Source: Candidatus Nomurabacteria bacterium (GTDB lineage Bacteria; Patescibacteriota; Minisyncoccia; Phycocordibacterales; UBA918). From it: a stretch of 64,000 bases of DNA. The notes beneath the pieces are model-generated. The model was not told where the DNA came from. It was given only the letters and a program-made list of their open reading frames with translations, and did no database searches. Made by a program: the position numbers and the translations under genes. Shown in pieces: positions 1 through 64,000 of this stretch. Numbering within the stretch: the first letter of the stretch is position 1; every line of letters starts with the position of its first letter. Location of the stretch: contig JACKGE010000001.1 of the NCBI GenBank assembly GCA_020632155.1, forward strand, positions 220,011 through 284,010. The letters are read 5' to 3'.

Positions 1-54
1 ATAACACGGACTGTCCATCTATTTTTAAGAAAAGCGTGTGGTACAGTATATTCC

Positions 55-1302
55 ATGAAACTGTCAGAGGAACTCCAAAAGCGCGGGTTTGTCTTCCAAC
101 ATACAAGCGAGACCCTTGAGGAAATATTTGATGCCGGTGCGACTCGAACGGTTTATCTCGGCATTGATCCCACTGCCGACTCGATGCATGTGGGGCATCT
201 AGTGCCGTACATGATGCTTAATCACATCATGCAGGCCGGACACAAGGTCATTGTTCTCATGGGCGGCGGCACCGCGCTTATTGGTGACCCGTCTTTTAAA
301 GAGCAGGAACGTGATATTGCCAGTATTGATACCATTAGCGAGCAATGCAAAGGCCTTGAGAAAAATATTCGTCGCATCACTACTTCAGATGAGATCGCGT
401 TCGTGAATAATTACGATTGGCTTTCAAAACTGTCCGCTATTGAGTTTCTCCGTGACGTTGGCAAACACTTCACCGTTAACAACATGATCAAAAAAGAGTC
501 GGTTGCTCGCCGCTTTGAGACCGAACAAGGTATTTCGTACACCGAGTTCTCCTATTCGCTCCTACAGGGCTACGATTTTTACCATCTCAATCAGACCTAC
601 GGCTGTGATGTTCAGATCGGTGGTTCTGATCAATGGGGGAATATCATAGCTGGTGTTGACTACACCAGACGTCGTACCGGCGCTGAGGTATTTGCCCTTA
701 CCATGCCACTTATCGTCGATAAGGCAACCGGCAAGAAGTTCGGTAAAAGTGAAGGCAATGCCGTTTGGCTTGATGCTGACAAAACCAGTGTGTACCAGTT
801 CTATCAGTTCTGGGTCAATACTTCGGACGAAAGCGTCATCGATTATCTCAAGCTGTTTACCTTCATGCCTCTTGATGAGATCGCAGCGGTGGCGATAGAG
901 GCGGAGCAGGATCTAGGCTCGCGACTAGGACAAAAACGCTTGGCGTTTGAGGTCACCAGTTTCATTCACGGGGAGGAGGCAGCGAAGCGTGCTCGCGAGG
1001 TCTCAGATATATTATTTGGTGAAGGTGATATTACTGCACTTGATGAAGAAGGTACACATATACTGCTGCAAAATGCTCCCCATCAAGAAGTAGCTGAGGG
1101 CACCCCGCTCGTTGATGTGTTGGTAGACAGTGGCCTTGCCACTAGTAAACGTGAGGCGCGAACTTTTATTGAGAGTGGTGCCGTTACGTTGGGTACACAG
1201 AAGGTGACCGGTCTGGAGATAGTGTTATCAGCACATGACCACGGCCCGCTTGTGCCACTGCGGCGCGGTAAGAAACAGTTTTGTGTGCTCACGTTCAAAT
1301 AA
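55..1302 (+). CDS. tyrS: tyrosine--tRNA ligase
   Basis: HVGH (HIGH) and KFGKS (KMSKS) class I aaRS motifs. C-terminal S4-like region. Full-length ORF with ATG start. Confidence 0.93.
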   Translation: MKLSEELQKRGFVFQHTSETLEEIFDAGATRTVYLGIDPTADSMHVGHLVPYMMLNHIMQAGHKVIVLMGGGTALIGDPSFKEQERDIASIDTISEQCKGLEKNIRRITTSDEIAFVNNYDWLSKLSAIEFLRDVGKHFTVNNMIKKESVARRFETEQGISYTEFSYSLLQGYDFYHLNQTYGCDVQIGGSDQWGNIIAGVDYTRRRTGAEVFALTMPLIVDKATGKKFGKSEGNAVWLDADKTSVYQFYQFWVNTSDESVIDYLKLFTFMPLDEIAAVAIEAEQDLGSRLGQKRLAFEVTSFIHGEEAAKRAREVSDILFGEGDITALDEEGTHILLQNAPHQEVAEGTPLVDVLVDSGLATSKREARTFIESGAVTLGTQKVTGLEIVLSAHDHGPLVPLRRGKKQFCVLTFK

Positions 1303-1321
1303 GATTCGAGCTACGAGATGT

Positions 1322-1356
1322 GAAAAAAGCCCGGCGCGCAGCGCCGGGCTTTTTTC
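1322..1356. terminator. bidirectional rho-independent terminator between tyrS and the convergent acidic-protein gene
   Basis: AAAAAAGCCCGGCGCGCAGCGCCGGGCTTTTTT: perfect GC stem flanked by A and T tracts. Confidence 0.75.
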
Positions 1357-1636
1357 ACATCTCGTCCACATCGTCGAAGGTATCGTAGTCGACGTCTTCC
1401 GCGTCGTCTTCCAGCTCATCGTCCTCATCACTATCATCTTCTTCCTCCGCTTCGTCTTTGGCCTTGCCATCATCACTTTCGTCAATGTGCCCAAAGCCCT
1501 CGGTGTCGTCATCACTTGAGTCGTCATCACCGATCTCATCGATCATATCGTCGTCGAGACCAGCATCCATGTCTTCCTCCTCCTCTTCCTCAGGATTCTC
1601 ATCTTCGTCAGTACGCGCTGTAAAAAACAACATCAT
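1355..1636 (-). CDS. small extremely acidic (D/E-rich) protein
   Basis: 93 aa ORF that is about 60% Asp/Glu. It sits at the tail of the ruvC operon. It could be a low-complexity artefact. Confidence 0.35.
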   Translation of the reverse strand: MMLFFTARTDEDENPEEEEEEDMDAGLDDDMIDEIGDDDSSDDDTEGFGHIDESDDGKAKDEAEEEDDSDEDDELEDDAEDVDYDTFDDVDEM

Positions 1637-1720
1637 AGTCTTTGGTAAGTTAGTGCTTATTTTGTAACAAAGTGTGATGATCCCTGCAAGTCGGTATCAT
1701 CGAAATGAGATTGTATCGCA

Positions 1721-2197
1721 TCAGCGCTGATGTGCAAGACAGGTAACACCCACTGCGATGGCGTCATACTCATCGTCAAGAGCTTTTTCTGGCACATCAC
1801 GTACCAGCCGCCGCACCATATCAATGACAGCCCGTTTGTCGCTGTTGCCATAGCCGGTCATGGCCACTTTTACCTCTTGTGGGCCAAATTCTTGCACCAC
1901 GCAGCCAGCACGCCGCGCCACGTATTCGATGACGCCGCGCGCTTCGGCCACTGCCACTGCAGTTTTTTGGTTTTTATTAAAAAATAAGGTCTCTACCCCA
2001 ACGCACTCAGGCTTGTACGTAGTGATAACTGACTCTAACTCGTTTCCAATTGCCAGTAGTCGATCACAAAAAGGAAGTTCTTTGTCGGTCTGTACGCAGG
2101 TAGAAAAGACCACTGTGTCATGACCGTCTACTTTTTCGACGACGGCGAGACCAAGGCGCTCATATCCAGGATCGATACCTAAGACCCTCATAGACAA
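1721..2197 (-). CDS. ruvC: crossover junction endodeoxyribonuclease RuvC
   Basis: N-terminal MRVLGIDPGYERLGLAVV RNase H-like fold signature and acidic catalytic residues. Adjacent to yebC and ruvB. Confidence 0.9.
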   Translation of the reverse strand: MSMRVLGIDPGYERLGLAVVEKVDGHDTVVFSTCVQTDKELPFCDRLLAIGNELESVITTYKPECVGVETLFFNKNQKTAVAVAEARGVIEYVARRAGCVVQEFGPQEVKVAMTGYGNSDKRAVIDMVRRLVRDVPEKALDDEYDAIAVGVTCLAHQR

Positions 2198-2200
2198 AAA

Positions 2201-2743
2201 TTATTCTTCCGGTGTGTCAGCAGTGGTATAGACATCTTGGACGTCATCCTGCTCCTCAAGAGCCTCAATAAGACTAGCGAGCTTCTCTCCGTCAGCGTCA
2301 GATAAGTCGACCGGACTGGTTGGTACATATCCATCATCAGTGCGGGTAAAGGCCCACGCGGCACTGCCGGGAGTACCAAGCGCAAAACCGGCTTTGGTAA
2401 AGATATGACGTATCTCCGGCGCTGTCCGGTTGTTATTATCCGTGACCGCAGTAATGATCATAGCGGTGCCACCAGGACCAAACGCTTCAAACATGACTTC
2501 CTCAAGCGCTGCACCGCCACTTCCGGAACCCTTCGCGACCGCTCGGTCGATATTATCTTTTGGCATCGAGTCCTTTTTAGCGCGCTCGATTGCGGCTGCT
2601 AGGCTAGGAGAAGCAAGGTTGCCACCTGCCTTGCGCGACTCCATGGCAATAAGGGCGGCATGTTTGCTGAACACCTTACTCTTGGCAGCATCAGACGCCG
2701 CTTTTTTGTGTTTTATTTTTGACCATTTATTATGTCCTGACAT
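2201..2743 (-). CDS. YebC/PmpR family DNA-binding regulator (short form)
   Basis: N-terminal MSGHNKWSKIKHKK..KSK.F YebC signature. Classic yebC-ruvC linkage. Confidence 0.8.
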   Translation of the reverse strand: MSGHNKWSKIKHKKAASDAAKSKVFSKHAALIAMESRKAGGNLASPSLAAAIERAKKDSMPKDNIDRAVAKGSGSGGAALEEVMFEAFGPGGTAMIITAVTDNNNRTAPEIRHIFTKAGFALGTPGSAAWAFTRTDDGYVPTSPVDLSDADGEKLASLIEALEEQDDVQDVYTTADTPEE

Positions 2744-2865
2744 ATAAATTTCCTGAAAATTGCGATTTACTTTGTCACGTTTCTAAAAATAATCCTCGCC
2801 GTATAGCAATACGTCTCCCATTCTTTTTATCACGTTCCTCGTACCTCATCAATTTTCATAAAATC

Positions 2866-3858
2866 TTACAAACCAACGGCATTTTGTATATGCCCATAGG
2901 CCTCTGCACTAGCTACGCGGCCGCGTGGTGTGCGCTCGAGGAGGCCTTGGCGAATAAGGTACGGCTCAATGACATCCTCAATTGTAGCTTGTTCCTCACC
3001 GGTCGCCGCGGCGATGGTGTTTAGGCCAACCGGACCACCACTGAATTTGTGGATGATCACTTCCAAGACGGCGCGGTCAGGGGCACCGAGACCCAATTCA
3101 TCTATCTCAAGAAGCGCGAAGGTGCGCTCTACTACATCGGTGTTTATTGGACCATTTTCGAGCTGCGCGAGGTCACGACAGCGCTTGAGGAGATAGTTTG
3201 CTGTGCGCGGCGTAGCGCGACAGCGACGCGCAATGTCAGTGAGGAGTTCGTCAGTAATACTGGCTTCCAATAGACTGGCTGAGCGCTTTAAGATCTCAGC
3301 TATCTCGCTTTCGCTATAGAACTCTAGCCGGAAAGTACCGCCGGAAAAGCGTGAGCGAAGCGGGGAAGAAAGAAGAGAGATACGGGTAGTGGCGGCAACG
3401 AGTGTAAATGGCGGTAGTTCAAGCTGTACCGTTCGTGCTGACGGCCCTTTACCAATGATAATATCGAGTACCCCTGACTCCATGGCTGGGTAAAGTACCT
3501 CCTCGATGCTCTTGCTAAGGCGATGGATCTCATCAATAAAGAGCACATCTCCGGGGGAAAGGTTAGTGAGGATGGCGGCAAGGTCACCCACCCGCTCAAT
3601 AGCTGGGCCTGAAGTGACGCGCATATTGGTGCCCAGCGTCTTAGAGATAAGATGGGCCAAAGTGGTCTTACCAAGCCCCGGTGGCCCATAGAGAAGGATA
3701 TGTTCAGCAGCATGGCCGCGCTGCTTAGCAGCGGTAAGGAGAATACGAAGGTTTTCTTTGGTCTTTTTCTGGCCGATGTACTCGTCCCACGAGTGGGGGC
3801 GGAGGGTTTGATCGAGATTGCTGGCACTGTCTTTGGTGAAATTCGGCGTGTCGGTCAT
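2866..3858 (-). CDS. ruvB: Holliday junction branch migration helicase RuvB
   Basis: LLYGPPGLGKTTLA Walker A in the AAA+ region, and a C-terminal winged-helix region. The ORF track begins at 3906 (in-frame extension); the likely start is the M of MTDTPNF at about 3858. Confidence 0.9.
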   Translation of the reverse strand: MTDTPNFTKDSASNLDQTLRPHSWDEYIGQKKTKENLRILLTAAKQRGHAAEHILLYGPPGLGKTTLAHLISKTLGTNMRVTSGPAIERVGDLAAILTNLSPGDVLFIDEIHRLSKSIEEVLYPAMESGVLDIIIGKGPSARTVQLELPPFTLVAATTRISLLSSPLRSRFSGGTFRLEFYSESEIAEILKRSASLLEASITDELLTDIARRCRATPRTANYLLKRCRDLAQLENGPINTDVVERTFALLEIDELGLGAPDRAVLEVIIHKFSGGPVGLNTIAAATGEEQATIEDVIEPYLIRQGLLERTPRGRVASAEAYGHIQNAVGL

Positions 3859-4317
3859 ATGCACCCTCATTATATAGATTAATGGCAGGGGACACAAAGG
3901 TACCAAAAAGGGTTGACAATAGACTTAATTCATGCTAACATCATGACCAATCAAGTTCCCACTCTGACCGATGGTCGGAGATGATTCCTCGCCAATTTCA
4001 TAGTAAACAAATAAAAACGCCTTAAATGGCGCCTGTTTTTGTGTCCTTCCAGATGATAATTCTCTAAGCAATCTGAGTGTTGTTGCGAGGGTGATTTGGT
4101 ACTCACCATCGAGTGAGAGCACTGGTTCACTCCTTAGCGCATCGTTCACTTTCATGATTGAGAGCTTGCTTAGAGAATTATCCTCTGGAACAAATCTTCA
4201 TTTTTCATCTGTGATGAACGATTTGTCCGACTATAGCATAGGAAGGTAATTGCACATATTGACCCCGGCACTAACTTGTGGGTTGTTCTGTGAGATTTAT
4301 ATATTACTGCTCACTGT

Positions 4318-4343
4318 GCATAGTCCAATCGATTGGACTATGC
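4318..4343. repeat. 26 bp perfect palindrome GCATAGTCCAATCGATTGGACTATGC
   Basis: Seen directly in the sequence. Its 14-mer AGTCCAATCGATTG recurs at about 46180, just upstream of tRNA-Arg-TCT. Confidence 0.6.
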
Positions 4344-4351
4344 GTTTGTTG

Positions 4352-4381
4352 CAAAACAGCCGACTCTTGTCGGCTGTTTTG
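4352..4381. terminator. terminator-like hairpin downstream of pilB (minus strand)
   Basis: CAAAACAGCCGACTCTTGTCGGCTGTTTTG stem-loop with flanking A/T tracts. Confidence 0.6.
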
Positions 4382-4382
4382 T

Positions 4383-6116
4383 TTACACAATATGTGAAGC
4401 AAAGAGGTCGTCTTCTCCCTCAGCTTTAGGCTCGGGCGCTGCGCCGCGCAGATCGGTGAGGTCAACCACGCGCTGTAGTTCTGCAAGGGAAGTGATACCA
4501 AGGATGACTTTTTCCATACCGTCTTCTGGCATAGTTGGTATACCTTGGCCGCGCGCCGCTTCAAGAATAACGTGTTCACGCGGGTCGCGAATGATTGCTT
4601 CCTCCACGGCCTTATCAACGCGAATAGCTTCAAAGATACCTTGACGGCCCTTATAGCCGGTGCCGCTACAGATCGGGCAGCCGCCCGGTTCGTAGACAGT
4701 TGTGTCAGCACCGAATGCTGGCGGCTGTGGGTGGCCAGCCATAACCTCCTGCATAAGCGTATACTCCTCAGGGGTCATCATGCGACCTTTTTTACACTCT
4801 TGGCAGAGTTTGCGCACGAGACGTTGACCAAGGCAAATATTCACGGAGCTGCCAATCATGCGGTAGTCAACGCCAATGTCGATAAGACGCGGAAAGGCCC
4901 CGACTGCGCTGTTGGTGTGCAGGGTTGAGAATACCAAGTGACCGGTCTGAGCAGCGTGAATGGCAGTCTCTGCTACGTCATGATCGCGGATCTCACCAAC
5001 CATGATGATGTCGGGGTCTTGGCGGAGAATAGCGCGCAGGCCCGAGGCAAAGGTATAGTCTTCACCAACTTGTGTTTGTACAATGTCGTCAACTTTATAC
5101 TCAACTGGATCTTCAATGGTGATTATTTTTACCTCCGGTTTGTGGGCTTTGCGCAGAAAGGCGTAGAGGGCTGTAGTTTTACCGGAGCCGGTCGGACCGG
5201 TGGTAATAATAAGTCCATTTGGACGCTTTAATTCTTCGGTCATCACTCGGTACATGGTCTCATTAAGGCCAAGTTGGTCCATGATAAAGCTGGCAACGGT
5301 CGGATCAAGCAGACGCATTACCACTGACTCACCAGCAGCCCCCGGAATCACTGAGGTACGTACTTCGATCTCTTTCTCACCCATATCGAAGGTAAAACGA
5401 CCATCCTGCGCTTCGTCATGCACATTGAGTTTCATACCGGCAAGCAGTTTGAGGCGTGAGCAGAGACGATCGTAGACACTTTTTTCAAGATCCATGACAT
5501 CATGCAGTACACCATCAAGACGGTATCGAAGACGCACACCCGTTTCTTCCGGTTCGATGTGGATGTCAGATGCGCCAAGAGACATAGCTCCAGCAAACAT
5601 CGCTTCGATGGTCGAAGTAATACGTCGCGCGGTATTAAGTGAACGTATCTCTTTGATGTACTCAGAGACATTGTCACGAGTCTTGAATTGTTTCTGCAGT
5701 TTTTTAATCTCCTCCGCATCGATATCAAGCACCCCTTTCTTTACCGCTGCGGTCTCGTTGCGGTCACCATAGCGTTTCCACGCGTGCTCAAGACTAAAGA
5801 AAGAACAAATATGCAGTGACACAGTCCACCTATCCTGCCCGAGTTTTTCCAAGACTGCTTTAGTGCTCGGATTGTTCGGACTTCGTACGGCAACCGAGAG
5901 TTGTCGGTTGCGGCGCTCGAAGATGGCAATACCGGCCTCTTTAGAAACCGTTTCAGACACGATATTAAGCGCACCAGGGTCAATAGTTACTCCCTGAAGT
6001 TTGATATACGGCAAACCCATTTGTTTGGCCTGCGCCTCAACGAAGTGCTCCTCCTCAATTTTGCGTAGTTCGTTGTAGCGTTTGCTATTTAAGACCCTGT
6101 CGTCAAACTGCGGCAT
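4383..6116 (-). CDS. pilB: type IV pilus / type II secretion assembly ATPase (PilB/GspE family)
   Basis: TGPTGSGKTT Walker A, Asp box, His box, and a C-terminal CxxC...CxxC tetracysteine motif (CQECKKG...CPICSGTG). Confidence 0.85.
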   Translation of the reverse strand: MPQFDDRVLNSKRYNELRKIEEEHFVEAQAKQMGLPYIKLQGVTIDPGALNIVSETVSKEAGIAIFERRNRQLSVAVRSPNNPSTKAVLEKLGQDRWTVSLHICSFFSLEHAWKRYGDRNETAAVKKGVLDIDAEEIKKLQKQFKTRDNVSEYIKEIRSLNTARRITSTIEAMFAGAMSLGASDIHIEPEETGVRLRYRLDGVLHDVMDLEKSVYDRLCSRLKLLAGMKLNVHDEAQDGRFTFDMGEKEIEVRTSVIPGAAGESVVMRLLDPTVASFIMDQLGLNETMYRVMTEELKRPNGLIITTGPTGSGKTTALYAFLRKAHKPEVKIITIEDPVEYKVDDIVQTQVGEDYTFASGLRAILRQDPDIIMVGEIRDHDVAETAIHAAQTGHLVFSTLHTNSAVGAFPRLIDIGVDYRMIGSSVNICLGQRLVRKLCQECKKGRMMTPEEYTLMQEVMAGHPQPPAFGADTTVYEPGGCPICSGTGYKGRQGIFEAIRVDKAVEEAIIRDPREHVILEAARGQGIPTMPEDGMEKVILGITSLAELQRVVDLTDLRGAAPEPKAEGEDDLFASHIV

Positions 6117-6200
6117 GACTCTATTGTAGCAAGTTCGGGCTGTACCTCGACGCTATATACGGGAAAACATCAATGAGATATCGCCAAGTCTCTGACTAGT

Positions 6201-6662
6201 GTGGTCGGTGGTACAATGCGCTACATGAATGGGGAATATGACATCACCAACAAAGCCGACCTTGAGTCAGTCGCCGCGCAGCTAGCTACGTACCTACAGT
6301 CACACCAGACTGACGTGGCAAGTGTCGTGGCTCTTCATGGAGAGCTTGGGGCGGGCAAGACAACGTTTGTGCAGGCACTGGCTGCTTCCTTGGGAATAGC
6401 GGAGACGGTGACCAGCCCCACGTTCCTTATCATGCGTTCGTATAAAACTACGGCGGGGCGAAACCTCGTTCATATTGATGCGTACCGAGTGGAGGCCGAG
6501 TCTGAACTCACGGTACTTGGGTTTGAAGAACTCCTGCACCATCCAGAAAACATTATCTGTATTGAGTGGGCGGAGCGAATAGCCGGACTATTACCAAAAC
6601 ACACCCTGCAGCTCACCTTTGCCCTTGCGAGTGACGGCGTGCGAACAGTAACCATTTCGTAG
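6201..6662 (+). CDS. tsaE: tRNA threonylcarbamoyladenosine biosynthesis protein TsaE
   Basis: GELGAGKTTF P-loop in the YjeE-like context. Size about 150 aa. Confidence 0.8.
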   Translation: MVGGTMRYMNGEYDITNKADLESVAAQLATYLQSHQTDVASVVALHGELGAGKTTFVQALAASLGIAETVTSPTFLIMRSYKTTAGRNLVHIDAYRVEAESELTVLGFEELLHHPENIICIEWAERIAGLLPKHTLQLTFALASDGVRTVTIS

Positions 6663-6664
6663 TC

Positions 6665-9052
6665 ATGGCCAAGAAACAAGACAGCAAAACCCTTGTCCTC
6701 CTCGATGCACACGCAATCTTGCATCGGGCCTTTCACGCGCTGCCAGATTTCTCATCACCTACCGGCGAGCCAACTGGTGCTCTCTATGGTGTGGTCGCGA
6801 TGCTGCTGAAGATAATTGAGGACCTCAAGCCCGATTACATCGTAGCTTGTTTTGATTTACCAGAGCCAACGTATCGCCATGAAGCCTTTGACGGCTACAA
6901 AGCCAAGCGCGAAAAGACCGATGATTCACTCGTCGCGCAAATTAACCGCTCGCGCGATATTTTTGCTGCGTTTCACATTCCAATTTATGAACACGTTGGG
7001 TTTGAAGCGGACGACATGCTCGGCACTATTGTCGAAATGACTAAAGGAGAAAGAGATTTGCATGTCATTATAGCTTCAGGTGATATGGACACGTTGCAGC
7101 TTGTCGATAAGAAAAAGGTGACCGTCTATACCCTGCGTAAAGGAATCAAAGACACTATTCTCTATGATGAGAAAACGGTGGTAGAACGATTCGGGTTCCC
7201 ACCAAAGCTCGTTGCTGACTATAAGGGCCTCCGCGGAGACACGAGCGACAACATCCCCGGTATTGTCGGCATTGGCGAGAAGATTGCCACCGAGCTTATC
7301 ACTACCTTCGGCTCCATTGAAGCCATATACAAAAAACTCAAGAAAGACGAACAGGCGTTTGTTGATGCCGGCTTTAAACCACGGGTCATTACGTTGCTTA
7401 AAGAAAACGAGGAGGAGGCGCAGTTCTCAAAAATGCTTGCCACCATTCGCCGTGATGCACCAATTGACTTTCAGGTACCCACACAATCATGGAAAGAGGC
7501 GGCGGACACTGAGGCTATACTGACGCTTTTTAGCGAGCTTGGTTTTAGAACCCTGAGTGCTCGCATTAAAAGTATTTTTGCGCTCAAGGATGAGGCTTCG
7601 ATAGACCAGATTACTAATCAGGTAAGTGACGAAGACGTGGCCAAGGCGGCAGTACTGCTCTGGCTACTTGAGTCTGATCGCACCAAACCGTCGTTTGATG
7701 ACATTGTCGATTACGGGCGTTCATACTTCGGTACCACTGACTTTAGTGAGATCGTAACAAAGCTCGAAGCTGCCGTGCGCGAACATGATTTGCTCCCAAT
7801 ATATGAATCCATTGAAGAGCCACTTCTGTTGGTACTGAGGGCGGTCAACCAAACAGGCATAACCCTTGATGTGGCGTATCTTAAAAAACTATCAAAAACC
7901 TTCCGCAGAGAGTTGTCTGGCTTGGAGAAGGACATCTACAGCCTTGCCGGTAGTGAATTTAATATCAACTCACCCAAACAACTCGGTGAGGTGCTCTACG
8001 ATACGCTTGGCCTTAAGCCCAAGAATCAAAAAAAGACCGCCACTGGTCAGCGCACCACACGCGAGGCGGAGCTGGTAAAGATGCAAGATGAACACCCGAT
8101 TATCGAGAAAATTCTCCGCTATCGCGAACTGCAAAAACTGGTTTCAACCTACATCGACAATTTGCCGGACATGGTCGGAGATGATGGCCGATTGCGCACA
8201 ACCTTCATTCAGACCGGTACTACGACTGGACGCATTGCGAGTAAGGACCCCAACTTGCAGAACATTCCAGTGCGCAGCGAAGAGGGTAGAGCCGTTCGTA
8301 AAGCGTTTGTGGCGTCCAAGGGTTACCAGCTGGTGTCTATCGATTACTCGCAGATTGAACTACGCATTGCCGCTATGTTATCGGGGGACACAAAACTCAT
8401 CGATATTTTTAAGCGCGGTGAAGATGTGCATACCGGTGTCGCAGTACGGGTCTTTGGTGTCAGTGCAGAGGAGGTCACACCGGAGATGCGTCGCCGCGCT
8501 AAGGTTATTAACTTTGGCATTCTCTACGGCATGGGCGTAAATGCCCTGCGGCAGAATCTTGGTGGTGATACCAGTCGCGAAGAGGCCCAGCAATTCTTAA
8601 ATGCGTACTTTAATACTTTTACCCGCCTCGCTGAATACCTCGAGGAGACCAAAGCCTTTGCCCGCGAGCATGGCTACACCACTACGATGTTTGGCCGACA
8701 CCGACACTTTGCTGGTATCACCTCAAGCGCTCCGTTCATTCGAGCCGCGGCCGAGCGTATGGCCATAAACGCACCAATCCAAGGTACGGAGGGAGATATT
8801 TTGCGTATCGCAATGATTAACATCGATACGTATATCAAAGAGCACAAACTGGAAGACACGGTCCGTATGTTGCTGCAGGTCCATGATGAGCTAGTCTTTG
8901 AAGTGAAAACAGAAGCGCTTGATGAGCAGATATTGCAGCTTCGGAACCTTATGGAAGGTGTATTTGCTGGGCAGCAGACGCGCGGGGTGCCAGTTGAGGT
9001 TGAGGTCAAAGTTGGTGATAATTGGGCTGACTTACAAAAGTGGACGCAGTAG
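6665..9052 (+). CDS. polA: DNA polymerase I
   Basis: N-terminal 5'-3' exonuclease (FEN) domain. Pol A motifs RRxAKxINFGILYG and QVHDELVFE. At 795 aa the 3'-5' exonuclease domain is reduced or absent (Taq-like). Confidence 0.9.
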   Translation: MAKKQDSKTLVLLDAHAILHRAFHALPDFSSPTGEPTGALYGVVAMLLKIIEDLKPDYIVACFDLPEPTYRHEAFDGYKAKREKTDDSLVAQINRSRDIFAAFHIPIYEHVGFEADDMLGTIVEMTKGERDLHVIIASGDMDTLQLVDKKKVTVYTLRKGIKDTILYDEKTVVERFGFPPKLVADYKGLRGDTSDNIPGIVGIGEKIATELITTFGSIEAIYKKLKKDEQAFVDAGFKPRVITLLKENEEEAQFSKMLATIRRDAPIDFQVPTQSWKEAADTEAILTLFSELGFRTLSARIKSIFALKDEASIDQITNQVSDEDVAKAAVLLWLLESDRTKPSFDDIVDYGRSYFGTTDFSEIVTKLEAAVREHDLLPIYESIEEPLLLVLRAVNQTGITLDVAYLKKLSKTFRRELSGLEKDIYSLAGSEFNINSPKQLGEVLYDTLGLKPKNQKKTATGQRTTREAELVKMQDEHPIIEKILRYRELQKLVSTYIDNLPDMVGDDGRLRTTFIQTGTTTGRIASKDPNLQNIPVRSEEGRAVRKAFVASKGYQLVSIDYSQIELRIAAMLSGDTKLIDIFKRGEDVHTGVAVRVFGVSAEEVTPEMRRRAKVINFGILYGMGVNALRQNLGGDTSREEAQQFLNAYFNTFTRLAEYLEETKAFAREHGYTTTMFGRHRHFAGITSSAPFIRAAAERMAINAPIQGTEGDILRIAMINIDTYIKEHKLEDTVRMLLQVHDELVFEVKTEALDEQILQLRNLMEGVFAGQQTRGVPVEVEVKVGDNWADLQKWTQ

Positions 9053-9054
9053 GT

Positions 9055-9756
9055 ATGATACGGGTATTTTTTGGTACAGATACAGTGCAGGTACGGGAAG
9101 CAGCGTTTTCGTATGTACATGAGCGAGAAGGTGAGGGCGTGACTGTTGTCTTGGTAGATGGAGACAGCTATGAAGCGGGTGTATATGCTGCTGCAGTCGG
9201 CGGAGCCTCGCTGTTTGGTGATGAGACGCTGTACATCATTGATACTCCTTCAAGTACCGCTGCGTGGTACGAAGAGACCGTTGCGTATTTACCGGAACTC
9301 GCTGCGTCTTCCAGTGAGTTTGTGATGATAGAAGGGGGACTGTTGGCGCCTGAGAAAAAGAAATTTACCAAGCACGCTGAATCAATGGAAGAATTCAAGG
9401 CTTGTCCAGCCGAGCGGTTTAATGTCTTTGCGCTTTCTGATGCCTTGGCCCGTAAAGACAAACGCTCACTTTGGCTTGTGTACAGCGAAGCGCGTCTCTT
9501 AGCGATTCCCGTTGAGGAAATGATCGGCATTATCTGGTGGCAACTGAAAGCACTGCGACTAGCAAGTCTCACGAACACTGCTGCTGAGGCGGATATGAAA
9601 GATTTCCCGTACAACAAAGCTAAGCAATCACTCAAGAATTTTAAATTTGATGAACTGGAACAGTTATCACACTCACTTATCAAGCTGCAGCACGAGAGTC
9701 GTTTAGGCCGACACGAACTGGATCTAGCCTTTGAACGGTGGTTGCTCAGTATATAG
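9055..9756 (+). CDS. DNA polymerase III delta subunit-like (HolA-like) protein
   Basis: Short, 234 aa. Position and weak family resemblance (FFGTD N-terminus, helical C-terminal). Overlaps or abuts the polA stop. The ORF track gives 9040 as an alternative start. Confidence 0.4.
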   Translation: MIRVFFGTDTVQVREAAFSYVHEREGEGVTVVLVDGDSYEAGVYAAAVGGASLFGDETLYIIDTPSSTAAWYEETVAYLPELAASSSEFVMIEGGLLAPEKKKFTKHAESMEEFKACPAERFNVFALSDALARKDKRSLWLVYSEARLLAIPVEEMIGIIWWQLKALRLASLTNTAAEADMKDFPYNKAKQSLKNFKFDELEQLSHSLIKLQHESRLGRHELDLAFERWLLSI

Positions 9757-9886
9757 TAGGATCATTTTTTAAATAGGGTTGAATTCGGAGTTTTCAACCT
9801 ACCACAAAACCATTTACAAAAAATGAATAATGTGTTATATTATTAGATAAGTGTGGCACCCGTCATACTACATTAGGGAGATCGAA

Positions 9887-10180
9887 ATGAATAAGATCAT
9901 CGTTCTTGCTGCTGCGGCAGCTCTCGCGCTTTCGGCTCGCACCGCCACCGCCGCCGACTACCTCGTGCAGGTGTCGACGACCGACGGAAAGGCACCCCTT
10001 TCTGTGACCATTCCCGGCTTCCAGGTCCAGAAGAAGGGGACCTTCAACTGGAACGGAAAGCGCTGGCGGAAGATCGTGGCGCGTGGCCCGGGCGTCCCTG
10101 CCAAGGTGTGCGATCACCAAGGCCGGTGTGTCCGTCTCACACGCAGTCCTCAGGGCGCTTACTCGGGCATCATGCAATGA
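9887..10180 (+). CDS. GC-rich small secreted protein (hypothetical)
   Basis: Internal ATG after an AGGGAG RBS gives MNKIIVLAAAAALALSARTATA signal peptide. About 62% GC versus about 40% in the flanks. Own terminator. Confidence 0.6.
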   Translation: MNKIIVLAAAAALALSARTATAADYLVQVSTTDGKAPLSVTIPGFQVQKKGTFNWNGKRWRKIVARGPGVPAKVCDHQGRCVRLTRSPQGAYSGIMQ

Positions 10181-10181
10181 C

Positions 10182-10214
10182 CCTCGTTCATGGGCGCAGC
10201 CAGCTGGCTGCGCC
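10182..10214 (+). terminator. rho-independent terminator
   Basis: GGGCGCAGCCAGCTGGCTGCGCCC hairpin followed by a T tract. Confidence 0.65.
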
Positions 10215-10386
10215 CGCCTTTTTATACTATGTCCAGACCTGATCAAAGTTTCAGGGTAGTTGTTTTGAGTGTAAAATTTTAAGCAGAAGGTCCTTGATAA
10301 AAGATGTACATAAAGGTATAGTGCACGCACTTTTGCTAACGTATCAACGAAAGTCGTACTCTCGTATGGTAATATACTAAGGCATC

Positions 10387-10459
10387 CGCCTGTAGCTCAG
10401 TTGGTAGAGCAGCGGCCTTTTAAGCCGACGGTTCGGAGGTTCGAGCCCTCCCAGGCGGA
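10387..10459 (+). tRNA. tRNA-Lys (anticodon TTT)
   Basis: Cloverleaf folded by hand. Acceptor CCGCCTG/CAGGCGG, D-arm GCTCAGTTGGTAGAGC, anticodon loop CTTTTAA, T-arm GGAGGTTCGAGCCCTCC. No encoded CCA. Confidence 0.8.
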
Positions 10460-10460
10460 C

Positions 10461-11291
10461 ATGAAGTCCTTCAAACAACAATGTATTGAGTTGCGAAAGA
10501 AGGACCATACCCTGAATGAAATAGTACAAATTACTGGTCGAAGTAAAACGACAGTGTACTTTCATATTAGGAACATTCCTCTAAGCAAACAAAAGCGAAA
10601 AAAAATAAGTGAAGCGACCCGATGGCGTGCCCTTCGAGTTGCTGCTGCTCGCAAAGGAAAAGCCTTGCGACCGTTCAAGCCATTTCAAAGCTGGACACCC
10701 GAACTCGTTCTATTAGTTTCCCACCTTATGTTTGACGGGGAAATAACCAAATCAAAGTGTCGTTACCATAATAGAAGTGCGGCCCTGATAAAAAGGGTGG
10801 AGGACTTAATGCAGCTTGTGTACGATTACAAGGGAACAAAAAATACCGATACTACAAGCGGTGTTGTTACCGTAAGTTTCCATAACGTAGAACTTGAAAC
10901 ATTTTTGAAAAGTAAATCAAAAGAACTGCTAAAAAACATTCATGTTTTTTCGAGATCTAAACAGACAGAATTCCTCCGCGCATTTTTTGATGACGAAGGA
11001 TGCATGGACGTACGTTTGAACAAAAGCCTGCGTCGTATTCGTGGTTATCAAAACGACCAAGAGATTCTTAAACTCGTAAAACTGCTCCTAAAAAACTTTG
11101 ATATTGAATCAAAACTCCGTAAACCTAATGAGGTTGTAATTTCTGGTAAGGAAAATCTACGGAAGTTTCAAAAGGAAATAAATTTCTCTAAAGGGGTTAG
11201 ACTAAATCCTAATCGGACGAATAGTATTTGGAAAAAAGATATCGAAAAAAGGGAGCTGTTAGATATTGCTATTAGATCGTACCAGATATAA
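10461..11291 (+). CDS. HTH-containing LAGLIDADG-type homing endonuclease-like protein
   Basis: ATG is immediately 3' of tRNA-Lys (the ORF-track TTG at 10401 would read through the tRNA). N-terminal HTH (LNEIVQITGRSKTTVYFHI). Two LAGLIDADG-like motifs (LVSHLMFDGEI and FLRAFFDDEGCMD). Confidence 0.5.
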   Translation: MKSFKQQCIELRKKDHTLNEIVQITGRSKTTVYFHIRNIPLSKQKRKKISEATRWRALRVAAARKGKALRPFKPFQSWTPELVLLVSHLMFDGEITKSKCRYHNRSAALIKRVEDLMQLVYDYKGTKNTDTTSGVVTVSFHNVELETFLKSKSKELLKNIHVFSRSKQTEFLRAFFDDEGCMDVRLNKSLRRIRGYQNDQEILKLVKLLLKNFDIESKLRKPNEVVISGKENLRKFQKEINFSKGVRLNPNRTNSIWKKDIEKRELLDIAIRSYQI

Positions 11292-11346
11292 CAAGTGTTC
11301 GACTTACGCAGTCGAACATTCGACAACTCAGTTGAGTTAAGAATAG

Positions 11347-11745
11347 TTAGAGCGGTAAATCAAACGCTGGTACTCCTGCACCGGTAACAAAGAGGGTTGT
11401 TGTGGCGCCAAGGAGTAAGAAATAAAACAATTTTTCTGGAATACTGGGATGAGAAAAATAGTTACGAAGCAGCAGTAATTTAATCGACATAGCAATCACT
11501 GCTAGAGCTGCATACTGGGTATGGGCGCCTGCAAGTAGTAGTAGCCCTAGCGACAGCTCACCAAGCGGTAATAGGGTAGCCACCAAGCGACCGTACGGAA
11601 ACCATGAGAGTCGCAGCACATGTTGTAATTCATCACGTACCCGCCAATGCTTGGTGCCAAGATGGAGCAGACAAACGGCGATAGTAACGCGCAATATAAA
11701 ATATGCAAACAAAGCGAGAAATTGAATGGGAAATGGATTCAGCAT
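11347..11745 (-). CDS. small polytopic membrane protein (DoxX-like?)
   Basis: Four hydrophobic helices. No clear motif. Confidence 0.35.
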   Translation of the reverse strand: MLNPFPIQFLALFAYFILRVTIAVCLLHLGTKHWRVRDELQHVLRLSWFPYGRLVATLLPLGELSLGLLLLAGAHTQYAALAVIAMSIKLLLLRNYFSHPSIPEKLFYFLLLGATTTLFVTGAGVPAFDLPL

Positions 11746-11762
11746 TACACAAATGGTAGCAT

Positions 11763-12239
11763 GTGAACGCTATGAAACGAGAGGTGTACGTGTATCTCGA
11801 TAACATCCGCAGTGCTCATAATGTTGGCTCCGTTTTTCGGACTGCTGATGGGGCTGGCGTGTGCAAGGTCATTCTTGGCGGTTATACTCCAGCCCCAATA
11901 GATCGCTTTGGCCGTACGCAGCCTGAGATCAACAAGACCTCACTTGGTGCATGCGAGTACATTCCGTGGCAGTCGCTTGACGATGTTGCTGGGGCAGAAG
12001 AATTGAGATGCCTTCAAAACAAAGGTTTTTCAGTCGTCGCGGTTGAGCAATCTGCTAGCGCTATATCACTTCATGAACTTGTCGTACCCAACAAAGTGGT
12101 CTATATATTTGGCAATGAGACCGATGGTGTCTCCAACGGATTGCTTGATCTGTCTGACACTGTTGTTGAGATACCGATGCATGGCCAAAAAGAATCACTT
12201 AATGTTGCAGTGACGGCTGGTGTGATATTATTTCATTAA
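11763..12239 (+). CDS. SpoU/TrmH-family RNA 2'-O-methyltransferase
   Basis: SPOUT motifs: N-terminal ...NVGSVFRTADGAG, then FGNETDGVS and a C-terminal knot region. Confidence 0.8.
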   Translation: MNAMKREVYVYLDNIRSAHNVGSVFRTADGAGVCKVILGGYTPAPIDRFGRTQPEINKTSLGACEYIPWQSLDDVAGAEELRCLQNKGFSVVAVEQSASAISLHELVVPNKVVYIFGNETDGVSNGLLDLSDTVVEIPMHGQKESLNVAVTAGVILFH

Positions 12240-12518
12240 TTGAAAAATATGGAATACGTTATAGAAGATTCAAAAGAAGGCTACTTTGATGTATACCAGC
12301 ACCAAAACGGCAAGAAGTACATTGTTTTAGAAGGCCTTGATCCAAGGCAAGTACACGAACAGGGGAAAATAGAGCAGTTCACTCGAGCTCATTACAACGA
12401 ATTTGCATCAGCCTACTGGTTATTGCTCTTCATGACGATGATGTACCTCCTTTGTACATACATTATTTCACCTCTTTGGTATCGAGTGCAGAGTCCCCAT
12501 CACGTTTCAGGGCAATGA
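12240..12518 (+). CDS. small hypothetical protein with C-terminal hydrophobic helix
   Basis: ORF only. Overlaps the 3' end of the convergent 12463-14193 gene by about 55 nt. Confidence 0.25.
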   Translation: MKNMEYVIEDSKEGYFDVYQHQNGKKYIVLEGLDPRQVHEQGKIEQFTRAHYNEFASAYWLLLFMTMMYLLCTYIISPLWYRVQSPHHVSGQ

Positions 12519-14193
12519 TCTCATTGGCATAGGTTGGAAGAAAATAGGTATCGGTTGTTTTATTGTACACAACGGTATTGGTGATGCGTTCCACAGCTTG
12601 GAAATATCCTAGGTGAGTGCCGGTGCGTGGTTCAAGTTCGTGCAAACGAGCGGCATTGGTTCCAACGTACAAACGGCCATTGATAACAGTCGGACTCGAA
12701 AAGATACGTGTTCCATCAACGAGTACATCAAATAGTAGAGACAAAGAGTCGAGATTGATAGCTCGAACGCGTTTGTCAGCAGCAGTAAAGTAAACAGTAT
12801 CTTGGTATATGTATGGGGTAGAGAATATGCCGAATTCACATTTATGGTGATGAACTAAATGTCCCGTTTTGCGATCCAAAATGTACAAAAATCCATCTAT
12901 TGCGCCAAATATTATGTAGTCGTGTTTTTGAGAGTATGTGAAACTTTCTTTTATGTCCCCATTACTGTAACCAATATGACCTGTCTCAGGTACGAAGTCA
13001 GCGGCACCGAAAGTAGTAAATTTCCAAAGCACATAACCGGTACGGGCATCATGAAGCCTCACCACTCCATCGTTGGAACCAATGACCACTTGCTTGTGCT
13101 CAGCAATATAGTGGGGAGAGCAATGAGTCATAGCCATGTGAGTACGGTCAATCCATTTAGGCTCGCCACTCGCTACATCAAGAGCAATAATGCCACCACG
13201 TTTATTTATCAACCCAAACTCAAGTCCAATAAAAACTAACCCAAGCTCTTGCGACACAGCAGGGGATGATCCTACCCAGTCAGCTTCAAAGCATATCCAC
13301 TTGACCGCTCCAGTATGTTTATCCAGACAGTACACATTTCCATCGTAGCTGCCAAATATGACCGTATTTTTATATAGTGCTGGGTTAGAGAAAATCGCTT
13401 TCTTTCTTTGTACACTCCCGACTTGATATTTCCAGGCTACCGAACCATCCGCTTGATTAATGGCCCAAAATGTCCGATTGTCCGAACCGAAGTATATCTT
13501 ACTGTCGTCAATCACTGGTTGTGATTTGTTAACTACCCATTCCAAACTTGGTTTTTCACTGCGGAATCCCCATAGGGTACTGAAAGGCATGGCGATAGAT
13601 TCAGGTACTGTTTTGAGGCGCGTTTGGGCTTCGTCGCCAAGACTGTCAGCAAACTCATCGAGCGTAAATAATGACCGCACTTTTATTCCTCTCTGGTAAA
13701 AGCGCTTGTAGTAGGACTCATCTTGGTATCTGAGTATTGCCCAAACGGTATCGACAGTGTACCCATAATACTCTAGTACTTCTATTTGTCGCCAAAAGGT
13801 ATTGCCAGAGTTTATAACATCGTCAACAAGAATGATCTTTTTGTGTTCCTCAAGGGAGCCTTCTATCATTCGGGTCATTCCAGTCTTTTTTCTAGACTTT
13901 CGTATAAAGACAGCGTTACTGTCGGCGTGTCCTTGGGCGTAAAACTTGTTCATTAAAGATGTGGCGAGAGGTACGCCAGCTATCTCCTGTGCACAAATTT
14001 GAAACGGGTACTCAGTGTGAAACTGTTCATAAAATATGCTAGCGATGATATCAGCAGCTTTGCCGTTCATTAAGATCTCTCGAAAATTGAATGTCCATGC
14101 ACTGGGATCAGTTTGCATGGCTAATTGACCGTTCGTGTTTTTGAATATCACGTGATCTTTAATGATATTTCTTAGTGTTTCCAAGTCACTCAT
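12463..14193 (-). CDS. phosphoribosyltransferase domain fused to PQQ-like beta-propeller repeats
   Basis: N-terminal type I PRTase PRPP loop (KIILVDDVINSGNTF). C-terminal repeated YxGSxDGxxYxxDxxTGxxxW blades. Confidence 0.55.
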   Translation of the reverse strand: MSDLETLRNIIKDHVIFKNTNGQLAMQTDPSAWTFNFREILMNGKAADIIASIFYEQFHTEYPFQICAQEIAGVPLATSLMNKFYAQGHADSNAVFIRKSRKKTGMTRMIEGSLEEHKKIILVDDVINSGNTFWRQIEVLEYYGYTVDTVWAILRYQDESYYKRFYQRGIKVRSLFTLDEFADSLGDEAQTRLKTVPESIAMPFSTLWGFRSEKPSLEWVVNKSQPVIDDSKIYFGSDNRTFWAINQADGSVAWKYQVGSVQRKKAIFSNPALYKNTVIFGSYDGNVYCLDKHTGAVKWICFEADWVGSSPAVSQELGLVFIGLEFGLINKRGGIIALDVASGEPKWIDRTHMAMTHCSPHYIAEHKQVVIGSNDGVVRLHDARTGYVLWKFTTFGAADFVPETGHIGYSNGDIKESFTYSQKHDYIIFGAIDGFLYILDRKTGHLVHHHKCEFGIFSTPYIYQDTVYFTAADKRVRAINLDSLSLLFDVLVDGTRIFSSPTVINGRLYVGTNAARLHELEPRTGTHLGYFQAVERITNTVVYNKTTDTYFLPTYANEIIALKRDGDSALDTKEVK

Positions 14194-14325
14194 AGTCGGT
14201 AGTATATATGCTTTAGTATTCTTGGTAAAATTAGTCTAACTATTCGCACAAAATGCACAGGCATTTCTTTACACCTCGGGTGTTTTTTTGGTGTAGCTCG
14301 CGTGATAATATGTCAGTAAATCAGT

Positions 14326-15621
14326 ATGGTTGCTCTTAAAAAGTTATTGTTAGCCACGGGTCTTCTTTTGTTCGTGTTTATTCTTGCTGTAGTAGCTTGG
14401 TATTACTATTACTCGGTTCAAAAGTCACCCCCTACCTCCATTAACAATAAACTGTATTACTCTAAGGTAGCGGAAGACATATTTGTCGCTGTGGAGAGTT
14501 TTAGAAACGATGGTGCTACTGATGAAGAATTCTTGCGTTTCACCGAAGAGCAAGTAAGACAGTTAGATATGGACACACTGTATCCAATAGATCGCGCTTG
14601 GATGGAGCTCTTACTGGCTAGAGCTAAAGAAAAGATAGACCGCGATGCTGCTCTCCTAGGCTATGCAAAAGTTTATAACAAACCCGAATATGAACAGTTG
14701 TGGACTGTTAGGGGCAGTGCTTTAGCCTCAGCCATGTTGTACGCAACTGAAGTTGGCTCACCCCGCTTGAGCTTAGCGGAAGCCAAAGAATTAATCTTTA
14801 AACCGGATTTGTTTGGTCGTGCAGTAGGGATTGACTCAATAGACGAACTGAATCAAATAGAGACTGAGGAGGAACTTAGGTTATTGGTAGGCATTGGATT
14901 AGAAAAAGCAAGCCCTAACATTTTGTCTAAAGCTCGTGAGATGAGACTCGAAGTGGAGAGCCTCTTGCTTCAGTCTGGGACTATTTTAGAAAGATTGTAT
15001 AATAGTAATGATTCTGTCGAATTTACCTCAACTGAGGCCACGTCTCATCTCAACGAACACTTAGAACTTCATGCACAATACGATAGTATCAAGGAGCGAG
15101 CTGACGCACTAAATGCCGCAATACCAATTGTTATTTCCGACCGAAGCATATACTCATCTGAGGTACTTTACACACTAAACTATTTACAGCGTCTCTACAC
15201 CCAGCTGTTGTTTGTCGGATATGATGTGATGCCGTCCATACTTAACATGCATGAGTACTTGTCCGTTTACATCAATTTACATGGTAATGAACATGAGTTT
15301 GCTTTAGAAAGAACAAATATTATTCGAGCCAGCTCGGACTATCGCTTAGTGTGTGCGTTGATACTAGTGAACCAACAAGAAGGTGGAGATACGAACAAAC
15401 TTTCGGCTGAGAATGTTCTATTGAAGAGCCTTTACGATCTTTCGGAAGATGAACTCAGAGCTAACGGCTCGTTGCTTATTGACGCCGCCAAGAGGCCATA
15501 TTATCCTTGTCACCAAGCCTTTTTGACTCTTGGCAGAGAAAACCAAAGATTTGCTGATTTTTTAGTAAAGAATGTCGGAGGTTGGTCGTATGAACAATTT
15601 ACTTCGCCTAAAACCAATTAA
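14326..15621 (+). CDS. TOMM-cluster partner protein A1 (N-terminal TM anchor; paralog of 16068-17384)
   Basis: One N-terminal TM helix. Conserved blocks shared with its paralog: SALASAMLYATEVGSP, ILYTLNYLQRLYTQ, DAAKRPY.PC. The stop lies 10 nt before the precursor peptide. Confidence 0.6.
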   Translation: MVALKKLLLATGLLLFVFILAVVAWYYYYSVQKSPPTSINNKLYYSKVAEDIFVAVESFRNDGATDEEFLRFTEEQVRQLDMDTLYPIDRAWMELLLARAKEKIDRDAALLGYAKVYNKPEYEQLWTVRGSALASAMLYATEVGSPRLSLAEAKELIFKPDLFGRAVGIDSIDELNQIETEEELRLLVGIGLEKASPNILSKAREMRLEVESLLLQSGTILERLYNSNDSVEFTSTEATSHLNEHLELHAQYDSIKERADALNAAIPIVISDRSIYSSEVLYTLNYLQRLYTQLLFVGYDVMPSILNMHEYLSVYINLHGNEHEFALERTNIIRASSDYRLVCALILVNQQEGGDTNKLSAENVLLKSLYDLSEDELRANGSLLIDAAKRPYYPCHQAFLTLGRENQRFADFLVKNVGGWSYEQFTSPKTN

Positions 15622-15631
15622 TGCCTAGATT

Positions 15632-15955
15632 ATGATAAAAAGAAAGACCAAAAAATTTTTATATATACTTAGTGCACTAGTTAGCGTAGTGTTTGGTTAT
15701 ACCATCGGCAAAGATCATGCCGATTATACAAACTTCACGGCCGGCGACGTTTTTTTCAAGGAAGCCCAGGCTGATGTCCCACCACCTCCTTCGTGTGGAG
15801 GGGACACATATAGCTGTGGCGGCGGTGATGATGATGGTGGCTGCGGTGGCTGCGGCTGTGGTTGCGGCGGCGGTGATGATCATGGGGGCTGTGCTTGTAG
15901 TTGTGGTGCACCAGACTGTGGTCAGTGTGGGTCACCAGGCGATGAGCTTTATTAG
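15632..15955 (+). CDS. RiPP precursor peptide 1 (microcin B17-like Gly/Cys-rich core)
   Basis: 107 aa. N-terminal K-rich segment plus hydrophobic leader, then conserved GKDHADYTNFT, then a core rich in G/C/D/S (11 Cys, runs such as CGGCGCGCGGG) ending in GDELY. Confidence 0.6.
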   Translation: MIKRKTKKFLYILSALVSVVFGYTIGKDHADYTNFTAGDVFFKEAQADVPPPPSCGGDTYSCGGGDDDGGCGGCGCGCGGGDDHGGCACSCGAPDCGQCGSPGDELY

Positions 15956-16067
15956 TTCAGTCTCCCTAAACACTCGAAGTGAGATTTACACATGTTGTTC
16001 CGTAGTCCCGATGATTACTATCATTGTTGTGACTAAGTGTACGTGTTAGCATGTCTATGGTCTGATT

Positions 16068-17384
16068 ATGCGCAAGGTTAATAACTTTTTACGTCTCCTC
16101 CTACTCGTCCTTGCTTTATTGATGGTAGTGGTGATTGTGGGTATCGGGTTACTCTTTTTAAAAACACAATCAAACCCTCCGTCAGTTAATAACAAAGAAT
16201 TATATCTCAGTGATACAATCGCCACACTCCTTCAGTCTGCTCAAGAAAAACAAAATGAAGGCGTACCACCTGAAGACATCTTAGCCACTGTCGAGGCTCA
16301 CCTTGCTGAAATTGATGTTCAAGCATTAGCGCCAGTGGATCAGGCTTGGATTGCTCTAGAATGGGCTAGAGTTCACGAACCGATTGATAGAGATATGGCG
16401 CTACTTGAATATGCACGAATATACAATGAACCATCATACGAGTCGTTCATGCCGGTTCGTAATAGTGCTCTGGCTTCAGCCATGTTGTACGCAACCGAAG
16501 TAGGTTCACCGAAGTTATCTTTTATAGATGCCAAACGATTTATCTTCGCACCCGATCTATTTGGCCATGTAGTTGGCATTGATACACAACAAGCCCTCGA
16601 CGCTTTAAAGAGTGATGAAGACCTGCGATTGTTAGCTAGTATCGGGCTGAATCTTTCCAGTGGAGGTATGTTATCGTCCGCCCGTGAGTATCGATTGCAA
16701 GTTGAAAGCTTATTGTTGAAGTCAGAGCATTTGTTGTATCAACTGTACGAAAAAGATACGTCGATTGATTTCATTCCGATTGTTGCACAGCAAAGGTTAG
16801 GCCAAGACTCCTCAATACAAAAACAATTCGAAGAAATCTTTGCTCAAGCAAATAGTATTTTGACGGATCTTCCAGCAAATATCGCACGTCGTAACGCATA
16901 TGTTTCAGACATTCTATATACTCTCAACTATTTACAGCGCCTGTACACGCAGTTTGTTTTTATAGGATATGATGCCCTCCCGCCACTTGATACCTCTAGA
17001 CAGCTACTCAATTCGTACGTAATTACTCATCAGGACGACCATTCCTTTGCTGCACAGCGATCAAATGTCATCTTGGCTAGTTCAAATTATCGCTATGCTT
17101 GTGCATTGGTGATTCGAGACGAATTGGACGGTCAAGAACAATCTGTAGACAGCCGGATCATACGTTCGTTACTCGACGACATACGACAACTTTCAGAAAC
17201 AGACATTGAGGCAGGCAAATCACTTTTAGCTGACGCTGCTAAGAGACCATATTTGCCTTGTTCATACGCCTCAGTGGTAATCGGGACCGTTTATGACCCC
17301 TCCTTTGCTGATTTTCTGGTCGATGAAGTAGGGACATGGAGTCGTGATCAGTTTATGACCCCTAACGATGGTGCTAGTATATAA
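16068..17384 (+). CDS. TOMM-cluster partner protein A2 (paralog of 14326-15621)
   Basis: Same architecture and the same conserved blocks as A1, at about 45-50% identity by eye. Translationally coupled to peptide 2. Confidence 0.6.
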   Translation: MRKVNNFLRLLLLVLALLMVVVIVGIGLLFLKTQSNPPSVNNKELYLSDTIATLLQSAQEKQNEGVPPEDILATVEAHLAEIDVQALAPVDQAWIALEWARVHEPIDRDMALLEYARIYNEPSYESFMPVRNSALASAMLYATEVGSPKLSFIDAKRFIFAPDLFGHVVGIDTQQALDALKSDEDLRLLASIGLNLSSGGMLSSAREYRLQVESLLLKSEHLLYQLYEKDTSIDFIPIVAQQRLGQDSSIQKQFEEIFAQANSILTDLPANIARRNAYVSDILYTLNYLQRLYTQFVFIGYDALPPLDTSRQLLNSYVITHQDDHSFAAQRSNVILASSNYRYACALVIRDELDGQEQSVDSRIIRSLLDDIRQLSETDIEAGKSLLADAAKRPYLPCSYASVVIGTVYDPSFADFLVDEVGTWSRDQFMTPNDGASI

Positions 17385-17391
17385 TTAAAGT

Positions 17392-17670
17392 ATGTTGCAA
17401 AGAAAAACAAAACAAGCCATGTATCTTGTGGGTGCCCTTGTGGGGATCGTGTTTGGATACGTGGTAGGTAAAGATCATGCAAATTACGCCAGCTTTACTC
17501 CAGAAGACCTCTTTTCGAGTGAGGCGAGTGCAGACACACCAAGTTGTGGTGGTGGAGATGCCAGTTGCACACCAGGTGATGACGATAGTTGTGCTGGTGG
17601 CGGTTGTAGTTGTGGTGACGCATGTGGCGGTTGTAGTTGTGGTGGAGGACAGGGTGACGAGCTCTACTAA
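17392..17670 (+). CDS. RiPP precursor peptide 2 (Gly/Cys-rich core)
   Basis: 92 aa. Leader homologous to peptide 1 (GYVVGKDHANYASFT). Core SCGGGDASCTPGDDDSCAGGGCSCGDACGGCSCGGGQGDELY, 8 Cys. Confidence 0.6.
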   Translation: MLQRKTKQAMYLVGALVGIVFGYVVGKDHANYASFTPEDLFSSEASADTPSCGGGDASCTPGDDDSCAGGGCSCGDACGGCSCGGGQGDELY

Positions 17671-17690
17671 TAACTCGTTCCAACCGAGGT

Positions 17691-18917
17691 ATGTTTTTTA
17701 AGGAAGAGTTTAGGTTAAGTTTTATTCTGCAAGTGGCCTTGGCAGCCCTAGTTTTTTGTTATTTCATGGTCTTTGCTGATTGGGTGTCTCGATCAGCCAT
17801 AACACTTGATTCGGTCATTAATCATGCAGCACTGTGCCCAACTTATTTCCAGTCGTGTGAAAGTCTATACTTTTTGCGTGCACTCCCTGATGGATATTCC
17901 CAGAGCATGTGGTACATGCTCTTGTTTGGGAGTCTTATAGTAAGCGCTTACTTTCTCATCTGCCGCCGGTGGAGTGAAGCCCAGTGGATACTTTTGCCCG
18001 CATATGTGTGGCATACGCTAAATGTATTTGTACTTACGTATTACGGTAGTGGAAATTATGAATACTACGTCTTTGTTTTCGGCACGATTCTATTCTTTTT
18101 TCCACATAAAGAATTCTTTTTAAAGCTGACCCTAGTTCTGTTCTACGTCATGTCTACTGCCGCTAAAATCCATCCAGCATGGATAGCAGGAGGATACTTC
18201 ACGAACATGAGCTTAGGCCTCCCTGTCTTTCCTGAGTGGTCAATACCACTATTTACTAATCTTGTTATTGTGATGGAAATGGTCGGGGCATGGTTTTTGC
18301 TTTCAAAACATCCCCTCGTGCAGCGCACGGTCCTTTTATTTTTTGTAATCTTTCACCTCTATTCCGGTGTGTTGGTTGAATACCGCTATCCTGCTACGGT
18401 GTTGCCCATGCTTCTTATTGCCTTTGGTCCATGGTACCGTTATCAAAAGCCGCCATTAGATAAGAAGTCTGTCATTGGTTGGACGTTCATCGGCTTACTG
18501 TGTATTTTGCAACTTACTCCAAAAATGGTTGTGGGTGACGAAAAACTCACTCTTGAGGCGAACAAGTACGGCCTCTATATGTTCGAGTCCAATCATCAGT
18601 GCATCGTATCGGCTGAGTATATCTACACCGACGGACACGTAGACACATATATGGAAGTACATAACAATCCTCGCTTCCGCTGTGACCCATACATGTTTTG
18701 GTATCGATTCAACCATGTGTGTGAACAGGACCCCCGTCTTTCTCGCATCGCTTGGACCTTTGACCACTCCATTAATGGCGACCCCTTCTTACGTATTGTT
18801 GACACTGATAACGCCTGCGACCTAGAATACAAACCTTTCTCCCATAATGAATGGATCAAGACGTATACTGACAACCCTGAAGTGATCGGTTGGCCGGCAC
18901 AAAATGATTATCACTAG
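17691..18917 (+). CDS. HTTM-domain (vitamin K-dependent gamma-carboxylase-like) multi-pass membrane protein
   Basis: About 9 TM helices in the first 280 aa plus a soluble C-terminal domain. The segment LRALPDGYSQSMWYMLLFGSL resembles the VKGC/HTTM block [24 protein letters not shown]. Confidence 0.45.
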   Translation: MFFKEEFRLSFILQVALAALVFCYFMVFADWVSRSAITLDSVINHAALCPTYFQSCESLYFLRALPDGYSQSMWYMLLFGSLIVSAYFLICRRWSEAQWILLPAYVWHTLNVFVLTYYGSGNYEYYVFVFGTILFFFPHKEFFLKLTLVLFYVMSTAAKIHPAWIAGGYFTNMSLGLPVFPEWSIPLFTNLVIVMEMVGAWFLLSKHPLVQRTVLLFFVIFHLYSGVLVEYRYPATVLPMLLIAFGPWYRYQKPPLDKKSVIGWTFIGLLCILQLTPKMVVGDEKLTLEANKYGLYMFESNHQCIVSAEYIYTDGHVDTYMEVHNNPRFRCDPYMFWYRFNHVCEQDPRLSRIAWTFDHSINGDPFLRIVDTDNACDLEYKPFSHNEWIKTYTDNPEVIGWPAQNDYH

Positions 18918-20061
18918 AAGCAAAAGACATACGATGCTATGCGCCTTTGTGTGTGGACTTTTTTTTGCGCTTAGTGGTAGTTATCTATACACACTCATTG
19001 CTAATAGAGCCGTTACACCCGAAGTGCGTCCGGTTGTGTATGATAGAGAGCAACTGGCTAACGGAACGATCTACACAACCCTTGGTAATCAACAGGAGTT
19101 CAATCAAAAGTATGCTCACCAGCGGCCATATTTATTGGAGCTGGCCGCAGATGGCACTTTGGTTTGGTCTGAGTCGACCGAGAGTACTCCATTTCATTAT
19201 CAACGACTACCTAATGGTACCAAGGTATACGCCCTACATGATATTGACAGCAAGCGGTGGTCTGCACACTGGCATGTAATAGAACCTGATGGCTCAAAAC
19301 ACATTGTTCAAAGCCAAGAAATTGACCATACTGACTTTCATTTTTTATTACCGACTCCAACTGGAGAGTTTTGGGTACCAGGGTATAGATTGCAAGAATT
19401 AGAAGGACAAAAGGTAGAGTCTTTATGGCTTGAGTTGCAGAATCAGGCAGGTGAGGTGATGCAGTCATGGGATAGTTTGTCACATGTGAGTTTAGATTCA
19501 ACGCAGGCCACAGAAACACGAAAATATTGGCTGGAGCACGATATCAATGATTATTTTCACGGTAACAGCGCCACTTACGCACTCGATGGTGCACTTCTCA
19601 TCTCGGCTCGCAATACCAACCAAATATACAAGGTAGACCCCCAAACCGGTGAGGTAGTTTGGAGGTTGGGAGGGAAGGACAGCGATTTCAATATAATAGA
19701 TGATCCTCTCGGTGGTTTTTCTCATCAACATACCGTTAGCCAGTTAGGAAACGGGAATATACTTCTTTTTGACAACGGCAATCTACACCAACCGCAACAG
19801 TCTCGCGTTGTAGAGTACCAGCTTGATGAAGAGGCGATGACCGCTACGTATGTTTGGTCGTATACCGAAGCTGGTCGGTTTTCGTACGCGGCTGGCTCAG
19901 CTCAGCGGCTACCAAACGGCAATACGTTCATTAGTTGGGGGCTCGAGGTTGATGAGTCAAGTGGTAAAGCCAAAATAACGGAGGTCTCTCCGTTGGGAGA
20001 GAGGGTGCTGGAGATTTTTTTTGCTCCTGAGGTATTTTTCTACGACGCCTTCAAGCTATAG
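18904..20061 (+). CDS. arylsulfotransferase (ASST)-like beta-propeller protein
   Basis: N-terminal signal/anchor. ASST-family blocks FHGNSATYALDGALLISARNTNQIYKVD..GEVVW and HQHT....GNGNILLFDNGN. Confidence 0.55.
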   Translation: MIITRSKRHTMLCAFVCGLFFALSGSYLYTLIANRAVTPEVRPVVYDREQLANGTIYTTLGNQQEFNQKYAHQRPYLLELAADGTLVWSESTESTPFHYQRLPNGTKVYALHDIDSKRWSAHWHVIEPDGSKHIVQSQEIDHTDFHFLLPTPTGEFWVPGYRLQELEGQKVESLWLELQNQAGEVMQSWDSLSHVSLDSTQATETRKYWLEHDINDYFHGNSATYALDGALLISARNTNQIYKVDPQTGEVVWRLGGKDSDFNIIDDPLGGFSHQHTVSQLGNGNILLFDNGNLHQPQQSRVVEYQLDEEAMTATYVWSYTEAGRFSYAAGSAQRLPNGNTFISWGLEVDESSGKAKITEVSPLGERVLEIFFAPEVFFYDAFKL

Positions 20062-20092
20062 AAAAACCGCCGACTACTGCCGACGGTTTTTG
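20060..20092. terminator. bidirectional terminator-like hairpin
   Basis: AAAAACCG...CGGTTTTT stem between convergent genes. Confidence 0.5.
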
Positions 20093-20116
20093 ATTGGACG
20101 GAGGCGAAGACCCGAC

Positions 20117-20440
20117 CTACTTGAAGACTTGGACTTGGTCGTCCTTCTCTCCATTTTTGTCTCGGGTCGAGAAGGTCACCTTATACTTCCCGCCGCCGAT
20201 ATCCTTGATGTTGATGGCGGCGCGGCCACCGGGCCAGCGTATCCGCCAACGGCCGTCCTTGACGCGGTCGGCCGTGTAGCACCGCCCCTTGTGGCAGTAG
20301 ATCGCTTTCTGGGCAGACACGACTCGCACCGAGGCGGCGCTGCCGTCGTTCCAGCGGCCGGAAGCTTTCTCACCGGCGGTTGCGGGAGCGGCTGCCAAGG
20401 CGGCAGCGATGGCAGCGACAACAAAGAACGCACGTTTCAT
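20117..20440 (-). CDS. GC-rich small secreted protein (hypothetical)
   Basis: MKRAFFVVAAIAAALAAAPATAGE signal peptide. About 63% GC. Sits between the ASST-like gene and sagB-like. Confidence 0.55.
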   Translation of the reverse strand: MKRAFFVVAAIAAALAAAPATAGEKASGRWNDGSAASVRVVSAQKAIYCHKGRCYTADRVKDGRWRIRWPGGRAAINIKDIGGGKYKVTFSTRDKNGEKDDQVQVFK

Positions 20441-20507
20441 GGGACTCTCCTTTCCCTATGTTGTGATGGTCAATTTATAACACAAATATATAATTTTTGC
20501 AACACGC

Positions 20508-21212
20508 TTAGTTTGAAAGAGTGAAAGTGTAGATTGGCTGTTCATCAAAAGGATCGAGCTCCAATACGTCGGTAATCTTTTCATCACGAAAGCCACCAAT
20601 AGGGCAGAAATGTAGGTTGGCCGTCTCAGCCGCTAAAGACAGATTTTGTCCAATATGACCTGCTTCTAGTAAGCAGAGATCATAAGCAAAATCAGAATAT
20701 TTTGGCGTATTTCGACTCCAGCGTGCGGTGAGAATTATGACTGCGAGTGCCTCGGTTTCGATGTCGGCTTTAAAGAGATCGTTAGTCGTTAGCTTTAGTG
20801 GCAACTCCCATAGTCTTTCCAAGACGTGCTCTTTGACTTGGTAATGGTACAGTGTTGGCCGAGCATCCGTCTCAAGCCGCGTACAAAGGTAGCATTCAAC
20901 GGGGTAAAAGGAACCGCCTGATGGGTATGGTCGGTGGTGATCCTTATGTTCTCGTAAGGCGAGACCAAACAGTGTTCCCAGTTGTTGGGGAGTTGGGTAG
21001 ATAGATGTGTCCGACCGGCGTCTTGACCGCCTCTTTTGTAGTAGTTCAACAAATGTATCAGTTGAAACGGGGTCTGGTAGTGGAATTTTTAGAAAACGGG
21101 GGTAGGTCTTACTCTGCTGTATTGCTGGCCAGAGTGATTCTGACGTGGCTGTTTTGCCTTTGTTAGTTCGGCGAATATATTGATGGATTCTAAGTGGCGT
21201 AAGGTTAAGCAT
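20508..21212 (-). CDS. SagB-type (TOMM) FMN-dependent dehydrogenase
   Basis: RRSRRR, YPSGGSFYPVECY and LLEAGHIGQNL..C.IGGF blocks typical of the SagB/ThcOx nitroreductase-fold family. The start is 9 nt after the ycaO stop. Confidence 0.8.
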   Translation of the reverse strand: MLNLTPLRIHQYIRRTNKGKTATSESLWPAIQQSKTYPRFLKIPLPDPVSTDTFVELLQKRRSRRRSDTSIYPTPQQLGTLFGLALREHKDHHRPYPSGGSFYPVECYLCTRLETDARPTLYHYQVKEHVLERLWELPLKLTTNDLFKADIETEALAVIILTARWSRNTPKYSDFAYDLCLLEAGHIGQNLSLAAETANLHFCPIGGFRDEKITDVLELDPFDEQPIYTFTLSN

Positions 21213-21220
21213 ATTGGTAT

Positions 21221-22669
21221 TTAAGCAAAAGGATGTGGGTAGGCTGTAAAGGGTGTAGGTAAAGATTGGTAACCAAATTTTTCTGGTACAGCGGATAGAC
21301 GTTTTCCCGTTACGTATGGTACACGTTCGTTTTGATGCATGGGTTGTAAATCAGGCATGACCACCATTTCAATATTCCAAGGAGACACGTTTCTTTTTGT
21401 TGAACCAACTGAGACTGAACATAGTTCGTAATTATTGTTCCTAGCCCAATTAACTATTCTTCGTAAATGATCACTCTCGGAGTCAGCCTCCCAGTTCTCG
21501 CTTGGGTTTGGTTCACTGGAGTCTGTTCCAGAAAGGAAGTACATATTACTAACTTGTTGAGGCTCAGCCCAGTAGTCCAATCGTTCAAGGTGGTTCAACT
21601 TCGACCCGTCTCTTTTTACAGATTGCTTGCCAGTACGAGACTGCCGATTCCTAATGGTTTGGCGTATGCGCAACGCTTCGAGCAGGGCTCCCTCAACGGC
21701 CGTACTCAAGCTATTATGCGCTTTAAGTCCTACCGTAAAAGCAGGAACATGTTCATGAGTGTCTTTGAGACTGGCACAAATTGCGTACGTTGGCGCATCT
21801 GTTACCATTCGAATTGCTGAAGGTTCAAGCTGGTATTTCTTGCACAACTCGAGTAGGCGTTGCAATTTTGGTGAAGTGTGAGCCAGATCAAGAAGGTTAA
21901 GTCTTGGTAACTTGAGTTGGTTGAGCCAAAGTATCATATAGGCATCACGTTCAATCACTTCTAGTGCTCCAGCAAGAACAGCTCCCTCACGTGTTGGCCA
22001 TGTTGCAAGACCGGTCGTAATCGGCATAAGGAGTATCGGCTCACGAGCGAGTTTTTTGTCACGGCAGCTATTGACCAGCTGGGCGGGCAAGTACAGCTGC
22101 TTCCCAGTGGTCCATGACTGACCCAAGGTCCAAGTGAATTTACTATCTGGAGCAAAAGAAAGCCGTCCATATTTTTCTCGTTGCTCTTTTGAGACGCCAG
22201 TTATTTGGTCCGGTGAGATGAACGAAATGGATTTTTTTTGCATCTCGTTTATGCTTGCGTACATTGGTTTTTTAAAATAGGAAGTGTCTTCAAACCATAA
22301 ATATCTTTCCACTGCTTCAGCCAAGGCAGCGATAAAGGCATCATAATCGCTGTCTATGGACATACCGCCGGCCCGTTGATTATCATGTGTGCCGCATGTC
22401 ACTGCCCAGTGGTATTGCAAGGGCTCATCATGGTAGCCAGTGATGGGACGATAGTTTTTTATTAGTTTGGCCTCAATCAGTTGTTGTGCTATGGAGAATA
22501 AAGGAATGAGATCTGTTCTTCCATAGGGTATATAGTTAGCATCGACTGTAACAGACGCATTAAAGTATTTTTCAATAAATGTTATCAAGGCTAACTTCGC
22601 ATCATCCGAAAATCCTTGCCTTCGTTTCCTAATAATCTCCGTTAACAGTAACGTATCGTGCATGACCAA
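21221..22669 (-). CDS. YcaO-domain cyclodehydratase (TOMM D protein)
   Basis: AEAVERY, ITTGLATW and ALEVIERDA motifs (ATP/Mg binding, ExxERD). C-terminus YPHPFA, like the PxPxP tail of azoline-forming YcaOs. Confidence 0.85.
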   Translation of the reverse strand: MVMHDTLLLTEIIRKRRQGFSDDAKLALITFIEKYFNASVTVDANYIPYGRTDLIPLFSIAQQLIEAKLIKNYRPITGYHDEPLQYHWAVTCGTHDNQRAGGMSIDSDYDAFIAALAEAVERYLWFEDTSYFKKPMYASINEMQKKSISFISPDQITGVSKEQREKYGRLSFAPDSKFTWTLGQSWTTGKQLYLPAQLVNSCRDKKLAREPILLMPITTGLATWPTREGAVLAGALEVIERDAYMILWLNQLKLPRLNLLDLAHTSPKLQRLLELCKKYQLEPSAIRMVTDAPTYAICASLKDTHEHVPAFTVGLKAHNSLSTAVEGALLEALRIRQTIRNRQSRTGKQSVKRDGSKLNHLERLDYWAEPQQVSNMYFLSGTDSSEPNPSENWEADSESDHLRRIVNWARNNNYELCSVSVGSTKRNVSPWNIEMVVMPDLQPMHQNERVPYVTGKRLSAVPEKFGYQSLPTPFTAYPHPFA

Positions 22670-22689
22670 TCGATTGTAACAGTATTATT

Positions 22690-23154
22690 TTGGGCCTACA
22701 AGATTCGGTGACAATTGGTAGTGACATGGCTACGCATGCTGGTTACAATGGTCTCTGTAGCATGAACAGACTTCCACCTTGTACGGTTTTATATCAAGGC
22801 AATTGTACCTTTTGTCGTTGGTGTATGAGACTGGTACTCAAAAACAGTCGAGAAGGGATGTTTACATTCATCCCGATTGAAAGTGAGGAGGGGAAGGCTC
22901 TCATTAAAGAGGGGTCTCTATCGATAAACCCTGAACATCCAGACAGTATTGCAGTATTAGTGTCTGACGAGAAGGTTTACTATAAATGGCAAGGTGGAGT
23001 AGAAATTGCTCGTCACACAACGTTTCCGTTTCGGTTGGTGTATTTTGTTGCGATGATGGTGCCGAGTTTTTTGGGAGATCGTATATATGACTGTATTGGT
23101 CGTCATCGGGCTCTGCTGTGTCGGTTGGTCCGATGTCGCCAAAGGCAGTCATAG
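22690..23154 (+). CDS. DCC-family (DUF393) thiol-disulfide oxidoreductase
   Basis: LYQGNCTFCRWC CxxC motif near the N-terminus and the downstream family pattern. The real start is probably the M of MNRLPPC at about 22762. Divergent from ycaO. Confidence 0.6.
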   Translation: MGLQDSVTIGSDMATHAGYNGLCSMNRLPPCTVLYQGNCTFCRWCMRLVLKNSREGMFTFIPIESEEGKALIKEGSLSINPEHPDSIAVLVSDEKVYYKWQGGVEIARHTTFPFRLVYFVAMMVPSFLGDRIYDCIGRHRALLCRLVRCRQRQS

Positions 23155-23207
23155 GAAAGGCCGCGAATCTTACTCGCGGCCTTATTGCAGGTTTCTACTG
23201 CTCCACC

Positions 23208-23573
23208 TTAGCGAAGATCTGGGTTTGGGTCAGTGCAGACGTCGATGAGGTATTTTCCGCTCAACCACTCGCCATCTAGGTGACCACTCACCTCCACCAC
23301 GTAACGGCAGGGCGTTTCGGGGAAGTCCAACGACAGCGTGTCGTTGTACCGGACTTCCGTACCGTTAAAGTCAACGCCCTGCCAAAGGTCATCGGCAGCA
23401 ACCTCGGGACGCAGCCGGACCTCTGTCCAGTTGACGGGCGTGTGGTTGGTGAAGACCACCCTAGTCATCTGTCCGTCATTGGTAGAGACGGTCGGTGTCG
23501 CCGCCAGCGCTGAGGCGGTTGCCAGCAAGCTGGCGATTATAGCGTGAAAGAACGATCTCATGATCTCCTCCAA
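23208..23573 (-). CDS. GC-rich small secreted protein (hypothetical)
   Basis: Signal peptide MRSFFHAIIASLLATASALAATP. About 62% GC. TTG or ATG start ambiguity. Confidence 0.5.
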   Translation of the reverse strand: MEEIMRSFFHAIIASLLATASALAATPTVSTNDGQMTRVVFTNHTPVNWTEVRLRPEVAADDLWQGVDFNGTEVRYNDTLSLDFPETPCRYVVEVSGHLDGEWLSGKYLIDVCTDPNPDLR

Positions 23574-23667
23574 AGACGATTAAGCGTACCGTTTACCGAC
23601 TTATATAATAGCACATTTTAATATTTTTGTCAAAACAAAACTTTGAAATAGTATAAAAAGAAAACCG

Positions 23668-23699
23668 GGCTGCTGGGAAGCAACCCGGTTTTGTCCGCA
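23668..23699 (-). terminator. rho-independent terminator after 23713-24060 gene
   Basis: AAAACCGGGCTGCTGGGAAGCAACCCGGTTTT hairpin with a T tract on the minus strand. Confidence 0.55.
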
Positions 23700-23712
23700 T
23701 GTCGCCGGCGGA

Positions 23713-24060
23713 TCAGAAGTTCATGAAGTGCAGGTGCGAAGCGACGACGTAGCGGCCGTCGAGTTCGACGAGGCCGAAACTGGCTCCACCCTCGCGGTGA
23801 GCCGTGCGGGCCGCCTGTTCGAGCAGTCCGATGTCGCTGTCGGGGTAGACCTGCATATGGCAGGCGCCGGCGGCGATGAGCGGCTCGAGGACCGACAGGA
23901 AGGCCGAATCGTCGGCCTCGGCCTGCAGGGACGGCGTATTCAGAGCCGACCCCATCAGAGCGCCGGCGTCGGTGACGTTGTCACAGGACACAATCTCGGC
24001 GGCCGCGGCGGGGAAGGCGCACGCGGTGACGATAAGAACGGATGCAAGAATCTTCTTCAT
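23713..24060 (-). CDS. GC-rich small lipoprotein / secreted protein (hypothetical)
   Basis: MKKILASVLIVTAC lipobox-like signal. About 66% GC. Confidence 0.5.
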   Translation of the reverse strand: MKKILASVLIVTACAFPAAAAEIVSCDNVTDAGALMGSALNTPSLQAEADDSAFLSVLEPLIAAGACHMQVYPDSDIGLLEQAARTAHREGGASFGLVELDGRYVVASHLHFMNF

Positions 24061-24192
24061 GGGGACCCCATTTGGTTGGTTTGATTCTGGCGATATTGCC
24101 GTTAGCTATACTACTACAAATAGGTAAAATGTCAACCTCAAAAAGGGCAGTTATACAATAACGTGATATTGGCTAGGCACAGAAAGGGTATA

Positions 24193-25875
24193 ATGAGGCC
24201 AATGAAAACGTATTTGGTATCCGTGCGCGACTTCATCTGGCGCCATCCGTTGTTGATAGCTCTTGGTGGGTTGGCGTTTGTCGCTCTCTATGTATGGAGC
24301 GAGAGTTTTGGTGTCGCAACTGGTTCGTGGCTGCCGGCAGTATTTGGCCTTGGCGGCCAAAGCGGTTCCCAGTCGGGTAGTTCTAGTTCATCAACTGGTG
24401 GCTATTCGACTTACTCAGGTAGTCGTGGAACCTATGGCGGCCGCATGACCCAAACTGAGTTTGGTGACTATGCTGAGAGAGACGGAGCCGATGTGTATCA
24501 TTATGATGGTTACTCAAAAGCGTATTATTCTGATGGCTCGACATCATCTTGGAGCAGTTCCAGCTCCTCCAGTCCATACTTATTGGTTTGGAACGGTAAG
24601 CGTTATCTGCATGAAAATGATTTCTTGTTTGGTAAGCCCACCACTGTATTTACTGATTATGCAGAAGGGTATACGGCGTACCGACGAGGTATTGGCGGTG
24701 ACTCGTATTTGGTACGCCTTCCAGTCGTGGAAGAAGACGGGAAACTTCGCTTCCAAATTCGAGAGATAGAACCAGAAGAGTCATTTATAGACCGATTTTG
24801 CTTACAGGCTATTGATTTACATCCTGACCAGATACCGATTGTCGACGGTTCGCTTGGCTGTGTACATGTATTTGACGCCAAGACAGCCAGCCTCGTAGCT
24901 GATCAAACCGTGCAACACTACCACCGTAATACAAACACCGTATCAGTTCAGACCTTTGCTGATAGTAAGGTACTGCGTGTACACGACCGCGGGGGTTCCA
25001 TGTTAGAGACTGGAGATGAAATCATCATTCAGATACCTCGAAAAGATCTGACCGAGGAAGCTTTGTATGTAGTGGTGGATTCCTACTTTAGAGATTGGAC
25101 ACTAGGTGAAACTGTACCCTTTTCATATCAAGATCGTCTCCTCATCTATTCTCGTGGTACGGCTCGTAAGTTGGCTACAACTGCCGCAGGGGTGAGTTTA
25201 CTCCTTGCCGGTATGGCAGTGACACAGACCGTGTCCGGTCACGCACTCCAGAATATCCTTGCTACTCCCTACGCCAATGCAGATGTTCCACCACCACCAC
25301 CGACGAGTGGTGGTGGAGGAGGAACAAGTTGTGGGGGTATGACAACGGCCTGTTCGTCAAAATCTCTAGAGGTGAGTGTGATGATTGGTGGCCGGCGTAT
25401 TTTGCTACAGACACTCTTTCCTCGACTGGTACAGGCTTCAAAAGAAGTGGTGTGTATACCAAAGGATCTTGTACAGAGTGTTGCAGACGAAGTCATTACA
25501 ATTTGCATTAAAGCTACCAAGCGCCACCAGGTCACGTTTGCCGGTGTTATGCAGGGGCAGGCAGTTTTAGCCGAACCGACCTTGTTAGGTAGACAGACAG
25601 TGGTACATACGCGGACAGGACAAGATGTGTCAGAGAAAATACGCCAAAAGAATGAAGACTTCCTCCATATTGTGCCAGGTGATACCTACGAGGTTACCGT
25701 GTCTGATATGCCTACTGTAGCGACTGGCCTACAGCGCCACATTCTTCTCAGTACCAATGGTTTTTATACGCGACTATCAGAAGCAACAAAGAGGCGCATC
25801 GGCGCTAATTGGTATCGTACATTAGCTCCTGAAGACAAAGCCATTTTGCGCAGCCTTAAACAAATAGGTGTTTAG
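24193..25875 (+). CDS. membrane-anchored hypothetical protein with Ser/Gly-rich linker
   Basis: ATG after an AAGGG RBS (the ORF-track GTG is at 24163). TM helix, a low-complexity GSQSGSSSSS stretch, and a PPPPPTSGGGGG linker. Confidence 0.45.
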   Translation: MRPMKTYLVSVRDFIWRHPLLIALGGLAFVALYVWSESFGVATGSWLPAVFGLGGQSGSQSGSSSSSTGGYSTYSGSRGTYGGRMTQTEFGDYAERDGADVYHYDGYSKAYYSDGSTSSWSSSSSSSPYLLVWNGKRYLHENDFLFGKPTTVFTDYAEGYTAYRRGIGGDSYLVRLPVVEEDGKLRFQIREIEPEESFIDRFCLQAIDLHPDQIPIVDGSLGCVHVFDAKTASLVADQTVQHYHRNTNTVSVQTFADSKVLRVHDRGGSMLETGDEIIIQIPRKDLTEEALYVVVDSYFRDWTLGETVPFSYQDRLLIYSRGTARKLATTAAGVSLLLAGMAVTQTVSGHALQNILATPYANADVPPPPPTSGGGGGTSCGGMTTACSSKSLEVSVMIGGRRILLQTLFPRLVQASKEVVCIPKDLVQSVADEVITICIKATKRHQVTFAGVMQGQAVLAEPTLLGRQTVVHTRTGQDVSEKIRQKNEDFLHIVPGDTYEVTVSDMPTVATGLQRHILLSTNGFYTRLSEATKRRIGANWYRTLAPEDKAILRSLKQIGV

Positions 25876-25896
25876 TCATAAAGAATCATAACAATC

Positions 25897-27054
25897 ATGG
25901 ATACGGAAATAAATACAAAAAAACGTTTTCGTGTAATGCTGCCGTTGGGACTGATGGTCTGTATCGTTGCCCTTCTGTATGCGGCTTGGTATGTGTATGA
26001 AAAAATCCAAACCGAACGTTCGGTTAATCTGACACAAAATGCATACATTGAAAATGAAGGTTTGTCTGACGATCTCAGTGACTATGAGCCGATGGGTGTG
26101 TTATATGCAAGCGCTGTTGTAGATCAAGGCACTACCACTACTGCAACCATCGTTGCCTTTGATCTTGCAGAACTCTCTTCACCAGTGCAGGTCATCACCG
26201 ATCCATTTATGTATTTGACACAGAATGTTCTTTTTGAAGATTCATTGGGATCTCCCCAATATCTGCTAACAACAATAACTCCTGACAGTATAACCTCGAC
26301 TGGAATAGCTATTCCGGCGCTGCATGTAATGACCGGAACAGAGGCCTCAGGGCGATCGGTGGTACGTGCATTTCGGGCTGCTCAAAGTGAGAGTTTGACG
26401 GGAGTGAGCCTTTCACCTGACAAGGTTCAGGTAGCCTTTTCACAAATCAGAGATGAAACGACAATACAAAACAGCAGCGAAGCATACGATCTTCGATCAT
26501 GGGAGACCGTTATTTTAGATTATCAGACCGGTGAGGTTCTGCATGTTATCGAAGGTGGCGCACTCGGCCAATGGTTGTCTCCCACTCGACTCGCATTTCT
26601 GCGTGTAGACGGAGTCCACGTATTTGATACTACAACCGCTGATGAGTGGCCGCTTATTCTTGCTCAACCTATAAAAGGTGATTCTACTGGCGTCAATATT
26701 CAAACAAATATGGCGGCCACCGTTGATGGAAGCATACTAATCCTCACTTCACCATACATGAATCGGATCGAAGTGTTTGCCGTAGATACAGCAGATGCAA
26801 GAAGTACGTACTCCTTGGGAAGAATTACTGTACCAGGTACACAGTTCTTTAGTCCGGTGGTAGCCCCAGACAATCGGTCGTATGCGGTGCATGCGGTAGC
26901 TGAAGACGGTAGTCAGTCACGAATTGAGATTCGTCCGCTCACGGGTCGGAAAGTCGTACAGACAGTAGATATACCCGATACAATCGGGGCAGAGGGTTTT
27001 GCACTCGATGATTGGGCCCTAGTTCGTGACCCGTCTACTGGTGTTGCTCAGTAA
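25897..27054 (+). CDS. membrane-anchored hypothetical protein
   Basis: N-terminal TM. No recognisable motif. Confidence 0.45.
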   Translation: MDTEINTKKRFRVMLPLGLMVCIVALLYAAWYVYEKIQTERSVNLTQNAYIENEGLSDDLSDYEPMGVLYASAVVDQGTTTTATIVAFDLAELSSPVQVITDPFMYLTQNVLFEDSLGSPQYLLTTITPDSITSTGIAIPALHVMTGTEASGRSVVRAFRAAQSESLTGVSLSPDKVQVAFSQIRDETTIQNSSEAYDLRSWETVILDYQTGEVLHVIEGGALGQWLSPTRLAFLRVDGVHVFDTTTADEWPLILAQPIKGDSTGVNIQTNMAATVDGSILILTSPYMNRIEVFAVDTADARSTYSLGRITVPGTQFFSPVVAPDNRSYAVHAVAEDGSQSRIEIRPLTGRKVVQTVDIPDTIGAEGFALDDWALVRDPSTGVAQ

Positions 27055-27119
27055 GAAAGAGTAGAGATCAGGCTGTCGTGTTGAGTTGTAGATGCACTCT
27101 AATCATCAATGTAGTCTAT

Positions 27120-28622
27120 TTATTCAGGTAAGCCATATTGTATTAGAGTCCAGTAGGCCTGTCTCTCTAACGTTTGCCCTTGCTGTAGACGGCCTGTGGC
27201 ATCGACCATATAACTAGGGGCTTGGTTACTGGTCACGATGATTGGGATGTCACTCCAGGCTGCCTGAACACGTAGCATGTTTTGTAGTTGGTACCAGAGT
27301 CTGGACGGTGAGTGAAACCAAGCGTGTGAGACGATATGTGCAACGAAGGCATGACCGTCAGCATTCAGCCGCAGTGGACTCGCAGATTCAAAACAAAACA
27401 GTATCGACAGAGTATCTGGTTCCTGCTGATTTGGTCCAGGCCTATAGTTTTGTGTCGTTTCTACCGTGTTAGTTAGAATTTCGTTCCGGCCGTTTCGTAA
27501 CAGTAGTAATACCCAGTAGGCGACAAATTCTCCCTGCGGCACAAGGTATTGTTTGTCATACAATTCCAGTTGGTTGGTTGAAAGGTTGTATGTATAGGAA
27601 CGCAGAACACTACCTTGTCCTGTTTCCAGTGAGGTACGAGCACTATCAAGTAAGATCGTAGATGAGCTGAGCTGACTTAGATGTTCGAGAGCGGCTTGCG
27701 CGCTAGTAAAGTGACTAGTGAGTCGGCTATCCTCAGGCAAGATAACGTAGTCGGGCTGGTATGACAAAGCAATTCGTACCGCTCGATTCAATTGATCACT
27801 TTGTAGCATGCGACCGCTTGAAGAGTTAAGCATTTCTCCAGAAAAACGAGTTGCAAGTGAGACCGCCGTAGTCCCCTCAATTGCGACATCTGTTTGATGA
27901 ATAGTGGTGTCTTGTTGAGTACCAATCAAGAGAATTAGAAGAAAGACAATTATGCAGTACCACCACCGCTTTGCACGAAGACATCCAAATAAAACAACCC
28001 CAAGACCACTGACTACAAAACTGAGGCCATAAACGCCAGCTAACTTTGCGAGTGTCAACATTCCCGGCCAAGCAGCTACCGCATACCCAAGATATCCAAA
28101 GCCAAAGTTGATGTTCGGAACGCTACTCGGGCCAAGCGAGTAGATTGAAAATAAAAAAGAGCCGCACACCTCGCTTAATACCAGCAGAAAAGGGAAAAGA
28201 TACAGTACTTTTTCACCAAAATATGTTCGTAGGGGTATATAAGCAAGAAAAGGTATGGCCGCACCAAAACCTATCGATACCCAAGTCCCAGTCCACAGTA
28301 CGCCAATCAACAGGAGTTGTGTCGGTAGCGTAGTTGGCAACCAAGGGATTGGATACACGTACCAAAACCAATGTAAGACAATGGCACTCTTAATACCAAA
28401 AATGATCCAACAATACAAAAATAGTGGTCGCGTGTGATTGACTCGCCGAAGACAATAGATAGTCAGACAAAGTCCCACGAACAGTAGCCAACTGAGAGTA
28501 GGAGATATAAATGCCAATCCAAGACAAGTCCCAGCTAAGGTGGGCATAAGAAACTGGCGTATCGTCGGTGTTTTTGACTGATTGCTGAGTGGGGTGTTCA
28601 GGATCGTTGAGTGCATGTGCAA
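27120..28622 (-). CDS. apolipoprotein N-acyltransferase-like (Lnt-like) protein
   Basis: Multi-TM N-terminus plus a C-terminal CN-hydrolase-like region with ILPED and CFES (Lnt E/K/C triad-like). Confidence 0.45.
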   Translation of the reverse strand: MHMHSTILNTPLSNQSKTPTIRQFLMPTLAGTCLGLAFISPTLSWLLFVGLCLTIYCLRRVNHTRPLFLYCWIIFGIKSAIVLHWFWYVYPIPWLPTTLPTQLLLIGVLWTGTWVSIGFGAAIPFLAYIPLRTYFGEKVLYLFPFLLVLSEVCGSFLFSIYSLGPSSVPNINFGFGYLGYAVAAWPGMLTLAKLAGVYGLSFVVSGLGVVLFGCLRAKRWWYCIIVFLLILLIGTQQDTTIHQTDVAIEGTTAVSLATRFSGEMLNSSSGRMLQSDQLNRAVRIALSYQPDYVILPEDSRLTSHFTSAQAALEHLSQLSSSTILLDSARTSLETGQGSVLRSYTYNLSTNQLELYDKQYLVPQGEFVAYWVLLLLRNGRNEILTNTVETTQNYRPGPNQQEPDTLSILFCFESASPLRLNADGHAFVAHIVSHAWFHSPSRLWYQLQNMLRVQAAWSDIPIIVTSNQAPSYMVDATGRLQQGQTLERQAYWTLIQYGLPE

Positions 28623-28626
28623 AAGA

Positions 28627-29934
28627 TTACTGAGTACCCTGCGATTGCAATTGTATTGTGGCTAGTTCTTGGGTCACAACCTCAGCGTCACTCCATGGCT
28701 GCTTGCTGCCATGAGGCCCCATGATGTACGGGTCAGTGCCTTTGCCGGAAATGATCACGTAGCCACCATCAACCGCTTTATCAATTGCTGTTTTTATAGC
28801 TTCCCGTCGGTCCATAATGACTTCGAGCTTACTCGTATCAGTGATGCCTTTTTCCATGTCAGCTATGATTTGTCGCGGGTCCTCATCGTACGGGTCTTCG
28901 TTGGTAAGAATGATATGGTCACAATAACGCTCTGCAATAGCAGCCATCTCTGGACGCTTCCAAGTATCGCGACCGCCACCCGTATTGCCAAGTACACACA
29001 CTTTGGGCACATCTTTAAAGGCCTGATAGAGTTTTTCGAGGGAGTCAGGGGTATGGGCGTAGTCCACTATGGCCGTCACGTTTCTAGTACTATCTTTCGG
29101 TGAATAGAAATGTTCAACGCGGCCACGTACCGGTGGCAGGCCACGAAGAGCCCTCTCAATCGTAGCGAGTGAGACCCCAAGAGCTTTAGTGATGGTGATG
29201 GCGGCTAAGGTATTATAGACATTGAATAACCCAACCAGCGGTACTCGGATGGTGGTCTCCTCACTTTGCGACTGGAAAATAAGACCAATGCCGTCTTTAT
29301 GTAAGGTGTGAAGCTTAAGATCAGAAAGAGTATAGGGAAGTTTTTCTTCGACATTAATCTTCAAGAAATCAGCTCCGTGCTCGTCGTCCACATTGGCAAC
29401 GATGTAGCGCGGTCTTTTCGTCGACCGCTCAAGTTGTTCGGCGATTTTCAATTTGGCAGCTTTGTACTTTTCAAATGAGCCATGGGATTCTATGTGCTCT
29501 GGTGCCAAATTAGTGAACACGAGAGCGTCAAGTTCAATGAATTTATGACGGAACTGTTTTGCCCCCTCGGAGGTCATTTCAATAACGGCGTGGGAACATC
29601 TAGCATCGACCGCTTGACGTAAAAAATGCTGCACAAAGAAGCGCCCTGGTGTGGTCATCTTATAGAGGTTCGGACGAATGTCACTACCGACCTTAAATTG
29701 AATGGTAGAAAGTGATGCGGTGGTATATCCTGCTCCTTCTAAGATGGCGGAAATAAGCTCCACTACCGTAGATTTGCCTTTAGTACCAGTTACTGCAATA
29801 ACCGTAATATCACGCGATGGATGTCGATACCACATTGCTCCTATCCAAGCTAACGCCAAGTGGTATGGTGGACGCAGTACTTCAAGCAAATGATGTGGCA
29901 ATACGCGTTTGAGCCAATACAGCAGAGTTCCCAT
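28627..29934 (-). CDS. Mur ligase family protein (MurE-like)
   Basis: VTGTKGKST P-loop, NLAPEH, and VDYAHTPDSLEKL C-terminal-domain motif. Confidence 0.65.
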   Translation of the reverse strand: MGTLLYWLKRVLPHHLLEVLRPPYHLALAWIGAMWYRHPSRDITVIAVTGTKGKSTVVELISAILEGAGYTTASLSTIQFKVGSDIRPNLYKMTTPGRFFVQHFLRQAVDARCSHAVIEMTSEGAKQFRHKFIELDALVFTNLAPEHIESHGSFEKYKAAKLKIAEQLERSTKRPRYIVANVDDEHGADFLKINVEEKLPYTLSDLKLHTLHKDGIGLIFQSQSEETTIRVPLVGLFNVYNTLAAITITKALGVSLATIERALRGLPPVRGRVEHFYSPKDSTRNVTAIVDYAHTPDSLEKLYQAFKDVPKVCVLGNTGGGRDTWKRPEMAAIAERYCDHIILTNEDPYDEDPRQIIADMEKGITDTSKLEVIMDRREAIKTAIDKAVDGGYVIISGKGTDPYIMGPHGSKQPWSDAEVVTQELATIQLQSQGTQ

Positions 29935-29952
29935 AAATACAGTATATCGCCT

Positions 29953-30552
29953 TTATGAGCTCAGGTATTTAAGTGCCTGTTTAATCACTTGTTCCGCGTT
30001 TTGGGGCTCGTCATGGTCTTCGGCTACGTGGCGCACTGCCTCACGTACTGACCGTTCCGGGTACCCCAAAGCCACTAGGGCATCAATGGTGTCAGAAAGT
30101 TCCTCAGAGGAATGGGTGTTGGATTCTGCTCCAGTTCCCCCAACGAGAACCAATAGATCGTGTTTATCACGTAGCCCGAGCACAATATTTTCAGCACTTT
30201 TTTTTCCGATACCAGAGAGCTTAGAAAGGTAGCTGGCATCATCATTTATGACCGCCTTGGCGAGAGTCGCGAGATCACTCTGGGCCAGTATCTGAAGCGC
30301 CGAGCGCGGACCGATCTTAGGTATAGTGAGGAGTAGTTCAAATACCCCAAGTTCTTCGGGGGAAGCAAACCCGTAGAGATCGTGTGCCGTTTCTCGCACT
30401 GCGAAGTACGTATGGAGTCTCACGGTCTCTCCGAGGGCACCTACACGAGTCGGGTAGGGAGTAAATACTTGGTATCCAAGACCACTTTTCGTCTCCAGTA
30501 CCACAAATGTCGGCTCGGTTGCCACCACGGTACCCTGAATGCTACGTATCAT
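29953..30552 (-). CDS. ruvA: Holliday junction DNA helicase RuvA
   Basis: MIRSIQGTV...LETKSGLGYQV OB-fold start, and HhH motifs (GIGKKSAENI). The ORF track begins at 30588 in-frame upstream. Confidence 0.85.
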   Translation of the reverse strand: MIRSIQGTVVATEPTFVVLETKSGLGYQVFTPYPTRVGALGETVRLHTYFAVRETAHDLYGFASPEELGVFELLLTIPKIGPRSALQILAQSDLATLAKAVINDDASYLSKLSGIGKKSAENIVLGLRDKHDLLVLVGGTGAESNTHSSEELSDTIDALVALGYPERSVREAVRHVAEDHDEPQNAEQVIKQALKYLSS

Positions 30553-30605
30553 AGGAGTCAGTATACAGAGCAAGTTCGACCATCGCAATCAACGCGCTTC
30601 CCAGT

Positions 30606-31457
30606 GTGTCCACGAGATGCGGTATATACTGTTTCAATATGCGAGGACGTGACATTAGTGTGCTATCCGTAGCGATAACGTTGCTGGCAGTGATAGTTGG
30701 AGGGGCGATATTATTGCGATCAGAGCAGTTGTTTTTTAGCGGCCAGCAAGATAATAAAACTGATTCAGCATTTACTTCAATAGCAGATGATTCATTCTCG
30801 AAAGCGCAGTATCACTTTGGTCATACAGAAGGAGCGTACGATCTGGTGTTAGCACGCCGGTACTATACTGACGTGACCCTTAACGCCACCGCTAAGTTCA
30901 ATAAGTCAGAAGTGTCCATGTCGTGGTACCAGCTAGCGCGCATCGATTTTTTAGAAGGTAAATATGGCTCCGCAGAGACAAAGCTCAAAATGCTTGAAAA
31001 AGAGTTTGGTGACAGTTTTTATAATGTGTATTACATCGAGGGTCTCGTCTACGGCTATCGCGCGCGCGATATTGGTAACAAGGAGGATTGGCAGCTAGCT
31101 GAAGAAGCATTTAAAAAATTTTTGGCAGTAAAACCAGAAAGTCCGTGGGCGCGTACCGACCTCTCGTGGGTCTACTTTGCACAAGGCAAGTTTGCTGACA
31201 TGATACCGGTTCTTGAAGAAGGACTTGAGTACGAACCAGAAAGTCCGTGGCTTCATAATATGTATGGCCTTGCGCTACTGAACACGGGACAGAACGACCT
31301 TGCTAACGAACATTTTAGTTTTGCACAAGAAAGAGCACGTCTACTCGATCCTGAGGGCTGGGGAGCAGCGTACCCAGGTAATGACCCAGCTGGTTGGGGG
31401 GTGGGTCTGGCGGAGTTTCAAGCGGTCATAGATGGTAATCTTCAACTTACAGAATAG
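30606..31457 (+). CDS. TPR-repeat protein with N-terminal TM anchor
   Basis: Repeated W/Y-L-G-x-A-Y 34-residue periodicity. Confidence 0.5.
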   Translation: MSTRCGIYCFNMRGRDISVLSVAITLLAVIVGGAILLRSEQLFFSGQQDNKTDSAFTSIADDSFSKAQYHFGHTEGAYDLVLARRYYTDVTLNATAKFNKSEVSMSWYQLARIDFLEGKYGSAETKLKMLEKEFGDSFYNVYYIEGLVYGYRARDIGNKEDWQLAEEAFKKFLAVKPESPWARTDLSWVYFAQGKFADMIPVLEEGLEYEPESPWLHNMYGLALLNTGQNDLANEHFSFAQERARLLDPEGWGAAYPGNDPAGWGVGLAEFQAVIDGNLQLTE

Positions 31458-31507
31458 TATACACAGAAAGTCAATCCAGTTGGCTAGACAGGGGCTATAA
31501 TAAACGT

Positions 31508-33247
31508 ATGTCCATATCTAGGATCAATATTTACACCATACTGCTCCTCGGAGCAGTTGTGTTTGGTGTTGCCGCAGTGCAGCTTTTTGCTTACGGCGTA
31601 AGCTTTGCTCGTTCAGTAGAGTTTGGCCTTTCTGAGATGTCACCACTTGGCCAATCTGCTGGGCGGGCTATGCCTGCTTCTGGCGAGAGTGTCTCATGTG
31701 TGATGACGTTTGCGCAGAACCCCATCGGACAGGGGGATAATCCTGACCTATCAGTTGCCGTTTCGCTTGACCCCTCAATGTCTGCCACCACCTACCCAAG
31801 CCTCATCGTCGCTCGTTGTGACAGCACTGTTTCTGCTTGCGAGTCCAGCTGGTCGTGGGCTCAAAGTCAGTTACGGTTACTGGACTTTCCTAGCGCTGGC
31901 GGCTGGACAAAGATCATTAGCCAAGGGAGCTACAATGCTATTCAATTTGGTGAACCTGTTACTGATCCTAATATTACAACTAGTGCTGATTCTCCAGCCC
32001 TCGCACGTGGGTCGTATCTCTATCGCTATTCTTTGCTCTACAGCACCTCTATCACTAGTGAACATGATGCGTTTCAGGTTGGTGGATTCTGGTGTGATCC
32101 ATCCAATCCACTTTACTCGACCTTTTTGTGTGAACCACAAACTTATACCGAGTCAGGTCACAGCGGCACGATCACCTGTGATAGCTATCTTGATATCGAC
32201 CCACCCCCACCCCCAACTGAGTGTAATGATGGTATTAACAATGACACTGATAGCGGTATCGACTGGGCAGGTATCCCGTCGTTGCCTGATACGTATGATT
32301 TCAACACTCAGCACCCTAACTCCTCCTACGCACCTACTGTTTGGCAGAATTCGCCAACAAGGATCATGTACACTGTAGAGGACCTTGAAGGGGATACCAC
32401 TATTATTTCAAATGATTCGTACCCGTATTTTAACAGCGATAGCCAAACCGCTAATAGGATCTGTAAAGTTGCTGGCTATAACACGGCACAAGTAACCCAG
32501 ACCATATCAGCCTACAACTTAGGAACGGTCGGTAACTCTATCGGGTCAGACCTCGCAGTTGCCATTTGGGATGGTTCTGACTGGGCGTTTGCACCAACTG
32601 CTGGTTATTACAACGCCATTTACACTATGCAGTGTTCTGACCCAGATCCGGGAGCCCCCCCTGATCTTGAATGTAACGGGGATCCTGACTGGCCAACTGA
32701 ATCGTCAGGGCCAATCGCCCATATTGAGGTGCGTGACGTCACTGCCAGTGGCTCGTATACTGGAAGTACTTTGCAGACAACCACAGGTAATACGCTAAAC
32801 TTACAATGGTGGACAACTGGCGGTGTAGCTACTAGTTGTAGCGGCCTTAGGTTTAGTACTGGCGGCGCGATATCTGGTTCGGATGTTACACCAAGTCAAA
32901 ACCCAGTCCCTGGTTCTCCGGTCACCTACCGAGTCGACTGTGAAGGCCCAGCCGGTGACAGTTTTGATACGGTGACCGTGGAAGCTGTTGGTACGGCCCC
33001 GTCTATTGAAAGCGATCCCCGTATACTCTACCGAGGTGAGGAAGCGAATATACAATGGAATACCAACGGTATTGATCCCGTACTTTGTTCAGTCAGTGGC
33101 CCCAACCTTGACATACCAGTCTTGTCTGTCGATACTGGCTCTAGTGACGAGACAATCAATAACGAATCCACCTACACCATTGACTGTGGTACTGCTGGCT
33201 CTGACTCAGTTACCGTACGTATCCTACCGGTCATTCAGGAGACCTAA
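31508..33247 (+). CDS. large secreted/anchored hypothetical protein
   Basis: N-terminal hydrophobic segment. Cys pairs and T/S-rich repeats. No motif. Confidence 0.45.
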   Translation: MSISRINIYTILLLGAVVFGVAAVQLFAYGVSFARSVEFGLSEMSPLGQSAGRAMPASGESVSCVMTFAQNPIGQGDNPDLSVAVSLDPSMSATTYPSLIVARCDSTVSACESSWSWAQSQLRLLDFPSAGGWTKIISQGSYNAIQFGEPVTDPNITTSADSPALARGSYLYRYSLLYSTSITSEHDAFQVGGFWCDPSNPLYSTFLCEPQTYTESGHSGTITCDSYLDIDPPPPPTECNDGINNDTDSGIDWAGIPSLPDTYDFNTQHPNSSYAPTVWQNSPTRIMYTVEDLEGDTTIISNDSYPYFNSDSQTANRICKVAGYNTAQVTQTISAYNLGTVGNSIGSDLAVAIWDGSDWAFAPTAGYYNAIYTMQCSDPDPGAPPDLECNGDPDWPTESSGPIAHIEVRDVTASGSYTGSTLQTTTGNTLNLQWWTTGGVATSCSGLRFSTGGAISGSDVTPSQNPVPGSPVTYRVDCEGPAGDSFDTVTVEAVGTAPSIESDPRILYRGEEANIQWNTNGIDPVLCSVSGPNLDIPVLSVDTGSSDETINNESTYTIDCGTAGSDSVTVRILPVIQET

Positions 33248-33333
33248 AAGAACTCCTCAAACTAACACCACAAAACCCACTACGTGTGGGTTTTGTGTTG
33301 CAATTTTACAAGGCTTACGGTATAGTTTCGGCC

Positions 33334-33597
33334 ATGCCAATAACTAGAGGAGCGCAAAAGGCCCACCGTTCATCGCTGAGAAAGCGTGTCTTTAACCTAC
33401 GTCGCAAGGGAGCTATGAATGACGTGGTCAAGGATATTCGCAAGCATGTGGCCGGAGGGAAGCTCGATGAAGCTGCGAAACTGCTACCAGCAGCACACAA
33501 GGCCATCGATAAGGCAGCCAAACGCGGTATCATAAAAGAAAACACTGCCGCCCGCAAGAAGTCACGCCTTGCTGCCGCTATCAAACGCGCTAAATAA
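33334..33597 (+). CDS. rpsT: 30S ribosomal protein S20
   Basis: MPITRGAQKAHRSSLRKR...AARKKSRLAAAIKRAK. Confidence 0.85.
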   Translation: MPITRGAQKAHRSSLRKRVFNLRRKGAMNDVVKDIRKHVAGGKLDEAAKLLPAAHKAIDKAAKRGIIKENTAARKKSRLAAAIKRAK

Positions 33598-33598
33598 G

Positions 33599-33626
33599 AA
33601 AAAACGCCGGAGGGCGTTTTTTGGTT
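33599..33626. terminator. bidirectional terminator after rpsT
   Basis: AAAAAACGCCGGAGGGCGTTTTTTGG. Confidence 0.65.
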
Positions 33627-33674
33627 TGAGTCAGTATGTAGGGGAGTCGTTCCGCTTTTTAAGGATTGGGAGTC

Positions 33675-33747
33675 GGTCACAAATCACTAAGTATATTTGT
33701 TCGTTTCACTCCAAATCTACTAAGTGTTTGCGACCCCGCCTCGCTCG
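33675..33747 (-). repeat. tRNA-3'-flank repeat element, copy R1
   Basis: About 73 bp matching 53089-53161 and 56166-56238. Shared blocks GCCGGGGTCG..AACACTTAGTAGA and TACTTAGTGATTCGTGACC. Same orientation relative to the adjacent tRNA in all three copies. Confidence 0.6.
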
Positions 33748-33843
33748 TAAACATCGCTACGGCTTTCGACTCCTGGCCGCAAGGTGCGAAGGCACCTTGC
33801 TTGGGAGCACCATTAGAAAAAACCCGTAATGGGCTTTTTCTAA

Positions 33844-33918
33844 TGGTGCTCCCACCAGGAGTCGAACCTGGATTACAGGTACCGCAAACCTGCGTTCTAT
33901 CCATTAAACTATGGGAGC
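33844..33918 (-). tRNA. tRNA-Arg (anticodon read as GCG) with encoded CCA
   Basis: Hand fold: acceptor GCTCCCA/TGGGAGC, anticodon stem CAGGT/ACCTG, loop TTGCGGT, T-arm CCAGGTTCGACTCCTGG, 3' ACCA. Confidence 0.65.
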
Positions 33919-34053
33919 ATGTGCTTTGTAGACTGTCTGCGCTGAGTGAAGTTCGAGGCGTGCGAGGAAAATAAATTGAGGTGAACTAGACTGTTCAGTG
34001 AAAGTTATTTTACGAAGCACAACAAAGAAATTCTTCAGTGCGGACAGTCTACA

Positions 34054-34524
34054 TTAAAATCCAAAAAATTCCAGTACCTTATGGAGCAGCGGCTCCTCCA
34101 AGTCCGCTTCCGGCAACCGAGCCGAAACCAGGTCCTCGATCTCCTCAACGTATTCTTCCGGTAGCGGCATTACCAGCAGGGTAGCATGCAGCTGTTTTGA
34201 CCTCAGAAAGAGGCGTGGGCCAATGGGATCTTCATCGTCGACTCGGTACCCATCGAGGCTATTGTACGGGTATACCTGTTCACCAATACGAACCCCGCGG
34301 GTACTAACGGCAAACGGAATGATCGCCGGCTCTCGCGCCGCCATGATACCCATGGCGGCGCCGGCTACACAAATAAGAATGGTAAACAGGAAGTTGCCAA
34401 AGAAAAATGCTGCCACCGCAACAGAGATGGTCACGATCCCAAGTATCCAGTACCAGTCAGCTCCTTTTTCAAAGTGGGTATGTTCAGGAGCTTCCCACGT
34501 AATAGCTGTAGTTACCTCGTCCAC
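34054..34524 (-). CDS. hypothetical membrane protein
   Basis: Two TM helices. Acidic C-terminus. Confidence 0.4.
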   Translation of the reverse strand: MDEVTTAITWEAPEHTHFEKGADWYWILGIVTISVAVAAFFFGNFLFTILICVAGAAMGIMAAREPAIIPFAVSTRGVRIGEQVYPYNSLDGYRVDDEDPIGPRLFLRSKQLHATLLVMPLPEEYVEEIEDLVSARLPEADLEEPLLHKVLEFFGF

Positions 34525-34571
34525 AATGCAGTAATTGTAGCATGTGCCGTAGCCCGTCTGTAGGTTGCAAA

Positions 34572-35339
34572 TTAGCGTTTACCGCCACCCCAGCCACGTC
34601 CACCCGAGCCGGTCCTACCAGCAGTACTACCACGTTCTTGATTGGTTGAAGTTATCGTCTCTAGTTCAGTTGAACTAATATACTGGGCGGTATAGGTCGC
34701 GTCTTGCGCTGTTAGTTGGCGAGTAAAGGCGCGTAGGTGGTTGCGTGAACCACGCAGCAAGTTCTCGTACACGAGGGTTATGTCCTCGTTGTCAGTTTGG
34801 GTAAGAAGACGAGCAAGGTCACTGATATCAAGGTCTTCAATGGTGGCACCGACGGTAAGGGCGTCAGTTTCAGATTGGGTACCTGCTGCCACGAGTGAGC
34901 GGTAGAGGTCCGCTAAGTTCTGATCGGTGAATACACCTACAGTATCGTCTGTCACAGGGTCGGTTACATCATATTTATTCAGCAGATCGCGCACTGCTTC
35001 GGTATGCGTTTGTTCACTCTGGGCGATATTCGCAAAAATCTGTAGGCCCCATTTCTCATATAGTGTTTGATACACATCTCGCGCTAGTTTTTCCTCCTCG
35101 CGCATCAACAACAGCCCCGCTCGTTCTTCGTCGGTGAGGAGTTCTGTTGGTAGAGAATCGACAGCTGGTCGCAGTGACACATAGTCTTCAGCAGCTGGAG
35201 TGTACTCTGCTTTCTCGTATTCATTGGCGTTGGTTTCGTTTTGGCTCGGCGTAGGTTGTTCACCCATATAGTTCCCAGCCGCGAGACCAGTAAGTAAGGC
35301 GACGATTGCCGCTAGTATAGTAGAGACATTCATGTTCAT
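34572..35339 (-). CDS. secreted ferritin-like DUF2202-family protein
   Basis: Signal peptide. Blocks REEEKLARDVY, SEQTHTEAV, GSRNHLRAF. Gly/Arg-rich tail. Confidence 0.55.
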   Translation of the reverse strand: MNMNVSTILAAIVALLTGLAAGNYMGEQPTPSQNETNANEYEKAEYTPAAEDYVSLRPAVDSLPTELLTDEERAGLLLMREEEKLARDVYQTLYEKWGLQIFANIAQSEQTHTEAVRDLLNKYDVTDPVTDDTVGVFTDQNLADLYRSLVAAGTQSETDALTVGATIEDLDISDLARLLTQTDNEDITLVYENLLRGSRNHLRAFTRQLTAQDATYTAQYISSTELETITSTNQERGSTAGRTGSGGRGWGGGKR

Positions 35340-35344
35340 TATAG

Positions 35345-35605
35345 TTAATCACTGGCTAAGACTTTCAGCGCCTCAGCTACCTGCTCGTCACGTTTTTTCT
35401 CCGGTAGGCTCTGGCACTGTTTGATGTGCATGAGCACATACTGTTCGCTCGTGCCTTTAAGAGCGCTGCGGGCCGCTTTGATCTGGGAGATAAAGGCTTT
35501 GCAGTCCTGTATCTTGCCCGATTCAAGGGCACCGCGCAGGGCCCGTATCTGGCCTTCAGCTCGGCTAAGGCGGTCAGCCAATTTTTTGTACGCAGGATTA
35601 GTCAT
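35345..35605 (-). CDS. csoR: CsoR/RcnR-family metal-sensing transcriptional repressor
   Basis: DUF156 fold pattern. Cys...His...Cys ligand set (QDC ... MHIKQC). The ORF track begins at 35650. Confidence 0.75.
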   Translation of the reverse strand: MTNPAYKKLADRLSRAEGQIRALRGALESGKIQDCKAFISQIKAARSALKGTSEQYVLMHIKQCQSLPEKKRDEQVAEALKVLASD

Positions 35606-35658
35606 ATGTATTTCGTTGATAAGGGTATACCCAGATAATAGCATTAGCACTTTACTTT

Positions 35659-35676
35659 GTATACCCCATGGGGTAT
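35659..35676. promoter_or_regulatory. candidate CsoR operator: perfect palindrome TATACCCCATGGGGTATA
   Basis: 18 bp perfect inverted repeat in the divergent csoR/MFP intergenic region. It resembles the GC-core CsoR operators (TACCC...GGGTA). Confidence 0.6.
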
Positions 35677-35686
35677 ATTACACTCC

Positions 35687-37270
35687 ATGCTACAAAGATA
35701 TAAATTGGCCCTTGGGGCAGGGCTCACCGTTGGGGTGTTTTTTATATTTGTTTTTCCGCAGGTTCACTTGCGAGCGACTGCTACCAACACGCCTGCATAT
35801 GACCCAATTTCTGAGGAAACAGTCTTCCTTGATAGTGCAGACCTCCCGCTTGCAGTCTCCGGTCTGGTCGAAGCTTCTGATCGGGCAGTGGTATCTGCTC
35901 GCACTAGTGGTGTTCTCACGTCTATTCTTGCCGCTGAGGGCACGTATGCGCCATCTGGTTCGGTGCTCGCACGATTAGACACACCCGTGGCAGATGCAAG
36001 AGTTGTCTTAGCGGAGCGAGAACTTGAGCTTGCACGTCTTGATCGTACGCTCGCGACTCGTCTTACTGAACTTGAATCAGTGCAGGCCCGTGCCGTAGCC
36101 TATAGTGCTGAAGAAATTGCCTTCTTGCGCGCTTCATCAAGTGACACCCGTATTATCGAAGCCACTGACAGTCTGCGCGGGCAAGCTGAACAGAGTCTTT
36201 TAGCTCTAGGCGCAGCACTTGATTTTGTCGACGATAATCGCTCCCTCTTTGACGCTGAGGCTCTCGCACAGTATAGACAGGTGGTAAGCGATCTCTACGG
36301 CTCTATCCCGAAACAGTTTCAAAGTAAGGTACAGGTACCAGTCTCTGGCAGTCAAAATATACAGGCGTTACTGGAGCTAATGCACACCGACGATTTCCTT
36401 GATGTTACAGCAATGCGCGAGCTAAGTTCACTTATTCATACAGAGCTGGCTCTCACCGCTGCGCTCTACGAAGGGGGAGAGCGGGACGCCTACATCGACA
36501 ATAATGATGCGCGTACCGAAGCGTATCTGACAGAGCGAACCGCACTCGTCGAAACACTCATTGCTCATGCTGCTCAAAGTGCCGCTGCTGGCACAAAGCT
36601 CGATGCGGTCCTTGAAGACGCCACGGTGCAACAGAAAAATGTAACAGTTACTGATATTGACCGACAAATGGCTGATGTACAGGCTGAATTTGGCAAGGCC
36701 ATTGAAGCTGCTGGTACGAACGTCGCTATGGCTGGTGTATCACTGGCGGCAGCTGAACGTTCGCTTGGTGACGTGCGGTCGCCATTTTCCGGTACGGTAG
36801 CAGAAGTGTTGGTTGATGAGGGAGAGTATATACAGGCGGGCACACCCATTTTGACACTGATCGGTAGCTCAGGCAGAGAACTTACGGTTGCCATTCCAAA
36901 TTCACTCTTGCCGCTAGTGCACACCGGAGCGGAGTTTAGTACAGACGGTCATGTGCTCGGAATAGTCGATCGTGTTGGCGTTCCGTATGGCGGCCATAGC
37001 GCGACCGCCGTTATCGTACTAAGTAGAGATGACGTCACTGTTGGAGAAACACTGCACGGCACCCTACTACTTGCTGGCAGTGACGATATATTTACAGCGC
37101 CACGGGGGGTTATCCACTTTGATTCAGAAGGACCGTACATCGTGTATCAAAACGGCATTAAAGCCCGCGTAGAAATTGTGTATGACGCTGGTACCACAGT
37201 GTATGTCACAACAGATACGTTTCTATCAGAGCCACTTGCGCTTGCTCGCCCGTTTGATCTACGTCTATGA
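35687..37270 (+). CDS. efflux RND periplasmic adaptor (membrane fusion protein, HlyD-like)
   Basis: N-terminal TM, long coiled-coil region, and a C-terminal beta-barrel-like region. Overlaps the RND gene start by 4 nt. The ORF-track TTG start is at 35657. Confidence 0.6.
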   Translation: MLQRYKLALGAGLTVGVFFIFVFPQVHLRATATNTPAYDPISEETVFLDSADLPLAVSGLVEASDRAVVSARTSGVLTSILAAEGTYAPSGSVLARLDTPVADARVVLAERELELARLDRTLATRLTELESVQARAVAYSAEEIAFLRASSSDTRIIEATDSLRGQAEQSLLALGAALDFVDDNRSLFDAEALAQYRQVVSDLYGSIPKQFQSKVQVPVSGSQNIQALLELMHTDDFLDVTAMRELSSLIHTELALTAALYEGGERDAYIDNNDARTEAYLTERTALVETLIAHAAQSAAAGTKLDAVLEDATVQQKNVTVTDIDRQMADVQAEFGKAIEAAGTNVAMAGVSLAAAERSLGDVRSPFSGTVAEVLVDEGEYIQAGTPILTLIGSSGRELTVAIPNSLLPLVHTGAEFSTDGHVLGIVDRVGVPYGGHSATAVIVLSRDDVTVGETLHGTLLLAGSDDIFTAPRGVIHFDSEGPYIVYQNGIKARVEIVYDAGTTVYVTTDTFLSEPLALARPFDLRL

Positions 37271-40200
37271 ATGAAGATCATGTAAATATAGTCGGACGTA
37301 TCAGTCATTTTTTTGCTGTTAATCGGCCACTTTCAGTACTGATACTCATCATCTCACTGCTGTTTGGGCTCTTTGCGTTTTGGCTCACTCCCAAGCAATA
37401 CAATCCGGAGATCACGCGGCCGGCTTTTTTGGTCAGTATCAACTACTCGGGCGCTGATATCAACGAAGCTAGTGATCGCGTCGCGCATGAACTTATCGAA
37501 AAGATCCAAACAGTGCCAGGGGTCGATGATGTACTAACTGAAGTCAGTGATGGCGCCACCGTGCGTAGTACCGTCATTTTTGAAGTCGGCTACGACGCTA
37601 CCAAGGCCAAGCTCGACCTACTTTCGCAGCTTAATCAGCACAGTTATTTGGCGCGCGGCTTTATAGCACCGCCAGCGGTCATTGAGATAAATCCGGAGAC
37701 CATCCCCATTTTGCAGGTTGTTTTTGGTTCACCCACACGTTCCGTGCCGCAGCTACGTGCCGAGCTCATTAAACTCGGTCATGAGCTCGGACAGATAGAA
37801 GATGTCAGCGAGGTCAGTGTTCATGGTGGATACATGCCGAGTCTCGTGATTGAAATTGATCCACACCGTCTGGCAGCCACCGGACTCTCGGTGACCGAGG
37901 TGGTGCAGGTATTACAGCAGTCACAACTACGTGACATACATGGCGCGGTCACAAGTGATCAATACCGGGTCGAAGCGGTATTTGATGCCACAACGGATTC
38001 GCCGGCTGAGGTCGGAGCATTGTTCGTCGGTGACGGCGTTCGACTGCGTGACGTTGCGTCAGTATTTGAAGGAACTACTGGCCAGCGTGAGTATGTCCTT
38101 CATAGTACCGCCACGGCTTCGGGTGAGGTGGTAATGCTCTCGGTCGCAAAGGTCGAAGGCAGTAGCGCGCCGGTTGTCAGTAGCGCAGTTCTGGCGGCCC
38201 TTGAAGCGTACCGCAGCAAGGAGGGAAGTGACATCTCATACGTGGTTGTTGGCAACGATGGTGCCACTGCTAACGCTGAGATATTTGGCCTTACCAAGAA
38301 CCTGCTTACCTCCATCGTTATTGTGGCGGGAGTGTTGTTACTCTTTCTCTCGCTACGTGCCGCCGCGGTGGTGATGGTAGCGATACCAGTTACGCTACTG
38401 ATTGTCTTTGGTCTTGGTTTCCTCTTTGGGGAGACCATCAATCGCATTACGCTCTTTGCCCTTATTCTCTCCCTTGGCCTCTTGGTCGACTCAGCTATCG
38501 TGGTCGTCGAGAACATTTACTCGCATTTGAAGGAGTGGTCGGCGGTAGGAGACAGCAGCAAGACCCGCGAACGAGTGATTGCTGGTGCCGTCCACGAAAT
38601 TGGTATTGGACTGCTTCTTTCGACAGTGACCTCGGTGATTGTGTTCCTACCGATGCGGTATATCACTGGCATGATGGGCCCATATATGGGACCAATTGCC
38701 TTTTTTGTACCGGCAGCGCTCGTAGTCTCGCTTTTGGTGGCCGTCGTCATCACGCCATTTGTGGCAGCATATCTTTTAAAGGCTGACGAGAAGCCGCTGG
38801 CGCTTACCGCGGGGTTTGGTCGATTCTTTGACCGACTCACAATCTGGTATCGGCGGCAGCTCAGCGCTGTTTTACAAAGCCGCGTTTTGCAGCAACGCCT
38901 CCTTGGCGGCGTATTACTACTCTTTATAGTGTCGCTGCTGTTACCGGCTCTGGCGTTGGTGCATTTTCAAATGCTACCGCGCGCTGACCGCGATCAGTTC
39001 TATGTCTACGTCGACCTGCCGGTAGATACCGCTACCGAGGCAACGCATCAGTTTGCCACTGACCTAGCCGCTCTTATCAATACAGATGCTGAAGTGGTCT
39101 CGGTAGAGGAATTTATAGCGCGGCCGCCAATTCTCGATTTTAACGGCATGTTCAAAGGTGCCGGTGGCCGCGACCACGCGTACGAAGCGAGCTTGCGCGT
39201 CAACCTCACGCCTGCCCGTGAGCGTTCCCTAAGTTCCACCGACGTAGTCGCACGTCTTCGCGCTCAGGTAGTAGAGCAATTTGGCGCCAAGGCAAGCGCC
39301 GTGCGTTTTATCGAGGAACCCCCCGGACCACCAGTCCTCGCAACCCTAGTAGCCAAGGTTTCAGCTGACTCACAGGAAGAGCAGCGTGAGGTAGCTCTAG
39401 CCTTAACCGAGCTTATCGACACCATCTCAGGAGTGGTCGATCCGTACACCACCGAAGAGGACGCCATCGGACGCGTTCGCTATCGTTTTGATCGTGAAGC
39501 AGCCAGTAGGCTTGGGGTGAGTGAAAGCGCTATTACCGAGGTCTATAGACTCCTTACTGGCCCAGAGGAGGTGGGTGAGTGGGTTAGTAGTGGTGCCCGT
39601 GAATATTCACCGCTTATGGTGACGCTGCCGCACGCAGACCAAGACTCACCCAGTGACATTGATACACTGATGGTCAAAAGTGCTGACGGCAGTGCAGTGT
39701 CTCTTGGCAGCGTACTGACACCTGCATACGAACTGCGTCCCTCACGCGTTAGTTTTGATGGGGCGCTGCCGGTCTCGTACGTGACTGCTGAGGTAGAAGG
39801 GCGTTCCATTGTCTACGTGGTTATCGATACCATGCGCGCCCTTATGCGCGGCGAGCTCGCTGGTTATGAAGTTACCAGCTGGAATTTATTTTCACTGACC
39901 CTACAAAATGTAGAGACCAACAGTGAACTTACCCTGCGCTGGGGTGGGGAATGGGAGATGACTCTCGAAAACTTCCGTGACCTTGGCATTGCTATGGGAG
40001 TGGCGCTCCTTATGGTCTACGCAGTCTTGGTAGCTCAGTACAATCGGTTTGCGACACCAGCCTACATTCTGGTGACGGTACCACTTGGCCTCGTGGGTAT
40101 TTTGTGGGGCTTTCTACTCCTTGATCAGGTCTTTGGTGTGTATCTCACTGCCACCGCGCTCATTGGCTTTATCGCCCTCATCGGTCTCGTGGTAAACAAC

Positions 40201-40476
40201 GCCATCATCTTCCTTGAGTATGTAGAACAAATGCAGGCAGCTGGACATAGCTACCAGAGTGCCTTGCTGGAGGCAGGACAGGCGCGCCTTCGCCCCATCT
40301 TCCTCACGTCACTTACCACCGTCCTTGGCAGTCTTACCATTGCCGGCGATCCGGTCTGGTCGGGCCTCGCGTGGGCCATTGTCTTTGGGCTGTCACTCTC
40401 GACGATCCTGACACTGGTCATTTACCCGACCCTGCTTATGTATTTCGTGAGCAGCAAATTAGAAAATAATAAATAA
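37267..40476 (+). CDS. RND-superfamily efflux transporter permease (AcrB/CusA-like)
   Basis: 1069 aa. 12 TM helices in two 6-TM bundles with two large loops. Typical ACR_tran layout. Confidence 0.85.
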   Translation: MNEDHVNIVGRISHFFAVNRPLSVLILIISLLFGLFAFWLTPKQYNPEITRPAFLVSINYSGADINEASDRVAHELIEKIQTVPGVDDVLTEVSDGATVRSTVIFEVGYDATKAKLDLLSQLNQHSYLARGFIAPPAVIEINPETIPILQVVFGSPTRSVPQLRAELIKLGHELGQIEDVSEVSVHGGYMPSLVIEIDPHRLAATGLSVTEVVQVLQQSQLRDIHGAVTSDQYRVEAVFDATTDSPAEVGALFVGDGVRLRDVASVFEGTTGQREYVLHSTATASGEVVMLSVAKVEGSSAPVVSSAVLAALEAYRSKEGSDISYVVVGNDGATANAEIFGLTKNLLTSIVIVAGVLLLFLSLRAAAVVMVAIPVTLLIVFGLGFLFGETINRITLFALILSLGLLVDSAIVVVENIYSHLKEWSAVGDSSKTRERVIAGAVHEIGIGLLLSTVTSVIVFLPMRYITGMMGPYMGPIAFFVPAALVVSLLVAVVITPFVAAYLLKADEKPLALTAGFGRFFDRLTIWYRRQLSAVLQSRVLQQRLLGGVLLLFIVSLLLPALALVHFQMLPRADRDQFYVYVDLPVDTATEATHQFATDLAALINTDAEVVSVEEFIARPPILDFNGMFKGAGGRDHAYEASLRVNLTPARERSLSSTDVVARLRAQVVEQFGAKASAVRFIEEPPGPPVLATLVAKVSADSQEEQREVALALTELIDTISGVVDPYTTEEDAIGRVRYRFDREAASRLGVSESAITEVYRLLTGPEEVGEWVSSGAREYSPLMVTLPHADQDSPSDIDTLMVKSADGSAVSLGSVLTPAYELRPSRVSFDGALPVSYVTAEVEGRSIVYVVIDTMRALMRGELAGYEVTSWNLFSLTLQNVETNSELTLRWGGEWEMTLENFRDLGIAMGVALLMVYAVLVAQYNRFATPAYILVTVPLGLVGILWGFLLLDQVFGVYLTATALIGFIALIGLVVNNAIIFLEYVEQMQAAGHSYQSALLEAGQARLRPIFLTSLTTVLGSLTIAGDPVWSGLAWAIVFGLSLSTILTLVIYPTLLMYFVSSKLENNK

Positions 40477-40482
40477 CTGTAT

Positions 40483-40722
40483 ATGTTCACTCTTAAAACC
40501 AAAAATGTATCAGAGCCAGTCACGCTTAGAAATTTACCAACCCTGCGTCAGGCGTTTGTAGTGGCGTCAGGTCTTATCGTCGCGGGGTATGTCCTCGCGG
40601 CACTTGTGCATCCGGCGTTTATCTACCTGCCGCTGTTGCCAGCTGGCGGCCTCTTATTTTCTGGCCTCACTGGTTTTTGTCCAATGGTGTACATTTTGCA
40701 GAAGTTACCGTGGAATCGGTAG
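40483..40722 (+). CDS. DUF2892 (YgaP-like) small membrane protein
   Basis: GLTGFCPMVYIL motif. Confidence 0.5.
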   Translation: MFTLKTKNVSEPVTLRNLPTLRQAFVVASGLIVAGYVLAALVHPAFIYLPLLPAGGLLFSGLTGFCPMVYILQKLPWNR

Positions 40723-40905
40723 AGGGGGATGGTGAAGAGTGTCTGTGGGTATTGCGCTTCGCAGGTGGTCTCGAGTTGTAGTCTTGTAATATCAATTTCT
40801 ACTTGACAGAACTTACTCACTCCCTCGACTCGTCTTGTGCGCTAAAAGCAACACCAGCGACAAAGTGGTTGAAATTAAGCCTAAAAAAGCACATAATTCG
40901 CTAAA

Positions 40906-41211
40906 ATGTCAAAAGTTAAAGAAAAAGGTATTTCTCAAATATATAGTTACCTTGTATTGCCTGGCAAAGGTGATGATACTGTTCCTGATATTGCAGGGGC
41001 GGAATTAGAGCTCAAAGGCAAGGTTTTTAAGATGCTTAGAGAAATATACGAGAGCTCTGAAAAAGATTGCAAAATACCGATTTGTTTTGATATGGGTGAT
41101 GATGGGAAACAAGAAAACAAGGTTAGAGATGAGGTAATAGCCTTTGTTAAAAAACCAAGTGAAAAGAAAGGTCGCGTTTTGGCAAACGATATCTGGATGT
41201 ATAGTCGATAA
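40906..41211 (+). CDS. hypothetical protein
   Basis: ORF only. AT-rich. Confidence 0.3.
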   Translation: MSKVKEKGISQIYSYLVLPGKGDDTVPDIAGAELELKGKVFKMLREIYESSEKDCKIPICFDMGDDGKQENKVRDEVIAFVKKPSEKKGRVLANDIWMYSR

Positions 41212-41796
41212 AAAGTCTTGCATTAATCTCATTTAAAGTTTTTAGTGCTTCTTGTTCAGACATGCTGTAAACTCATGTTCAAGGACCGTTCGCTTTCTGT
41301 GATCCACTACATAGTCTTTTGATTAAGGTAGGTCAAAACAGTGAATATACCTAAGGAGACATTTATAAACTGATATCTTTTCGCGTTTTTTCAAATTCAG
41401 CACCACTTACCAAATCAACTGTCCACTATATCAAGTACCGTCACTTAGTAGTTCGTCATACCTTCTAACTTAATTGCCAGATTTGAATCATGAATACTTG
41501 AACGAAAAGACTCTGTAGAAGCTTCTTGTAATGTAACCAGAATCAAAGTTGAATCAAGATAAGACTGAGCTGATTGCTTAGTCTTTATCCAACTCTTCAG
41601 AAATTGAGAGTTTTTCATTATTGGCTCATATATTTCAGCATTATCAAATCAAAAACTTTTCGTGCACAAGTACCGAAAGAGATGAGTGGTTTCGCTGTGG
41701 TGAGTCTTTATGTACCAAAAAAATTGGAAATTCACCCAAGAATTATAAACAAAACTAGCACGAAACATAGTGTTTCGTTACTAGCTCTAACAACGG

Positions 41797-41881
41797 CGGA
41801 GAGAGGATTCGAACCCTCGGACCCCGTTAAGAGTCTCTGGTTTTCAAGACCAGCGCCTTAAACCAACTCAGCCATCTCTCC
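41797..41881 (-). tRNA. tRNA-Ser (anticodon TGA), type II with long variable arm
   Basis: Acceptor GGAGAGA/TCTCTCC, anticodon stem CTGGT/ACCAG, loop CTTGAAA, long variable arm, T-arm GAGGGTTCGAATCCTCT. Confidence 0.8.
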
Positions 41882-42053
41882 AGAAATATTCTATTGTATA
41901 AGTGGTTGGAAGTTTCGCCCACCTCACGCCTCATAAATATCGGCGTGTCGCGCTCAAATTGAATACTTGGAACGGATGAAAAGTGAAACAGTTCACTTTT
42001 CATCACTCAGCCATCCCTCCATTACTTGATGTGGCACGATAGTTAGCAAATAA

Positions 42054-42470
42054 ATGGGGCAGATTCCAAGCCTGTGCTATGCTACGAGCATGCGATATAT
42101 GGGGATAGATTTTGTGAGCAAAAAGGTTGGGGTGGCACTCTGTGACGAGTCTGGCACCATGGCCTTTCCTGAAACGGTTCTACCGAATGATGCCGCGCTC
42201 CTACCCGCCATTACTGCTCTTATAACAGAGAAAGGTGTGGCTGAGGTAGTCATTGGTCACTCACTAGGCAAAGATGGAGAACCGAACGCTGTCCACGCTT
42301 TGGCCGAGGAATTCATGACCGACCTCACCTTGGCTCTTGGCCTGCCGGTCCACTTAGAACCGGAACAGTTTACCACTCAGGCGGCACTCCGCCTCCAAGG
42401 TCGCACCGCGCAGACCGACGCCTCAGCGGCGGCACTTATATTAGATGGATTTTTAACACGCAAAAAATAA
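42054..42470 (+). CDS. ruvX: Holliday junction resolvase-like nuclease RuvX/YqgF
   Basis: MGIDFVSKKVGVAL...VVIGHS... pattern. Confidence 0.8.
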   Translation: MGQIPSLCYATSMRYMGIDFVSKKVGVALCDESGTMAFPETVLPNDAALLPAITALITEKGVAEVVIGHSLGKDGEPNAVHALAEEFMTDLTLALGLPVHLEPEQFTTQAALRLQGRTAQTDASAAALILDGFLTRKK

Positions 42471-42472
42471 GT

Positions 42473-42880
42473 ATGGATACAGAACACAAAGATACATCAG
42501 CAGAAGAAACGGTAGTGGAGGGAGCGCCCGCGGCGGAAGCTTCGCTTCCGCCGCTCATCTCCTACGATGATTTTGCCAAGCTTGATATCCGTATTGGTAC
42601 TATCACGGCTGTTTCTGTCGTTGAAGATGCAGACAAACTGCTCAAGCTAACCGTCGACCTTGGTGAAGGGGAGCAGCGGCAGATCGTCTCTGGCATTCGT
42701 GAGTTTTTCAGCGACCCCAATGAACTAGTAGGCAAACAGTGCCCGTTTTTGGCTAACCTTGAGCCGCGTACTATTCGTGGCCTTGAAAGCCAAGGCATGA
42801 TCTTGGCCATCGGCAGGGGAGACACCTTTGCACTTTTGGAACCTTCTCTGCCGGTACTGAGTGGTACTAAGGTGAACTAA
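42473..42880 (+). CDS. tRNA-binding domain protein (CsaA/Trbp111-like)
   Basis: LDIRIGTI...LKLTVDLGEGEQRQIVSGI...QGMIL OB-fold pattern. Confidence 0.7.
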   Translation: MDTEHKDTSAEETVVEGAPAAEASLPPLISYDDFAKLDIRIGTITAVSVVEDADKLLKLTVDLGEGEQRQIVSGIREFFSDPNELVGKQCPFLANLEPRTIRGLESQGMILAIGRGDTFALLEPSLPVLSGTKVN

Positions 42881-42882
42881 CC

Positions 42883-43485
42883 ATGGAAACCCCTAAGACC
42901 AAGACCCTACTCGAAGAACAGCTCGGCCATCATTCGGCTCGCTGGCTCGATACCAAGTACAGTAGTGTTCTCTTGGCCTTTATTTCGTTTATTGAATCGG
43001 TGATTGCTCCCATCATTATCGATCCGTTTTTGGTGGCTTTTATCTTGGCCCGCCGTGAGCGCTGGCTTTGGTACGTTGGCATCTCAATTTTATTTTCGGT
43101 CCTTGGGGGTATTGCCGGCTACTACCTCGGTTTCTTTTTCTTTGAATTCATCGGCACGAAGATCATCTCGTTTTACCATCTCAACGCTCAGTTTGCTGAA
43201 GCGGCCACCAAGATCGACACCAACGGCTTTGTGTTTGTGCTCATTGGTGCACTAACCCCGATTCCATATAAGTTAGTGGCGATTGCCAGTGGGGTATTTC
43301 AGATGTCATTTGTGACTTTTCTCTTTGCGTCAGTCTTTGGACGGGTGCTTCGGCTCGGTCTTGTGGGCTACGCTACCTACGCAGCCGGGCCACGGGCACT
43401 GCCACTTATGCGCCGCCACCTCCTTAAGATAGCGTACGGTTTTGGCGCTCTTCTTATCGTCTACCTTCTCATCAAATTCCTCTAG
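42883..43485 (+). CDS. YqaA/DedA (VTT-domain) membrane protein
   Basis: FISFIESVIAPIIIDPFLVAF segment plus TM pattern. Confidence 0.5.
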   Translation: METPKTKTLLEEQLGHHSARWLDTKYSSVLLAFISFIESVIAPIIIDPFLVAFILARRERWLWYVGISILFSVLGGIAGYYLGFFFFEFIGTKIISFYHLNAQFAEAATKIDTNGFVFVLIGALTPIPYKLVAIASGVFQMSFVTFLFASVFGRVLRLGLVGYATYAAGPRALPLMRRHLLKIAYGFGALLIVYLLIKFL

Positions 43486-43537
43486 TTGTGTATGGCCCCA
43501 GCGGTACTTGAGCGCTTGTACCGTATAATAATGCTAT

Positions 43538-44641
43538 ATGTCAGTTCTTGACGCGGTTAGCTACGTTCTTCCGACCCCGAACTACTTACGCATACCAAGT
43601 GCGGGGGTGGATGTTTCTGATACTTCGCTCAAGTACATTCTCTTTGAACCTGATAGCTACAGTGGCAACAAGCTTCAGCTAAAATACTGGGGTGATATCG
43701 ATATTGCCGACGGCGCACTTTCGCGCGGTGAAGTAGCTGACGTCGATGAACTCAGTCGCGTCCTCAAGGAAGTCAAAAGTCGCACCGGCGTGCAGCACGT
43801 CCGAGTGTCTCTCCCAGAAGAGCGAGCATACCTGTTTGAGACCGCCATCAAGCGCGATACGCCATATAAAGAGGTTCGTGGTCTCTTGGAGTTCAAACTC
43901 GAGGAGAATGTGCCGCTTTCACCGCGAGATGCCTATTTTGATTATCATATCTTTGATGAACCAAGCGACAGCAGCCAACTGATGGTCGGTGTCACGGTTT
44001 ACGCACGCGAGACGGTCAATAGCTACTACGAAGCGTGTCGCAAAGCCGGCGTTATCCCGCTCTCGTTTGAGGTTGAGGCGCAGGCCATTGCCCGCGCTAG
44101 TATTGCGCGTGGTGAACAGGGAACACACATGATTGTGGACTTCGGCAAAACGCGCACTGGCATCGGCATCGTGCACCGCGGCGAGCTCATGTATACCTCA
44201 ACTATCGACATTGGTGGCAAGGAACTATCGAATGCGCTACGCCGCCAGCTGGGCGAATTGCCTGAGCATGAACTCACAGACATCAAGAACACCCAAGGTT
44301 TGGTGCGTGGCAGCAAAGATAGTCGAGTGTACGAGGCTATCGTCAGTACTATGTCAGCCATCAAAGATGAGATCACCCTGCGCCTCCAATACTGGGACAG
44401 TCGCGCCACACACACAGAAGATAAGTACGTGGACAGCGTCATTCTCTGTGGCGGTAGCTGCAACCTTAAAGGTCTACCTGACTACTTCACCGAAACCCTC
44501 AAGATTGACACGGTACGAGCTGATGTCTGGCAAAACGCCCTTGATATCGAAGAGGACGTCCCACCGATCGGAAGGCGGTACTCCTATGGGTACGCCACCG
44601 CTATCGGTCTTGCGCTCACCTCATTCATGCAGAATCTATGA
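43538..44641 (+). CDS. pilM: type IV pilus assembly protein PilM (actin-like)
   Basis: ASKHA-fold pattern and synteny with pilN/pilO-like genes. Confidence 0.7.
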   Translation: MSVLDAVSYVLPTPNYLRIPSAGVDVSDTSLKYILFEPDSYSGNKLQLKYWGDIDIADGALSRGEVADVDELSRVLKEVKSRTGVQHVRVSLPEERAYLFETAIKRDTPYKEVRGLLEFKLEENVPLSPRDAYFDYHIFDEPSDSSQLMVGVTVYARETVNSYYEACRKAGVIPLSFEVEAQAIARASIARGEQGTHMIVDFGKTRTGIGIVHRGELMYTSTIDIGGKELSNALRRQLGELPEHELTDIKNTQGLVRGSKDSRVYEAIVSTMSAIKDEITLRLQYWDSRATHTEDKYVDSVILCGGSCNLKGLPDYFTETLKIDTVRADVWQNALDIEEDVPPIGRRYSYGYATAIGLALTSFMQNL

Positions 44642-45165
44642 TGAACCTCATCCCCCCACAAGCGAAGCGAGTGGTCACTGCCGAGTACTGGGTACGGGTC
44701 TTTACCGTCTGGCTCTGGCTCCTTTCGCTTGGCCTATTGATATCACTGGTGTTGTCGGTGCCGGTACATTTTCTGATGGGTGGTATCAATAAGTCATTGT
44801 CTGGAAAATTTGATGAAGTGAAAAAGCAGCAAGAGCAGTATGACGCAGCCGTGGCTGAGACCAAGGAGTTCAATACTCGCCTCAAGCTCTTGACTCGTGG
44901 TCCGGTACTGGTGCCGCACTCCATCATCATCAATGCACTTGATGACATTGGTGGCTTGGCTGTTAGCATCGACCAAGTAACCTTCAAAGCTGATGCCACC
45001 AGTGTCGACATCGTCGGTCATGCCGCAACGCGCGCTGACCTATCGAATTTTGCCAGTGCGCTTGAGGAGCATGAGTTCTTTAGCAACGTGGAGCTTCCGA
45101 TATCGAATCTGGCTAAAGACCGCGACATCACCTTTGTTATGAGTGTTGAACTCGCCGAATCATAA
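44638..45165 (+). CDS. PilN-like bitopic membrane protein
   Basis: Overlapping start, single TM, periplasmic domain. Confidence 0.5.
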   Translation: MMNLIPPQAKRVVTAEYWVRVFTVWLWLLSLGLLISLVLSVPVHFLMGGINKSLSGKFDEVKKQQEQYDAAVAETKEFNTRLKLLTRGPVLVPHSIIINALDDIGGLAVSIDQVTFKADATSVDIVGHAATRADLSNFASALEEHEFFSNVELPISNLAKDRDITFVMSVELAES

Positions 45166-45707
45166 TGCCTATGTTCTTCCTTTTTCTTAAAACCAGTTCT
45201 TTCCGCTCACTTGTGATCGCTCTTGTGGTTTTCGCGGTGCTTCTGGGGGCAGTGATAGTGGGTCATCTCAATATTAAAAAGCGCGGCAATGAACTCATTG
45301 AAAACCAAAAGCTGGTCCAGCAGCAGCAAAATCTCGTCTCCGAATACAACCGCTTACGCACCTCGCTCGACTCCTCGAGCGAGCAACGTGAAGCCATCAA
45401 AGCGCTCACCCTACACAATGACGAGCACTCGGTGGTGGAATTCCTCTCCTATCTTGAAGGGGTGGCCGGGCAGATCGGGGTATCATTTGATACTAAAACC
45501 TTGGAAATCGTAGAACCAAAAGGGGAGACAGCGTACCTTGACCTTAGGCTCTCTCTTTCTGGGAGCGAATCTCAGGTACTCGATATGCTCCGTTTGTTTG
45601 AGGTCTTGCCGTATCATGCCCAGATTGATACCCTCGCACTTCGTCGAGACAGAGGTGAGCATACGACCACTGCTGAAGTGGGTCTTCATGTAACGGTAAC
45701 CGAATGA
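45165..45707 (+). CDS. PilO-like bitopic membrane protein
   Basis: Single TM plus coiled coil. Position in operon. Confidence 0.4.
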   Translation: MPMFFLFLKTSSFRSLVIALVVFAVLLGAVIVGHLNIKKRGNELIENQKLVQQQQNLVSEYNRLRTSLDSSSEQREAIKALTLHNDEHSVVEFLSYLEGVAGQIGVSFDTKTLEIVEPKGETAYLDLRLSLSGSESQVLDMLRLFEVLPYHAQIDTLALRRDRGEHTTTAEVGLHVTVTE

Positions 45708-46141
45708 TGTTTATGAAAAAAGACACTTGGGACATACAACATATCGCCAAACACTTCATGCGCAAACAGCGTCGACTGTCTGATCACCGCCTGATGCATC
45801 CGCGACGAGAGTGGTTTATTGGGCTGCTGGCACTTCTCGTCTTGCTTATTGCCGGTATTTCGTACCAAGCGTACAACTTCATGTATTTCAGTGATATCGA
45901 CAAAGTATCTTTTGCTGAAGATATTACCCGTGTCGATCTAAGTAGCGAGGGCATGGAGGAAGTGTTAACTGATACAGCGGCTGATGCGGAGACCTTTGCT
46001 AGTATTGTCGCCAAATACAGTCGCGCGCCGGTCGAGCCGGCAACTCCTGAAGTGGCTACCACCACCGCTGAGACTACTGAAGACACTGAGTCAGCACCTG
46101 ATGAAGCACCGCTTGACCCCAGTGATATTTCGTTTGAATAA
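45704..46141 (+). CDS. hypothetical membrane protein with acidic T/E/A-rich tail
   Basis: ORF. Operon position. Confidence 0.35.
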   Translation: MMFMKKDTWDIQHIAKHFMRKQRRLSDHRLMHPRREWFIGLLALLVLLIAGISYQAYNFMYFSDIDKVSFAEDITRVDLSSEGMEEVLTDTAADAETFASIVAKYSRAPVEPATPEVATTTAETTEDTESAPDEAPLDPSDISFE

Positions 46142-46194
46142 TCAGGCTTGGTACGCTAGTATGGCTCACACCAAACAGTCCAATCGATTGTTTT

Positions 46195-46266
46195 GCCCCT
46201 ATAGTTCAATGGATAGAACAGGAGACTTCTAAGCTCTTGATGTAGGTTCGATTCCTACTGGGGGCA
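46195..46266 (+). tRNA. tRNA-Arg (anticodon TCT)
   Basis: Acceptor GCCCCTA/TGGGGGC, D-arm GTTCAATGGATAGAAC, loop CTTCTAA, T-arm GTAGGTTCGATTCCTAC. Confidence 0.75.
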
Positions 46267-46332
46267 CAGTCTAGTGAGACCTACTGAGAGGGGTTAATAC
46301 CCCACCAATCTCAGTAAGTCTAGCAAAACAAT

Positions 46333-46358
46333 AAAACCACTCAATTGAGTGGTTTTAT
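46333..46358 (+). terminator. terminator hairpin
   Basis: AAAACCACTCAATTGAGTGGTTTTATTGTTTTG. Confidence 0.55.
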
Positions 46359-46381
46359 TGTTTTGTCTTTATCCACTCGAC

Positions 46382-47149
46382 TCATTGCAGTAATTTTTCT
46401 TCAACGTAACGTACACCGTTAGGAGATAAGTGGACTCTGTTATCGATTTGATTATATTCGAGCAGTCTTTTTGAGTGTAGTTTTTTTAAGACATCTCTCC
46501 GATAAACTGATGAATTACTATGCTCAACCCATTCACATAGCTTTGATTCATCAACCCATCCAGTTGTAGAGTGGAGTAAAAGGAGTGTTTGATCTGTTTT
46601 AGACATAGATGAATCTAGTACTCTTTTAACATTACCTACACCCCAAACCAATGGGTACCTTTTCTCTACAAGCGCATCCACTGTTTCTTGCGCCTCATCA
46701 ATACTCACATTGTGAAAAATCCTACATAACTCAGCCAAAATCCAACTTGCCATTGCTAGTACGGTCGTTGCATCCATGTAATTTGGATTAACATCACCTC
46801 CAACATGACCAACGCCCCTATTATTTCTAATCTCATACAGTGGTAGCACCATCCGTGGAATGAGAATTCTCAGGCTCCTATCACCTGTACGAGATGGATT
46901 TGGTGAAGAAGATTCAAGTAATCTACATGCGTCCACCATGTTGTTTGGCTTAGTTGCTTGTGCAGGAAAATTCCCAGATATTGCACCATCAACTACAGAA
47001 TAGACAACCTCACAGAACTTTCCACCATTAAGCTCAGACGGCTCCCAGCGTCTTTCAGAATAATTGCGAACAATTTCACTATACGATTCAACCAGTTCAT
47101 CGCGCAAACCATCGGGTAAATTTTGAAGAAAATTTTCTGGTTTGACCAT
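46382..47149 (-). CDS. hypothetical protein (possible HEPN-like Rx4-6H motif)
   Basis: AT-rich island gene. EIRNNRGVGH motif. Overlaps the upstream gene stop (operon). Confidence 0.4.
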   Translation of the reverse strand: MVKPENFLQNLPDGLRDELVESYSEIVRNYSERRWEPSELNGGKFCEVVYSVVDGAISGNFPAQATKPNNMVDACRLLESSSPNPSRTGDRSLRILIPRMVLPLYEIRNNRGVGHVGGDVNPNYMDATTVLAMASWILAELCRIFHNVSIDEAQETVDALVEKRYPLVWGVGNVKRVLDSSMSKTDQTLLLLHSTTGWVDESKLCEWVEHSNSSVYRRDVLKKLHSKRLLEYNQIDNRVHLSPNGVRYVEEKLLQ

Positions 47150-47151
47150 TA

Positions 47152-47694
47152 TTATTTCTTACTTGTTTTGGCGCTAGCTTTCTTCTTTGCTGTTTTAGTT
47201 TTCTTTTTCTTATGTTTTGATGCGGCATCCCGGTCAGGTAAAGCGTCAACAAATTGTTGTCCCTGATAAGACAGTTTATTAGCATCACGACCCGTACCAA
47301 GATTAAATAGCCCAGACTGACGTCTCGCATTATCAATATCACGCCCAAAGTTCTTATCATCAAAATTACGTCGTGCTTCTGCAAATACCGCTTTGATGTC
47401 TGCCTTAGAATGTTCCTCCGAGCCGGCGGTCAACTCTAGATATCTCGCAGCAACAGCAAGCTCCTCACCCTTATTTTTTGGGTTTTTCTCTGCAAAGAAT
47501 GCTTGTGCCCCTTCCGTCACATCAGACACGCCAACGAATGGCATTTTTGTCGAAGGTTGCCCTGCGGGCACGGTATTATCTCCTAGTAATATTACCGCTG
47601 CCTGAATAATTCTTTGTCTTTCCTCCGTTGAGTAAGACTCCAGCAATTTAAATAACTCTACTGAAGTGTCCGCAATACTTTTTTGTTCGCTCAT
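47152..47694 (-). CDS. hypothetical protein with Lys-rich C-terminal tail
   Basis: ORF. Conserved upstream repeat (47797-47855). Confidence 0.4.
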   Translation of the reverse strand: MSEQKSIADTSVELFKLLESYSTEERQRIIQAAVILLGDNTVPAGQPSTKMPFVGVSDVTEGAQAFFAEKNPKNKGEELAVAARYLELTAGSEEHSKADIKAVFAEARRNFDDKNFGRDIDNARRQSGLFNLGTGRDANKLSYQGQQFVDALPDRDAASKHKKKKTKTAKKKASAKTSKK

Positions 47695-47796
47695 GGTTAT
47701 ATACGTTATTTATAATCGTTATTTGAGACAATAATAACGTAATTTTAAAGGAGAAGCAAATTTGGGTCAATACCTGAAATTACAGCTCTACCGACA

Positions 47797-47855
47797 GGGG
47801 TCAGGAAAGACGGAATTCAGCCGCCAAGAAACGCCTATGGGGCTTACTGGGTATT
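47797..47855. repeat. 58 bp direct repeat copy A (GGGGTCAGGAAAGA...GCTTACTGGGTA)
   Basis: About 80% identical to 49730-49790. Both copies lie 100-180 bp upstream of minus-strand genes. Confidence 0.55.
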
Positions 47856-48308
47856 TTTCCGCAACGCCAAGGGGGCACATTGATGAAACTAAAAGGATGA
47901 CAGCTATACTGTCATCCTTTTAGTTTTAGAAAGCAAACTTCTTTGCTTTCGTGCCAATGTGCCAGACGGAGACATATTTTTCTCGCTTTCCTAGCGAGAA
48001 AAAAGTCGAGGCCGGGGTGAGTCAGTCTGGGAGACTGACGCAAGACCTTTTGAGATGCTTTGCATCCAAAAGGTATACAGCTTCTGTAGGAAGGAAGTGC
48101 TTAGTGTAAATATTCACAAGGTGAATATTTTACTTAGCAACTTGACCCCAGTACCAAATAGACTTAATAACTTGTGAGTTAACGTCTCATAAATCTCGAT
48201 AAATCTAGCTACAACAAAGTCGTCTAAACCAGACGACTTTGTTGTTATGGAAAAGAAATGCCCCGCGAATGGCCGCGAGGCATGTTAGCGTCCTAGTGTG
48301 TAGGACTT

Positions 48309-49553
48309 TTACTCTTCTGCAATGATGACGGTTCTGGTACCGCCGATAATCCCATAGAGTGGGACGAGGTCGGCACGAACCAGAACAGGAGGCACGCGAA
48401 CCGTTTTCGGGGCATCGGGTGCACTTCCGCGTGGGCGCTTGTAATGTGCACGACGCCAATGTGGTCGGACATACCCTTTACTGCACCGACGATTCGGCTC
48501 ACTCGTGACCTCAGACGGATCGATACGTCCTTTGCCCACGATGTCGCAAATGTGGTCTGGCTCGGTGATGATTGCAGGCGCACCACCAACTGTCATTCGC
48601 GGGCCAGTAGGTGTCGGAACTCTCCAAGCAATCGACTTCTCGGAAAGCGTTTCGAGATAAAGCATCCAGCCGACAACAATACGAATCGTGACACTCAAAC
48701 CTTCGTAATAGGAACGAGTGCTCTCATCAGTGTAGACGCCACCATAACCATCAGGCACGCCACCATGAGCAGTGCGTAATGTTTCCGGCTCCACAATGAT
48801 GGCATCATTTGCACCTCCGATCCTGAGAACGGCATTGTATGAGCCCTGTTGGTGCGTATAGTCACGGTTTAACTCACGGGCTTTTCGTGCCATGAGTTTT
48901 ACCGCTGCTCTCGGTTTTTTCTTTTTCAGCTTCCTGAATTCCGCAATCTCCAGGCCCGTAAAACCGTATCGTTTGCCCGGCTTTGCTGGCACATGAAGCC
49001 AACGAAAGAGCACTTGCGGTGTCCCGTCGGTGCGTTGCGAACGCGTCACCATAACGGCATCGAGCCGCTGATCGATACCATCCGCCGGATGCGCCATAAT
49101 CAATGGCTTTTCAAGCGAGATGATAAACGATTCAAACGGCCAGAGCACGTCGCTCCACCGCATGTCCGGCAACTCAGCCGCTGCCAACATCGCCTCGAGA
49201 GAGTGCGGCAGATGAAAGACACGCCGCGACGTTCGATTCCAACGAAGCAACTCGTATGGAAACGCCTGGTAGTTTCGCAGCTTTTCCGCCCCACACGGAC
49301 GCATGTCTTCCGGCATCAAGTACGCGATCTTTTGGTTTGGCTGCCACTCTTCAATGCTAAGAATCTCATAAGATCCGTCAAGAATCTTGTCAGCAAATTT
49401 CGTATGCTGTTCAGCCGCACGCACATCCTCGTCAGACACAAGTCCTTGCGCAAAAAGCGCGAGCACCTCCAGTTCATGTTCAAAGTGAAGAACTTGCCAC
49501 ATGGCAAGTGTGTTCGCGAGACGTTCGGAAACGTCAGGATAGTTCGATGTCAT
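48309..49553 (-). CDS. GC-rich hypothetical protein (414 aa)
   Basis: About 58% GC. GGAGG RBS. No motif recognised. Confidence 0.5.
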   Translation of the reverse strand: MTSNYPDVSERLANTLAMWQVLHFEHELEVLALFAQGLVSDEDVRAAEQHTKFADKILDGSYEILSIEEWQPNQKIAYLMPEDMRPCGAEKLRNYQAFPYELLRWNRTSRRVFHLPHSLEAMLAAAELPDMRWSDVLWPFESFIISLEKPLIMAHPADGIDQRLDAVMVTRSQRTDGTPQVLFRWLHVPAKPGKRYGFTGLEIAEFRKLKKKKPRAAVKLMARKARELNRDYTHQQGSYNAVLRIGGANDAIIVEPETLRTAHGGVPDGYGGVYTDESTRSYYEGLSVTIRIVVGWMLYLETLSEKSIAWRVPTPTGPRMTVGGAPAIITEPDHICDIVGKGRIDPSEVTSEPNRRCSKGYVRPHWRRAHYKRPRGSAPDAPKTVRVPPVLVRADLVPLYGIIGGTRTVIIAEE

Positions 49554-49729
49554 CTGACACCTCCTTCGTCAAGTTGTAGAGAACAGGTTTACTAGGCGGA
49601 ACGATACCACAGAAGTGCTATTTGTCTATACTTCGCGTTCGATCTCAGAGAAATAAGAACCAGATGCAATTTGCTTGAACTATGCCGAATGCAGTTGCAA
49701 AAGTCAAAGACTACCTCTACTGAAAGGAA

Positions 49730-49790
49730 AGGGGTCAGAAAAGAGCGACATCAGCCCCAAAGAAACGCTTGTGGTACTTGCTGGGTAAAG
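49730..49790. repeat. 58 bp direct repeat copy B
   Basis: See copy A. Confidence 0.55.
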
Positions 49791-49895
49791 GATCACTGTA
49801 ACAAACGTACTTTTGAAACGTCTGTACCAATAGCTGCGCGGCAGCGAAATTTTTGTTAATCTTACACGTACTATTTACCACACTAGCCATATTTC

Positions 49896-50648
49896 ATGAA
49901 TCGACGCCCTATCATCATTGCTGTCATTGCCATCTGTGTCCTTGGCCTCGTAGCCGCCGTCTCTTTTAGTCAGCCGGGTGACTTTTTGTATAAACTAAAG
50001 TCTGGTTTTGCTGATTCGGTATCCCAAGACCCCACCACTGCTATTGCAGACAGTATGAGCGCGGTGGAGAGTGAAATGAAGCAACTCAAAAAGATGTCGC
50101 TTGAAAACCAAACGGTAGATGCAACTGCGGCAGAAGAAATTGCCGGCCGCGTATCAGGTAATATTGACACGATCATCACGAACGTTCGCCAGAGTGCCGA
50201 CACAATGACAACAGAAGAGAGAGTAAATACGTATCAGACACTCGATAGCTACTTGTTTGCAATGGAACAGTTAGCAAACGGAGACAGCGACCTGCATTCA
50301 CTTAAAGTACCGCTTCAAGACCCACAGTACCGCGTCGAAGACGAACTGCAGCGCGAAGTAGATTCGCTGGTAGCCAATAACTCAGAGGTCTTCTTGCGTA
50401 ACTATATTGGTGATCAGATTCAGCTTGTGATGGAAGGTTTTGGACAAGTTGATGATGCAAACTCACTTCGTTTTGCACAGCGCTACATGACTAACCTCAA
50501 CGAAGCGCTTGCTAGTGGTGACAATACCGGCGCCATTGTAGCGGCGCTCAGCGCCAAGACGGTGCTTGATGTAGAGGGATATATGTCTGACAGTGGTGAC
50601 TTTGAGTTTGATGTCGAAATGCCGGCTGAAGGAGAGCCGCAAGGTTAG
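49896..50648 (+). CDS. membrane-anchored hypothetical protein
   Basis: N-terminal TM. Helical/acidic. Confidence 0.45.
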   Translation: MNRRPIIIAVIAICVLGLVAAVSFSQPGDFLYKLKSGFADSVSQDPTTAIADSMSAVESEMKQLKKMSLENQTVDATAAEEIAGRVSGNIDTIITNVRQSADTMTTEERVNTYQTLDSYLFAMEQLANGDSDLHSLKVPLQDPQYRVEDELQREVDSLVANNSEVFLRNYIGDQIQLVMEGFGQVDDANSLRFAQRYMTNLNEALASGDNTGAIVAALSAKTVLDVEGYMSDSGDFEFDVEMPAEGEPQG

Positions 50649-50671
50649 GGAGGGGAGTGAAAAGTAAGACA

Positions 50672-50700
50672 AAAACGCGGCGCTTTGCGCCGCGTTTTTT
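50672..50700. terminator. bidirectional terminator
   Basis: AAAAACGCGGCGCTTTGCGCCGCGTTTTTT. Confidence 0.7.
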
Positions 50701-50754
50701 GTTTGTAGAGCAAAAGGAAAGGCCGGCGGTGGAACGCCGGCCATTTTCGTTGGC

Positions 50755-50997
50755 TTATGCCACCAACCGAGCTTGCCGTACTTCGGTGAGAAGACGGCGA
50801 GAACCGCTCTCGAGGTCCATCATGGTGGGCGTAAGCTCCACGACCTCAGGCATCTCCCCGGTCGCGATTCGTTTTGCCGTCGATACGACATTACGGATCG
50901 TCAGCTCGGGATGCGTTTTCAGGAAGTCGCGGATACGTGTGCGAGCTTCCAAGCACAGCCATGTGGGCTGCGTTGGGGTACGTCTCTTAAAGAACAT
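50755..50997 (-). CDS. small GC-rich hypothetical protein
   Basis: AAGGAG RBS 7 nt upstream of the ATG. Confidence 0.4.
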   Translation of the reverse strand: MFFKRRTPTQPTWLCLEARTRIRDFLKTHPELTIRNVVSTAKRIATGEMPEVVELTPTMMDLESGSRRLLTEVRQARLVA

Positions 50998-51146
50998 GAC
51001 CCGCTCCTTTTGCTCTACGTTAAGGGAATCTCAACGTTAACCTCAAAATACTCCTCAATAAAAATGCGTCAAGTCAAGTTGTGCACACGTTGTCTTGGTA
51101 CGGTGAAAAAGCGTTAGAATGTAGGTATACCCACTAAGCAATTTCT

Positions 51147-51584
51147 ATGGAACAAGCAGCATTACGCAGCACGGTCATCGACTTTCTAAACGCGCACCGC
51201 AAAGCCGTGTTCTCTATTCTTGACGAGCAAGGTTTGCCGACCACCTCGCTCATGCTCTACGTCATTGATGACGATATGAACGTGTATTTTGGTACGCGAA
51301 AGGCCTTTTCAAAGTACGGTCATCTCACCGAGAACAACGTGGTATCGCTCTCGGTCATTGAAGAAGTACTCGATCCGCTTAAGGTCGTTGATATGCGCGG
51401 TGAGGTAGAAGAACTTACCCCAGAGGTGCAGGAGGAGATGTATGCGTACTTCAAGTCCAAGAACCCATCAAAGTACTACGTCGAAGGAGCAGAGGACTTT
51501 GTCATGTTCAAGCTCACCCCGCACTTTGTGCGCTGGCTCGACGCTGGCAGTGGGGAACTCGCGATTGTTGATTTGGATTTGTAG
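51147..51584 (+). CDS. pyridoxamine 5'-phosphate oxidase-like FMN-binding split-barrel protein
   Basis: GSG26/PNPOx-like pattern (LATTD-like N-terminus, VYFGT). Confidence 0.5.
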   Translation: MEQAALRSTVIDFLNAHRKAVFSILDEQGLPTTSLMLYVIDDDMNVYFGTRKAFSKYGHLTENNVVSLSVIEEVLDPLKVVDMRGEVEELTPEVQEEMYAYFKSKNPSKYYVEGAEDFVMFKLTPHFVRWLDAGSGELAIVDLDL

Positions 51585-51687
51585 TTTCCAGTGTCTAACA
51601 AAAACACCAGCCACAAAGTGACTGGTGTTTTGGTTACTTCGGCGCACCTTATAGGGTTGAGTTGATAATTTTTTTAAAAGAAAACCT

Positions 51688-51716
51688 TGCATGAATCTAT
51701 GTAAAATATTATATTG
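51688..51716 (+). promoter_or_regulatory. sigma70-like promoter (TTGCAT-17-TATATT)
   Basis: Near-consensus hexamers with 17 nt spacing, upstream of the noncoding locus. Confidence 0.45.
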
Positions 51717-51721
51717 GTAGT

Positions 51722-52078
51722 GGATCGAAAGTCAGGACATCAAACGAGACTCCGGGAAAGGGGGAAGTACCTTGACCGGATCAGGTCATTCGAACGCTAG
51801 GCTTATACCGATAAAACCATAGAGGGTATCCAGTCCCGTGTTGGGAAAGCTGCAAACAATTCGACCGAGTAGCAGCTCAGAAATGGGTTTGCGAAAGCGG
51901 GTGGCTATGTCACATATAGAGCGACGGCCGAGAGGCGTCAGGTTAAGCCGTTAGGTGTAGCCAAGTTTGGAGGCGAACTTCCAAGCGTTGTCATATGCTC
52001 GTGTTACCCATCCAAGCCTCAGGACTATAATGATCCCGCCTCCCCGACAGCGACATGTCGGGGATTTTCTTTTTTATC
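51722..52078 (+). ncRNA. candidate structured noncoding RNA (~355 nt, unknown class)
   Basis: Bounded by the promoter above and a strong terminator, CCCCGACAGCGACATGTCGGGGATTTTCTTTTTT. No ORF longer than 60 aa. Internal hairpins. Confidence 0.3.
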
Positions 52079-52188
52079 TTGGTGCACCATGTGGGACGAG
52101 GTTAGAACTTTTTATCTAAAATAGATACAGCCCCGACCTCCCATAGGGAAGCCGGGGCTGGTATCGCTTGCGCTGCTTGGCAGAATGA

Positions 52189-52977
52189 TTAGTCCTTCTT
52201 GACGCCGAAGAAGCGGAGCAGGTGCAGGAACAGGTTGATGAAGTCGAGATAGAGCGTGAGTGCTCCGTACACGACCAGTCCACTATGGTCCATCCGTTCA
52301 CCGTGCATCTGGCACAGCTTCTGCATGTCGAACGCCGTCAGGGCGGCGAACAGCAGAATAGCGGCGAAGCTGATGACATAGTCCATCGTCGGCGAACCGA
52401 AGAACGCGTTGACGATCATGGTCACCAGCAGGCCGATGAGGGCGTAGAGGAAGAACGTTCCCATGCCCGTCAGGTCGCGCTTCGTGGTCATGCCCCACAG
52501 TGCGCAGCCGCCGAAGGTAATCGACGTGATCAGGAACACCTTCGCGACGCTCGCTGCCGTATAGGCGTAGAGCACCGGGGCGATGGTGATGCCGTTGAGA
52601 GCGGCGAAAATCACGAAGAGCACAGTTCCGGTTCCGGCGCTCATGTTTGCCATCGAGCTTCGGCCGCTGATCACGAGGACCATGCCGAGTTGCCCGATTG
52701 CTGCGAGCCACCACCACCCCGAGGCCGAAAATTCGGTGACCGTCTCACCTTCATCATTGATGGTTTCGAAGGTGTTGAACAGGGCAGCCATGTTCGCGGT
52801 ATCGAGTGCGATGTAGTAGGCGATTGCCGCCGTGATGAGCAGGCCGAGACCCATGAGCAGGAACGTCTTTTCGAAGAATTCCTGCTGAGAAAGGTAGGCG
52901 CCCATTCGGCGGTTACGATACTGGGTGTTTTCCATCTCTGGTCTCCCGTTGGATGTGAATGGATTTGTGGCGATCAA
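52189..52977 (-). CDS. Bax inhibitor-1/YccA (TMBIM) family membrane protein
   Basis: Seven TM helices and the family C-terminal pattern. About 60% GC. Confidence 0.75.
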   Translation of the reverse strand: MIATNPFTSNGRPEMENTQYRNRRMGAYLSQQEFFEKTFLLMGLGLLITAAIAYYIALDTANMAALFNTFETINDEGETVTEFSASGWWWLAAIGQLGMVLVISGRSSMANMSAGTGTVLFVIFAALNGITIAPVLYAYTAASVAKVFLITSITFGGCALWGMTTKRDLTGMGTFFLYALIGLLVTMIVNAFFGSPTMDYVISFAAILLFAALTAFDMQKLCQMHGERMDHSGLVVYGALTLYLDFINLFLHLLRFFGVKKD

Positions 52978-53088
52978 GTCTCCACTTTTAATTATAGTAT
53001 AAAAAAATACCTAGTCAAGGTTTGTACGCGATGAGTGACTTGGTCACCTCCACATCAATATTCTTTATTTAAGCTTGTGGTCACGAAT

Positions 53089-53161
53089 CACTAAGTATAA
53101 TCACGCACTATCGTGCAGATTCTACTAAGTGTTCTCGACCCCGGCTCGTCTATTTTTGCGC
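53089..53161 (-). repeat. tRNA-3'-flank repeat element, copy R2
   Basis: See R1. Lies 3' of tRNA-Val and about 110 nt upstream of the BI-1 gene. Confidence 0.6.
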
Positions 53162-53228
53162 TAGGAAAGGCGCAAAAATTATGACTCCGCCTCGCACACA
53201 GGCACGAAACTGAAGCAGTTCAGTTTCT

Positions 53229-53272
53229 AAAACAAAGACGCAATTCCTGAAGGGAATTGCGTCTTTGTTTTA
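53229..53272 (-). terminator. long perfect hairpin terminator after tRNA-Val
   Basis: AAACAAAGACGCAATTCC-TGAAGG-GAATTGCGTCTTTGTTT. Confidence 0.6.
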
Positions 53273-53281
53273 CCTGTGTGC

Positions 53282-53353
53282 GCGATGAGAGGCTCGAACT
53301 CCCGACCTTCGCAGTGTAAATGCGCTGCTCTACCAACTGAGCTAATCGCGCGG
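53282..53353 (-). tRNA. tRNA-Val (anticodon TAC)
   Basis: Acceptor GCGCGAT/ATCGCGC, D-arm GCTCAGTTGGTAGAGC, loop TTTACAC, T-arm GGGAGTTCGAGCCTCTC. Confidence 0.75.
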
Positions 53354-53448
53354 TCGTGGTAGGGCATAGTATATATAAAACTTTTCATAGTGCAAACAGG
53401 GTATTAAATTTTGTACCCATTACCTATTTATTATATAATAAATAGGTA

Positions 53449-54123
53449 ATGAAATTAGCTGAAAAGTTAAAGGCTCGGACGCTCAGAGTCAAAGGACACT
53501 CAATTGGTGAGATAGCCACTAAACTTTCTGTTTCAAAATCAAGTGTTAGTAACTGGGTAGCCGATATAGAACTGTCCTCAGCGCAAATCAAGCAGCTCAA
53601 AACAAATTCACATTCTGCGGTCGCGGTCGAGAATCGGAGAAGGTCACGATTAAAAAATGAAAATGCTCGCCGTGAACAGATTATTGAGAAAGCAAAAAGC
53701 GAAGTCAACAAACCTACGGCCCAAGAGTTATTTTTTCTTGGTGTAGCCTTGTATTGGGGCGAAGGAACCAAGAAAAAGCGAGGAGTGGTTGAGTTTACAA
53801 ACAGTGATCCAAAAGTAGTTGAAGTAATGATGCGATTCTTCAGGGATGTATGTAGTGTTCCTGAGAAAAAGTTTCGTGGGCATGTCTATATTCACGAACA
53901 TTTATCGATTGAGAAGGCAGAACAATACTGGAGTCGAGTTGCCCGTATCCCGCGAAGACAGTTTTATAAAACTTCCATTCAACACAATCGCACTCGTCTT
54001 AAAAAAGACACTCTAACGAAAGGCACCTTTGCAATTTCTATTTGTGACACTGAACTAAAATTACGTATATTGGGTTGGATAGAAGGGGTTTACCAGACAA
54101 CAACTGTTCAAAGTTGTGAGTGA
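53449..54123 (+). CDS. HTH-containing LAGLIDADG-like endonuclease paralog
   Basis: N-terminal HTH homologous to the one in 10461-11291 (HSIGEIATKLSVSKSSVSNW versus HTLNEIVQITGRSKTTVYFH). LFFLGVALYWGEGTK motif. Confidence 0.45.
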   Translation: MKLAEKLKARTLRVKGHSIGEIATKLSVSKSSVSNWVADIELSSAQIKQLKTNSHSAVAVENRRRSRLKNENARREQIIEKAKSEVNKPTAQELFFLGVALYWGEGTKKKRGVVEFTNSDPKVVEVMMRFFRDVCSVPEKKFRGHVYIHEHLSIEKAEQYWSRVARIPRRQFYKTSIQHNRTRLKKDTLTKGTFAISICDTELKLRILGWIEGVYQTTTVQSCE

Positions 54124-54150
54124 GGTCACTCGTAGTACTATTATGGTTGT

Positions 54151-54426
54151 ATGATCGAGATGTATTGTGTGGTGTCGGGAAAGGTCCAGCGAGTGGCGTA
54201 TCGTGCTTTTGTGCAGGATTCAGCTGGCACTCTTGGAGTTGTCGGCTGGGTGCGCAACTTGCCGGATGGCAGTGTTGAGTTGGTGGCTCAAGGACCAAGC
54301 GATGTACTGAAAGAATTCGTGGAGTATCTCCATGAGGGCTCGCTGATGGCCAAGGTCGAGTCGGTCTCAATTGACTGGCGTAGTGTTAAACGGCCGCTTG
54401 ATGATTTTTCTATCAAACATGATTGA
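54151..54426 (+). CDS. acyP: acylphosphatase
   Basis: VSGKVQRVAYRAF and GWVRNLPDGSVE motifs. Confidence 0.8.
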   Translation: MIEMYCVVSGKVQRVAYRAFVQDSAGTLGVVGWVRNLPDGSVELVAQGPSDVLKEFVEYLHEGSLMAKVESVSIDWRSVKRPLDDFSIKHD

Positions 54427-55165
54427 GCCAGAGATACTATTTGAAGACGCTAATGTAATCGTGGTGAATAAACCAGTCGGTTTGATGGTGCACGAGGACG
54501 GAGTCTCCAAGGAGGAGACGGTGGTGGACTGGCTCCTTAGCCGCGCGCCGGAGGCGCGCGGCGTCGGCGAAGCGGGCTATTCACCAAAAGGTGAGGTGCT
54601 AGAGCGTTCAGGCGTAGTACACCGCCTCGACCGCGACACTTCGGGTGTACTTATATTAGCGAAGAACCAAGAGGCTTTTGTTCACCTGAAAGCCCAGTTT
54701 AAAGACCGGCAGGTCAAAAAGGAGTATGTCGCCTTGGTCTACGGAACATTACCCGAAGAACGCGGTGTTATTGACCGCCCCATAGGACGCAGCGCCAGTG
54801 ACTTCCGCAAACGTTCCGCTGAGCGCGGCGCCAAAGGAACGCTCCGCGAAGCAATCACCCATTATGAACGTCTAGAAGAAGGTCAGTACGAAGGCGAAAC
54901 CTTTTCTCTCGTGCGACTACTCCCTAAGACCGGCCGTACACACCAGCTGCGTGTTCACTTAAAGGCCATTGGGAGGCCGATTGTAGGTGATAGCTTGTAT
55001 GCAGGCAAAAAACGAGAAACCTCTAATAATATAGGACTTGAACGTCTGGCTCTTCATGCTGAGGCACTGACCCTGACGCTCCCTAGCGGAGAGGCAAAGC
55101 GCTTTGTGGCGCCGCTTCCGTCAGAGCTCGCTGTCGCGACCGCCCGTATTGCACCCATTTCCTAG
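54371..55165 (+). CDS. RluA-family pseudouridine synthase
   Basis: HRLDRDTSGVLILAKN catalytic Asp motif. The start is probably an internal M around 54400. Confidence 0.8.
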   Translation: MTGVVLNGRLMIFLSNMIEPEILFEDANVIVVNKPVGLMVHEDGVSKEETVVDWLLSRAPEARGVGEAGYSPKGEVLERSGVVHRLDRDTSGVLILAKNQEAFVHLKAQFKDRQVKKEYVALVYGTLPEERGVIDRPIGRSASDFRKRSAERGAKGTLREAITHYERLEEGQYEGETFSLVRLLPKTGRTHQLRVHLKAIGRPIVGDSLYAGKKRETSNNIGLERLALHAEALTLTLPSGEAKRFVAPLPSELAVATARIAPIS

Positions 55166-55222
55166 CTGTGGTACATTACCGGAGCTTTTTACAGCGCTAT
55201 TTTTGTATCTTATTTAAAAATT

Positions 55223-55879
55223 ATGACGACAACCCTCACAGGTGTAGCAATATCTCCGGTCAACATGGATGACCGCAAGAGTCTCGGTATCAAAGCCGGT
55301 GACACTGTTCGCGTACACCAAAAGATCCAAGACAAAGGTAAGACCCGTATTCAGGTATTTGAAGGCGTGGTATTGGCCCGAAAACATGGTGATGAACCCG
55401 GAGCAACCTTCACTGTTCGCAAGGTCTCCAGTGGTGTCGGCGTAGAGAAGATCTTCCCGCTTTACTCACCAAACATCGATAAGATCGAGATCGTGAAGCG
55501 TGCCAAGGTACGCCGCGCAAAGCTCTACTACATCCGTGAGAAGGTAGCTAAGGAGATCCGTCGCCAGATGCGTCGTATGAGCTTGGTCTCAATGGGTACT
55601 GAATCAGAAATGGAAGCCGCTCAACGCGCCGAGGCCGAAGCAGCCGCTAAGGCAGAAGAGGAGGCTAGAGCAGCCGAAGAGGCAGCCGCTAAGCAGGCAG
55701 AGGAAGAAGCCAAGGCCGCTGAGGTAGCCGCCGCTGAGACTCCAACTGAGGAGACTGCTCCAGAAGATGACACCGCTACTGATAAAGAAAAGACAGAAGA
55801 GGTTGCGCCAGAGGAGGCCGAGGCACCAGTTGAAGACGCTTCCGAGGAAGCTCCAACTGAAGAAGAGAAAAAAGACTAG
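55223..55879 (+). CDS. rplS: 50S ribosomal protein L19 with long Ala/Glu-rich C-terminal extension
   Basis: L19 core over residues 1-120, then an AEEAAAK low-complexity tail of about 90 aa. Confidence 0.85.
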
Positions 55880-55982
55880 TTGCTACGCAACTCTAGAAAC
55901 CAAAAAACTGCCGGAGGCAGTTTTTTAGTTGCAAAACTACGGAAAATCTTTAGAATGTACCCACTTCGAAAAGGAAGTCTTT

Positions 55983-56066
55983 GCCCAGGTGGTGAAATTG
56001 GTATACACGCTACCTTGAGGTGGTAGTGGCCGTTCGGTCGTGCTGGTTCAAGTCCAGTCCTGGGCA
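55983..56066 (+). tRNA. tRNA-Leu (anticodon GAG), type II
   Basis: GCCCAGGTGGTGAAATTGGTA... Anticodon loop CTTGAGG. Long variable arm. T-arm GGTTCAAGTCC. Confidence 0.8.
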
Positions 56067-56104
56067 CAAAATAAAATCCCCTTCACGGGGATTTTATTTT
56101 GTGC
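56067..56104 (+). terminator. terminator after tRNA-Leu
   Basis: AAAATAAAATCCCCTTCACGGGGATTTTATTTT. Confidence 0.65.
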
Positions 56105-56165
56105 CCAGGAAACACGCAAACTGCTTTGCGTGTGTCTGGACTTGAAAGGCACAGCTATGCCGTAG

Positions 56166-56238
56166 GCGAGCGAGCCGGGGTCGAGAGTACTTGGTGAAGT
56201 ATGAGTTAACGAAATACTTCACTTAGTAACTCGTGACC
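56166..56238 (+). repeat. tRNA-3'-flank repeat element, copy R3
   Basis: See R1. Lies 3' of tRNA-Leu and about 100 nt upstream of the 56342 gene. Confidence 0.6.
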
Positions 56239-56341
56239 AAGTCCAGTTTGAAGATTGTGACCACAAAATAAAAGCCCCTTTCGGCAACTCATGACCAAGT
56301 CCGTCTAATGCTGGGCATGCTGTGTTTGTTATACTTTTGTT

Positions 56342-57370
56342 ATGGAGAAGATGATTCAGCGAACCATTGAAAAGGAAGATCCTGTCCGTTCAAATTATGA
56401 TTTCATCGAAGTCAGTAACGAACAGAGGGAGCTTACCGCCAGACACATTTTACCTTACAGAGAAGATATTATTGCTGACGCAAGAAGCTTGCGCGAGAAA
56501 GTAGACAGAGGTTTACAAAAAGATGTAGTGACCCGTAAGCGGCTACGTGATTATGGTAAAGTTTACCCTAACGGTTTATGTGGTGAGATTCGTAATGCTT
56601 GGTTAGAGCAATTACCGAGACATCTTTTTGACTCCAGTTCGGCTGGCTTTTGGCAGATAAGGCAATTTCTAAGGAGTGGGGGACTTATGTCTGGTTTTTG
56701 GGGTGTAGATTCGGGGCGTTATTTTCAGAATGCTATCCAACTTGGCAGCTCCATTCTGGACGTTGCAAACGACACTGTGGATAGAAGTAAGGAACCAGTT
56801 GTTTTTTATGATGACTACGAAACTGCTCCGATAAAAAATTTGGAAGATTTTGAGTCGTTTGCGGATATAGCAGAACTTTACTGGAAAGATAGAATATACC
56901 CCAATACTATATTTCCTTACATAAGCCCGTACTGTCCGCTACTTGTCGAGCGTGAACTTCAGGGCCAAGGAAAGACGGACAAAGTAGGATTATTTTTCCC
57001 CGCTCACGATATGAAATTTTTTAGGCGCAAAAATGCCAACTCAGTAGGGGTAGAGGGAAGGAGGTTTGAGAGTGCTCATAGATTTATATTTTCTAGCAAA
57101 TATAGCCACAGAAAATTACCAGACAGTTTTTTTGAGGAAATCGTCAAAAACGATTTCCTAAAAGACGTTTCACAGCGCTACCCACATGTTTTTACCTTAA
57201 GTGGTGACCCGTCTTTGTTTGAAGAACGTTTCAATCACTTTTATCATGAGGGGGAGGACATAGATTCGCTTGTACAGGAAATACAAGTTATGCGTGAAAT
57301 AACAGAATTAATGAATCGCAGAGGACCGATTGCAGTTTATCCGAAGCCATTGGAGAGTTATGAAATATAA
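56342..57370 (+). CDS. hypothetical protein
   Basis: ORF. No motif. Confidence 0.45.
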   Translation: MEKMIQRTIEKEDPVRSNYDFIEVSNEQRELTARHILPYREDIIADARSLREKVDRGLQKDVVTRKRLRDYGKVYPNGLCGEIRNAWLEQLPRHLFDSSSAGFWQIRQFLRSGGLMSGFWGVDSGRYFQNAIQLGSSILDVANDTVDRSKEPVVFYDDYETAPIKNLEDFESFADIAELYWKDRIYPNTIFPYISPYCPLLVERELQGQGKTDKVGLFFPAHDMKFFRRKNANSVGVEGRRFESAHRFIFSSKYSHRKLPDSFFEEIVKNDFLKDVSQRYPHVFTLSGDPSLFEERFNHFYHEGEDIDSLVQEIQVMREITELMNRRGPIAVYPKPLESYEI

Positions 57371-57809
57371 GAAGGACCACTCATACGGCGTGGTGCCGGT
57401 ACGAAAGAAGGATGGCACGTACGAAGTGCTCCTTATTGAGCAGTACGACAAACGCGGCGGTACTTTTTGGACCTTTCCCAAAGGCCACCCTGAAGCAGGT
57501 GAGTCGCCGAGTGATACAGCCGTGCGCGAGTGTCGCGAAGAGGTGGGCCTTGCTGAGGTTGAATTAGAAGAACACGCGCGTTTTCTACAGCAGTACTCCT
57601 TTATCTGGGAAGGTATAAAAATAGAAAAGACCGTAACGTACTTCATTGGCTACGTTCAAGAAGAGAGTATACTGAAGATACAAGAAGAAGAGATTGCCAG
57701 CGCTGCGTGGTTTGCGCCGAATGAGGCCCTCGGGCAGCTCAGTCATGATAATTCGCGAGCGGTGCTGACGGAAGTTATTAATTTTTTAACAACAAAAGAC
57801 ATACTATGA
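57360..57809 (+). CDS. NUDIX hydrolase
   Basis: Nudix box GHPEAGESPSDTAVRECREEVGL. The ORF-track start is 57330. Confidence 0.75.
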   Translation: MKYKKDHSYGVVPVRKKDGTYEVLLIEQYDKRGGTFWTFPKGHPEAGESPSDTAVRECREEVGLAEVELEEHARFLQQYSFIWEGIKIEKTVTYFIGYVQEESILKIQEEEIASAAWFAPNEALGQLSHDNSRAVLTEVINFLTTKDIL

Positions 57810-58123
57810 GTTTTTGGAAACGATACAAAGCGTATGTGAAGGACAATCCAGAAAGGTACTGGTTTAAACGCAAGCTCTTTGGTTGGGGGTGGACGCCGGT
57901 AACGTGGCAAGGGTGGTTGGTAACACTTAGCGTTGTTGTGGCTATTTTACTTAATGCTTTTTGTCGCAATCTTGAAGCGATGACCGACCGCGAGGCTTTA
58001 ACCCAGATAGTGGCACCGTCGCTGCTCCTCGCTGTCTTACTCATTGTCATTTGCTACAAAACAGGCGAGTCACCACGTTGGACATGGGGTTTCCCAAAAG
58101 ATAAAGACAATATTGGTCAGTAG
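57806..58123 (+). CDS. small membrane protein
   Basis: ORF. Two hydrophobic helices. Confidence 0.35.
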   Translation: MSFWKRYKAYVKDNPERYWFKRKLFGWGWTPVTWQGWLVTLSVVVAILLNAFCRNLEAMTDREALTQIVAPSLLLAVLLIVICYKTGESPRWTWGFPKDKDNIGQ

Positions 58124-58142
58124 TACTAGAATCTGATAGTAA

Positions 58143-58862
58143 TCAGATTCTTCGATACAACATCTTGAAGATGTCACGTTGGAATTTGGCCAGCGTGGAG
58201 TTTTCTATAATAGTTGCCATTTGTCCGCGGTAATCAATGAAGGCGATCTTGTTGCCATAGACTATTTGTGACACCCCGTAGTCAAATGGTAGGAATTCTT
58301 TTGGCACTATCTTGAGCGTCTCTTCAAGTGAGGGTTCGCGCGAGGCTACGAATTCTGGGTTGGTGATGACCACCCGTTCGAGCCTCATGGCATCGCGGCG
58401 TTTGACGTAGTCCTTAGGTACGCCAACGTTTAACATTTCTTCTTTTCCCTCAGAACTATAGCGATAGAACTCGTCTCCCTTTTGGAGGGTGCTTAAAATA
58501 TCCTCAAAGACAGCATGAATACCAACCTTGCCATCAAGGCGGCGGACGATCGGCGCTTTGCCTTGTTGTAGTTGGGTCAGTTCCGGTATGACGGTATTCA
58601 GCTCTTGATGCACCACTTCCAAAAGTGAGCGCAAACGCTCAGGCGGTTCGGCGGCGTAGTAAATGAGCTTGCCGATCTGTCGCTCGCTCACGAGGCCCTT
58701 TTCCTTGAGGTGGGGGAGGGCACGGTAAATAGCTGGCCGGTGCAGTTTACAGGTACGGGAAATACTGGAAATGGTCTGAGTCCCATACGTTAGGAGGTCC
58801 ATATAAATGGCCACTTCGTGTTTGCTGAGGCCAATGGCGGTCAATAATCTGGCTAGTTCCAT
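58143..58862 (-). CDS. TrmB-like HTH transcriptional regulator
   Basis: N-terminal winged HTH (HEVAIYMDLLTYGTQTISSISRTCKLHRPAIYRALPHLKEKGLV). Confidence 0.5.
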   Translation of the reverse strand: MELARLLTAIGLSKHEVAIYMDLLTYGTQTISSISRTCKLHRPAIYRALPHLKEKGLVSERQIGKLIYYAAEPPERLRSLLEVVHQELNTVIPELTQLQQGKAPIVRRLDGKVGIHAVFEDILSTLQKGDEFYRYSSEGKEEMLNVGVPKDYVKRRDAMRLERVVITNPEFVASREPSLEETLKIVPKEFLPFDYGVSQIVYGNKIAFIDYRGQMATIIENSTLAKFQRDIFKMLYRRI

Positions 58863-58877
58863 AGTTATTTTTTAATC

Positions 58878-58894
58878 TGTACCATTATGGTACA
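58878..58894. promoter_or_regulatory. 17 bp perfect palindrome TGTACCATTATGGTACA upstream of the regulator gene
   Basis: Seen in the sequence 16 nt upstream of the start codon. Candidate autoregulatory operator. Confidence 0.4.
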
Positions 58895-59253
58895 ACTTTT
58901 TTACACCTATAAAATGCTTATTTATATTTATACTAACATGTATTTTACTTTTACACAGTACACATTGTAAATATTTTTTACACAAAAAAGCATTCCGCTG
59001 CTATTCTACAGTTGAGGTTACAGAGAGACGGACCGACCAGCAGTAACCATAAGCACTTTCAAAACTTGCTAAATCTGACAAACCGAAGGAAAGGTTCCTT
59101 GCAAGGCTTTTCTTGTGGGGTGTTTTAGTCAGATTTAGCACTTCACTGAAGAGCTTTGCGAAGAGCGTTTCCTTTACGGGGACGCTCTTTCGCGTTCCGA
59201 CCCCGCGGTGGGGTCGGAAGATGGCGCGAAGTTCTCTACAACTGGAGGCAACA

Positions 59254-59589
59254 ATGACATTGATTCTGCAACTGGTGCTCGGCCTCGCGCTCATGTTGGT
59301 CGGGTGGGCCCTCTGGTATGCCCAGAGGAACGCATCGTGGAAGGGATGGATCGAAAAGACCTTCCTGCTGCCGGGCGACGACCTGTTCGCGACGGACCAG
59401 AACTACAGCGGCTACATCAAGTGGATTCGCTACGTCGCATTCCCGACCGGACTGGTCATGTTCGTTCCGACACCCATCCTCTACGACGCCATCATCGGCA
59501 TGATCGCTGCCGGCGTCTTCTGGTGGATGAACAGCCAGAAAGCGCGTCATGACCACCAAGTCCGTGACGCCGACAAGCCGGCCTCGTAG
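59254..59589 (+). CDS. small membrane protein (GC-rich cassette gene 1)
   Basis: ATG after a GGAGG RBS (the ORF track gives 59113). Two TM helices. Confidence 0.45.
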   Translation: MTLILQLVLGLALMLVGWALWYAQRNASWKGWIEKTFLLPGDDLFATDQNYSGYIKWIRYVAFPTGLVMFVPTPILYDAIIGMIAAGVFWWMNSQKARHDHQVRDADKPAS

Positions 59590-59664
59590 TCAGCTACGGT
59601 TTGGCCCGCAGTCGCCCTGCTAAATGGTCTGGCAGTCTGCTGCCAGACCATGCCTTCAACACAC

Positions 59665-59724
59665 AAATCTGACACGTTCCTTCAGCGCTGCTTGGTGACA
59701 GCAAGCAGTTTTGTCTGGAGCGTT
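59665..59724 (+). repeat. 60 bp exact direct repeat, copy A
   Basis: AAATCTGACACGTTCCTTCAGCGCTGCTTGGTGACAGCAAGCAGTTTTGTCTGGAGCGTT, identical to 60715-60774. Confidence 0.75.
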
Positions 59725-59739
59725 CTAAACGTTCCTCGT

Positions 59740-59803
59740 GTTCCAACCTCGCGGTGGGGTTGGGCGATAACGCGAAGTTCCTTGCCATGCAAAGGGGAAT
59801 CAA
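59740..59803 (+). promoter_or_regulatory. conserved 5' leader with hairpin (copy 2 of 3)
   Basis: GTTCCAACCTCGCGGTGGGGTTGG hairpin, then GCGATAACGCGAAGTTCC and an RBS. The copies at 59196-59253 and 60788-60849 show compensatory changes. Confidence 0.55.
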
Positions 59804-60667
59804 ATGCATACGCATCACAAGGAAGTCCTCGATCAAGTGGGTCGTCGTAAACAGCACTTTTTGTCCCAGTTGGTCTACTTTCTGGTAGTGGTCCTCGCGT
59901 GGGGTGGGGTATGGCTAATCGACTTCGTGAACCCTTCCTTCTTCCAATACCACTATCTGAATCAGGCACCTGTGTCTGAGGCTCTGGTCCACTTCTGGCC
60001 ATTGCTGGTCTACTTTCTGGTTCTGGTGGTTGCACCAAATATCACCGACTGGACCCAGCCGCATAGTCCGGCTGACGAACAAGCCTATATGTGGGGCCTG
60101 ATAACTGGCAACTTTGCCGCTGTGTGGGAAGAGCTGGGTTTTCGCTACGTTTTCATCTGCTATTCGATGATCTCGATAGCGGTAGTTAACTGGCTGCTCG
60201 GTACTTTTCTGCTCTGGGTAATGTTCGCCATGTGTGTCGTGACAGCGCTGCTGCTTATGTTCGTACCGGAACGAAGATTGTTTTCTGTCGTTCCGACACT
60301 GGCGGCGGCTGGTCTCTGGTGGGCTTCAGGAGCGGTCGATCCGCTTTACTTCCTCTATCAAGAGATCTGGATGCCGGTCCTAAACCTTGTCAGTTTTGGT
60401 AGCTACTCCGAAATCATGTACTCGGGTCAGTATCAAATGCTACTGGTTATGGGCGGTATTGGTGCCAACACGGCATTCCGCGATGGCCATAAATACCAAG
60501 GGCCGGTGGGGTGGTTGAACTCGTGGTTAGTAGGCTTTGTCCTTCTGTATGCGATGTTTACTTACGGCCTGCTCACCGCAATCGCACTCCACGGTATCTG
60601 GAACACCTTGTTTCATACCCACGAGTATGTGCGAGCAAAATCATCCCATATCTTGGCCCAATTCTGA
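59804..60667 (+). CDS. CPBP-family (Abi / CAAX-protease-like) intramembrane metalloprotease
   Basis: EELGFR (EExxxR), FxxxH region and HGIWN (HxxxN) motifs with a multi-TM topology. Confidence 0.7.
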   Translation: MHTHHKEVLDQVGRRKQHFLSQLVYFLVVVLAWGGVWLIDFVNPSFFQYHYLNQAPVSEALVHFWPLLVYFLVLVVAPNITDWTQPHSPADEQAYMWGLITGNFAAVWEELGFRYVFICYSMISIAVVNWLLGTFLLWVMFAMCVVTALLLMFVPERRLFSVVPTLAAAGLWWASGAVDPLYFLYQEIWMPVLNLVSFGSYSEIMYSGQYQMLLVMGGIGANTAFRDGHKYQGPVGWLNSWLVGFVLLYAMFTYGLLTAIALHGIWNTLFHTHEYVRAKSSHILAQF

Positions 60668-60714
60668 GCTACTGTCCGGGCGGTCTCCGCCCGGACAGGA
60701 ACCCTTTTCATACT

Positions 60715-60774
60715 AAATCTGACACGTTCCTTCAGCGCTGCTTGGTGACAGCAAGCAGTTTTGTCTGGAGCGTT
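60715..60774 (+). repeat. 60 bp exact direct repeat, copy B
   Basis: See copy A. Confidence 0.75.
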
Positions 60775-60849
60775 TAGCTCCCGTGCGTTCCAGTGCCATG
60801 TTGGTACTGGGAGATAACGCACTGTTCTTCACATGCCAAGGAGGCACAC

Positions 60850-61782
60850 ATGAAAACGAAACTGTTTGGCACACTCGCTGCTCTGATGATCGCAACCACG
60901 GCTCTGTCTGGATGCGGTACTGCAGTTGAAGTGCCGCCGGCCCATGTCGGCAAGCTGTCGACCGAGTCTGGTCTGCAGGAAGGCATTATCCATCCGTCGA
61001 AGTTCCGTCTGGAAGGATTCTGCTGGGTCTGTGACAACCTGATCTTGGTCGAGGCGTCCGACTACGGCGTCAAGGAGAGCATGAAGATCTATATGCCCAA
61101 GGATCAGCTCAACATCGACGTCGATGTGCGTGGTGTTTTCTCGATCAGCGCCGATCAGGCCAACGTCGAGCAGATCTTTTCTCGCGTTTCAGCCGATCAG
61201 GCTGAAGGAGAAGGTCGCATCCGCATTATCCCTATCACCAAGGTCTACAGCATCTACGCTGAGCCGGTGATCCGGGAGACCATCAGGTCGGCCCTTACCA
61301 AGTACACGATCGCGGAGGTGATGGAGAATCGCGAAGCGATCTCCACCGAGCTTGCCGGCGAGGTGCGTGATCGCCTCAAAGCAACGCCTATCACCACCAT
61401 CCGGTTTGGCTTGGCTGATGTTCAGCCGCCGGAAGTCATCGTGAAGGCCCGCGAAGCTGCCAAGGAGCGTGAGATCGCTATCCAGCGCGCCGAAGCAGAC
61501 AAGCAGGTTGCCCTCAAGGAGGCCGAAGCGGCCCTCGAAGTCGCAGTCAAGCAACAGCAGGTCGATCTCAAGGAGGCGGAAACGCAGGTCCTCGTGAACC
61601 AGAAGCTGGCTGAGGGCGTCAACGACGCGTTCGTCACCCAGCGCTGGCTGAAGGTCATGGACCAGCTTTCCAAGAACCCTGACGGCCGGGTGATCATCCT
61701 TCCGTTCGAAGCGATGAAAAACCCCGCTCTGCTGATGGGCACGTTCAACCAGGCCGTGGCAGAAGTCTCGGCTGACAAGTAA
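60850..61782 (+). CDS. SPFH/band-7 domain lipoprotein
   Basis: Lipobox LSGC. SPFH domain followed by an AEA-rich coiled coil. The ORF track begins at 60793. Confidence 0.7.
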   Translation: MKTKLFGTLAALMIATTALSGCGTAVEVPPAHVGKLSTESGLQEGIIHPSKFRLEGFCWVCDNLILVEASDYGVKESMKIYMPKDQLNIDVDVRGVFSISADQANVEQIFSRVSADQAEGEGRIRIIPITKVYSIYAEPVIRETIRSALTKYTIAEVMENREAISTELAGEVRDRLKATPITTIRFGLADVQPPEVIVKAREAAKEREIAIQRAEADKQVALKEAEAALEVAVKQQQVDLKEAETQVLVNQKLAEGVNDAFVTQRWLKVMDQLSKNPDGRVIILPFEAMKNPALLMGTFNQAVAEVSADK

Positions 61783-61793
61783 GGAGAAGCAAC

Positions 61794-62252
61794 ATGGACG
61801 TAACAGCGCTTTCTGTCGTCGCCTTTGCGACCGTGAAGATCATTCTGTGGCTTACGTTGATCATTATCGCGATCGGCGTGGCTCGGAAGGTCATCATCGA
61901 CAACAAGGCGGCGAGTGCCGAAGCAGCTGAAAATGGTGTTCAGGATGATACCTGGCACCTCAGCAACGCCCTTTGGGGCAACCGGCTGCGTATCGGAGTT
62001 GTCGTTGCTGTCGCACTAGTGGTGACGATGTTGTCACAGATCGAATTGGCCTACCGGCCGAAGACGTCCGTGAATATCAACAATCCGGTGCTGCAGGAAC
62101 AGCTGCGCGCGATCGATCAGGCCGAGCGGCCTGATATCAAACCGGCTCTCGGCGATAAGCGCGACAATGCGAATGCAGACTATAGCGCTCGCAATCGTGC
62201 GGAAAACGAGGCTGCGCGCGACAGCTTCCAGCAGCTGCCTTCCAGCAACTGA
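61794..62252 (+). CDS. membrane protein co-transcribed with the SPFH gene
   Basis: 12 nt gap after the SPFH gene. Two TM helices plus a disordered tail. Confidence 0.45.
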   Translation: MDVTALSVVAFATVKIILWLTLIIIAIGVARKVIIDNKAASAEAAENGVQDDTWHLSNALWGNRLRIGVVVAVALVVTMLSQIELAYRPKTSVNINNPVLQEQLRAIDQAERPDIKPALGDKRDNANADYSARNRAENEAARDSFQQLPSSN

Positions 62253-62282
62253 TCTTTGAGCCATCCATCCCGTCCGCGGGGT

Positions 62283-62312
62283 GGGAAACTATCAGCTCGG
62301 CGCTTTGCGCCG
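62283..62312 (+). terminator. rho-independent terminator
   Basis: AGCTCGGCGCTTTGCGCCGAGCTTTTCTTTTT. Confidence 0.65.
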
Positions 62313-62323
62313 AGCTTTTCTTT

Positions 62324-62722
62324 TTACTGTAGGTAGTTTCCAAGCAGGTAACTGAGCGTCGCAACAGTAGCGCCGAGGACTGTTCCCCAGAGGATATCAA
62401 CGACAGTCACCATAAGCGGCCAGTCTCTGAGAGTGGCATGGTTGGTAAGGTCGTAGGTGGCGTACGTCACGAGGCCAAAGAGGGCACCGAGCACCAGCGC
62501 CTTGCTAAGCGAGTGCACCTCAAGCGCGGGCAGAACTGCAAAAAATAAGAGCCCAGCTACAAATACAAAGTAGAACACAACAGCCGCTGGCCACACTACC
62601 GGACCGAGCAGTTCACCAAGACGTGACTGGTAGAAGTCTTTGGCAATAACGCCAAGCCATAGCAGGTCAAATAAGACAAAGATAGGAATCGTAAGGACGT
62701 AGAGCAGTACGTAGTGCACCAT
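62324..62722 (-). CDS. DUF2177-like small membrane protein
   Basis: Four TM helices. Confidence 0.45.
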   Translation of the reverse strand: MVHYVLLYVLTIPIFVLFDLLWLGVIAKDFYQSRLGELLGPVVWPAAVVFYFVFVAGLLFFAVLPALEVHSLSKALVLGALFGLVTYATYDLTNHATLRDWPLMVTVVDILWGTVLGATVATLSYLLGNYLQ

Positions 62723-62738
62723 GTTTTTAGTATAGCAG

Positions 62739-63851
62739 TTATTGCTCGCGGGATAGCTGGCTGCAGAGCGCCTCCACGCGCGTAAAGCTATCTTCTATAC
62801 GCTGGCGTAACGCAGGGTCAGCTTCGGCTGCTGTGACGAGCGCTGTTACAACGTTCTTAACTTCGCTTGGCTCGGCTGCAAGCAAAATGATGTCAGCGCC
62901 GGCATTAACAGACATCACACTGGCGGTAGGTACGCTGTAGAGGGTATCGATGGCGTCCATGCTCATGTCGTCAGTGATAATTACTCCTTCATACTCTAGT
63001 TCCTCGCGCAGTACTTTGGTCAGGAAGTACGGAGAAAGCGTAACCGGCAGACTGTCTACGTTCGGGAATAAAAGGTGAGCTGTCATTAGTGCCTGCGGTG
63101 GGGTAGTGCGCAAAAGTGTGAAAAATGGTGCTGCGTAGTTGGACAGCTCCGACTTAGTACTATTTACGGTCGGTAGCGTCGTATGTGAATCCTCACTAGT
63201 GTTTGGGTGACCGGGGAAGTGTTTGACTACGCCGACAACGCCACTTTCATGCATACCAGCCACCATTGCTTCCGCCATCTCTGCGCTTGTATCTCGGTCA
63301 GGGAACACACGATCATACATAAATGAACTGGAACTGCTCGCCGTATCAAGGACTGGTGCAAAGTTGAGGTTGATACCGAGTGCTGCTAGCTCAGCCCCAC
63401 GCTTTTTGCCGAGGGCGAACGCTTCGGTGGCGGTAGCGAGTTCCCGTTGACCGGTGGTGTCAAACTCTGCTCCGCGCAAACGTGAGACCGGACCACCTTC
63501 TTGGTCAATGGCGATAAGGAGGGTACTTGAACTAACGTCCTGCCACGCTGCTGTCCAGCTCTTTATCTCGCGTGGGTCTTCCGGTGCGCTCATAATGATG
63601 ACTCCGCCAAGATGGTACTGCTCTATCATGGCGGTGGTACTAGCCTCTGGCGAGTCCGCCCAGTGACCAATCATAAGCAGACTGCCAATCATCTCCGCCA
63701 GCGGTGGGTAGCTTATTATTTCAGTAGTTGTGGCTGTCTCTGGTTCGGGCAATGTAATATCTGGAACAGGCGACTGCTCGCGCGATAGAAAAAAGTACAG
63801 GTGAACTCCTACGAGCACCATTAGTAAAACGATAAAGTAAAACTTTTTCAT
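62739..63851 (-). CDS. glycoside hydrolase family 3 beta-N-acetylhexosaminidase-like (NagZ-like) with N-terminal anchor
   Basis: IAIDQEGG, KHFPGH and catalytic Asp region of the GH3 N-terminal domain. Confidence 0.8.
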   Translation of the reverse strand: MKKFYFIVLLMVLVGVHLYFFLSREQSPVPDITLPEPETATTTEIISYPPLAEMIGSLLMIGHWADSPEASTTAMIEQYHLGGVIIMSAPEDPREIKSWTAAWQDVSSSTLLIAIDQEGGPVSRLRGAEFDTTGQRELATATEAFALGKKRGAELAALGINLNFAPVLDTASSSSSFMYDRVFPDRDTSAEMAEAMVAGMHESGVVGVVKHFPGHPNTSEDSHTTLPTVNSTKSELSNYAAPFFTLLRTTPPQALMTAHLLFPNVDSLPVTLSPYFLTKVLREELEYEGVIITDDMSMDAIDTLYSVPTASVMSVNAGADIILLAAEPSEVKNVVTALVTAAEADPALRQRIEDSFTRVEALCSQLSREQ

Positions 63852-63866
63852 ACGTACGAGTGGCGG

Positions 63867-64000
63867 TCACCAGTTCAGATAGGCTATCGATAGTTGTAGC
63901 ACTGTAGCAAAAGCGACCCAGAGTAGATACGGGATATTTACATACGCCACCCAAGCAGTGTGAGGGAACATGGCAACCATCGCCCAAATCAGAGTTGCAA
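63867..64000 (-). CDS. TspO/MBR-family protein, C-terminal part (gene continues beyond window)
   Basis: Frame ending ...AWVAYVNIPYLLWVAFATVLQLSIAYLNW* with Trp-rich TM helices. Confidence 0.45.
   Translation of the reverse strand, partial: ATLIWAMVAMFPHTAWVAYVNIPYLLWVAFATVLQLSIAYLNW

Follow-up and report, generated by a model that had tools for sequence, protein, structure and literature searches.

Codon bias and possible gene transfer in four GC-rich genes for small, probably exported proteins of a CPR bacterium

A moron is formally defined as a monocistronic unit with its own promoter and terminator. Four short genes, designated A to D, in a 64-kb stretch of DNA from a member of the CPR (Patescibacteria; "the window" denotes this whole stretch) resemble morons and other horizontally acquired islets in being monocistronic and in showing a sharp compositional step. 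In addition, A is tRNA-adjacent and missing from a relative, and B has a cross-phylum homologue. Unlike such islets, however, the window has no phage or mobile-element context, and D, together with a gene pair encoding SPFH/Band-7 and NfeD-like proteins, is vertically kept in relatives with its bias intact. A second point of comparison is provided by gene classes set apart by third-position GC (GC3) and codon bias. Raghavan, Kelkar and Ochman are said to have described expression-linked selection for GC-rich genes in PNAS in 2012, and Lassalle et al. reportedly put forward the biased gene conversion hypothesis in PLoS Genet in 2015. As in these classes, the excess in the window lies mainly at third positions, affects a defined gene set and has been long retained; it differs in being unusually large (+0.2 to +0.34 GC3) and in falling on envelope and exported proteins, while the one ribosomal protein gene of the window is unaffected.

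Two further systems bear on the relatives of these genes. The fim switch is an invertible promoter run by FimB/FimE-type tyrosine invertases, and homologues of C and D on two contigs from other bacteria (L011 and L020) resemble such inverton switches in having a small tyrosine recombinase and inverted repeats; the likeness is limited to these homologues, as the window itself holds nothing comparable. In the rAID-1 arrays, a 5' XerD-like recombinase is followed by at least two co-directional genes that have skewed GC and are homologous to immunity families, and motifs recur in the intergenic DNA (bioRxiv 10.1101/471110). Small exported proteins and skewed GC are common to these arrays and our genes, and relatives of C and D lie beside an XerD-like or small tyrosine recombinase on mobile islands. 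In contrast, the window lacks a recombinase, immunity homology, a long co-directional array and repeated intergenic motifs, and its genes are scattered; in the C and D relatives, a short recombinase of ca. 190 aa is transcribed away from the operon. The account that we favor, with moderate confidence, is that A to D are genuine genes with a gene-specific, heritable GC3 bias, to which a shift in amino-acid content is added in A and B.

Composition and anatomy of genes A to D

The mean GC of the window is 0.484, that of its TOMM island is 0.44, and the background GC3 of the window genes is 0.47 (sd 0.08). The four genes and their associated features are as follows.

9813 to 9841, plus strand: promoter-like site of A (TTTACA-17-TATATT, with TG), in an AT-rich spacer
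9887 to 10180, plus strand: gene A, for a 97-aa, probably exported protein with signal peptide MNKIIVLAAAAALALSARTATA/ADY; GC 0.62, GC3 0.72, GC2 0.53, GARP 0.36
10191 to 10226, plus strand: intrinsic terminator of A (11-bp stem with 9 GC pairs, then a T-run)
10386 to 10460, plus strand: tRNA-Lys(UUU), downstream of A; orientation inverted relative to the related CPR contig L016
20062 to 20092, no strand assigned: imperfect GC-rich hairpin with A/T runs on both sides, between the convergent arylsulfotransferase-like gene and B (by eye, not called by the terminator scan); probably a bidirectional terminator
20117 to 20440, minus strand: gene B, for a 107-aa, probably exported protein, predicted to be an 8-stranded beta-barrel; GC 0.62, GC3 0.76, GARP 0.39
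20474 to 20502, minus strand: promoter-like site of B (TTGCAA-17-TATAAA, TGn upstream of the -10; by eye)
23157 to 23182, no strand assigned: perfect 10-bp GC-rich hairpin between the convergent DCC1-like gene and C (by eye)
23208 to 23561, minus strand: gene C, for a 117-aa, probably exported protein (ATG at 23561, GGAGGAG upstream); GC 0.57, GC3 0.70-0.71
23605 to 23633, minus strand: promoter-like site of C (TTGACA-17-TATTAT, with TG)
23661 to 23692, minus strand: intrinsic terminator of D (14-bp stem, then a T-run)
23713 to 24060, minus strand: gene D, for a 115-aa, probably exported alpha/beta protein; GC 0.65, GC3 0.82
24108 to 24135, minus strand: promoter-like site of D (TTGACA-16-TAGTAT)
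24163 to 25875, plus strand: gene for a 570-aa membrane-anchored protein of no known family, divergent from D

After correction for amino-acid content, the GC3 excess of the four genes amounts to z = 4.6-7.4, and the pattern of GC1, GC2 and GC3 shows that the frames listed are coding. Thus, A, B, C and D are real genes, far GC-richer than their surroundings. Composition changes in sharp steps that match the extent of coding sequence plus terminator; the junctions fall in intergenic promoter and terminator DNA, leaving every gene intact, and the promoters are AT-rich like the adjoining DNA. Such GC islets with a small signal-peptide gene are almost absent from 61 other CPR loci (ca. 1 Mb). The B locus was found in nine independently assembled contigs, all of the same strain, at 99.8-100% identity and from different samples and assemblers. 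Three of the nine (L001-L003) also span C and two (L001 and L003) all of D, while A is carried by a single contig.

An initial annotation of this DNA had described the four genes as small, monocistronic, exported and compositionally sharp, a description that agrees with the predicted signal peptides, the SDs, the promoter-like sites and the terminator-like hairpins. It also correctly placed one gene just before tRNA-Lys (A, 205 bp ahead) and one beside sagB in the TOMM cluster (B, which has the SagB/YcaO pair on one side and the arylsulfotransferase-like gene on the other). Its range of 60-66% GC holds for A, B and D, though not for C, and the start that it gave for C (a TTG at 23573) most likely has to give way to the ATG at 23561. 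Read by eye, n-h-c signal peptides ending in AXA are present in A to D and in all members of their families, and AlphaFold confidence is low for residues 1-20; the signal peptide of D also has a lipobox-like VTAC, which is not conserved in its family. An SD lies 5-8 nt upstream of each ATG. Among 27 promoter-like sites of a 15-kb region, those of C (11/12, with TG), A (10/12, with TG) and D (10/12) are among the best four, and the two strongest terminators of the same region are those of A and D. The near-consensus promoters, good ribosome-binding sites and terminator-like hairpins suggest that A to D are strongly expressed, and each would be transcribed individually. None of the four has similarity to known immunity families or to Pfam, NCBIfam or PDB entries. 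Judged from sequence features, their products are probably small, Sec-exported proteins of tiny, undescribed families that would act in the CPR envelope or at the cell surface.

Homologues and gene neighborhoods

The initial annotation had proposed that the GC-rich genes were repeatedly acquired from a high-GC donor, for example an actinobacterial host. For D this is contradicted by a conserved neighborhood in which the GC3 excess is kept. The D protein has two invariant Cys and the motifs SLQ-x-x-AD and H-x-EGG. Its family numbers six members among 15 billion proteins, and four of the five others occupy the same neighborhood in deeply diverged CPR relatives. On two of these contigs the D-family gene adjoins, in divergent orientation, a homologue of the 570-aa protein gene: the order is SpoU, D homologue and 570-aa homologue in L021, where the D homologue has GC3 0.83 against 0.51-0.58 in its flanks, and 570-aa homologue, D homologue and DoxX homologue in L085, where the values are 0.74 and 0.35-0.38. 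The L085 gene also has the same architecture of SD and strong terminator. In L083 and L084, the D homologue adjoins homologues of the 385-aa and 500-aa genes of the window and is not clearly above its short flanks in GC3. The D homologues are only 31-38% identical, and the flanking orthologues 32-63%, so that synonymous sites would be long saturated. Transfer thus fails for D on a conserved neighborhood in four CPR relatives, with the GC3 excess kept in two; moreover, homologues in relatives of similar GC are what the initial annotation itself had named as speaking against its proposal. The region from SpoU to D has been rearranged and has received insertions. We consider D to be, in all likelihood, an old, fast-evolving resident of the locus that probably works with the divergently transcribed 570-aa membrane protein.

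The C protein has the C-terminal motif VC-x-D/N-x-NP-x-L-R/K. For C, acquisition is weakened by the presence of a homologue in a related CPR: one of its two clear homologues lies in L016 at another position. The remaining members of the C and D families are found on islands of ca. 47-49% GC in unplaced bacteria. Outside CPR-like contexts, these genes lie on islands rich in integrases, next to small tyrosine recombinases that are homologous to one another. A recombinase of ca. 190 aa is divergent from a C/D-family operon in both L011 and L020, and 24-nt inverted repeats bracket 112-118 bp of the DNA between them; in L011, a promoter-like site between the repeats faces the operon. The genes form tight operons rather than cassette arrays with repeated intergenic motifs. 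No inversion was seen at loci of this type, which have one orientation in all assemblies, with one contig ending at a repeat. The 64-kb window has no recombinase; the search behind this matched only C and D there.

Lateral acquisition is plausible for A and B. Among 15 billion proteins A has no homologue and is thus an ORFan, with no relative in GenBank phages; it is absent from the syntenic holA-tRNA-Lys spacer of L016 (PolA 76% identical), where ca. 50 bp hold no gene. In the same 15 billion proteins, B has a sole homologue, P0015 (58-68% identical, depending on the alignment), on L010, a high-GC contig binned to Brucellaceae whose locus tags suggest to us that it comes from the same study as the window. 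P0015 is itself an atypical low-GC insert there, lying within a repeat-flanked cassette at GC 0.53, while the gene flanking it has GC 0.645 and GC3 0.92. Since the GC of P0015 is below that of both L010 and B, neither direction of transfer fits simply. P0015 does not lie in a RiPP context, and a promoter and a hairpin of its own accompany B. In an AlphaFold model (pLDDT 83), B forms eight antiparallel strands, and the top-ranking PDB structures for it are avidins, a bile-acid-binding protein and fHbp barrels (TM 0.4-0.5, Foldseek E >= 0.1). As a small predicted 8-stranded barrel, B may resemble the calycin, avidin and lipoprotein barrels, but it offers no sequence similarity to them and no assignable ligand-binding residues. 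GC2 and GARP are raised only in A and B (by about 2.4-3.7 sd), and this shift in amino-acid content towards GC-rich codons, together with the phyletic pattern of the two genes, makes lateral acquisition the best reading for both.

Gene-specific GC3 bias and its possible sources

Four further genes of the window are true GC3 outliers (0.68-0.80).

52189 to 52977, minus strand: Bax1-I family membrane protein, the top GC3 outlier of the window (0.79-0.80), with normal GC2
59113 to 59589, plus strand: 158-aa membrane protein, GC3 0.76
60793 to 62252, plus strand: SPFH/Band-7 lipoprotein (60793 to 61782, GC3 0.72), then NfeD-like membrane protein (61794 to 62252, GC3 0.68)

The initial annotation had listed these, along with 48309 to 49553 (GC 0.53, GC3 0.54), which stands out only against AT-rich neighbors, and 50755 to 50997, a putative gene of uncertain coding status. 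The SPFH/NfeD-like pair is conserved in the CPR relatives L087 and L093. In L087, the two genes have GC3 0.62 and 0.65, the maximum of the locus, where all other genes lie at 0.32-0.53; an SPFH homologue in L088 has GC3 0.77 against 0.52, and little or none of the SPFH excess is seen in relatives that are AT-rich. By this conservation the pair is vertically inherited, with a gene-specific GC3 excess in relatives, which contradicts acquisition for the genes at 60.8-62.3 kb and makes composition unreliable here as a sign of transfer.

The codon shift of A to D relative to background correlates with that of the SPFH, NfeD-like, Bax1-I and 59113-59589 set (r = 0.81; r = 0.40 for GC-ending and 0.61 for AT-ending codons taken separately), although proline codons differ: A to D use CCC, the GC3-rich envelope genes CCG. 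For C, D, SPFH, NfeD-like and Bax1-I, both GC2 and GARP lie in the normal range. The sole ribosomal protein gene of the window, L19, has a GC3 of only 0.51 (0.58 in its conserved domain), so simple translational selection is not an obvious source of values of 0.7-0.8. We suggest that the GC excess has two components. The first would be a strong bias to G/C-ending, mainly C-ending, codons that is gene-specific, heritable in the clade and common to the vertically inherited SPFH/NfeD-like pair and also to Bax1-I. C and D would belong to this class, which is unlike un-ameliorated foreign DNA; the second component, confined to A and B, would be the additional shift in amino-acid content. The most likely cause of the first is a persistent force on particular genes, either expression-linked selection, which would favor GC-rich codons or mRNA, or locally biased gene conversion.

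That the persistent excess stems from GC-biased gene conversion at recombination-prone surface genes exchanged within the population, and not from expression-linked selection, seems to us unlikely, if less so than the alternatives below. B, C and D are fast-evolving exported proteins, a kind on which diversifying selection often acts, enrichment extends to G- as well as C-ending codons, NNR codons (AAG, GAG and CAG) included, and the rearranged SpoU-D region fits such exchange. However, SPFH and Bax1-I are conserved, housekeeping-type membrane proteins whose genes one would not readily take for recombination hot spots, C, D and SPFH show no rise in GC2, and the sampled strains are nearly identical throughout (99.8-100%).

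We regard it as quite improbable that A to D and the remaining GC-rich genes were each imported recently and independently from a high-GC donor, or from several, such as the host of an epibiont, and that their composition is a residue of this. Lateral transfer into Patescibacteria is documented, membrane-related genes included (PMC12455944), and thus has precedent. The coincidence of the compositional steps with coding sequence and terminator, the GARP-rich proteins of A and B, the absence of A from L016 and the Brucellaceae-binned contig of the only B homologue would all fit such import. However, D keeps its neighborhood and its high GC3 in relatives that have diverged to saturation at the protein level, and the SPFH pair behaves as D does, which rules out recent import for both; the 15 billion proteins include no high-GC homologue of A, C or D, the promoters resemble the adjoining AT-rich DNA, and the B homologue is itself atypical where it lies. 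No actinobacterial relatives were found that would point to the suggested host. As the GC3 deviation also occurs in vertically inherited genes, it does not discriminate foreign genes here.

We give similarly little weight to the idea that A to D are protective exported proteins of the "orphan immunity" type, drawn from a mobile pool and directed against envelope-targeting toxins or enzymes of neighbors. They are small and exported and have conserved cysteines, relatives of C and D adjoin small tyrosine recombinases on integrase-rich islands, the B homologue sits in a repeat-flanked cassette, and rAID-1 clusters likewise show skewed GC and recombinase association (bioRxiv 10.1101/471110). Against this stand the lack of any match to a known immunity family, Pfam, NCBIfam or PDB, a window with neither recombinase nor array, the residence of D in a conserved locus, and the tight operons, not cassette arrays, of L011 and L020. 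An origin as phage morons, the label used in the initial annotation, or as prophage remnants is highly improbable: the genes are monocistronic with their own promoters and terminators, but no phage genes flank them, the studied genes have no PHROG matches or IMG/VR relatives, and A has no GenBank phage relative. Finally, despite the compositional contrast and the single contig for A, we give practically no credence to assembly chimeras or high-GC contamination, which are ruled out for B, C and D by their near-identical recurrence in independent assemblies (B identically embedded in nine contigs, three also spanning C and two all of D) and which fit poorly with intact genes and junctions in intergenic promoter and terminator DNA.

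Implications for CPR genomes and epibiont surfaces

The favored reading, a heritable GC3 bias of particular genes, calls for caution when gene transfer in CPR genomes is detected from composition. Envelope genes passed on vertically and a long-standing resident of its locus are among the strongest GC outliers here, and GC content by itself would give wrong transfer calls for half or more of the set. Our analysis also defines three undescribed families of small, probably exported proteins (B, C and D), none of which has more than six clear members in the 15 billion proteins. To our knowledge, almost nothing is known of the surface and interaction factors of epibionts. Because these families are rare, are shared between CPR and other bacteria and, in the latter, in some cases lie beside a promoter resembling an invertible switch, they are reasonable candidates for such factors. 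With its homologue on a contig binned to Brucellaceae, B offers a concrete lead to an ecological partner or to a common gene pool.

We tentatively offer a joint reading of these observations, which we hold to be possible rather than probable. The CPR clade may keep, over deep divergence, a GC3-rich, mainly C-ending codon "dialect" in the D family, the SPFH/NfeD-like pair, Bax1-I and other small secreted proteins; C and D, with the B-like barrel possibly a third, may be linked surface factors shared with other bacteria, which may place the C/D set under an invertase-driven phase-variation switch. If this were true, the proteins would be exposed interaction or defence factors exchanged across phyla.

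Composition and anatomy of the four genes

The initial annotation described four short genes as GC-rich and signal-peptide-bearing, and read them, with further GC-rich genes nearby, as repeated acquisitions from a high-GC donor such as an actinobacterial host. The description was borne out and is statistically clear; the proposed origin fared differently from gene to gene. The four genes, all encoding small, probably exported proteins, are as follows:

9887-10180, plus strand: A, GC 0.62, GC3 0.72
20117-20440, minus strand: B, GC 0.62, GC3 0.76
23208-23561, minus strand: C, GC 0.57, GC3 0.70-0.71
23713-24060, minus strand: D, GC 0.65, GC3 0.82

The window has a GC content of 48.4%; its background genes have a GC3 of 0.47 (sd 0.08) and the immediate neighbours of A-D about 0.41-0.47, which leaves the four genes with an amino-acid-corrected GC3 excess of +0.21 to +0.34 (z 4.6-7.4). 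The step in composition matches the coding sequence plus terminator, and the promoters sit in AT-rich spacer. The promoter-like sites of C, A and D are within the best four in 15 kb, and the strongest two terminators in 15 kb are those of A and D. By eye, B is preceded by TTGCAA-17-TATAAA with an extended -10 and shares an imperfect hairpin on its 3' side with the convergent gene. Read by eye, all four products carry n-h-c signal peptides with AXA sites, and they are probably exported envelope or surface proteins. Relative to the null from ordinary genes, the tetranucleotide signature of A-D is lower by only about 1.8 sd and is not decisive. In the window, A-D are not flanked by direct repeats, nor by target duplications. 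Such islets are almost absent from about 1 Mb of 61 other CPR genomes, and thus the pattern is not a general CPR feature; these 61 loci, from a SpoU-anchored genome scan used solely as a baseline, include no homologue of A-D.

Nine independently assembled contigs from different samples match the B locus at 99.8-100% identity; C is also covered by three of them (L001-L003), and all of D by L001 and L003. For these three genes the recurrence excludes chimeric assembly. A is known from a single contig; the contig of KC722, a near-identical strain labelled 'Ca. Kaiserbacteria', ends in holA before A, and other assemblies are interrupted somewhere in the stretch from about 9.4 to 11.7 kb.

None of the four proteins matched Pfam, NCBIfam, PHROGs or PDB sequences, and searches of IMG/VR, GenBank phage and PLSDB returned no phage or plasmid relatives. 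B and D seemed orphans in word-indexed searches; their relatives were found only by exhaustive phmmer of the concatenated mature sequences against 1.8 billion cluster representatives. That search gave no relative of A, one of B (P0015, 58-68% identity depending on the alignment), two clear relatives of C (P0017 and P0019, 30-37%) with a weaker match to the 428-aa repeat protein P0020, and five relatives of D (31-38%), to which profile searching added none. AlphaFold models B as an eight-stranded beta-barrel (pLDDT 83), whose resemblance to the avidin, FABP and fHbp barrels is generic only. For D it predicts (six-sequence alignment, pLDDT 82) a small alpha/beta domain, for which no PDB fold match was found; two cysteines are invariant in the family.

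GC3 bias in envelope genes and the residency of D

The GC3 bias is not confined to A-D, and the eight genes with the largest corrected excess all encode membrane or exported proteins.

Genes of the window ranked by amino-acid-corrected GC3 excess
1: 52189-52977, minus strand, Bax1-I
2: 60793-61782, plus strand, SPFH
3: 23713-24060, minus strand, D
4: 59113-59589
5: 20117-20440, minus strand, B
6: 61794-62252, plus strand, NfeD-like
7: 9887-10180, plus strand, A
8: 23208-23561, minus strand, C

The SPFH/NfeD-like pair at 60.8-62.3 kb had been counted among the imports, wrongly: a metagenome scan anchored on SPFH showed it to be kept in CPR relatives, where its bias can recur. In L087, a relative of 45% GC, the pair has GC3 values of 0.62 and 0.65 against 0.32-0.53 for all other genes of a 14-kb locus; in a second relative, L088, the SPFH homologue stands at 0.77 versus 0.52. 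The excess is small or absent in AT-rich relatives. Moreover, A-D and the GC3-rich envelope genes (SPFH, NfeD-like, Bax1-I and 59113-59589) have correlated codon shifts (r = 0.81), a relation that stays positive when GC-ending or AT-ending codons are taken separately; proline visibly departs from it, being coded by CCC in A-D but by CCG in the envelope genes. Thus, GC3 heterogeneity is partly a native property of this CPR clade. Another gene that had been listed as GC-rich, 48309-49553, has just 53% GC and is conspicuous because of the AT-rich island in which it lies, next to tRNA-Arg.

D is an old, locus-resident gene. Four of its five homologues lie on contigs whose remaining genes are homologues of D's neighbours in the window, including the divergent 570-aa membrane-anchored protein (24163-25875, plus strand). 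The gene order is SpoU, D, 570-aa gene in L021 and 570-aa gene, D, DoxX in L085; in L083 and L084 the D homologue adjoins homologues of the window's 385-aa gene and 500-aa LNT_N-like gene, respectively. With identities of 32-63% between flanking orthologues, these relatives are deeply diverged. The divergent pair of D and the 570-aa gene is kept in three lineages, with 98-168 bp between starts, and the two products probably work together.

The composition of D is kept as well. In L021 its homologue reaches a GC3 of 0.83, with flanking genes at 0.51-0.58, and in L085 one of 0.74, with flanking genes at 0.35-0.38; the L085 gene also has the SD context and strong terminator seen in the window. 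In L083 and L084 the homologue stands out only weakly from its short flanks. Because D-family proteins are only ~35% identical, synonymous sites have turned over many times, and we infer that GC3 values of 0.74-0.83 across three lineages cannot be left over from a donor and must be maintained gene by gene. Next to the D homologue, L021 also carries further GC3-rich (0.71-0.83) small exported genes (2741-3498), including a YkuD L,D-transpeptidase fragment and a Cys-rich 92-aa product; this class of gene therefore reaches beyond the window's genome.

Two causes of such a persistent bias are candidates. Expression-linked selection fits the strong promoter-like sites of A-D, but L19, the sole ribosomal protein gene in the window, counts against it with a mild shift (GC3 0.58 in the domain, 0.51 overall). 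GC-biased gene conversion is the main alternative.

Possible transfer of A and B, and the relatives of C and D

Of the proposed import from a high-GC donor, there is no sign of an actinobacterial source, and the idea fails for D and probably for C; it stands in part for A and B. Only these two have raised GC2 (0.52-0.53 vs 0.40, sd 0.05) and GARP content (0.36-0.39 vs 0.245, sd 0.04), whereas only GC3 sets apart C, D, SPFH, NfeD-like and Bax1-I.

A is an ORFan and is missing from L016, a related CPR contig (PolA 76% and RuvB 88% identical to the window's), where the holA-tRNA-Lys spacer is about 50 bp, holds neither A nor a LAGLIDADG ORF, and has tRNA-Lys in the opposite orientation. Two free-standing ORFs in the window, homing-endonuclease-like with HTH and LAGLIDADG_3 domains, adjoin tRNA genes:

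10401-11291: begins at the 3' end of tRNA-Lys (10386-10460)
53449-54123: about 100 bp from tRNA-Val (53278-53351)

The B homologue P0015 lies on L010, a high-GC contig of 2.3 kb assigned to a Brucellaceae MAG, whose locus tags (H6891) suggest the same study as the window's genome. It has a GC of 0.53, the VWA gene beside it a GC3 of 0.92, and the low-GC cassette is bracketed by 20-nt direct repeats, CTTTTGTCAACAYGGCCTAG, at 1455-1474 and 1920-1939 (465 bp apart). Transfer of B between phyla is thus well supported, but neither genome looks like the source.

The C homologue in L016 has a GC3 of 0.54 vs about 0.43 and adjoins a second GC-rich small secreted gene (101 aa, GC3 0.68). B may have weak similarity to this gene and to the third gene of an operon on L011 (hhalign probability 13-17%). 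A distant kinship of A, B and these two genes is a lead, not a finding (HMM E 4e-6 to 2e-3 per comparison, hhalign probabilities only 13-26%).

L011 is a 1-Mb contig (49% GC in the stretch examined) on which the fifth D homologue, P0024, occurs on an integrase-rich island in a non-CPR-like context, where it leads a compact operon of three genes for small secreted proteins. On L020, the C homologue P0017 is the second of two genes in an operon. A gene for a ~190-aa tyrosine recombinase is oriented divergently from each operon; the two recombinases are 44% identical and match FimB/E-type DNA invertase models weakly, below threshold. At both loci the intergenic DNA contains 24-nt inverted repeats, similar in their core, that enclose a segment of 112-118 bp (repeats included, L011 9816-9975 and L020 4094-4259; segments alone, L011 9840-9951 and L020 4118-4235), and in L011 a promoter-like site between the repeats faces the operon. 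By sequence, these loci resemble an invertible promoter switch, making them candidates for one in unclassified bacteria of about 47-49% GC. No inversion of either segment was observed, the only hint being a contig, L014, that ends at the right repeat. A reading of the two loci as integron-like arrays was rejected, since their genes are contiguous or overlapping, as in operons.

The TOMM island and its surroundings

A-D lie around a TOMM-type RiPP island (44% GC, flanks 49%) encoding YcaO, a SagB-like nitroreductase, two Cys/Gly-rich precursor-like genes and an arylsulfotransferase-like gene. Compared with L021 and L085, the window has a PQQ-repeat gene, the entire island, B and C between SpoU and D. 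SpoU directly adjoins the D homologue in L021. In L016 the next gene after it is the Mur ligase, whose place in the window is at 28.6 kb. From these arrangements, the island appears to have been inserted at a site prone to rearrangement. Features of this and other regions include:

12240-23150: PQQ-repeat gene and TOMM/RiPP island, between SpoU and D
15632-15955 and 17392-17670: precursor-like genes, both ending GDELY, each following a paralogous 431/438-aa gene
17597-17623: 27-bp (9-codon) indel, between strains otherwise 99.8% identical, within the part of the second precursor-like gene that encodes its Cys/Gly-rich core
33844-33918: tRNA-Arg, anticodon GCG
46195-49600: AT-rich block (39-43% GC) directly after tRNA-Arg(UCU), with genes of 255, 180 and 414 aa without known family; it may be an integrated element, with no integrase seen

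The analysis describes three rare exported-protein families (B, C and D) for the first time, and the findings on A-D and the SPFH pair urge care when gene transfer in CPR genomes is called from composition.

Follow-up and report, generated by a model that had tools for sequence, protein, structure and literature searches.

What does a tiny candidate-phyla-radiation (CPR) bacterium of the Kaiserbacteria make from two small Gly/Cys/Ser-rich peptides encoded beside a YcaO cyclodehydratase, a SagB-type dehydrogenase and several membrane-protein genes? As judged from its sequence, this is expected to be a locus for membrane-anchored azole peptides, whose enzymes would form thiazole rings. We consider it probable that the best explanation is a composite locus, in which two modules share one family of membrane-anchored, low-complexity peptides as their substrate.

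Extent and composition of the locus

The locus was analyzed within a window of 64,000 nucleotides (Table 1). The ten open reading frames listed in a preliminary description all exist, with exact or near coordinates; the genes follow one another without interruption, and several show translational coupling. The unit had been placed as starting at position 14326, which is too late, as TM92 and the PRTase/beta-propeller gene belong to it too. For the DCC gene, the likeliest start is 22825, the one called in L001, rather than 22690. The region had been called AT-rich, which is true only mildly (GC 0.41–0.47, compared with ~0.49 for the whole window). By prediction, YcaO, SagB, DCC and the PRTase-propeller are without a membrane segment, and A1, A2, the ASST-like protein and the 107 aa protein carry N-terminal anchors. 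The locus is vertically conserved and syntenic across relatives, often adjoining ribosomal genes, and the EF-Tu/S10 operon adjoins it in many genomes.

Table 1 Features of the azole peptide locus and their positions in the window.
Feature	Length (aa)	Position	Strand	Basis
TM92, small membrane protein	92	12240..12518	+	profile, synteny
PRTase/beta-propeller fusion	576	12463..14193	-	PF13360 E 6.8e-28
A1	431	14326..15621	+	N-terminal membrane anchor, all-helical TPR-like domain
Precursor P1	107	15632..15955	+	read from sequence; family profile E 6e-7
A2, paralogue of A1	438	16068..17384	+	paired with P2, 7-nt gap
Precursor P2	92	17392..17670	+	read from sequence; family profile E 4.6e-6
Multi-pass membrane protein, predicted GGCX fold	408	17691..18917	+	structure prediction
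ASST-like beta-propeller	385	18904..20061	+	PF05935 E 2.7e-26, PF14269 E 3.4e-26
Signal-peptide protein	107	20117..20440	-	signal-like segment, residues 4-22
SagB-type FMN dehydrogenase (azoline oxidase)	234	20508..21212	-	TIGR03605, PF00881
YcaO cyclodehydratase	480-482	21221..22669	-	PF02624 E 7.3e-40
DCC1-like thiol-disulfide oxidoreductase	109	22825..23154	+	PF04134 E 4e-15

Precursor peptides and their anchored partners

The two precursor-like peptides recognized earlier are real members of a large Patescibacterial family, and a profile built from related loci matches both. P1, overlooked by public gene calls because the wrong frame was used, comprises a basic N-terminus, a membrane helix, a linker, an AQA-D motif and a 60-residue Gly/Cys/Asp tail (11 Cys, 20 Gly) with a terminal GDELY. 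P2 has a similar layout, with an ASA-D motif and a 45-residue tail (8 Cys, 14 Gly) that also ends in GDELY; a 27-nt in-frame indel (GDACGGCSC) in this tail distinguishes the window from metagenome contigs that are otherwise >99.7% identical. A P1-homologous precursor is present in the related locus L004.

Members of the family share an N-terminal membrane helix, an A-x-A-[DE] motif and a Gly/Asp/Ser/Cys tail, and under a detection rule independent of Cys the motif reads AHAD in 25 of 69 distinct precursors. The charge of the precursors is +3 to +4 on the N-terminal side of the helix and -2 on its other side. From the helix to the A-x-A motif there are 15–25 residues, which places the motif farther from the membrane than the canonical signal-peptidase I site. 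For 33 of 53 precursors, an A/f2 gene follows within 64 nt.

In the window, A1 and P1 are paired across a 10-nt gap. The membrane segment of A1 spans residues 7–25 and has a positive N-flank, and A1 and A2 are 43% identical. Profile-profile comparison matches A1 to family f2 (probability 94.3%, E 1e-7, 306 columns), and 6 of the 30 members of the combined A/f2 alignment match TPR Pfam models. A1 and A2 are thus predicted to be N-terminally anchored, TPR-type proteins that face outward. This location, together with the pairing of such proteins with Cys-free peptides in loci without YcaO, argues against the earlier proposal that the two ~430 aa proteins replace an E1-like C protein.

YcaO and SagB

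The YcaO matches the full TIGR03604 (SagD family) model with 180.5 bits, below the cut-off of 219, carries ExxER at 118 and 237, and has the PxP-type C-terminus previously described (...YPHPFA). Its AF2 model has a pLDDT of 90.5, and the structures that it matches best are those of LynD, MusD and TruD, heterocyclases that form azolines (E 9e-23 to 2e-17). SagB likewise keeps its assignment, scoring 113.8 bits against a TIGR03605 cut-off of 78.4 and E 1.3e-18 for PF00881. It has the K-Y motif TPKYSDFAY, and the solved structures nearest to it are the azoline oxidases CyaGox (1.5e-13), BmdC (1.7e-11) and McbC (3.7e-8). The SagB gene adjoins the YcaO gene in nearly all of 81 loci. Downstream of SagB, in a local GC-rich patch, lies the gene for the 107 aa protein, for which a homologue search returned none beyond the same strain; L004 has a 121 aa secreted protein in its place, with no significant similarity.

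Azoline-forming YcaOs usually require an RRE, E1-like or Ocin-ThiF-like partner. None was found at the locus, either fused to or adjoining the YcaO, in agreement with the earlier remark that an E1-like C protein is not recognizable here. Residues 1–66 of the YcaO are predicted, at low confidence, to form a strand-helix-helix-strand-helix arrangement, unlike the beta3-alpha3 pattern of an RRE.

Cys content of the tails was compared using the Cys-independent detection rule, with loci counted as lacking YcaO when none occurred within the 4–10 kb of sequence flanking each side. The median is 4 Cys (12.3% of residues) for tails at most 6 kb from a YcaO gene (n=43) and 0 (1.0%) for those in loci without YcaO (n=11), a difference with a Mann-Whitney p of 1.6e-6, uncorrected for relatedness among genomes. 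Both kinds occur on one contig (L030/L143), where the tail ~3 kb from YcaO has 22 Cys and another tail in the stretch has 1. Of 35 Patescibacterial loci that span at least 12 kb, 27 have a precursor adjoining YcaO. In a screen that required Cys, most precursor copies are separated from YcaO by no more than 100 nt and are divergent from it. The co-conservation of precursors with YcaO, and the presence of Cys-rich tails near YcaO/SagB and nearly Cys-free tails elsewhere, support azole formation on the tails, consistent with the azole-forming pair proposed originally.

YcaO and SagB could instead modify another protein, such as a housekeeping target, with the Cys-rich open reading frames being unrelated surface or metal-binding peptides. 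The targets of E. coli YcaO and the archaeal YcaOs are proteins, not RiPPs, and both the proximity of the EF-Tu/S10 operon and the TIGR03604 score under cut-off would fit such a role. However, we regard it as very improbable, given that the Cys content of adjacent tails tracks YcaO, that precursors lie so close to YcaO in most Patescibacterial loci, that SagB-type dehydrogenases go with azoline formation, and that azoline heterocyclases are the best structural matches.

A second module around the carboxylase-fold protein

The carboxylase-fold protein, TM92, the PRTase/propeller fusion, DCC and the anchored TPR proteins form a module that is separate from the TOMM. Of 30 carboxylase-centred loci that are 12 kb or longer, just 5 have a YcaO. 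In L082, L083 and L085, which are without YcaO, the carboxylase-fold gene, DCC and the PRTase-propeller are found with a small membrane protein, an anchored TPR-type gene (in L085 encoding a 492 aa protein that escaped the A/f2 profile) and Cys-free peptides, for example ...AHAD-HDYAQSYYQSYYQ...GDDDGDGDDGDG. The HTTM and DCC proteins, previously described as TOMM accessories, therefore belong to a separate and commoner module, which often adjoins the S10 ribosomal operon.

No other gene accompanies the carboxylase-fold gene as constantly as TM92, whose profile matches 24 of the 30 carboxylase-centred loci. The protein has a soluble N-terminal part, which contains the motif YIVLEGLDP, followed by a single membrane helix at the C-terminus, and had no match in Pfam or NCBIfam. 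Its homologues adjoin the carboxylase-fold or PRTase gene in L004, L082, L083 and L085, and in the same four loci a DCC homologue adjoins the carboxylase-fold gene. The DCC gene is divergent from YcaO and encodes the CxxC motif noted earlier (YQGNCTFC). In the fusion protein, an orotate-PRTase-like (PyrE-like) domain precedes a BamB/PQQ-type beta-propeller (PF13570, 132 bits; PF00156, 25.9 bits against a cut-off of 26.3; TIGR00336 pyrE domain, 72.5 bits, below the cut-off of 106.8), and the PDB matches are to OPRT and BamB chains. It is found in 24 of 35 YcaO-centred and 18 of 30 carboxylase-centred loci, and is a candidate cytoplasmic partner or a mere syntenic neighbour. Its association, and that of the module as a whole, could partly reflect gene order beside the S10 operon rather than function.

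The ASST-like propeller, correctly recognized before, matches the PDB sulfotransferase 9kf4 (E 5e-28) and is anchored by residues 10–28. The first 14 nt of its gene are shared with the end of the carboxylase-fold gene. The propeller is a lineage-specific add-on, present in 0 of 35 YcaO-centred and 0 of 30 carboxylase-centred related loci of at least 12 kb.

These observations bear on the original interpretation, a single secreted microcin B17-like antibiotic TOMM that the HTTM, ASST and DCC proteins tailor and in which the 430 aa proteins stand in for the E1-like C protein. A YcaO/SagB pair beside Gly/Cys/Ser-rich cores, in a run of contiguous and partly coupled genes, is consistent with it, and Sharrar et al. 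regard CPR YcaO/nitroreductase clusters as LAPs (PMC7298704). Nevertheless, it appears unlikely. The 430 aa proteins are anchored, of TPR type, predicted to lie outside and paired with Cys-free peptides where YcaO is missing; the carboxylase-fold/DCC module mostly occurs without YcaO, and the YcaO-less loci already weaken such a reading. In addition, a McbB-like partner, an exporter and an immunity gene are all missing at the locus, and vertical, syntenic conservation near ribosomal genes is unlike that of a sporadic antibiotic cluster.

Possible roles of the carboxylase-fold protein

The 408 aa protein had been assigned as HTTM (VKGC-like). This stands at the level of fold, by structure prediction, with a match to the vitamin-K-dependent gamma-glutamyl carboxylase GGCX over the membrane and luminal domains and a Cys-containing C-terminal beta domain, but HMM searches were blank: no sequence match was obtained in Pfam, NCBIfam or PDB even at E<=10, and there is no HTTM Pfam signal. 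An invariant Lys and the catalytic K218 of GGCX share the local motif K-[IL]-xxx-W-[IV]-x-G; statistical support for aligning K159 with K218 is weak (hhalign probability 4%, E 0.01), and in this weak alignment the GGCX His160 position falls on a Tyr. Four invariant Cys in the C-terminal domain and two in the first loop fit an extracytoplasmic location.

The protein might be a true quinone- and O2-dependent carboxylase that converts tail Glu/Asp to gamma-carboxy-Glu/beta-carboxy-Asp, yielding cation-binding surface peptides, with DCC in a VKOR-like reductase role. The extent of the fold match, the Lys motif and the recurrence of a CxxC protein beside the gene point in this direction, as does the strong acidity of the tails, which contain runs of Asp and, in the Kaiserbacteria subgroup, end in a conserved ...G-D-E-[LY]-x. 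Set against this are the non-conserved H160 position (in the weak alignment) and the missing HTTM Pfam signal. Moreover, to our knowledge CPR bacteria generally have neither quinone biosynthesis nor aerobic respiration, and the Leptospira homologue has epoxidase activity without carboxylase activity. The bacterial HTTM proteins of the sdp and linaridin systems are also not known carboxylases (PMC6818787, PMC9927463). A carboxylase of this kind thus seems improbable.

A tentative alternative is that the carboxylase-fold protein has the part of SdpB, and DCC that of SdpA, as non-redox processing or export factors that turn a signal-bearing pro-peptide into the mature peptide outside the cell. 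The placement of SdpB among HTTM proteins and of SdpA in the DCC family is our assumption, and DCC and the 408 aa protein match no Sdp model in NCBIfam, both of which weigh against it. On the other hand, the precursors here have an A-x-A motif and an N-terminal export/anchor signal, processing of signal-peptide-bearing SdpC to the SDP toxin depends on SdpA and SdpB (PMC6818787), and HTTM-domain proteins also occur in linaridin clusters (PMC9927463).

Proposed mechanism

For the composite locus that we favour, we infer azole formation, topology, A-x-A-D cleavage and any carboxylase-fold activity as follows. In the first, cytoplasmic module, where homology is strong, stand-alone YcaO and SagB would convert Cys (possibly Ser) in the P1 and P2 tails to thiazol(in)es, a step that would necessarily precede departure of the tail from the cytoplasm. 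In the second, envelope module, with its more conjectural chemistry, the peptide would insert so that the N-terminus stays inside and the tail projects outside, anchored through its own helix and bound by the cognate anchored TPR protein (A1 for P1, A2 for P2). The GGCX-fold membrane enzyme, assisted by TM92 and the CxxC protein DCC, would then modify or process the acidic tail, with the conserved A-x-A-D as the likely cleavage or recognition site. The ASST-like propeller, translationally coupled to the carboxylase-fold gene, may add a further step in this lineage, perhaps on a Tyr phenol such as that of the C-terminal ...DELY. The second module would be older and more widespread in Paceibacteria/Kaiserbacteria, and YcaO/SagB a plug-in where tails carry Cys. 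A tail exported co-translationally would be out of reach of cytoplasmic enzymes, which counts against this explanation.

Comparison with known systems

The anchored precursor family and the carboxylase-fold module appear to be undescribed so far. A TOMM in this lineage is not novel as such: Sharrar et al. (2020, mBio, PMC7298704) reported 110 LAP clusters in 93 CPR genomes, 89 of the clusters with a nitroreductase gene. These clusters, in Parcubacteria and other CPR, resemble the locus in combining YcaO, a nitroreductase/SagB-type gene and a small Cys/Ser-rich precursor; the example given there differs in being from Microgenomates, with a peptidase and an 84 aa precursor. The accessible passages of that paper make no mention of a membrane-anchored leader, A-x-A-D motif, TPR partners, carboxylase-fold protein, PRTase-propeller or Cys-free, YcaO-less relatives.

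With microcin B17 (McbBCD/McbA), the locus shares a Gly/Cys/Ser-rich core, a YcaO similar to McbD (Foldseek E 1.6e-12) and an FMN dehydrogenase similar to McbC. However, the term microcin B17-like is not supported, since the E1-like, leader-binding McbB and the McbEF ABC exporter are missing, as is the McbG immunity gene, and in place of a short soluble helix the leader forms a transmembrane anchor. The YcaO is also structurally nearer to cyanobactin heterocyclases.

Linaridin clusters (for example, with crdG in corynaridin) similarly place an HTTM-type membrane protein in a RiPP cluster without a dedicated leader protease (PMC9927463). Their Thr-rich cores yield dehydrobutyrines, their partners are alpha/beta hydrolases, and they have no anchored acidic tails.

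An HTTM-like SdpB and a DCC-like SdpA, as we presume them to be, would mirror the pairing of the carboxylase-fold protein with DCC. In B. subtilis sdpABC (paralogue yitPOM), maturation of a precursor that carries an export signal depends on a multi-pass membrane protein together with a small partner (PMC6818787). In contrast to the locus, sdpABC has no YcaO, its families have no detectable sequence relationship to the proteins here, and the 203 aa SdpC gives a hydrophobic C-terminal 42-mer.

Compared with human GGCX, the 408 aa protein is ~350 residues shorter, 13–16% identical and without a Pfam HTTM match, the weak alignment shows no conservation at the GGCX H160 position, and quinone synthesis is not known from the host lineage. 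What it shares with human GGCX (PDB 9bum, 9bvk, 9l21 and others) is the predicted fold, the catalytic-Lys motif and an acidic substrate segment that follows a recognition segment.

A proposed azole module

The window lies on the chromosome of a member of Candidatus Kaiserbacteria (CPR/Patescibacteria). All open reading frames (ORFs) of the cluster named in the preliminary description are present in the sequence, and scans with Pfam and NCBIfam models confirmed its YcaO, SagB, ASST and DCC assignments. The YcaO protein matches PF02624 (E = 7.3e-40) and covers the full TIGR03604 model at 180.5 bits, under the 219.25 cut-off. It carries ExxER motifs at positions 118 and 237 and a Pro-rich C-terminus (PHPFA), and a structural search ranks LynD, MusD and TruD, all azoline heterocyclases, as its top matches. 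Its ORF encodes 482 aa, the public gene call beginning two codons downstream, and it is 100% identical to a Candidatus Kaiserbacteria protein in assembly GCA_020428955.1 (NCBI); the region as a whole is matched at >99.7% identity by three public contigs. The SagB-type FMN dehydrogenase matches TIGR03605 (113.8 bits against a cut-off of 78.4), has the K-Y motif, and has CyaGox, BmdC and McbC, all azoline oxidases, as its nearest solved relatives. Its gene adjoins that of YcaO in 74 of 81 loci. A YcaO, an adjacent SagB and a co-located Cys-rich precursor, by which the azol(in)e RiPP class (TOMM/LAP) is recognized, are all found here.

Azoline-forming YcaO enzymes usually work with a leader-binding partner. 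No RRE, E1-like or Ocin-ThiF-like domain of Pfam or NCBIfam was detected in any cluster protein. The N-terminal extension of YcaO was considered as a hidden RRE and rejected: residues 1-66 are predicted, with low confidence, to form a strand-helix-helix-strand-helix arrangement, which is not the RRE pattern. The PRTase-propeller protein is a candidate for the missing partner. In many Patescibacterial genomes (L007, L009, L015, L030, L031, L034, L036), YcaO/SagB is present in two or three copies inside a 20-kb stretch, and in some cases every copy comes with a separate precursor and TPR gene. L030 has a YcaO-containing ORF of 1074 aa.

The 9 kb region had been called AT-rich, which holds only mildly (GC 0.41-0.47 against about 0.49 for the whole window). 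An Rfam scan of the window returned tRNAs only, and promoter and terminator scans gave a signal no better than that of shuffled sequence. A tRNA-Lys gene overlaps the start of a TTG-initiated ORF with a LAGLIDADG_3 homing-endonuclease-like domain. Three small signal-peptide proteins lie in DNA of local GC 0.51-0.56, compared with 0.41-0.47 around them, and have no detectable relatives outside their own strain.

Coordinates of features in the window and in related loci (L001, L002, L083, L084)
Feature	Sequence	Coordinates	Strand	Length
tRNA-Lys	window	10386-10460		
LAGLIDADG_3 ORF	window	10401-11291		296 aa
DoxX/MauE-like membrane protein	window	11347-11745	-	
Small membrane protein	window	12240-12518		
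PRTase-propeller protein	window	12463-14193		
Precursor P1	window	15632-15955		
Precursor P2	window	17392-17670		
Carboxylase-fold protein	window	17691-18917		408 aa
ASST	window	18904-20061		
Small signal-peptide protein	window	20117-20440	-	107 aa
Small signal-peptide protein	window	23208-23573	-	121 aa
Small signal-peptide protein	window	23713-24060	-	115 aa
Membrane protein outside cluster	window	24163-25875	+	570 aa
P2 with core indel	L001	6651-6902		
P2 with core indel	L002	6194-6445		
Public call for P2	L001	6651-6875		74 aa
Public call for P1	L001	8245-8577		110 aa
Larger TPR protein	L083	8504-9925		473 aa
Larger TPR protein	L083	13060-14436		458 aa
Carboxylase-fold homologue	L084	10001-11269		

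Precursors with a predicted membrane anchor

Both precursor peptides, P1 and P2, begin with a basic N-terminus, a membrane-type helix of 18-19 residues and a linker of about 18 residues. Next come an A-x-A-D motif (AQAD in P1, ASAD in P2) and a Gly/Cys/Asp tail with a GDELY end. A scan of GTDB genomes with a YcaO profile yielded 76 loci. In the Patescibacterial clade, an ORF of this architecture usually lies less than 100 nt from YcaO in divergent orientation, and VAHAD followed by AP is the commonest junction. More distant YcaO loci (Gammaproteobacteria, Chloroflexi, archaea) encode precursors of the ordinary kind, which are short and Cys-rich and lack a membrane helix.

In the public gene calls, P1 is replaced by an ORF in a wrong frame that overlaps it, and P2 is shortened to begin at an internal Met, so that both precursors escape automated annotation. 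Over about 12.5 kb, the metagenome contigs differ from the window almost exclusively by a 27-nt in-frame indel in the P2 core, which removes GDACGGCSC; L002 has one additional gap. Close strains or assemblies can accordingly differ in this repeat-like core.

Just outside the cluster, a membrane protein has an internal membrane helix and then YANAD followed by VPPPPPTSGGGGGTSCGG, which resembles the P1 junction (EAQAD, then VPPPPSCGG). Homologues of this protein are found near the second module described below, in L082 (585 aa, E = 1.5e-90), L006 (AHAE, then VPTSSSGSSG) and L041.

Tail cysteines and YcaO

The Cys content of tails was compared using a precursor detection rule without a Cys requirement, where absence of YcaO means that none lies within the stretch covered at each locus. 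Tails no more than 6 kb from a YcaO gene (n = 43) have a median of 4 Cys, or 12.3% of residues. Those in YcaO-less loci with at least 4 kb of sequence on each side (n = 11) have a median of 0, or 1.0% of residues. The difference has a Mann-Whitney p of 1.6e-6, a value that overstates independence since the genomes are related. The Cys-rich precursors proposed earlier are thus borne out: the P1/P2 family is co-conserved with YcaO, and its Cys content covaries with the presence of that gene. Of the evidence that YcaO and SagB would act on the tails, this covariation is the strongest. It also shows that the set of carboxylase-fold, TPR and DCC proteins has a job independent of azoles.

Putative TPR partners of the precursors

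The two ~430 aa proteins, A1 and A2, share 43% identity. They had been suggested to stand in for an E1-like C protein; instead, they are anchored TPR proteins without an E1-like domain. A word-indexed homologue search with A1 recovered only A1 itself and one fragment. Profile-profile comparison assigned A1 and A2 to family f2 as distant members (306 columns, hhalign probability 94%, E = 1e-7), with no match of A1 to families f15 and f7. In the combined A/f2 alignment a single N-terminal membrane helix precedes a helical domain, and TPR models match 6 of the 30 members. An A/f2 gene follows within 64 nt of the precursor for 33 of 53 precursors; in the window the A gene comes first and the precursor second, at distances of 10 and 7 nt. 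From their positive N-flanks, A1 and A2 should face outward. In the YcaO-less locus L083, another anchored TPR protein, larger than the first, is encoded after each precursor-TPR pair; its C-terminal domain is Cys-rich and was not observed in the window.

A protein with a predicted carboxylase fold

The 408 aa protein had been described as an HTTM enzyme. It has no match in Pfam, in NCBIfam or, by profile search, in PDB sequences, and Pfam and NCBIfam scans of 12 members of its family gave no support for the HTTM claim either, with no PF05090 (HTTM) match at E<=10. All 479 of its database relatives are annotated as hypothetical, with no domains assigned. An exhaustive profile search of 1.84 billion representatives found only 693 relatives, and the family is therefore a closed one, separate from Pfam HTTM.

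The AlphaFold2 model, built with 32 relatives, has a pLDDT of 85 and a pTM of 0.85, and two independent fold searches with it converge on one protein. The 14 significant PDB matches in Foldseek are all human GGCX, the vitamin-K-dependent gamma-carboxylase (E = 3.5e-8 to 1e-6, TMq 0.58-0.64), and the next match has E = 0.44. For alignment, the GGCX sequence was verified residue for residue against the PDB. The invariant K159 (motif AAKIHPAWIAGGY) falls on the GGCX catalytic K218 (motif VKKLDADWVEGYS), although hhalign statistics are weak; the motif shared within this statistically weak profile alignment is K-[IL]xxxW[IV]xG. Thus, the structure prediction indicates a carboxylase fold, with membrane domain and luminal beta domain, and the HTTM claim stands at the level of fold but not at that of HMMs. 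A DoxX/MauE-like membrane protein (PF07681, E = 1.4e-5) is encoded beside the cluster, and one carboxylase-fold relative has a weak MauE match.

A second, separate module

A metagenome scan with the carboxylase-fold profile gave 80 loci. Among the 30 of at least 12 kb, the small membrane protein is present in 24 and a PyrE-like PRTase fused to a BamB/PQQ-type propeller in 18, with DCC1-like and A/f2 TPR proteins as further regular neighbours. YcaO is present in only 5. The preliminary description had treated the HTTM and DCC proteins as parts of a single TOMM; there are instead two modules, and the carboxylase-fold gene usually occurs without YcaO/SagB. Anchored peptides near carboxylase-fold genes keep the A-x-A-D motif and have Cys-free Gly/Asp/Tyr tails, as in L083, where TAHAD is followed by HDYAQSYYQSYYQSYYQGYYQ...GDDDGDGDDGDGDDGDGDGG. 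Many carboxylase-fold loci abut the EF-Tu/S10-L3-L4-L23-L2 operon. Some also hold a rhodanese and a DsbA-like thioredoxin, in several beside the TPR gene, a hint of envelope redox chemistry involving thiols or sulfur. The homologue in L084 lies on a 1.3 Mb contig without any usual neighbour, near a 95 aa ORF with GFGDDGDGDDGH at its end.

The window DCC protein matches PF04134 (57.5 bits against a cut-off of 27.8, E = 4e-15) and has the CxxC motif YQGNCTFC. The predicted ASST matches PF05935 (92.9 bits against 24.2, E = 2.7e-26), PF14269 (92.8 bits against 27) and the PDB sulfotransferase 9kf4 (E = 5e-28). Its gene begins within the last 14 nt of the carboxylase-fold gene. ASST occurs in 0 of 35 and 0 of 30 related loci of at least 12 kb and would therefore be a lineage-specific extra step.

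Proposed pathway

From hydropathy and charge, we infer that YcaO, SagB, DCC and the PRTase-propeller are cytoplasmic, that A1, A2, ASST and the 107 aa protein are anchored or secreted, and that the inserted precursor keeps its N-terminus inside the cell and exposes its tail outside. These compartments and the homology of YcaO and SagB lead us to propose three stages. Tail thiazoles would be made in the cytoplasm, and the modified peptide would then be inserted or exported. At the envelope, the cognate TPR protein would bind the peptide and the carboxylase-fold enzyme act on it, with cleavage at, or recognition through, the A-x-A-D motif. Options for the role of this enzyme are true carboxylation of Asp or Glu, SdpB-like processing, or a linaridin-like role. 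Tails ending in Tyr are conceivable acceptors for ASST.

A further reading, which we consider improbable, is a conserved Paceibacteria/Kaiserbacteria envelope pathway in which the carboxylase-fold enzyme modifies helix-tethered acidic Gly/Asp-rich peptides, for example by carboxylating Asp or Glu, and a cognate anchored TPR protein chaperones each of them. YcaO/SagB, without an RRE partner, would have been recruited as a plug-in that recognizes the anchored leader and writes thiazoles into Cys variants. If so, the anchored leader would represent a new class among those used by YcaO enzymes, and the pathway as a whole would be the first of carboxylase type to modify peptides in bacteria; it may be central to episymbiont surface biology.

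That the second module is conserved beside core ribosomal genes in many Patescibacteria points to a role at the cell surface or in host interaction for these uncultivated episymbionts, and away from a sporadic antibiotic.

Should the tails carry azoles, the locus would encode a YcaO system with a transmembrane-anchor leader and no recognizable leader-binding partner, which would challenge the usual rules for mining and engineering YcaO enzymes. The second module provides a tractable bacterial family with the predicted fold of the human vitamin-K carboxylase and a candidate substrate encoded alongside. Quinone synthesis is not known from the host lineage; fold, adjacent candidate substrate and such a lineage therefore offer a direct way to probe the role of the fold outside animals. 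Specialists would not expect the anchored leader, the missing partner or a carboxylase-fold family encoded next to a candidate substrate.

Comparison with known systems

The first interpretation was in part supported: its observations were confirmed and the YcaO/SagB azole pair holds, whereas E1-like partners and the likeness to microcin B17 do not. For the latter, the cluster and its flanks yielded no McbB-like scaffold, McbEF exporter or McbG immunity protein. SdpA, which we take to be of the DCC family, and SdpB, presumably an HTTM protein, offer another comparison. The DCC and 408 aa proteins have no NCBIfam match to SdpA/SdpB-family models (E<=0.1 in the window, E<=0.01 in L082), and no paper in the literature searched mentions both SdpB and HTTM.

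The literature searched yielded no account of the anchored leader or the A-x-A-D motif, of cognate TPR partners or Cys-free relatives, and no report of a carboxylase-fold protein in Patescibacteria. On azoles in Parcubacteria, nothing was found beyond Sharrar et al. 2020 (PMC7298704), who describe LAP clusters of YcaO and nitroreductase in 93 CPR genomes, including 51 from Parcubacteria. Finding a cluster of this kind is therefore no novelty in itself; the locus is a LAP/TOMM variant joined to an undescribed conserved module.

What the first reader, a model, noticed from the sequence alone, without database searches (positions are those of the whole stretch)
14326..17384. Tandemly duplicated 430 aa partner gene, each copy translationally coupled to its own precursor peptide
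The two proteins share an N-terminal TM helix and several near-identical blocks (SALASAMLYATEVGSP, ILYTLNYLQRLYTQ, DAAKRPY.PC). Each gene ends 7-10 nt before a peptide gene, so the module gene+peptide has been duplicated and has diverged. They could be leader-recognition (RRE/E1-like) scaffolds, export or immunity components, or proteases. No known family is recognised.
Basis: seen in the sequence. Interest (0 to 1): 0.7.

Follow-up and report, generated by a model that had tools for sequence, protein, structure and literature searches.

The report
Helical membrane partner of precursor peptides
Two diverged copies of a gene pair, a membrane-anchored all-helical protein of a previously undescribed family followed by a small signal-anchored Cys/Gly/Asp-rich peptide, sit in a thiazole-type (YcaO/SagB) peptide-modification cluster of an uncultured Parcubacteria-group bacterium; the large protein looks like a peptide-binding scaffold, not an enzyme or a classical YcaO partner.

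Summary
ORFs 14326-15621 (431 aa) and 16068-17384 (438 aa) are paralogs (44% identity, E 1e-121). Each is followed, after 10 and 7 nt, by a small ORF.

The proteins belong to a very small unannotated family. About 15 clusters were found among 1.84 billion representative proteins. There are no Pfam, NCBIfam or PADLOC hits, and none in GTDB species genomes.

In 10 of 11 family genes a peptide gene follows directly. Each peptide has a K-rich N-terminus, a TM helix, a 21-25-aa spacer, AxA|D, then a hypervariable G/D(C/S)-rich tail. YcaO lies nearby in 6 of 7 informative loci, with SagB seen in 4. One 20-kb locus has the pair without either.

The most likely role is a non-enzymatic, extracytoplasmic, cognate peptide-binding partner. 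Its exact role (maturation, retention or immunity) is unresolved. This is an interesting new family of unproven function.

The parts
14326..15621 (+). A1: 431-aa family member. N-terminal TM helix (res. 7-25) plus an all-alpha TPR-like solenoid. Invariant C343, C395, L413, W420, F425.
15632..15955 (+). P1: 107-aa peptide. K-rich N-terminus, TM helix 8-26, 21-aa spacer, AQA|D, then a 60-aa G/C/D-rich tail (11 Cys, net -10) ending GDELY.
16068..17384 (+). A2: 438-aa paralog of A1 (44% identity).
17392..17670 (+). P2: 92-aa paralog of P1 with a 45-aa tail (8 Cys) ending GDELY. The tail carries a 27-bp in-frame length polymorphism (17597-17623) relative to the near-identical contig L001.
17691..18917 (+). 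408-aa multi-pass membrane protein with a Cys-containing C-terminal domain. It lies directly downstream of the A-peptide unit in 5 loci. The family is widespread in Parcubacteria-group bacteria. Three of 18 family members scanned (not the window's own copy, which scored no family) gave weak, register-consistent hits to the vitamin-K gamma-carboxylase lumenal domain.
18904..20061 (+). TM-anchored arylsulfotransferase (ASST)-like beta-propeller. Found only in this cluster and its near-identical copy L001.
20508..21212 (-). SagB-type (azoline oxidase-like) flavin dehydrogenase.
21221..22669 (-). TOMM/SagD-type YcaO (score below the NCBIfam cut-off). C-terminus HPFA. No fused or adjacent E1-like or RRE partner.
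22690..23154 (+). DCC1-like thiol-disulfide oxidoreductase. It accompanies the 408-aa membrane protein in several loci.
12463..14193 (-). Phosphoribosyltransferase plus PQQ-like beta-propeller fusion. A conserved flank of the A gene in most loci (65-71% identity), divergently transcribed from A1.
12240..12518 (+). 92-aa C-terminally TM-anchored small protein (YDVYxHxxGxKYIVLEGL motif), conserved in the same neighbourhood.

Best explanation
A1 and A2 are non-enzymatic, membrane-tethered helical-repeat (TPR-like) proteins. Their roughly 390-aa acidic domain faces the outside of the cell, probably stabilised by one disulfide (C343-C395).

Each binds the peptide encoded just downstream. That peptide is inserted by its own Sec-type signal-anchor and exposes a conserved 21-25-aa spacer, an AxA|D junction and a hypervariable acidic G/D/C-rich tail on the same side of the membrane. 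There the A protein acts as a dedicated handling partner. It holds or presents the peptide for processing at AxA|D and/or for the neighbouring conserved membrane protein, or it retains or sequesters the product at the surface.

In this genome the Cys/Gly-rich tails are additionally substrates for the cytoplasmic YcaO/SagB azole-forming pair before export.

Shown: paralogy, family membership, fold class, conserved gene pairing, and frequent YcaO co-location. Inferred: orientation, the disulfide, physical binding, and the order of events.

For: 2. No enzyme signature. The invariant columns are only C343, C395, L413, W420 and F425. No family hit appears in any of 17 members.

3. Pairing. In 10 of 11 distinct family genes a small ORF of the same architecture starts 7-45 nt downstream. 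When the gene duplicated, the peptide duplicated with it.

4. Orientation.
- The N-terminal flank of the single TM helix is net positive in nearly all members.
- The domain has exactly two Cys in 16 of 17 members, both invariant.
- The peptides have +3 to +5 N-flanks and acidic tails.

5. Rate of change. A is the fastest-diverging gene of the neighbourhood. Window versus L002: A 29-30%, SagB 43%, YcaO 52%, 408-aa membrane protein 60%, PQQ fusion 71%, Mur ligase 73%. This parallels the hypervariable tails.

6. Independence from YcaO. The pair persists without YcaO/SagB in a 20-kb locus, L008. So the A-peptide relation does not depend on YcaO.

7. Co-variation. A and peptide-leader identity matrices correlate (Mantel r 0.52, p about 0.002). 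This is not independent of phylogeny.
Against:
- The fold match is generic. Foldseek found nothing at E <= 1e-3, and no TPR HMM hits.
- Both the A domain (net -9 to -50 in 15 of the 17 aligned members, including the P0009 fragment; -1 and +8 in the other two) and most tails (net -7 to -20) are acidic. That disfavours direct tail binding unless cations bridge them, or the spacer or C-terminus is what is bound.
- Orientation rests on the positive-inside rule and Cys counting only.
- If the tail is exported co-translationally, a cytoplasmic YcaO could not reach it.
- In L002 the peptide gene is 2.8 kb away from A.
- TOMM-type YcaOs normally need a partner protein, and A is the only conserved candidate of unknown function.
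Confidence: 0.4

Rival explanations
1. A is a cytoplasm-facing, membrane-tethered leader-binding scaffold. It replaces the missing E1-like/RRE (C-protein) partner of the TOMM-type YcaO and presents the precursor to YcaO/SagB at the membrane before export.
For: - YcaO lies within about 5 kb of the A gene in 6 of 7 informative loci: the window, L002, L004, L007, L011 and L013. In L002 and L013 it is directly adjacent.
- Loci that have the 408-aa membrane protein but no A family (L009, L010) also lack YcaO.
- No E1-like, ocin-ThiF-like, TfuA or RRE protein is found in any of these clusters.
- All Cys-bearing tails occur in YcaO loci.
- The fold is of a peptide-binding type.
Against: - Positive-inside signals and the two invariant Cys argue for an outside-facing domain.
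- L008 keeps A plus peptide without YcaO/SagB in 20 kb.
- The fold is unrelated to any known YcaO partner; it has no beta-sheet.
- L011 has YcaO but a Cys-free tail.
- A diverges much faster than the peptide leader (A1 versus the L002 homolog 28%, P1 leader versus the L002 leader 58%).
Confidence: 0.2
2. A is a self-protection (immunity) protein. It is tethered on the cell surface and sequesters the mature, possibly toxic, azole-containing peptide, in the manner of membrane-anchored LanI-type lantibiotic immunity proteins. Each toxin then has its own cognate protector.
For: - One-to-one gene pairing and co-duplication.
- Fastest divergence in the neighbourhood, tracking hypervariable tails.
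- Predicted outside-facing domain.
- The only differences between two otherwise identical 12.3-kb contigs fall in A2 and in the P2 tail.
Against: - Many partner peptides are plain (DG)n or G/D/S/Y-rich tails without Cys. One locus has no modifying enzymes. These are unlikely toxins.
- No transporter or other immunity gene is present.
- At 430 aa the protein is large for an immunity protein.
- No homology to any known immunity family.
Confidence: 0.15
3. A and its peptide form an RRNPP-like (Rap-Phr type) signalling cassette. A TPR receptor gene is followed by a gene for a Sec-exported propeptide. Here the receptor senses the peptide outside the cell.
For: - The gene order, receptor then small signal-bearing peptide, is the same.
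- A short conserved C-terminal motif [GS]DExx is present in 6 peptides.
Against: - There is no output domain (no HTH, no phosphatase module). Only a TM helix with a cytoplasmic stub of a few residues.
- The peptides are long, low-complexity and acidic, unlike Phr-type propeptides.
- No oligopeptide permease is linked.
Confidence: 0.1
4. A is an unrelated fast-evolving surface protein of these episymbiotic bacteria. It is merely co-transcribed with a small acidic surface peptide, without a specific interaction.
For: - The pair lies inside a syntenic neighbourhood that is otherwise housekeeping-like (PolA, SpoU, Mur ligase, RuvA).
- Similar small TM+AxA|D peptides exist in loci without the A family (L009, L010).
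- Both partners are acidic.
Against: - Immediate adjacency is kept across homologs that share only 21-30% identity.
- Gene and peptide duplicated together.
Confidence: 0.1

Closest known systems
RRNPP receptor-propeptide cassettes (Rap-Phr, NprR-NprX, PlcR-PapR, AimR-AimP)
   Different: - A has an N-terminal TM anchor and probably faces outward.
- It has no DNA-binding or phosphatase module.
- It matches no TPR HMM.
- The peptides are 80-130 aa with long acidic low-complexity tails and sit in a YcaO/SagB context.
TOMM/LAP heterocyclase scaffold proteins (McbB of microcin B17, SagC, E1-like/ocin-ThiF-like C-proteins with an RRE)
   Same: - It occurs in clusters with a SagD-type YcaO and a SagB/McbC-type dehydrogenase.
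- It sits next to precursors whose Gly/Cys-rich cores resemble McbA in composition (from my own knowledge of McbA).
- It could supply leader recognition.
   Different: - No sequence or fold relation: all-alpha with no beta-sheet, no Zn-tetrathiolate, and no ThiF or RRE hit.
- It is membrane-anchored with predicted outside orientation.
- It also occurs without YcaO (L008).
Membrane-anchored bacteriocin immunity proteins (e.g. LanI lipoproteins NisI/SpaI)
   Same: A surface-tethered protein encoded one-to-one with a peptide, fast-evolving and non-enzymatic.
   Different: No homology. The fold differs (my recollection is that LanI proteins are beta-rich). The anchor is a TM helix rather than a lipid. 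The partners include apparently unmodified (DG)n tails.
B. subtilis SdpABC / YitPOM toxin maturation
   Same: A precursor with an N-terminal secretion signal is processed after export with the help of dedicated accessory proteins, one of them a multi-pass membrane protein (PMC6818787). Here a conserved multi-pass membrane protein and a small thiol-oxidoreductase-like protein accompany the pair.
   Different: NCBIfam SdpA/SdpB models do not hit the local proteins. SdpABC has no counterpart of A and no YcaO/SagB.

Membership tests
RiPP recognition element (RRE, PqqD-like winged helix) | A domain of about 90 aa with three helices plus a three-stranded beta-sheet that pairs with the leader; detectable by PqqD/RRE profiles. 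| tested here: not met
   The AF2 model (pLDDT 89.7) has no strand of 3 or more residues anywhere, only three isolated bridge residues. No Pfam or NCBIfam hit in A1/A2, and no consistent Pfam hit in any of 17 members.
E1-like / ocin-ThiF-like TOMM C-protein | An alpha/beta Rossmann-like ThiF/E1 fold; hits to ThiF or TOMM cyclodehydratase partner models; usually adjacent to or fused with YcaO. | tested here: not met
TPR repeat proteins (Pfam clan TPR) | Tandem 34-residue helix-turn-helix repeats recognisable by TPR HMMs. | tested here: inconclusive
RRNPP quorum-sensing receptors | A cytoplasmic TPR receptor with an N-terminal effector module (HTH or Rap 3-helix phosphatase domain). | tested here: not met
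   The N-terminus is a single TM helix with a stub of only a few residues. No HTH or other domain hit.
RRNPP quorum-sensing receptors | An adjacent downstream gene for a small exported propeptide. | tested here: met
   10 of 11 family genes are followed within 7-45 nt by a signal-bearing small ORF.
LanC-like alpha/alpha-toroid cyclases | Cys-Cys-His zinc site, conserved GxxG/WCxG/CHG motifs, and a PF05147 hit. | tested here: not met
Leader peptidases (Cys, Ser or metallo) | Invariant catalytic dyad or triad, or a metal-binding motif. | tested here: not met
   The invariant columns are C343, C395, L413, W420 and F425 only. No invariant His, Ser, Asp or Glu.
TOMM/LAP biosynthetic cluster (for the whole locus) | A YcaO cyclodehydratase, a SagB-type dehydrogenase and a Cys/Ser/Thr-rich core peptide. 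| tested here: met
   - YcaO: Pfam E 7e-40; TIGR03604 scores 180 bits, below its 219 cut-off.
- SagB: TIGR03605 scores 113.8 bits, above its cut-off.
- Nearest solved relatives: MusD/LynD for YcaO, and CyaGox/McbC/BmdC for SagB.
- Cores: 11 and 8 Cys.
TOMM/LAP biosynthetic cluster (for the whole locus) | A recognised partner (C/F protein) for the YcaO, and a cytoplasmic leader peptide. | tested here: not met
   No partner was found in the clusters where neighbours were scanned. The 'leader' is a K-rich signal-anchor followed by a spacer.

The most novel reading that the evidence does not exclude
The A proteins are the peptide-specific, extracytoplasmic recognition modules of a previously undescribed exported-peptide pathway in Parcubacteria-group (CPR) bacteria. 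In it a signal-anchor plus a conserved spacer (xKD...AxA|D) replaces the classical RiPP leader. The acidic tail is handled outside the cell by A together with a widely conserved, distantly vitamin-K-carboxylase-like membrane protein and a DCC-type thiol oxidoreductase. That membrane protein may act on the single conserved Glu in the C-terminal [GS]DExx motif. Azole formation by YcaO/SagB would be an optional add-on in Cys-bearing variants.
Probability: 0.15. Interest if true: 0.85.

Novelty: new variant of a known kind. Interest (0 to 1): 0.6.

Why it matters
Natural-product or RiPP clusters appear to be rarely reported from CPR/Patescibacteria: three full-text literature searches found no description of this system. 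This is my own impression, not a measured rate.

This cluster combines a TOMM-type YcaO/SagB pair that lacks every known partner protein with precursors whose 'leader' looks like a Sec signal-anchor. It also has a dedicated, fast-evolving helical protein of a family with no annotation anywhere.

If A binds its peptide, it would define a new kind of precursor or product recognition protein. It would also point to a route in which modified peptides are handled on the outer face of the membrane.

The family also gives a handle (an HMM plus the peptide architecture) for finding more such loci. Even if A is only a scaffold or protector, the strict gene-peptide pairing and co-duplication make it a tractable specificity system.

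Tried and rejected
- RRE or E1-like fold: rejected. The model is all-alpha and no profile hits.
- Protease: rejected, for lack of invariant catalytic residues.
- Homology of A to the neighbouring TM-anchored TPR protein (30606-31457 and its orthologs): hhalign probability 0.5%.
- Homology of A to the positionally analogous 432-aa TM-anchored protein of L009: hhalign probability 0.5%. A database search with that protein returned nothing.
- PDB sequence search with the family profile: matched only via the TM helix.
- Foldseek against PDB and BFVD: no hit at E <= 1e-3. The afdb50 library was unavailable.
- Pattern scans of GTDB species genomes (2 scans) and JGI metagenome contigs (2 scans): no confirmed relatives. 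One alignment was too diverse to search with.
- A strict 'Cys in tail = YcaO present' rule fails. L011 has YcaO/SagB but a Cys-free tail.
- SdpA/SdpB membership of the DCC1-like and 408-aa proteins: no NCBIfam hit.
- Rfam: only tRNAs in the window.
- PADLOC: nothing for A.
- Literature searches found no description of this system.
Full report
OBSERVATION

The two ORFs are at the stated coordinates: A1 at 14326-15621 (431 aa) and A2 at 16068-17384 (438 aa). They are clear paralogs, with 44% identity over 406 aa and E 1e-121.

Small ORFs P1 (15632-15955, 107 aa) and P2 (17392-17670, 92 aa) start 10 and 7 nt after the respective stop codons. They are 55% identical over their N-terminal 76 residues, and both end in GDELY.

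At the DNA level only three collinear blocks remain similar, at a constant offset of 1748 nt. This is an old tandem duplication of the A+P unit.

There is no overlap, no obvious Shine-Dalgarno motif before the peptide starts, and no terminator-like site between the genes. Co-transcription is therefore likely. Translational coupling is plausible but not shown.

ORIGIN

The exact A1 sequence is recorded as a hypothetical protein of a 'Candidatus Nomurabacteria bacterium' MAG, on a 487-kb contig. That taxon belongs to the Patescibacteria/Parcubacteria group. The exact 408-aa neighbour carries a 'Candidatus Kaiserbacteria bacterium' label from another deposit.

A Logan contig (L001) is identical to the window over 12.3 kb, except for two changes:
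- a 1-bp deletion in an A5 run, which frameshifts A2;
- a 27-bp in-frame deletion in the repeat-rich P2 tail.

THE FAMILY

Pfam, NCBIfam and PADLOC give nothing for A1 or A2. The word-indexed search of 5.8 billion proteins found only the protein itself and the L001 copy of A2.

An exhaustive HMMER search of 1.84 billion cluster representatives, using the paralog profile, found 18 proteins at E <= 1e-3. One is a repeat artefact. The other 15 new ones are 400-492 aa, apart from one 204-aa fragment.

Alignment of 17 members shows 17-27% identity to A1 outside the paralog pair. Five columns are invariant (C343, C395, L413, W420, F425) and Met137, Gly298 and Gly418 are nearly so. The C-terminal signature is C-[YH]-x-P-[FY]...G.....F..L[IV]..[VI]GGW...QF.

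Every full-length member has a single N-terminal hydrophobic helix, with a net-positive N-flank in nearly all members. The remaining domain is acidic in 15 of the 17 aligned sequences, counting the 204-aa fragment P0009 (net -9 to -50; -1 and +8 in the other two). It contains exactly two cysteines, the invariant ones, in 16 of 17 members.

No member scores consistently against any Pfam model, and the family profile matches no PDB sequence beyond the TM helix. Pattern scans of GTDB species genomes and JGI metagenomes found no further members.

STRUCTURE

With the 17-sequence alignment, AlphaFold2 gives a confident model: mean pLDDT 89.7 and pTM 0.84, with 20 helices after the TM helix and no strand of 3 or more residues.

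Foldseek against the PDB and the viral library finds nothing at E <= 1e-3, and its best rows are again TPR, Sel1 or SNAP repeats.

So the fold class is a helical-repeat binding scaffold. This excludes the RRE winged helix and the E1-like alpha/beta fold. There is no specific structural relative.

PARTNER PEPTIDES

I recovered the genomic context of nine homologs. In 10 of 11 distinct family genes a small ORF starts 7-45 nt downstream. The exception is L002, where the peptide gene lies 2.8 kb upstream, beyond a divergent SagB-YcaO pair.

All peptides share one architecture:
- a Lys-rich N-terminus (net +3 to +5 in all but the partial L013 peptide, +1);
- a hydrophobic helix of about 19 residues beginning near a conserved Tyr;
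- [GS]KD directly after the helix;
- a spacer of constant length (21-25 residues; 28 in the partial L013 peptide);
- an A-x-A|D junction (VQA|D and AHG|D in two cases);
- a hypervariable, low-complexity tail rich in Gly and Asp, with or without Cys, Ser or Tyr.

The tails are net -7 to -20, with one basic exception in L006. Six peptides end in [GS]-D-E-x-x, and in four of them that motif holds the only Glu of the tail (L002 and L004 have two).

The window's tails (11 and 8 Cys, with GCGGCGCGCGG-type runs) resemble microcin-B17-type cores in composition. That comparison is from my own knowledge, not a test.

NEIGHBOURHOOD

The window cluster also holds:
- a SagD-type YcaO (Pfam E 7e-40; nearest solved relatives MusD and LynD);
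- a SagB-type dehydrogenase (TIGR03605 above its cut-off; nearest solved relatives CyaGox, McbC, BmdC);
- a 408-aa multi-pass membrane protein;
- an ASST-like propeller;
- a DCC1-like thiol-disulfide oxidoreductase;
- a PRTase-PQQ-propeller fusion.

A YcaO lies near the A gene in 6 of 7 loci with enough flank: the window, L002, L004 (fragment), L007, L011 and L013. A SagB gene accompanies it in the window, L002, L007 and L011. L008, at 20 kb, has A, a Cys-free peptide, the membrane protein and DCC1 but neither YcaO nor SagB.

All five Cys-bearing tails are in YcaO loci, but L011 has YcaO/SagB with a Cys-free (DG)n tail.

No E1-like, ThiF-like, TfuA or RRE protein is present in the clusters where the neighbours were scanned. 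All five YcaOs end in HPF[AP].

The 408-aa membrane protein is far more widespread: 444 or more hits, all ~50-60% identical, in Kaiserbacteria and Paceibacteria. It also occurs without the A family and without YcaO in L009 and L010. Those loci still carry TM+AxA|D+G/D/Y-rich small proteins. In L009 such a peptide is followed by a 432-aa TM-anchored protein with no detectable homology to A.

Divergence between the window and L002 ranks as follows:

| Protein | Identity, window vs L002 |
|---|---|
| Mur ligase | 73% |
| PQQ fusion | 71% |
| 408-aa membrane protein | 60% |
| YcaO | 52% |
| DCC1-like | 50% |
| SagB | 43% |
| A | 29-30% |

A is the fastest-evolving gene. The peptide leader is better conserved: P1 against the L002 leader is 58%.

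INTERPRETATION

What is shown:
- A1 and A2 belong to a rare, unannotated family of single-pass membrane proteins with a TPR-like helical domain.
- The family has no catalytic-type conservation.
- It is encoded one-to-one with a characteristic signal-anchored peptide.
- It is usually, but not always, near an azole-forming YcaO/SagB pair.

What I infer:
- The domain faces outward, from the positive-inside rule and the two invariant Cys as the only Cys.
- It binds its cognate peptide on that side.

The acidic tails fit membrane-potential-driven export (general knowledge of procoat-type insertion). YcaO/SagB, which are cytoplasmic and ATP/FMN-dependent, would have to act before export.

I therefore favour a non-enzymatic handling, retention or presentation partner (confidence 0.4). 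The rivals are:
- a cytoplasmic YcaO scaffold (0.2), supported by co-location and the missing C-protein, opposed by topology and L008;
- a surface immunity protein (0.15);
- an RRNPP-like signalling cassette (0.1);
- mere co-expression (0.1).

The main weakness is that no interaction test could be run, and both partners are acidic.

COMPARISON AND NOVELTY

The nearest analogues are Rap-Phr-type cassettes, which share the fold class and gene order but not the effector module or location. TOMM C-proteins share the context but not the fold. The membership tests for RRE, E1-like, RRNPP, LanC and protease families fail. TPR membership is inconclusive: fold yes, HMM no.

I class it as a new variant of a known kind, namely a helical-repeat peptide partner in a RiPP-like cluster. 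It is embedded in a neighbourhood whose overall logic (signal-anchor 'leader', no YcaO partner, a conserved unannotated membrane protein) is not described in the papers I could search.

Noticed in passing
window 17691-18917 (+); homologs P0019-P0138: The 408-aa multi-pass membrane protein is highly conserved (about 50-60% identity, 444 or more hits) across Kaiserbacteria and Paceibacteria and carries no Pfam annotation. The window's own copy scored no Pfam family. Of 18 family members scanned, 3 gave sub-threshold hits to PF22777, the vitamin K-dependent gamma-carboxylase lumenal domain (E 0.0073, 0.043 and 1.1). All three align the same C-terminal part of the protein to the same part of the profile. 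The segment YVMSTAAKIHPAWIAGG recalls, from memory, the HTTM/GGCX Y..AG..K...W..G motif. A family profile found no PDB sequence match.
   Followed up: partly
window 9851-10180 (+), 20117-20440 (-), 23208-23573 (-), 23713-24060 (-): Four small ORFs with signal peptides have 57-65% GC (GC3 71-82%). The cluster genes measured around them (A1 to DCC1, and the PQQ fusion) have 42-50% GC and GC3 34-48%. The four are not detectably related to each other. The two that were scanned (9851-10180 and 20117-20440) have no Pfam hit. One sits between the ASST-like gene and SagB. They look like compositionally foreign insertions.
   Followed up: partly
window 16246 and 17597-17623 versus L001: A second assembly of the same strain (Logan SRR12358675) is identical over 12.3 kb except in two places. 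One is a 1-bp deletion in an A5 run that frameshifts A2. The other is a 27-bp in-frame deletion that removes DACGGCSCG from the repeat-rich P2 tail. So the only variation falls in the second A-peptide module. The frameshift could be an assembly error.
   Followed up: partly
window 18904-20061 (+): A TM-anchored arylsulfotransferase (ASST)-like propeller is present only in this cluster. Both peptides end in GDELY, a Tyr in acidic context, which raises the untested idea of tyrosine sulfation outside the cell.
   Followed up: no
L009 11362-12870; L010 7614-7913: Kaiserbacteria loci without the A family and without YcaO still encode small proteins of the same design: TM helix, AxA|D, then a DVPYxQSSYYSQ- or G/D-rich tail. 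In L009 such a peptide is followed by a 432-aa TM-anchored protein with no detectable homology to A. The peptide-plus-large-partner arrangement may therefore be much broader than the recognisable family.
   Followed up: partly
window 10386-10460 and 10401-11291 (+): A 296-aa ORF with a LAGLIDADG_3 domain (Pfam E 8.5e-13) begins inside or next to tRNA-Lys(UUU).
   Followed up: no
window 14271-14290 (+): A terminator-like hairpin (ACACC-TCG-GGTGT) followed by T7 lies 43 nt upstream of the A1 start, in the divergent intergenic region. It is a possible attenuator or a chance match. Rfam finds no known RNA family there.
   Followed up: no
window 12240-12518 (+) and 12463-14193 (-): A 92-aa tail-anchored protein (YDVYxHxxGxKYIVLEGL motif) and a PRTase-PQQ-propeller fusion are conserved together next to the A gene or the 408-aa protein in most loci (the propeller 65-71% identical among the A-family loci, 33-38% in L009 and L010). 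This suggests a larger conserved module of unknown function in these bacteria.
   Followed up: partly
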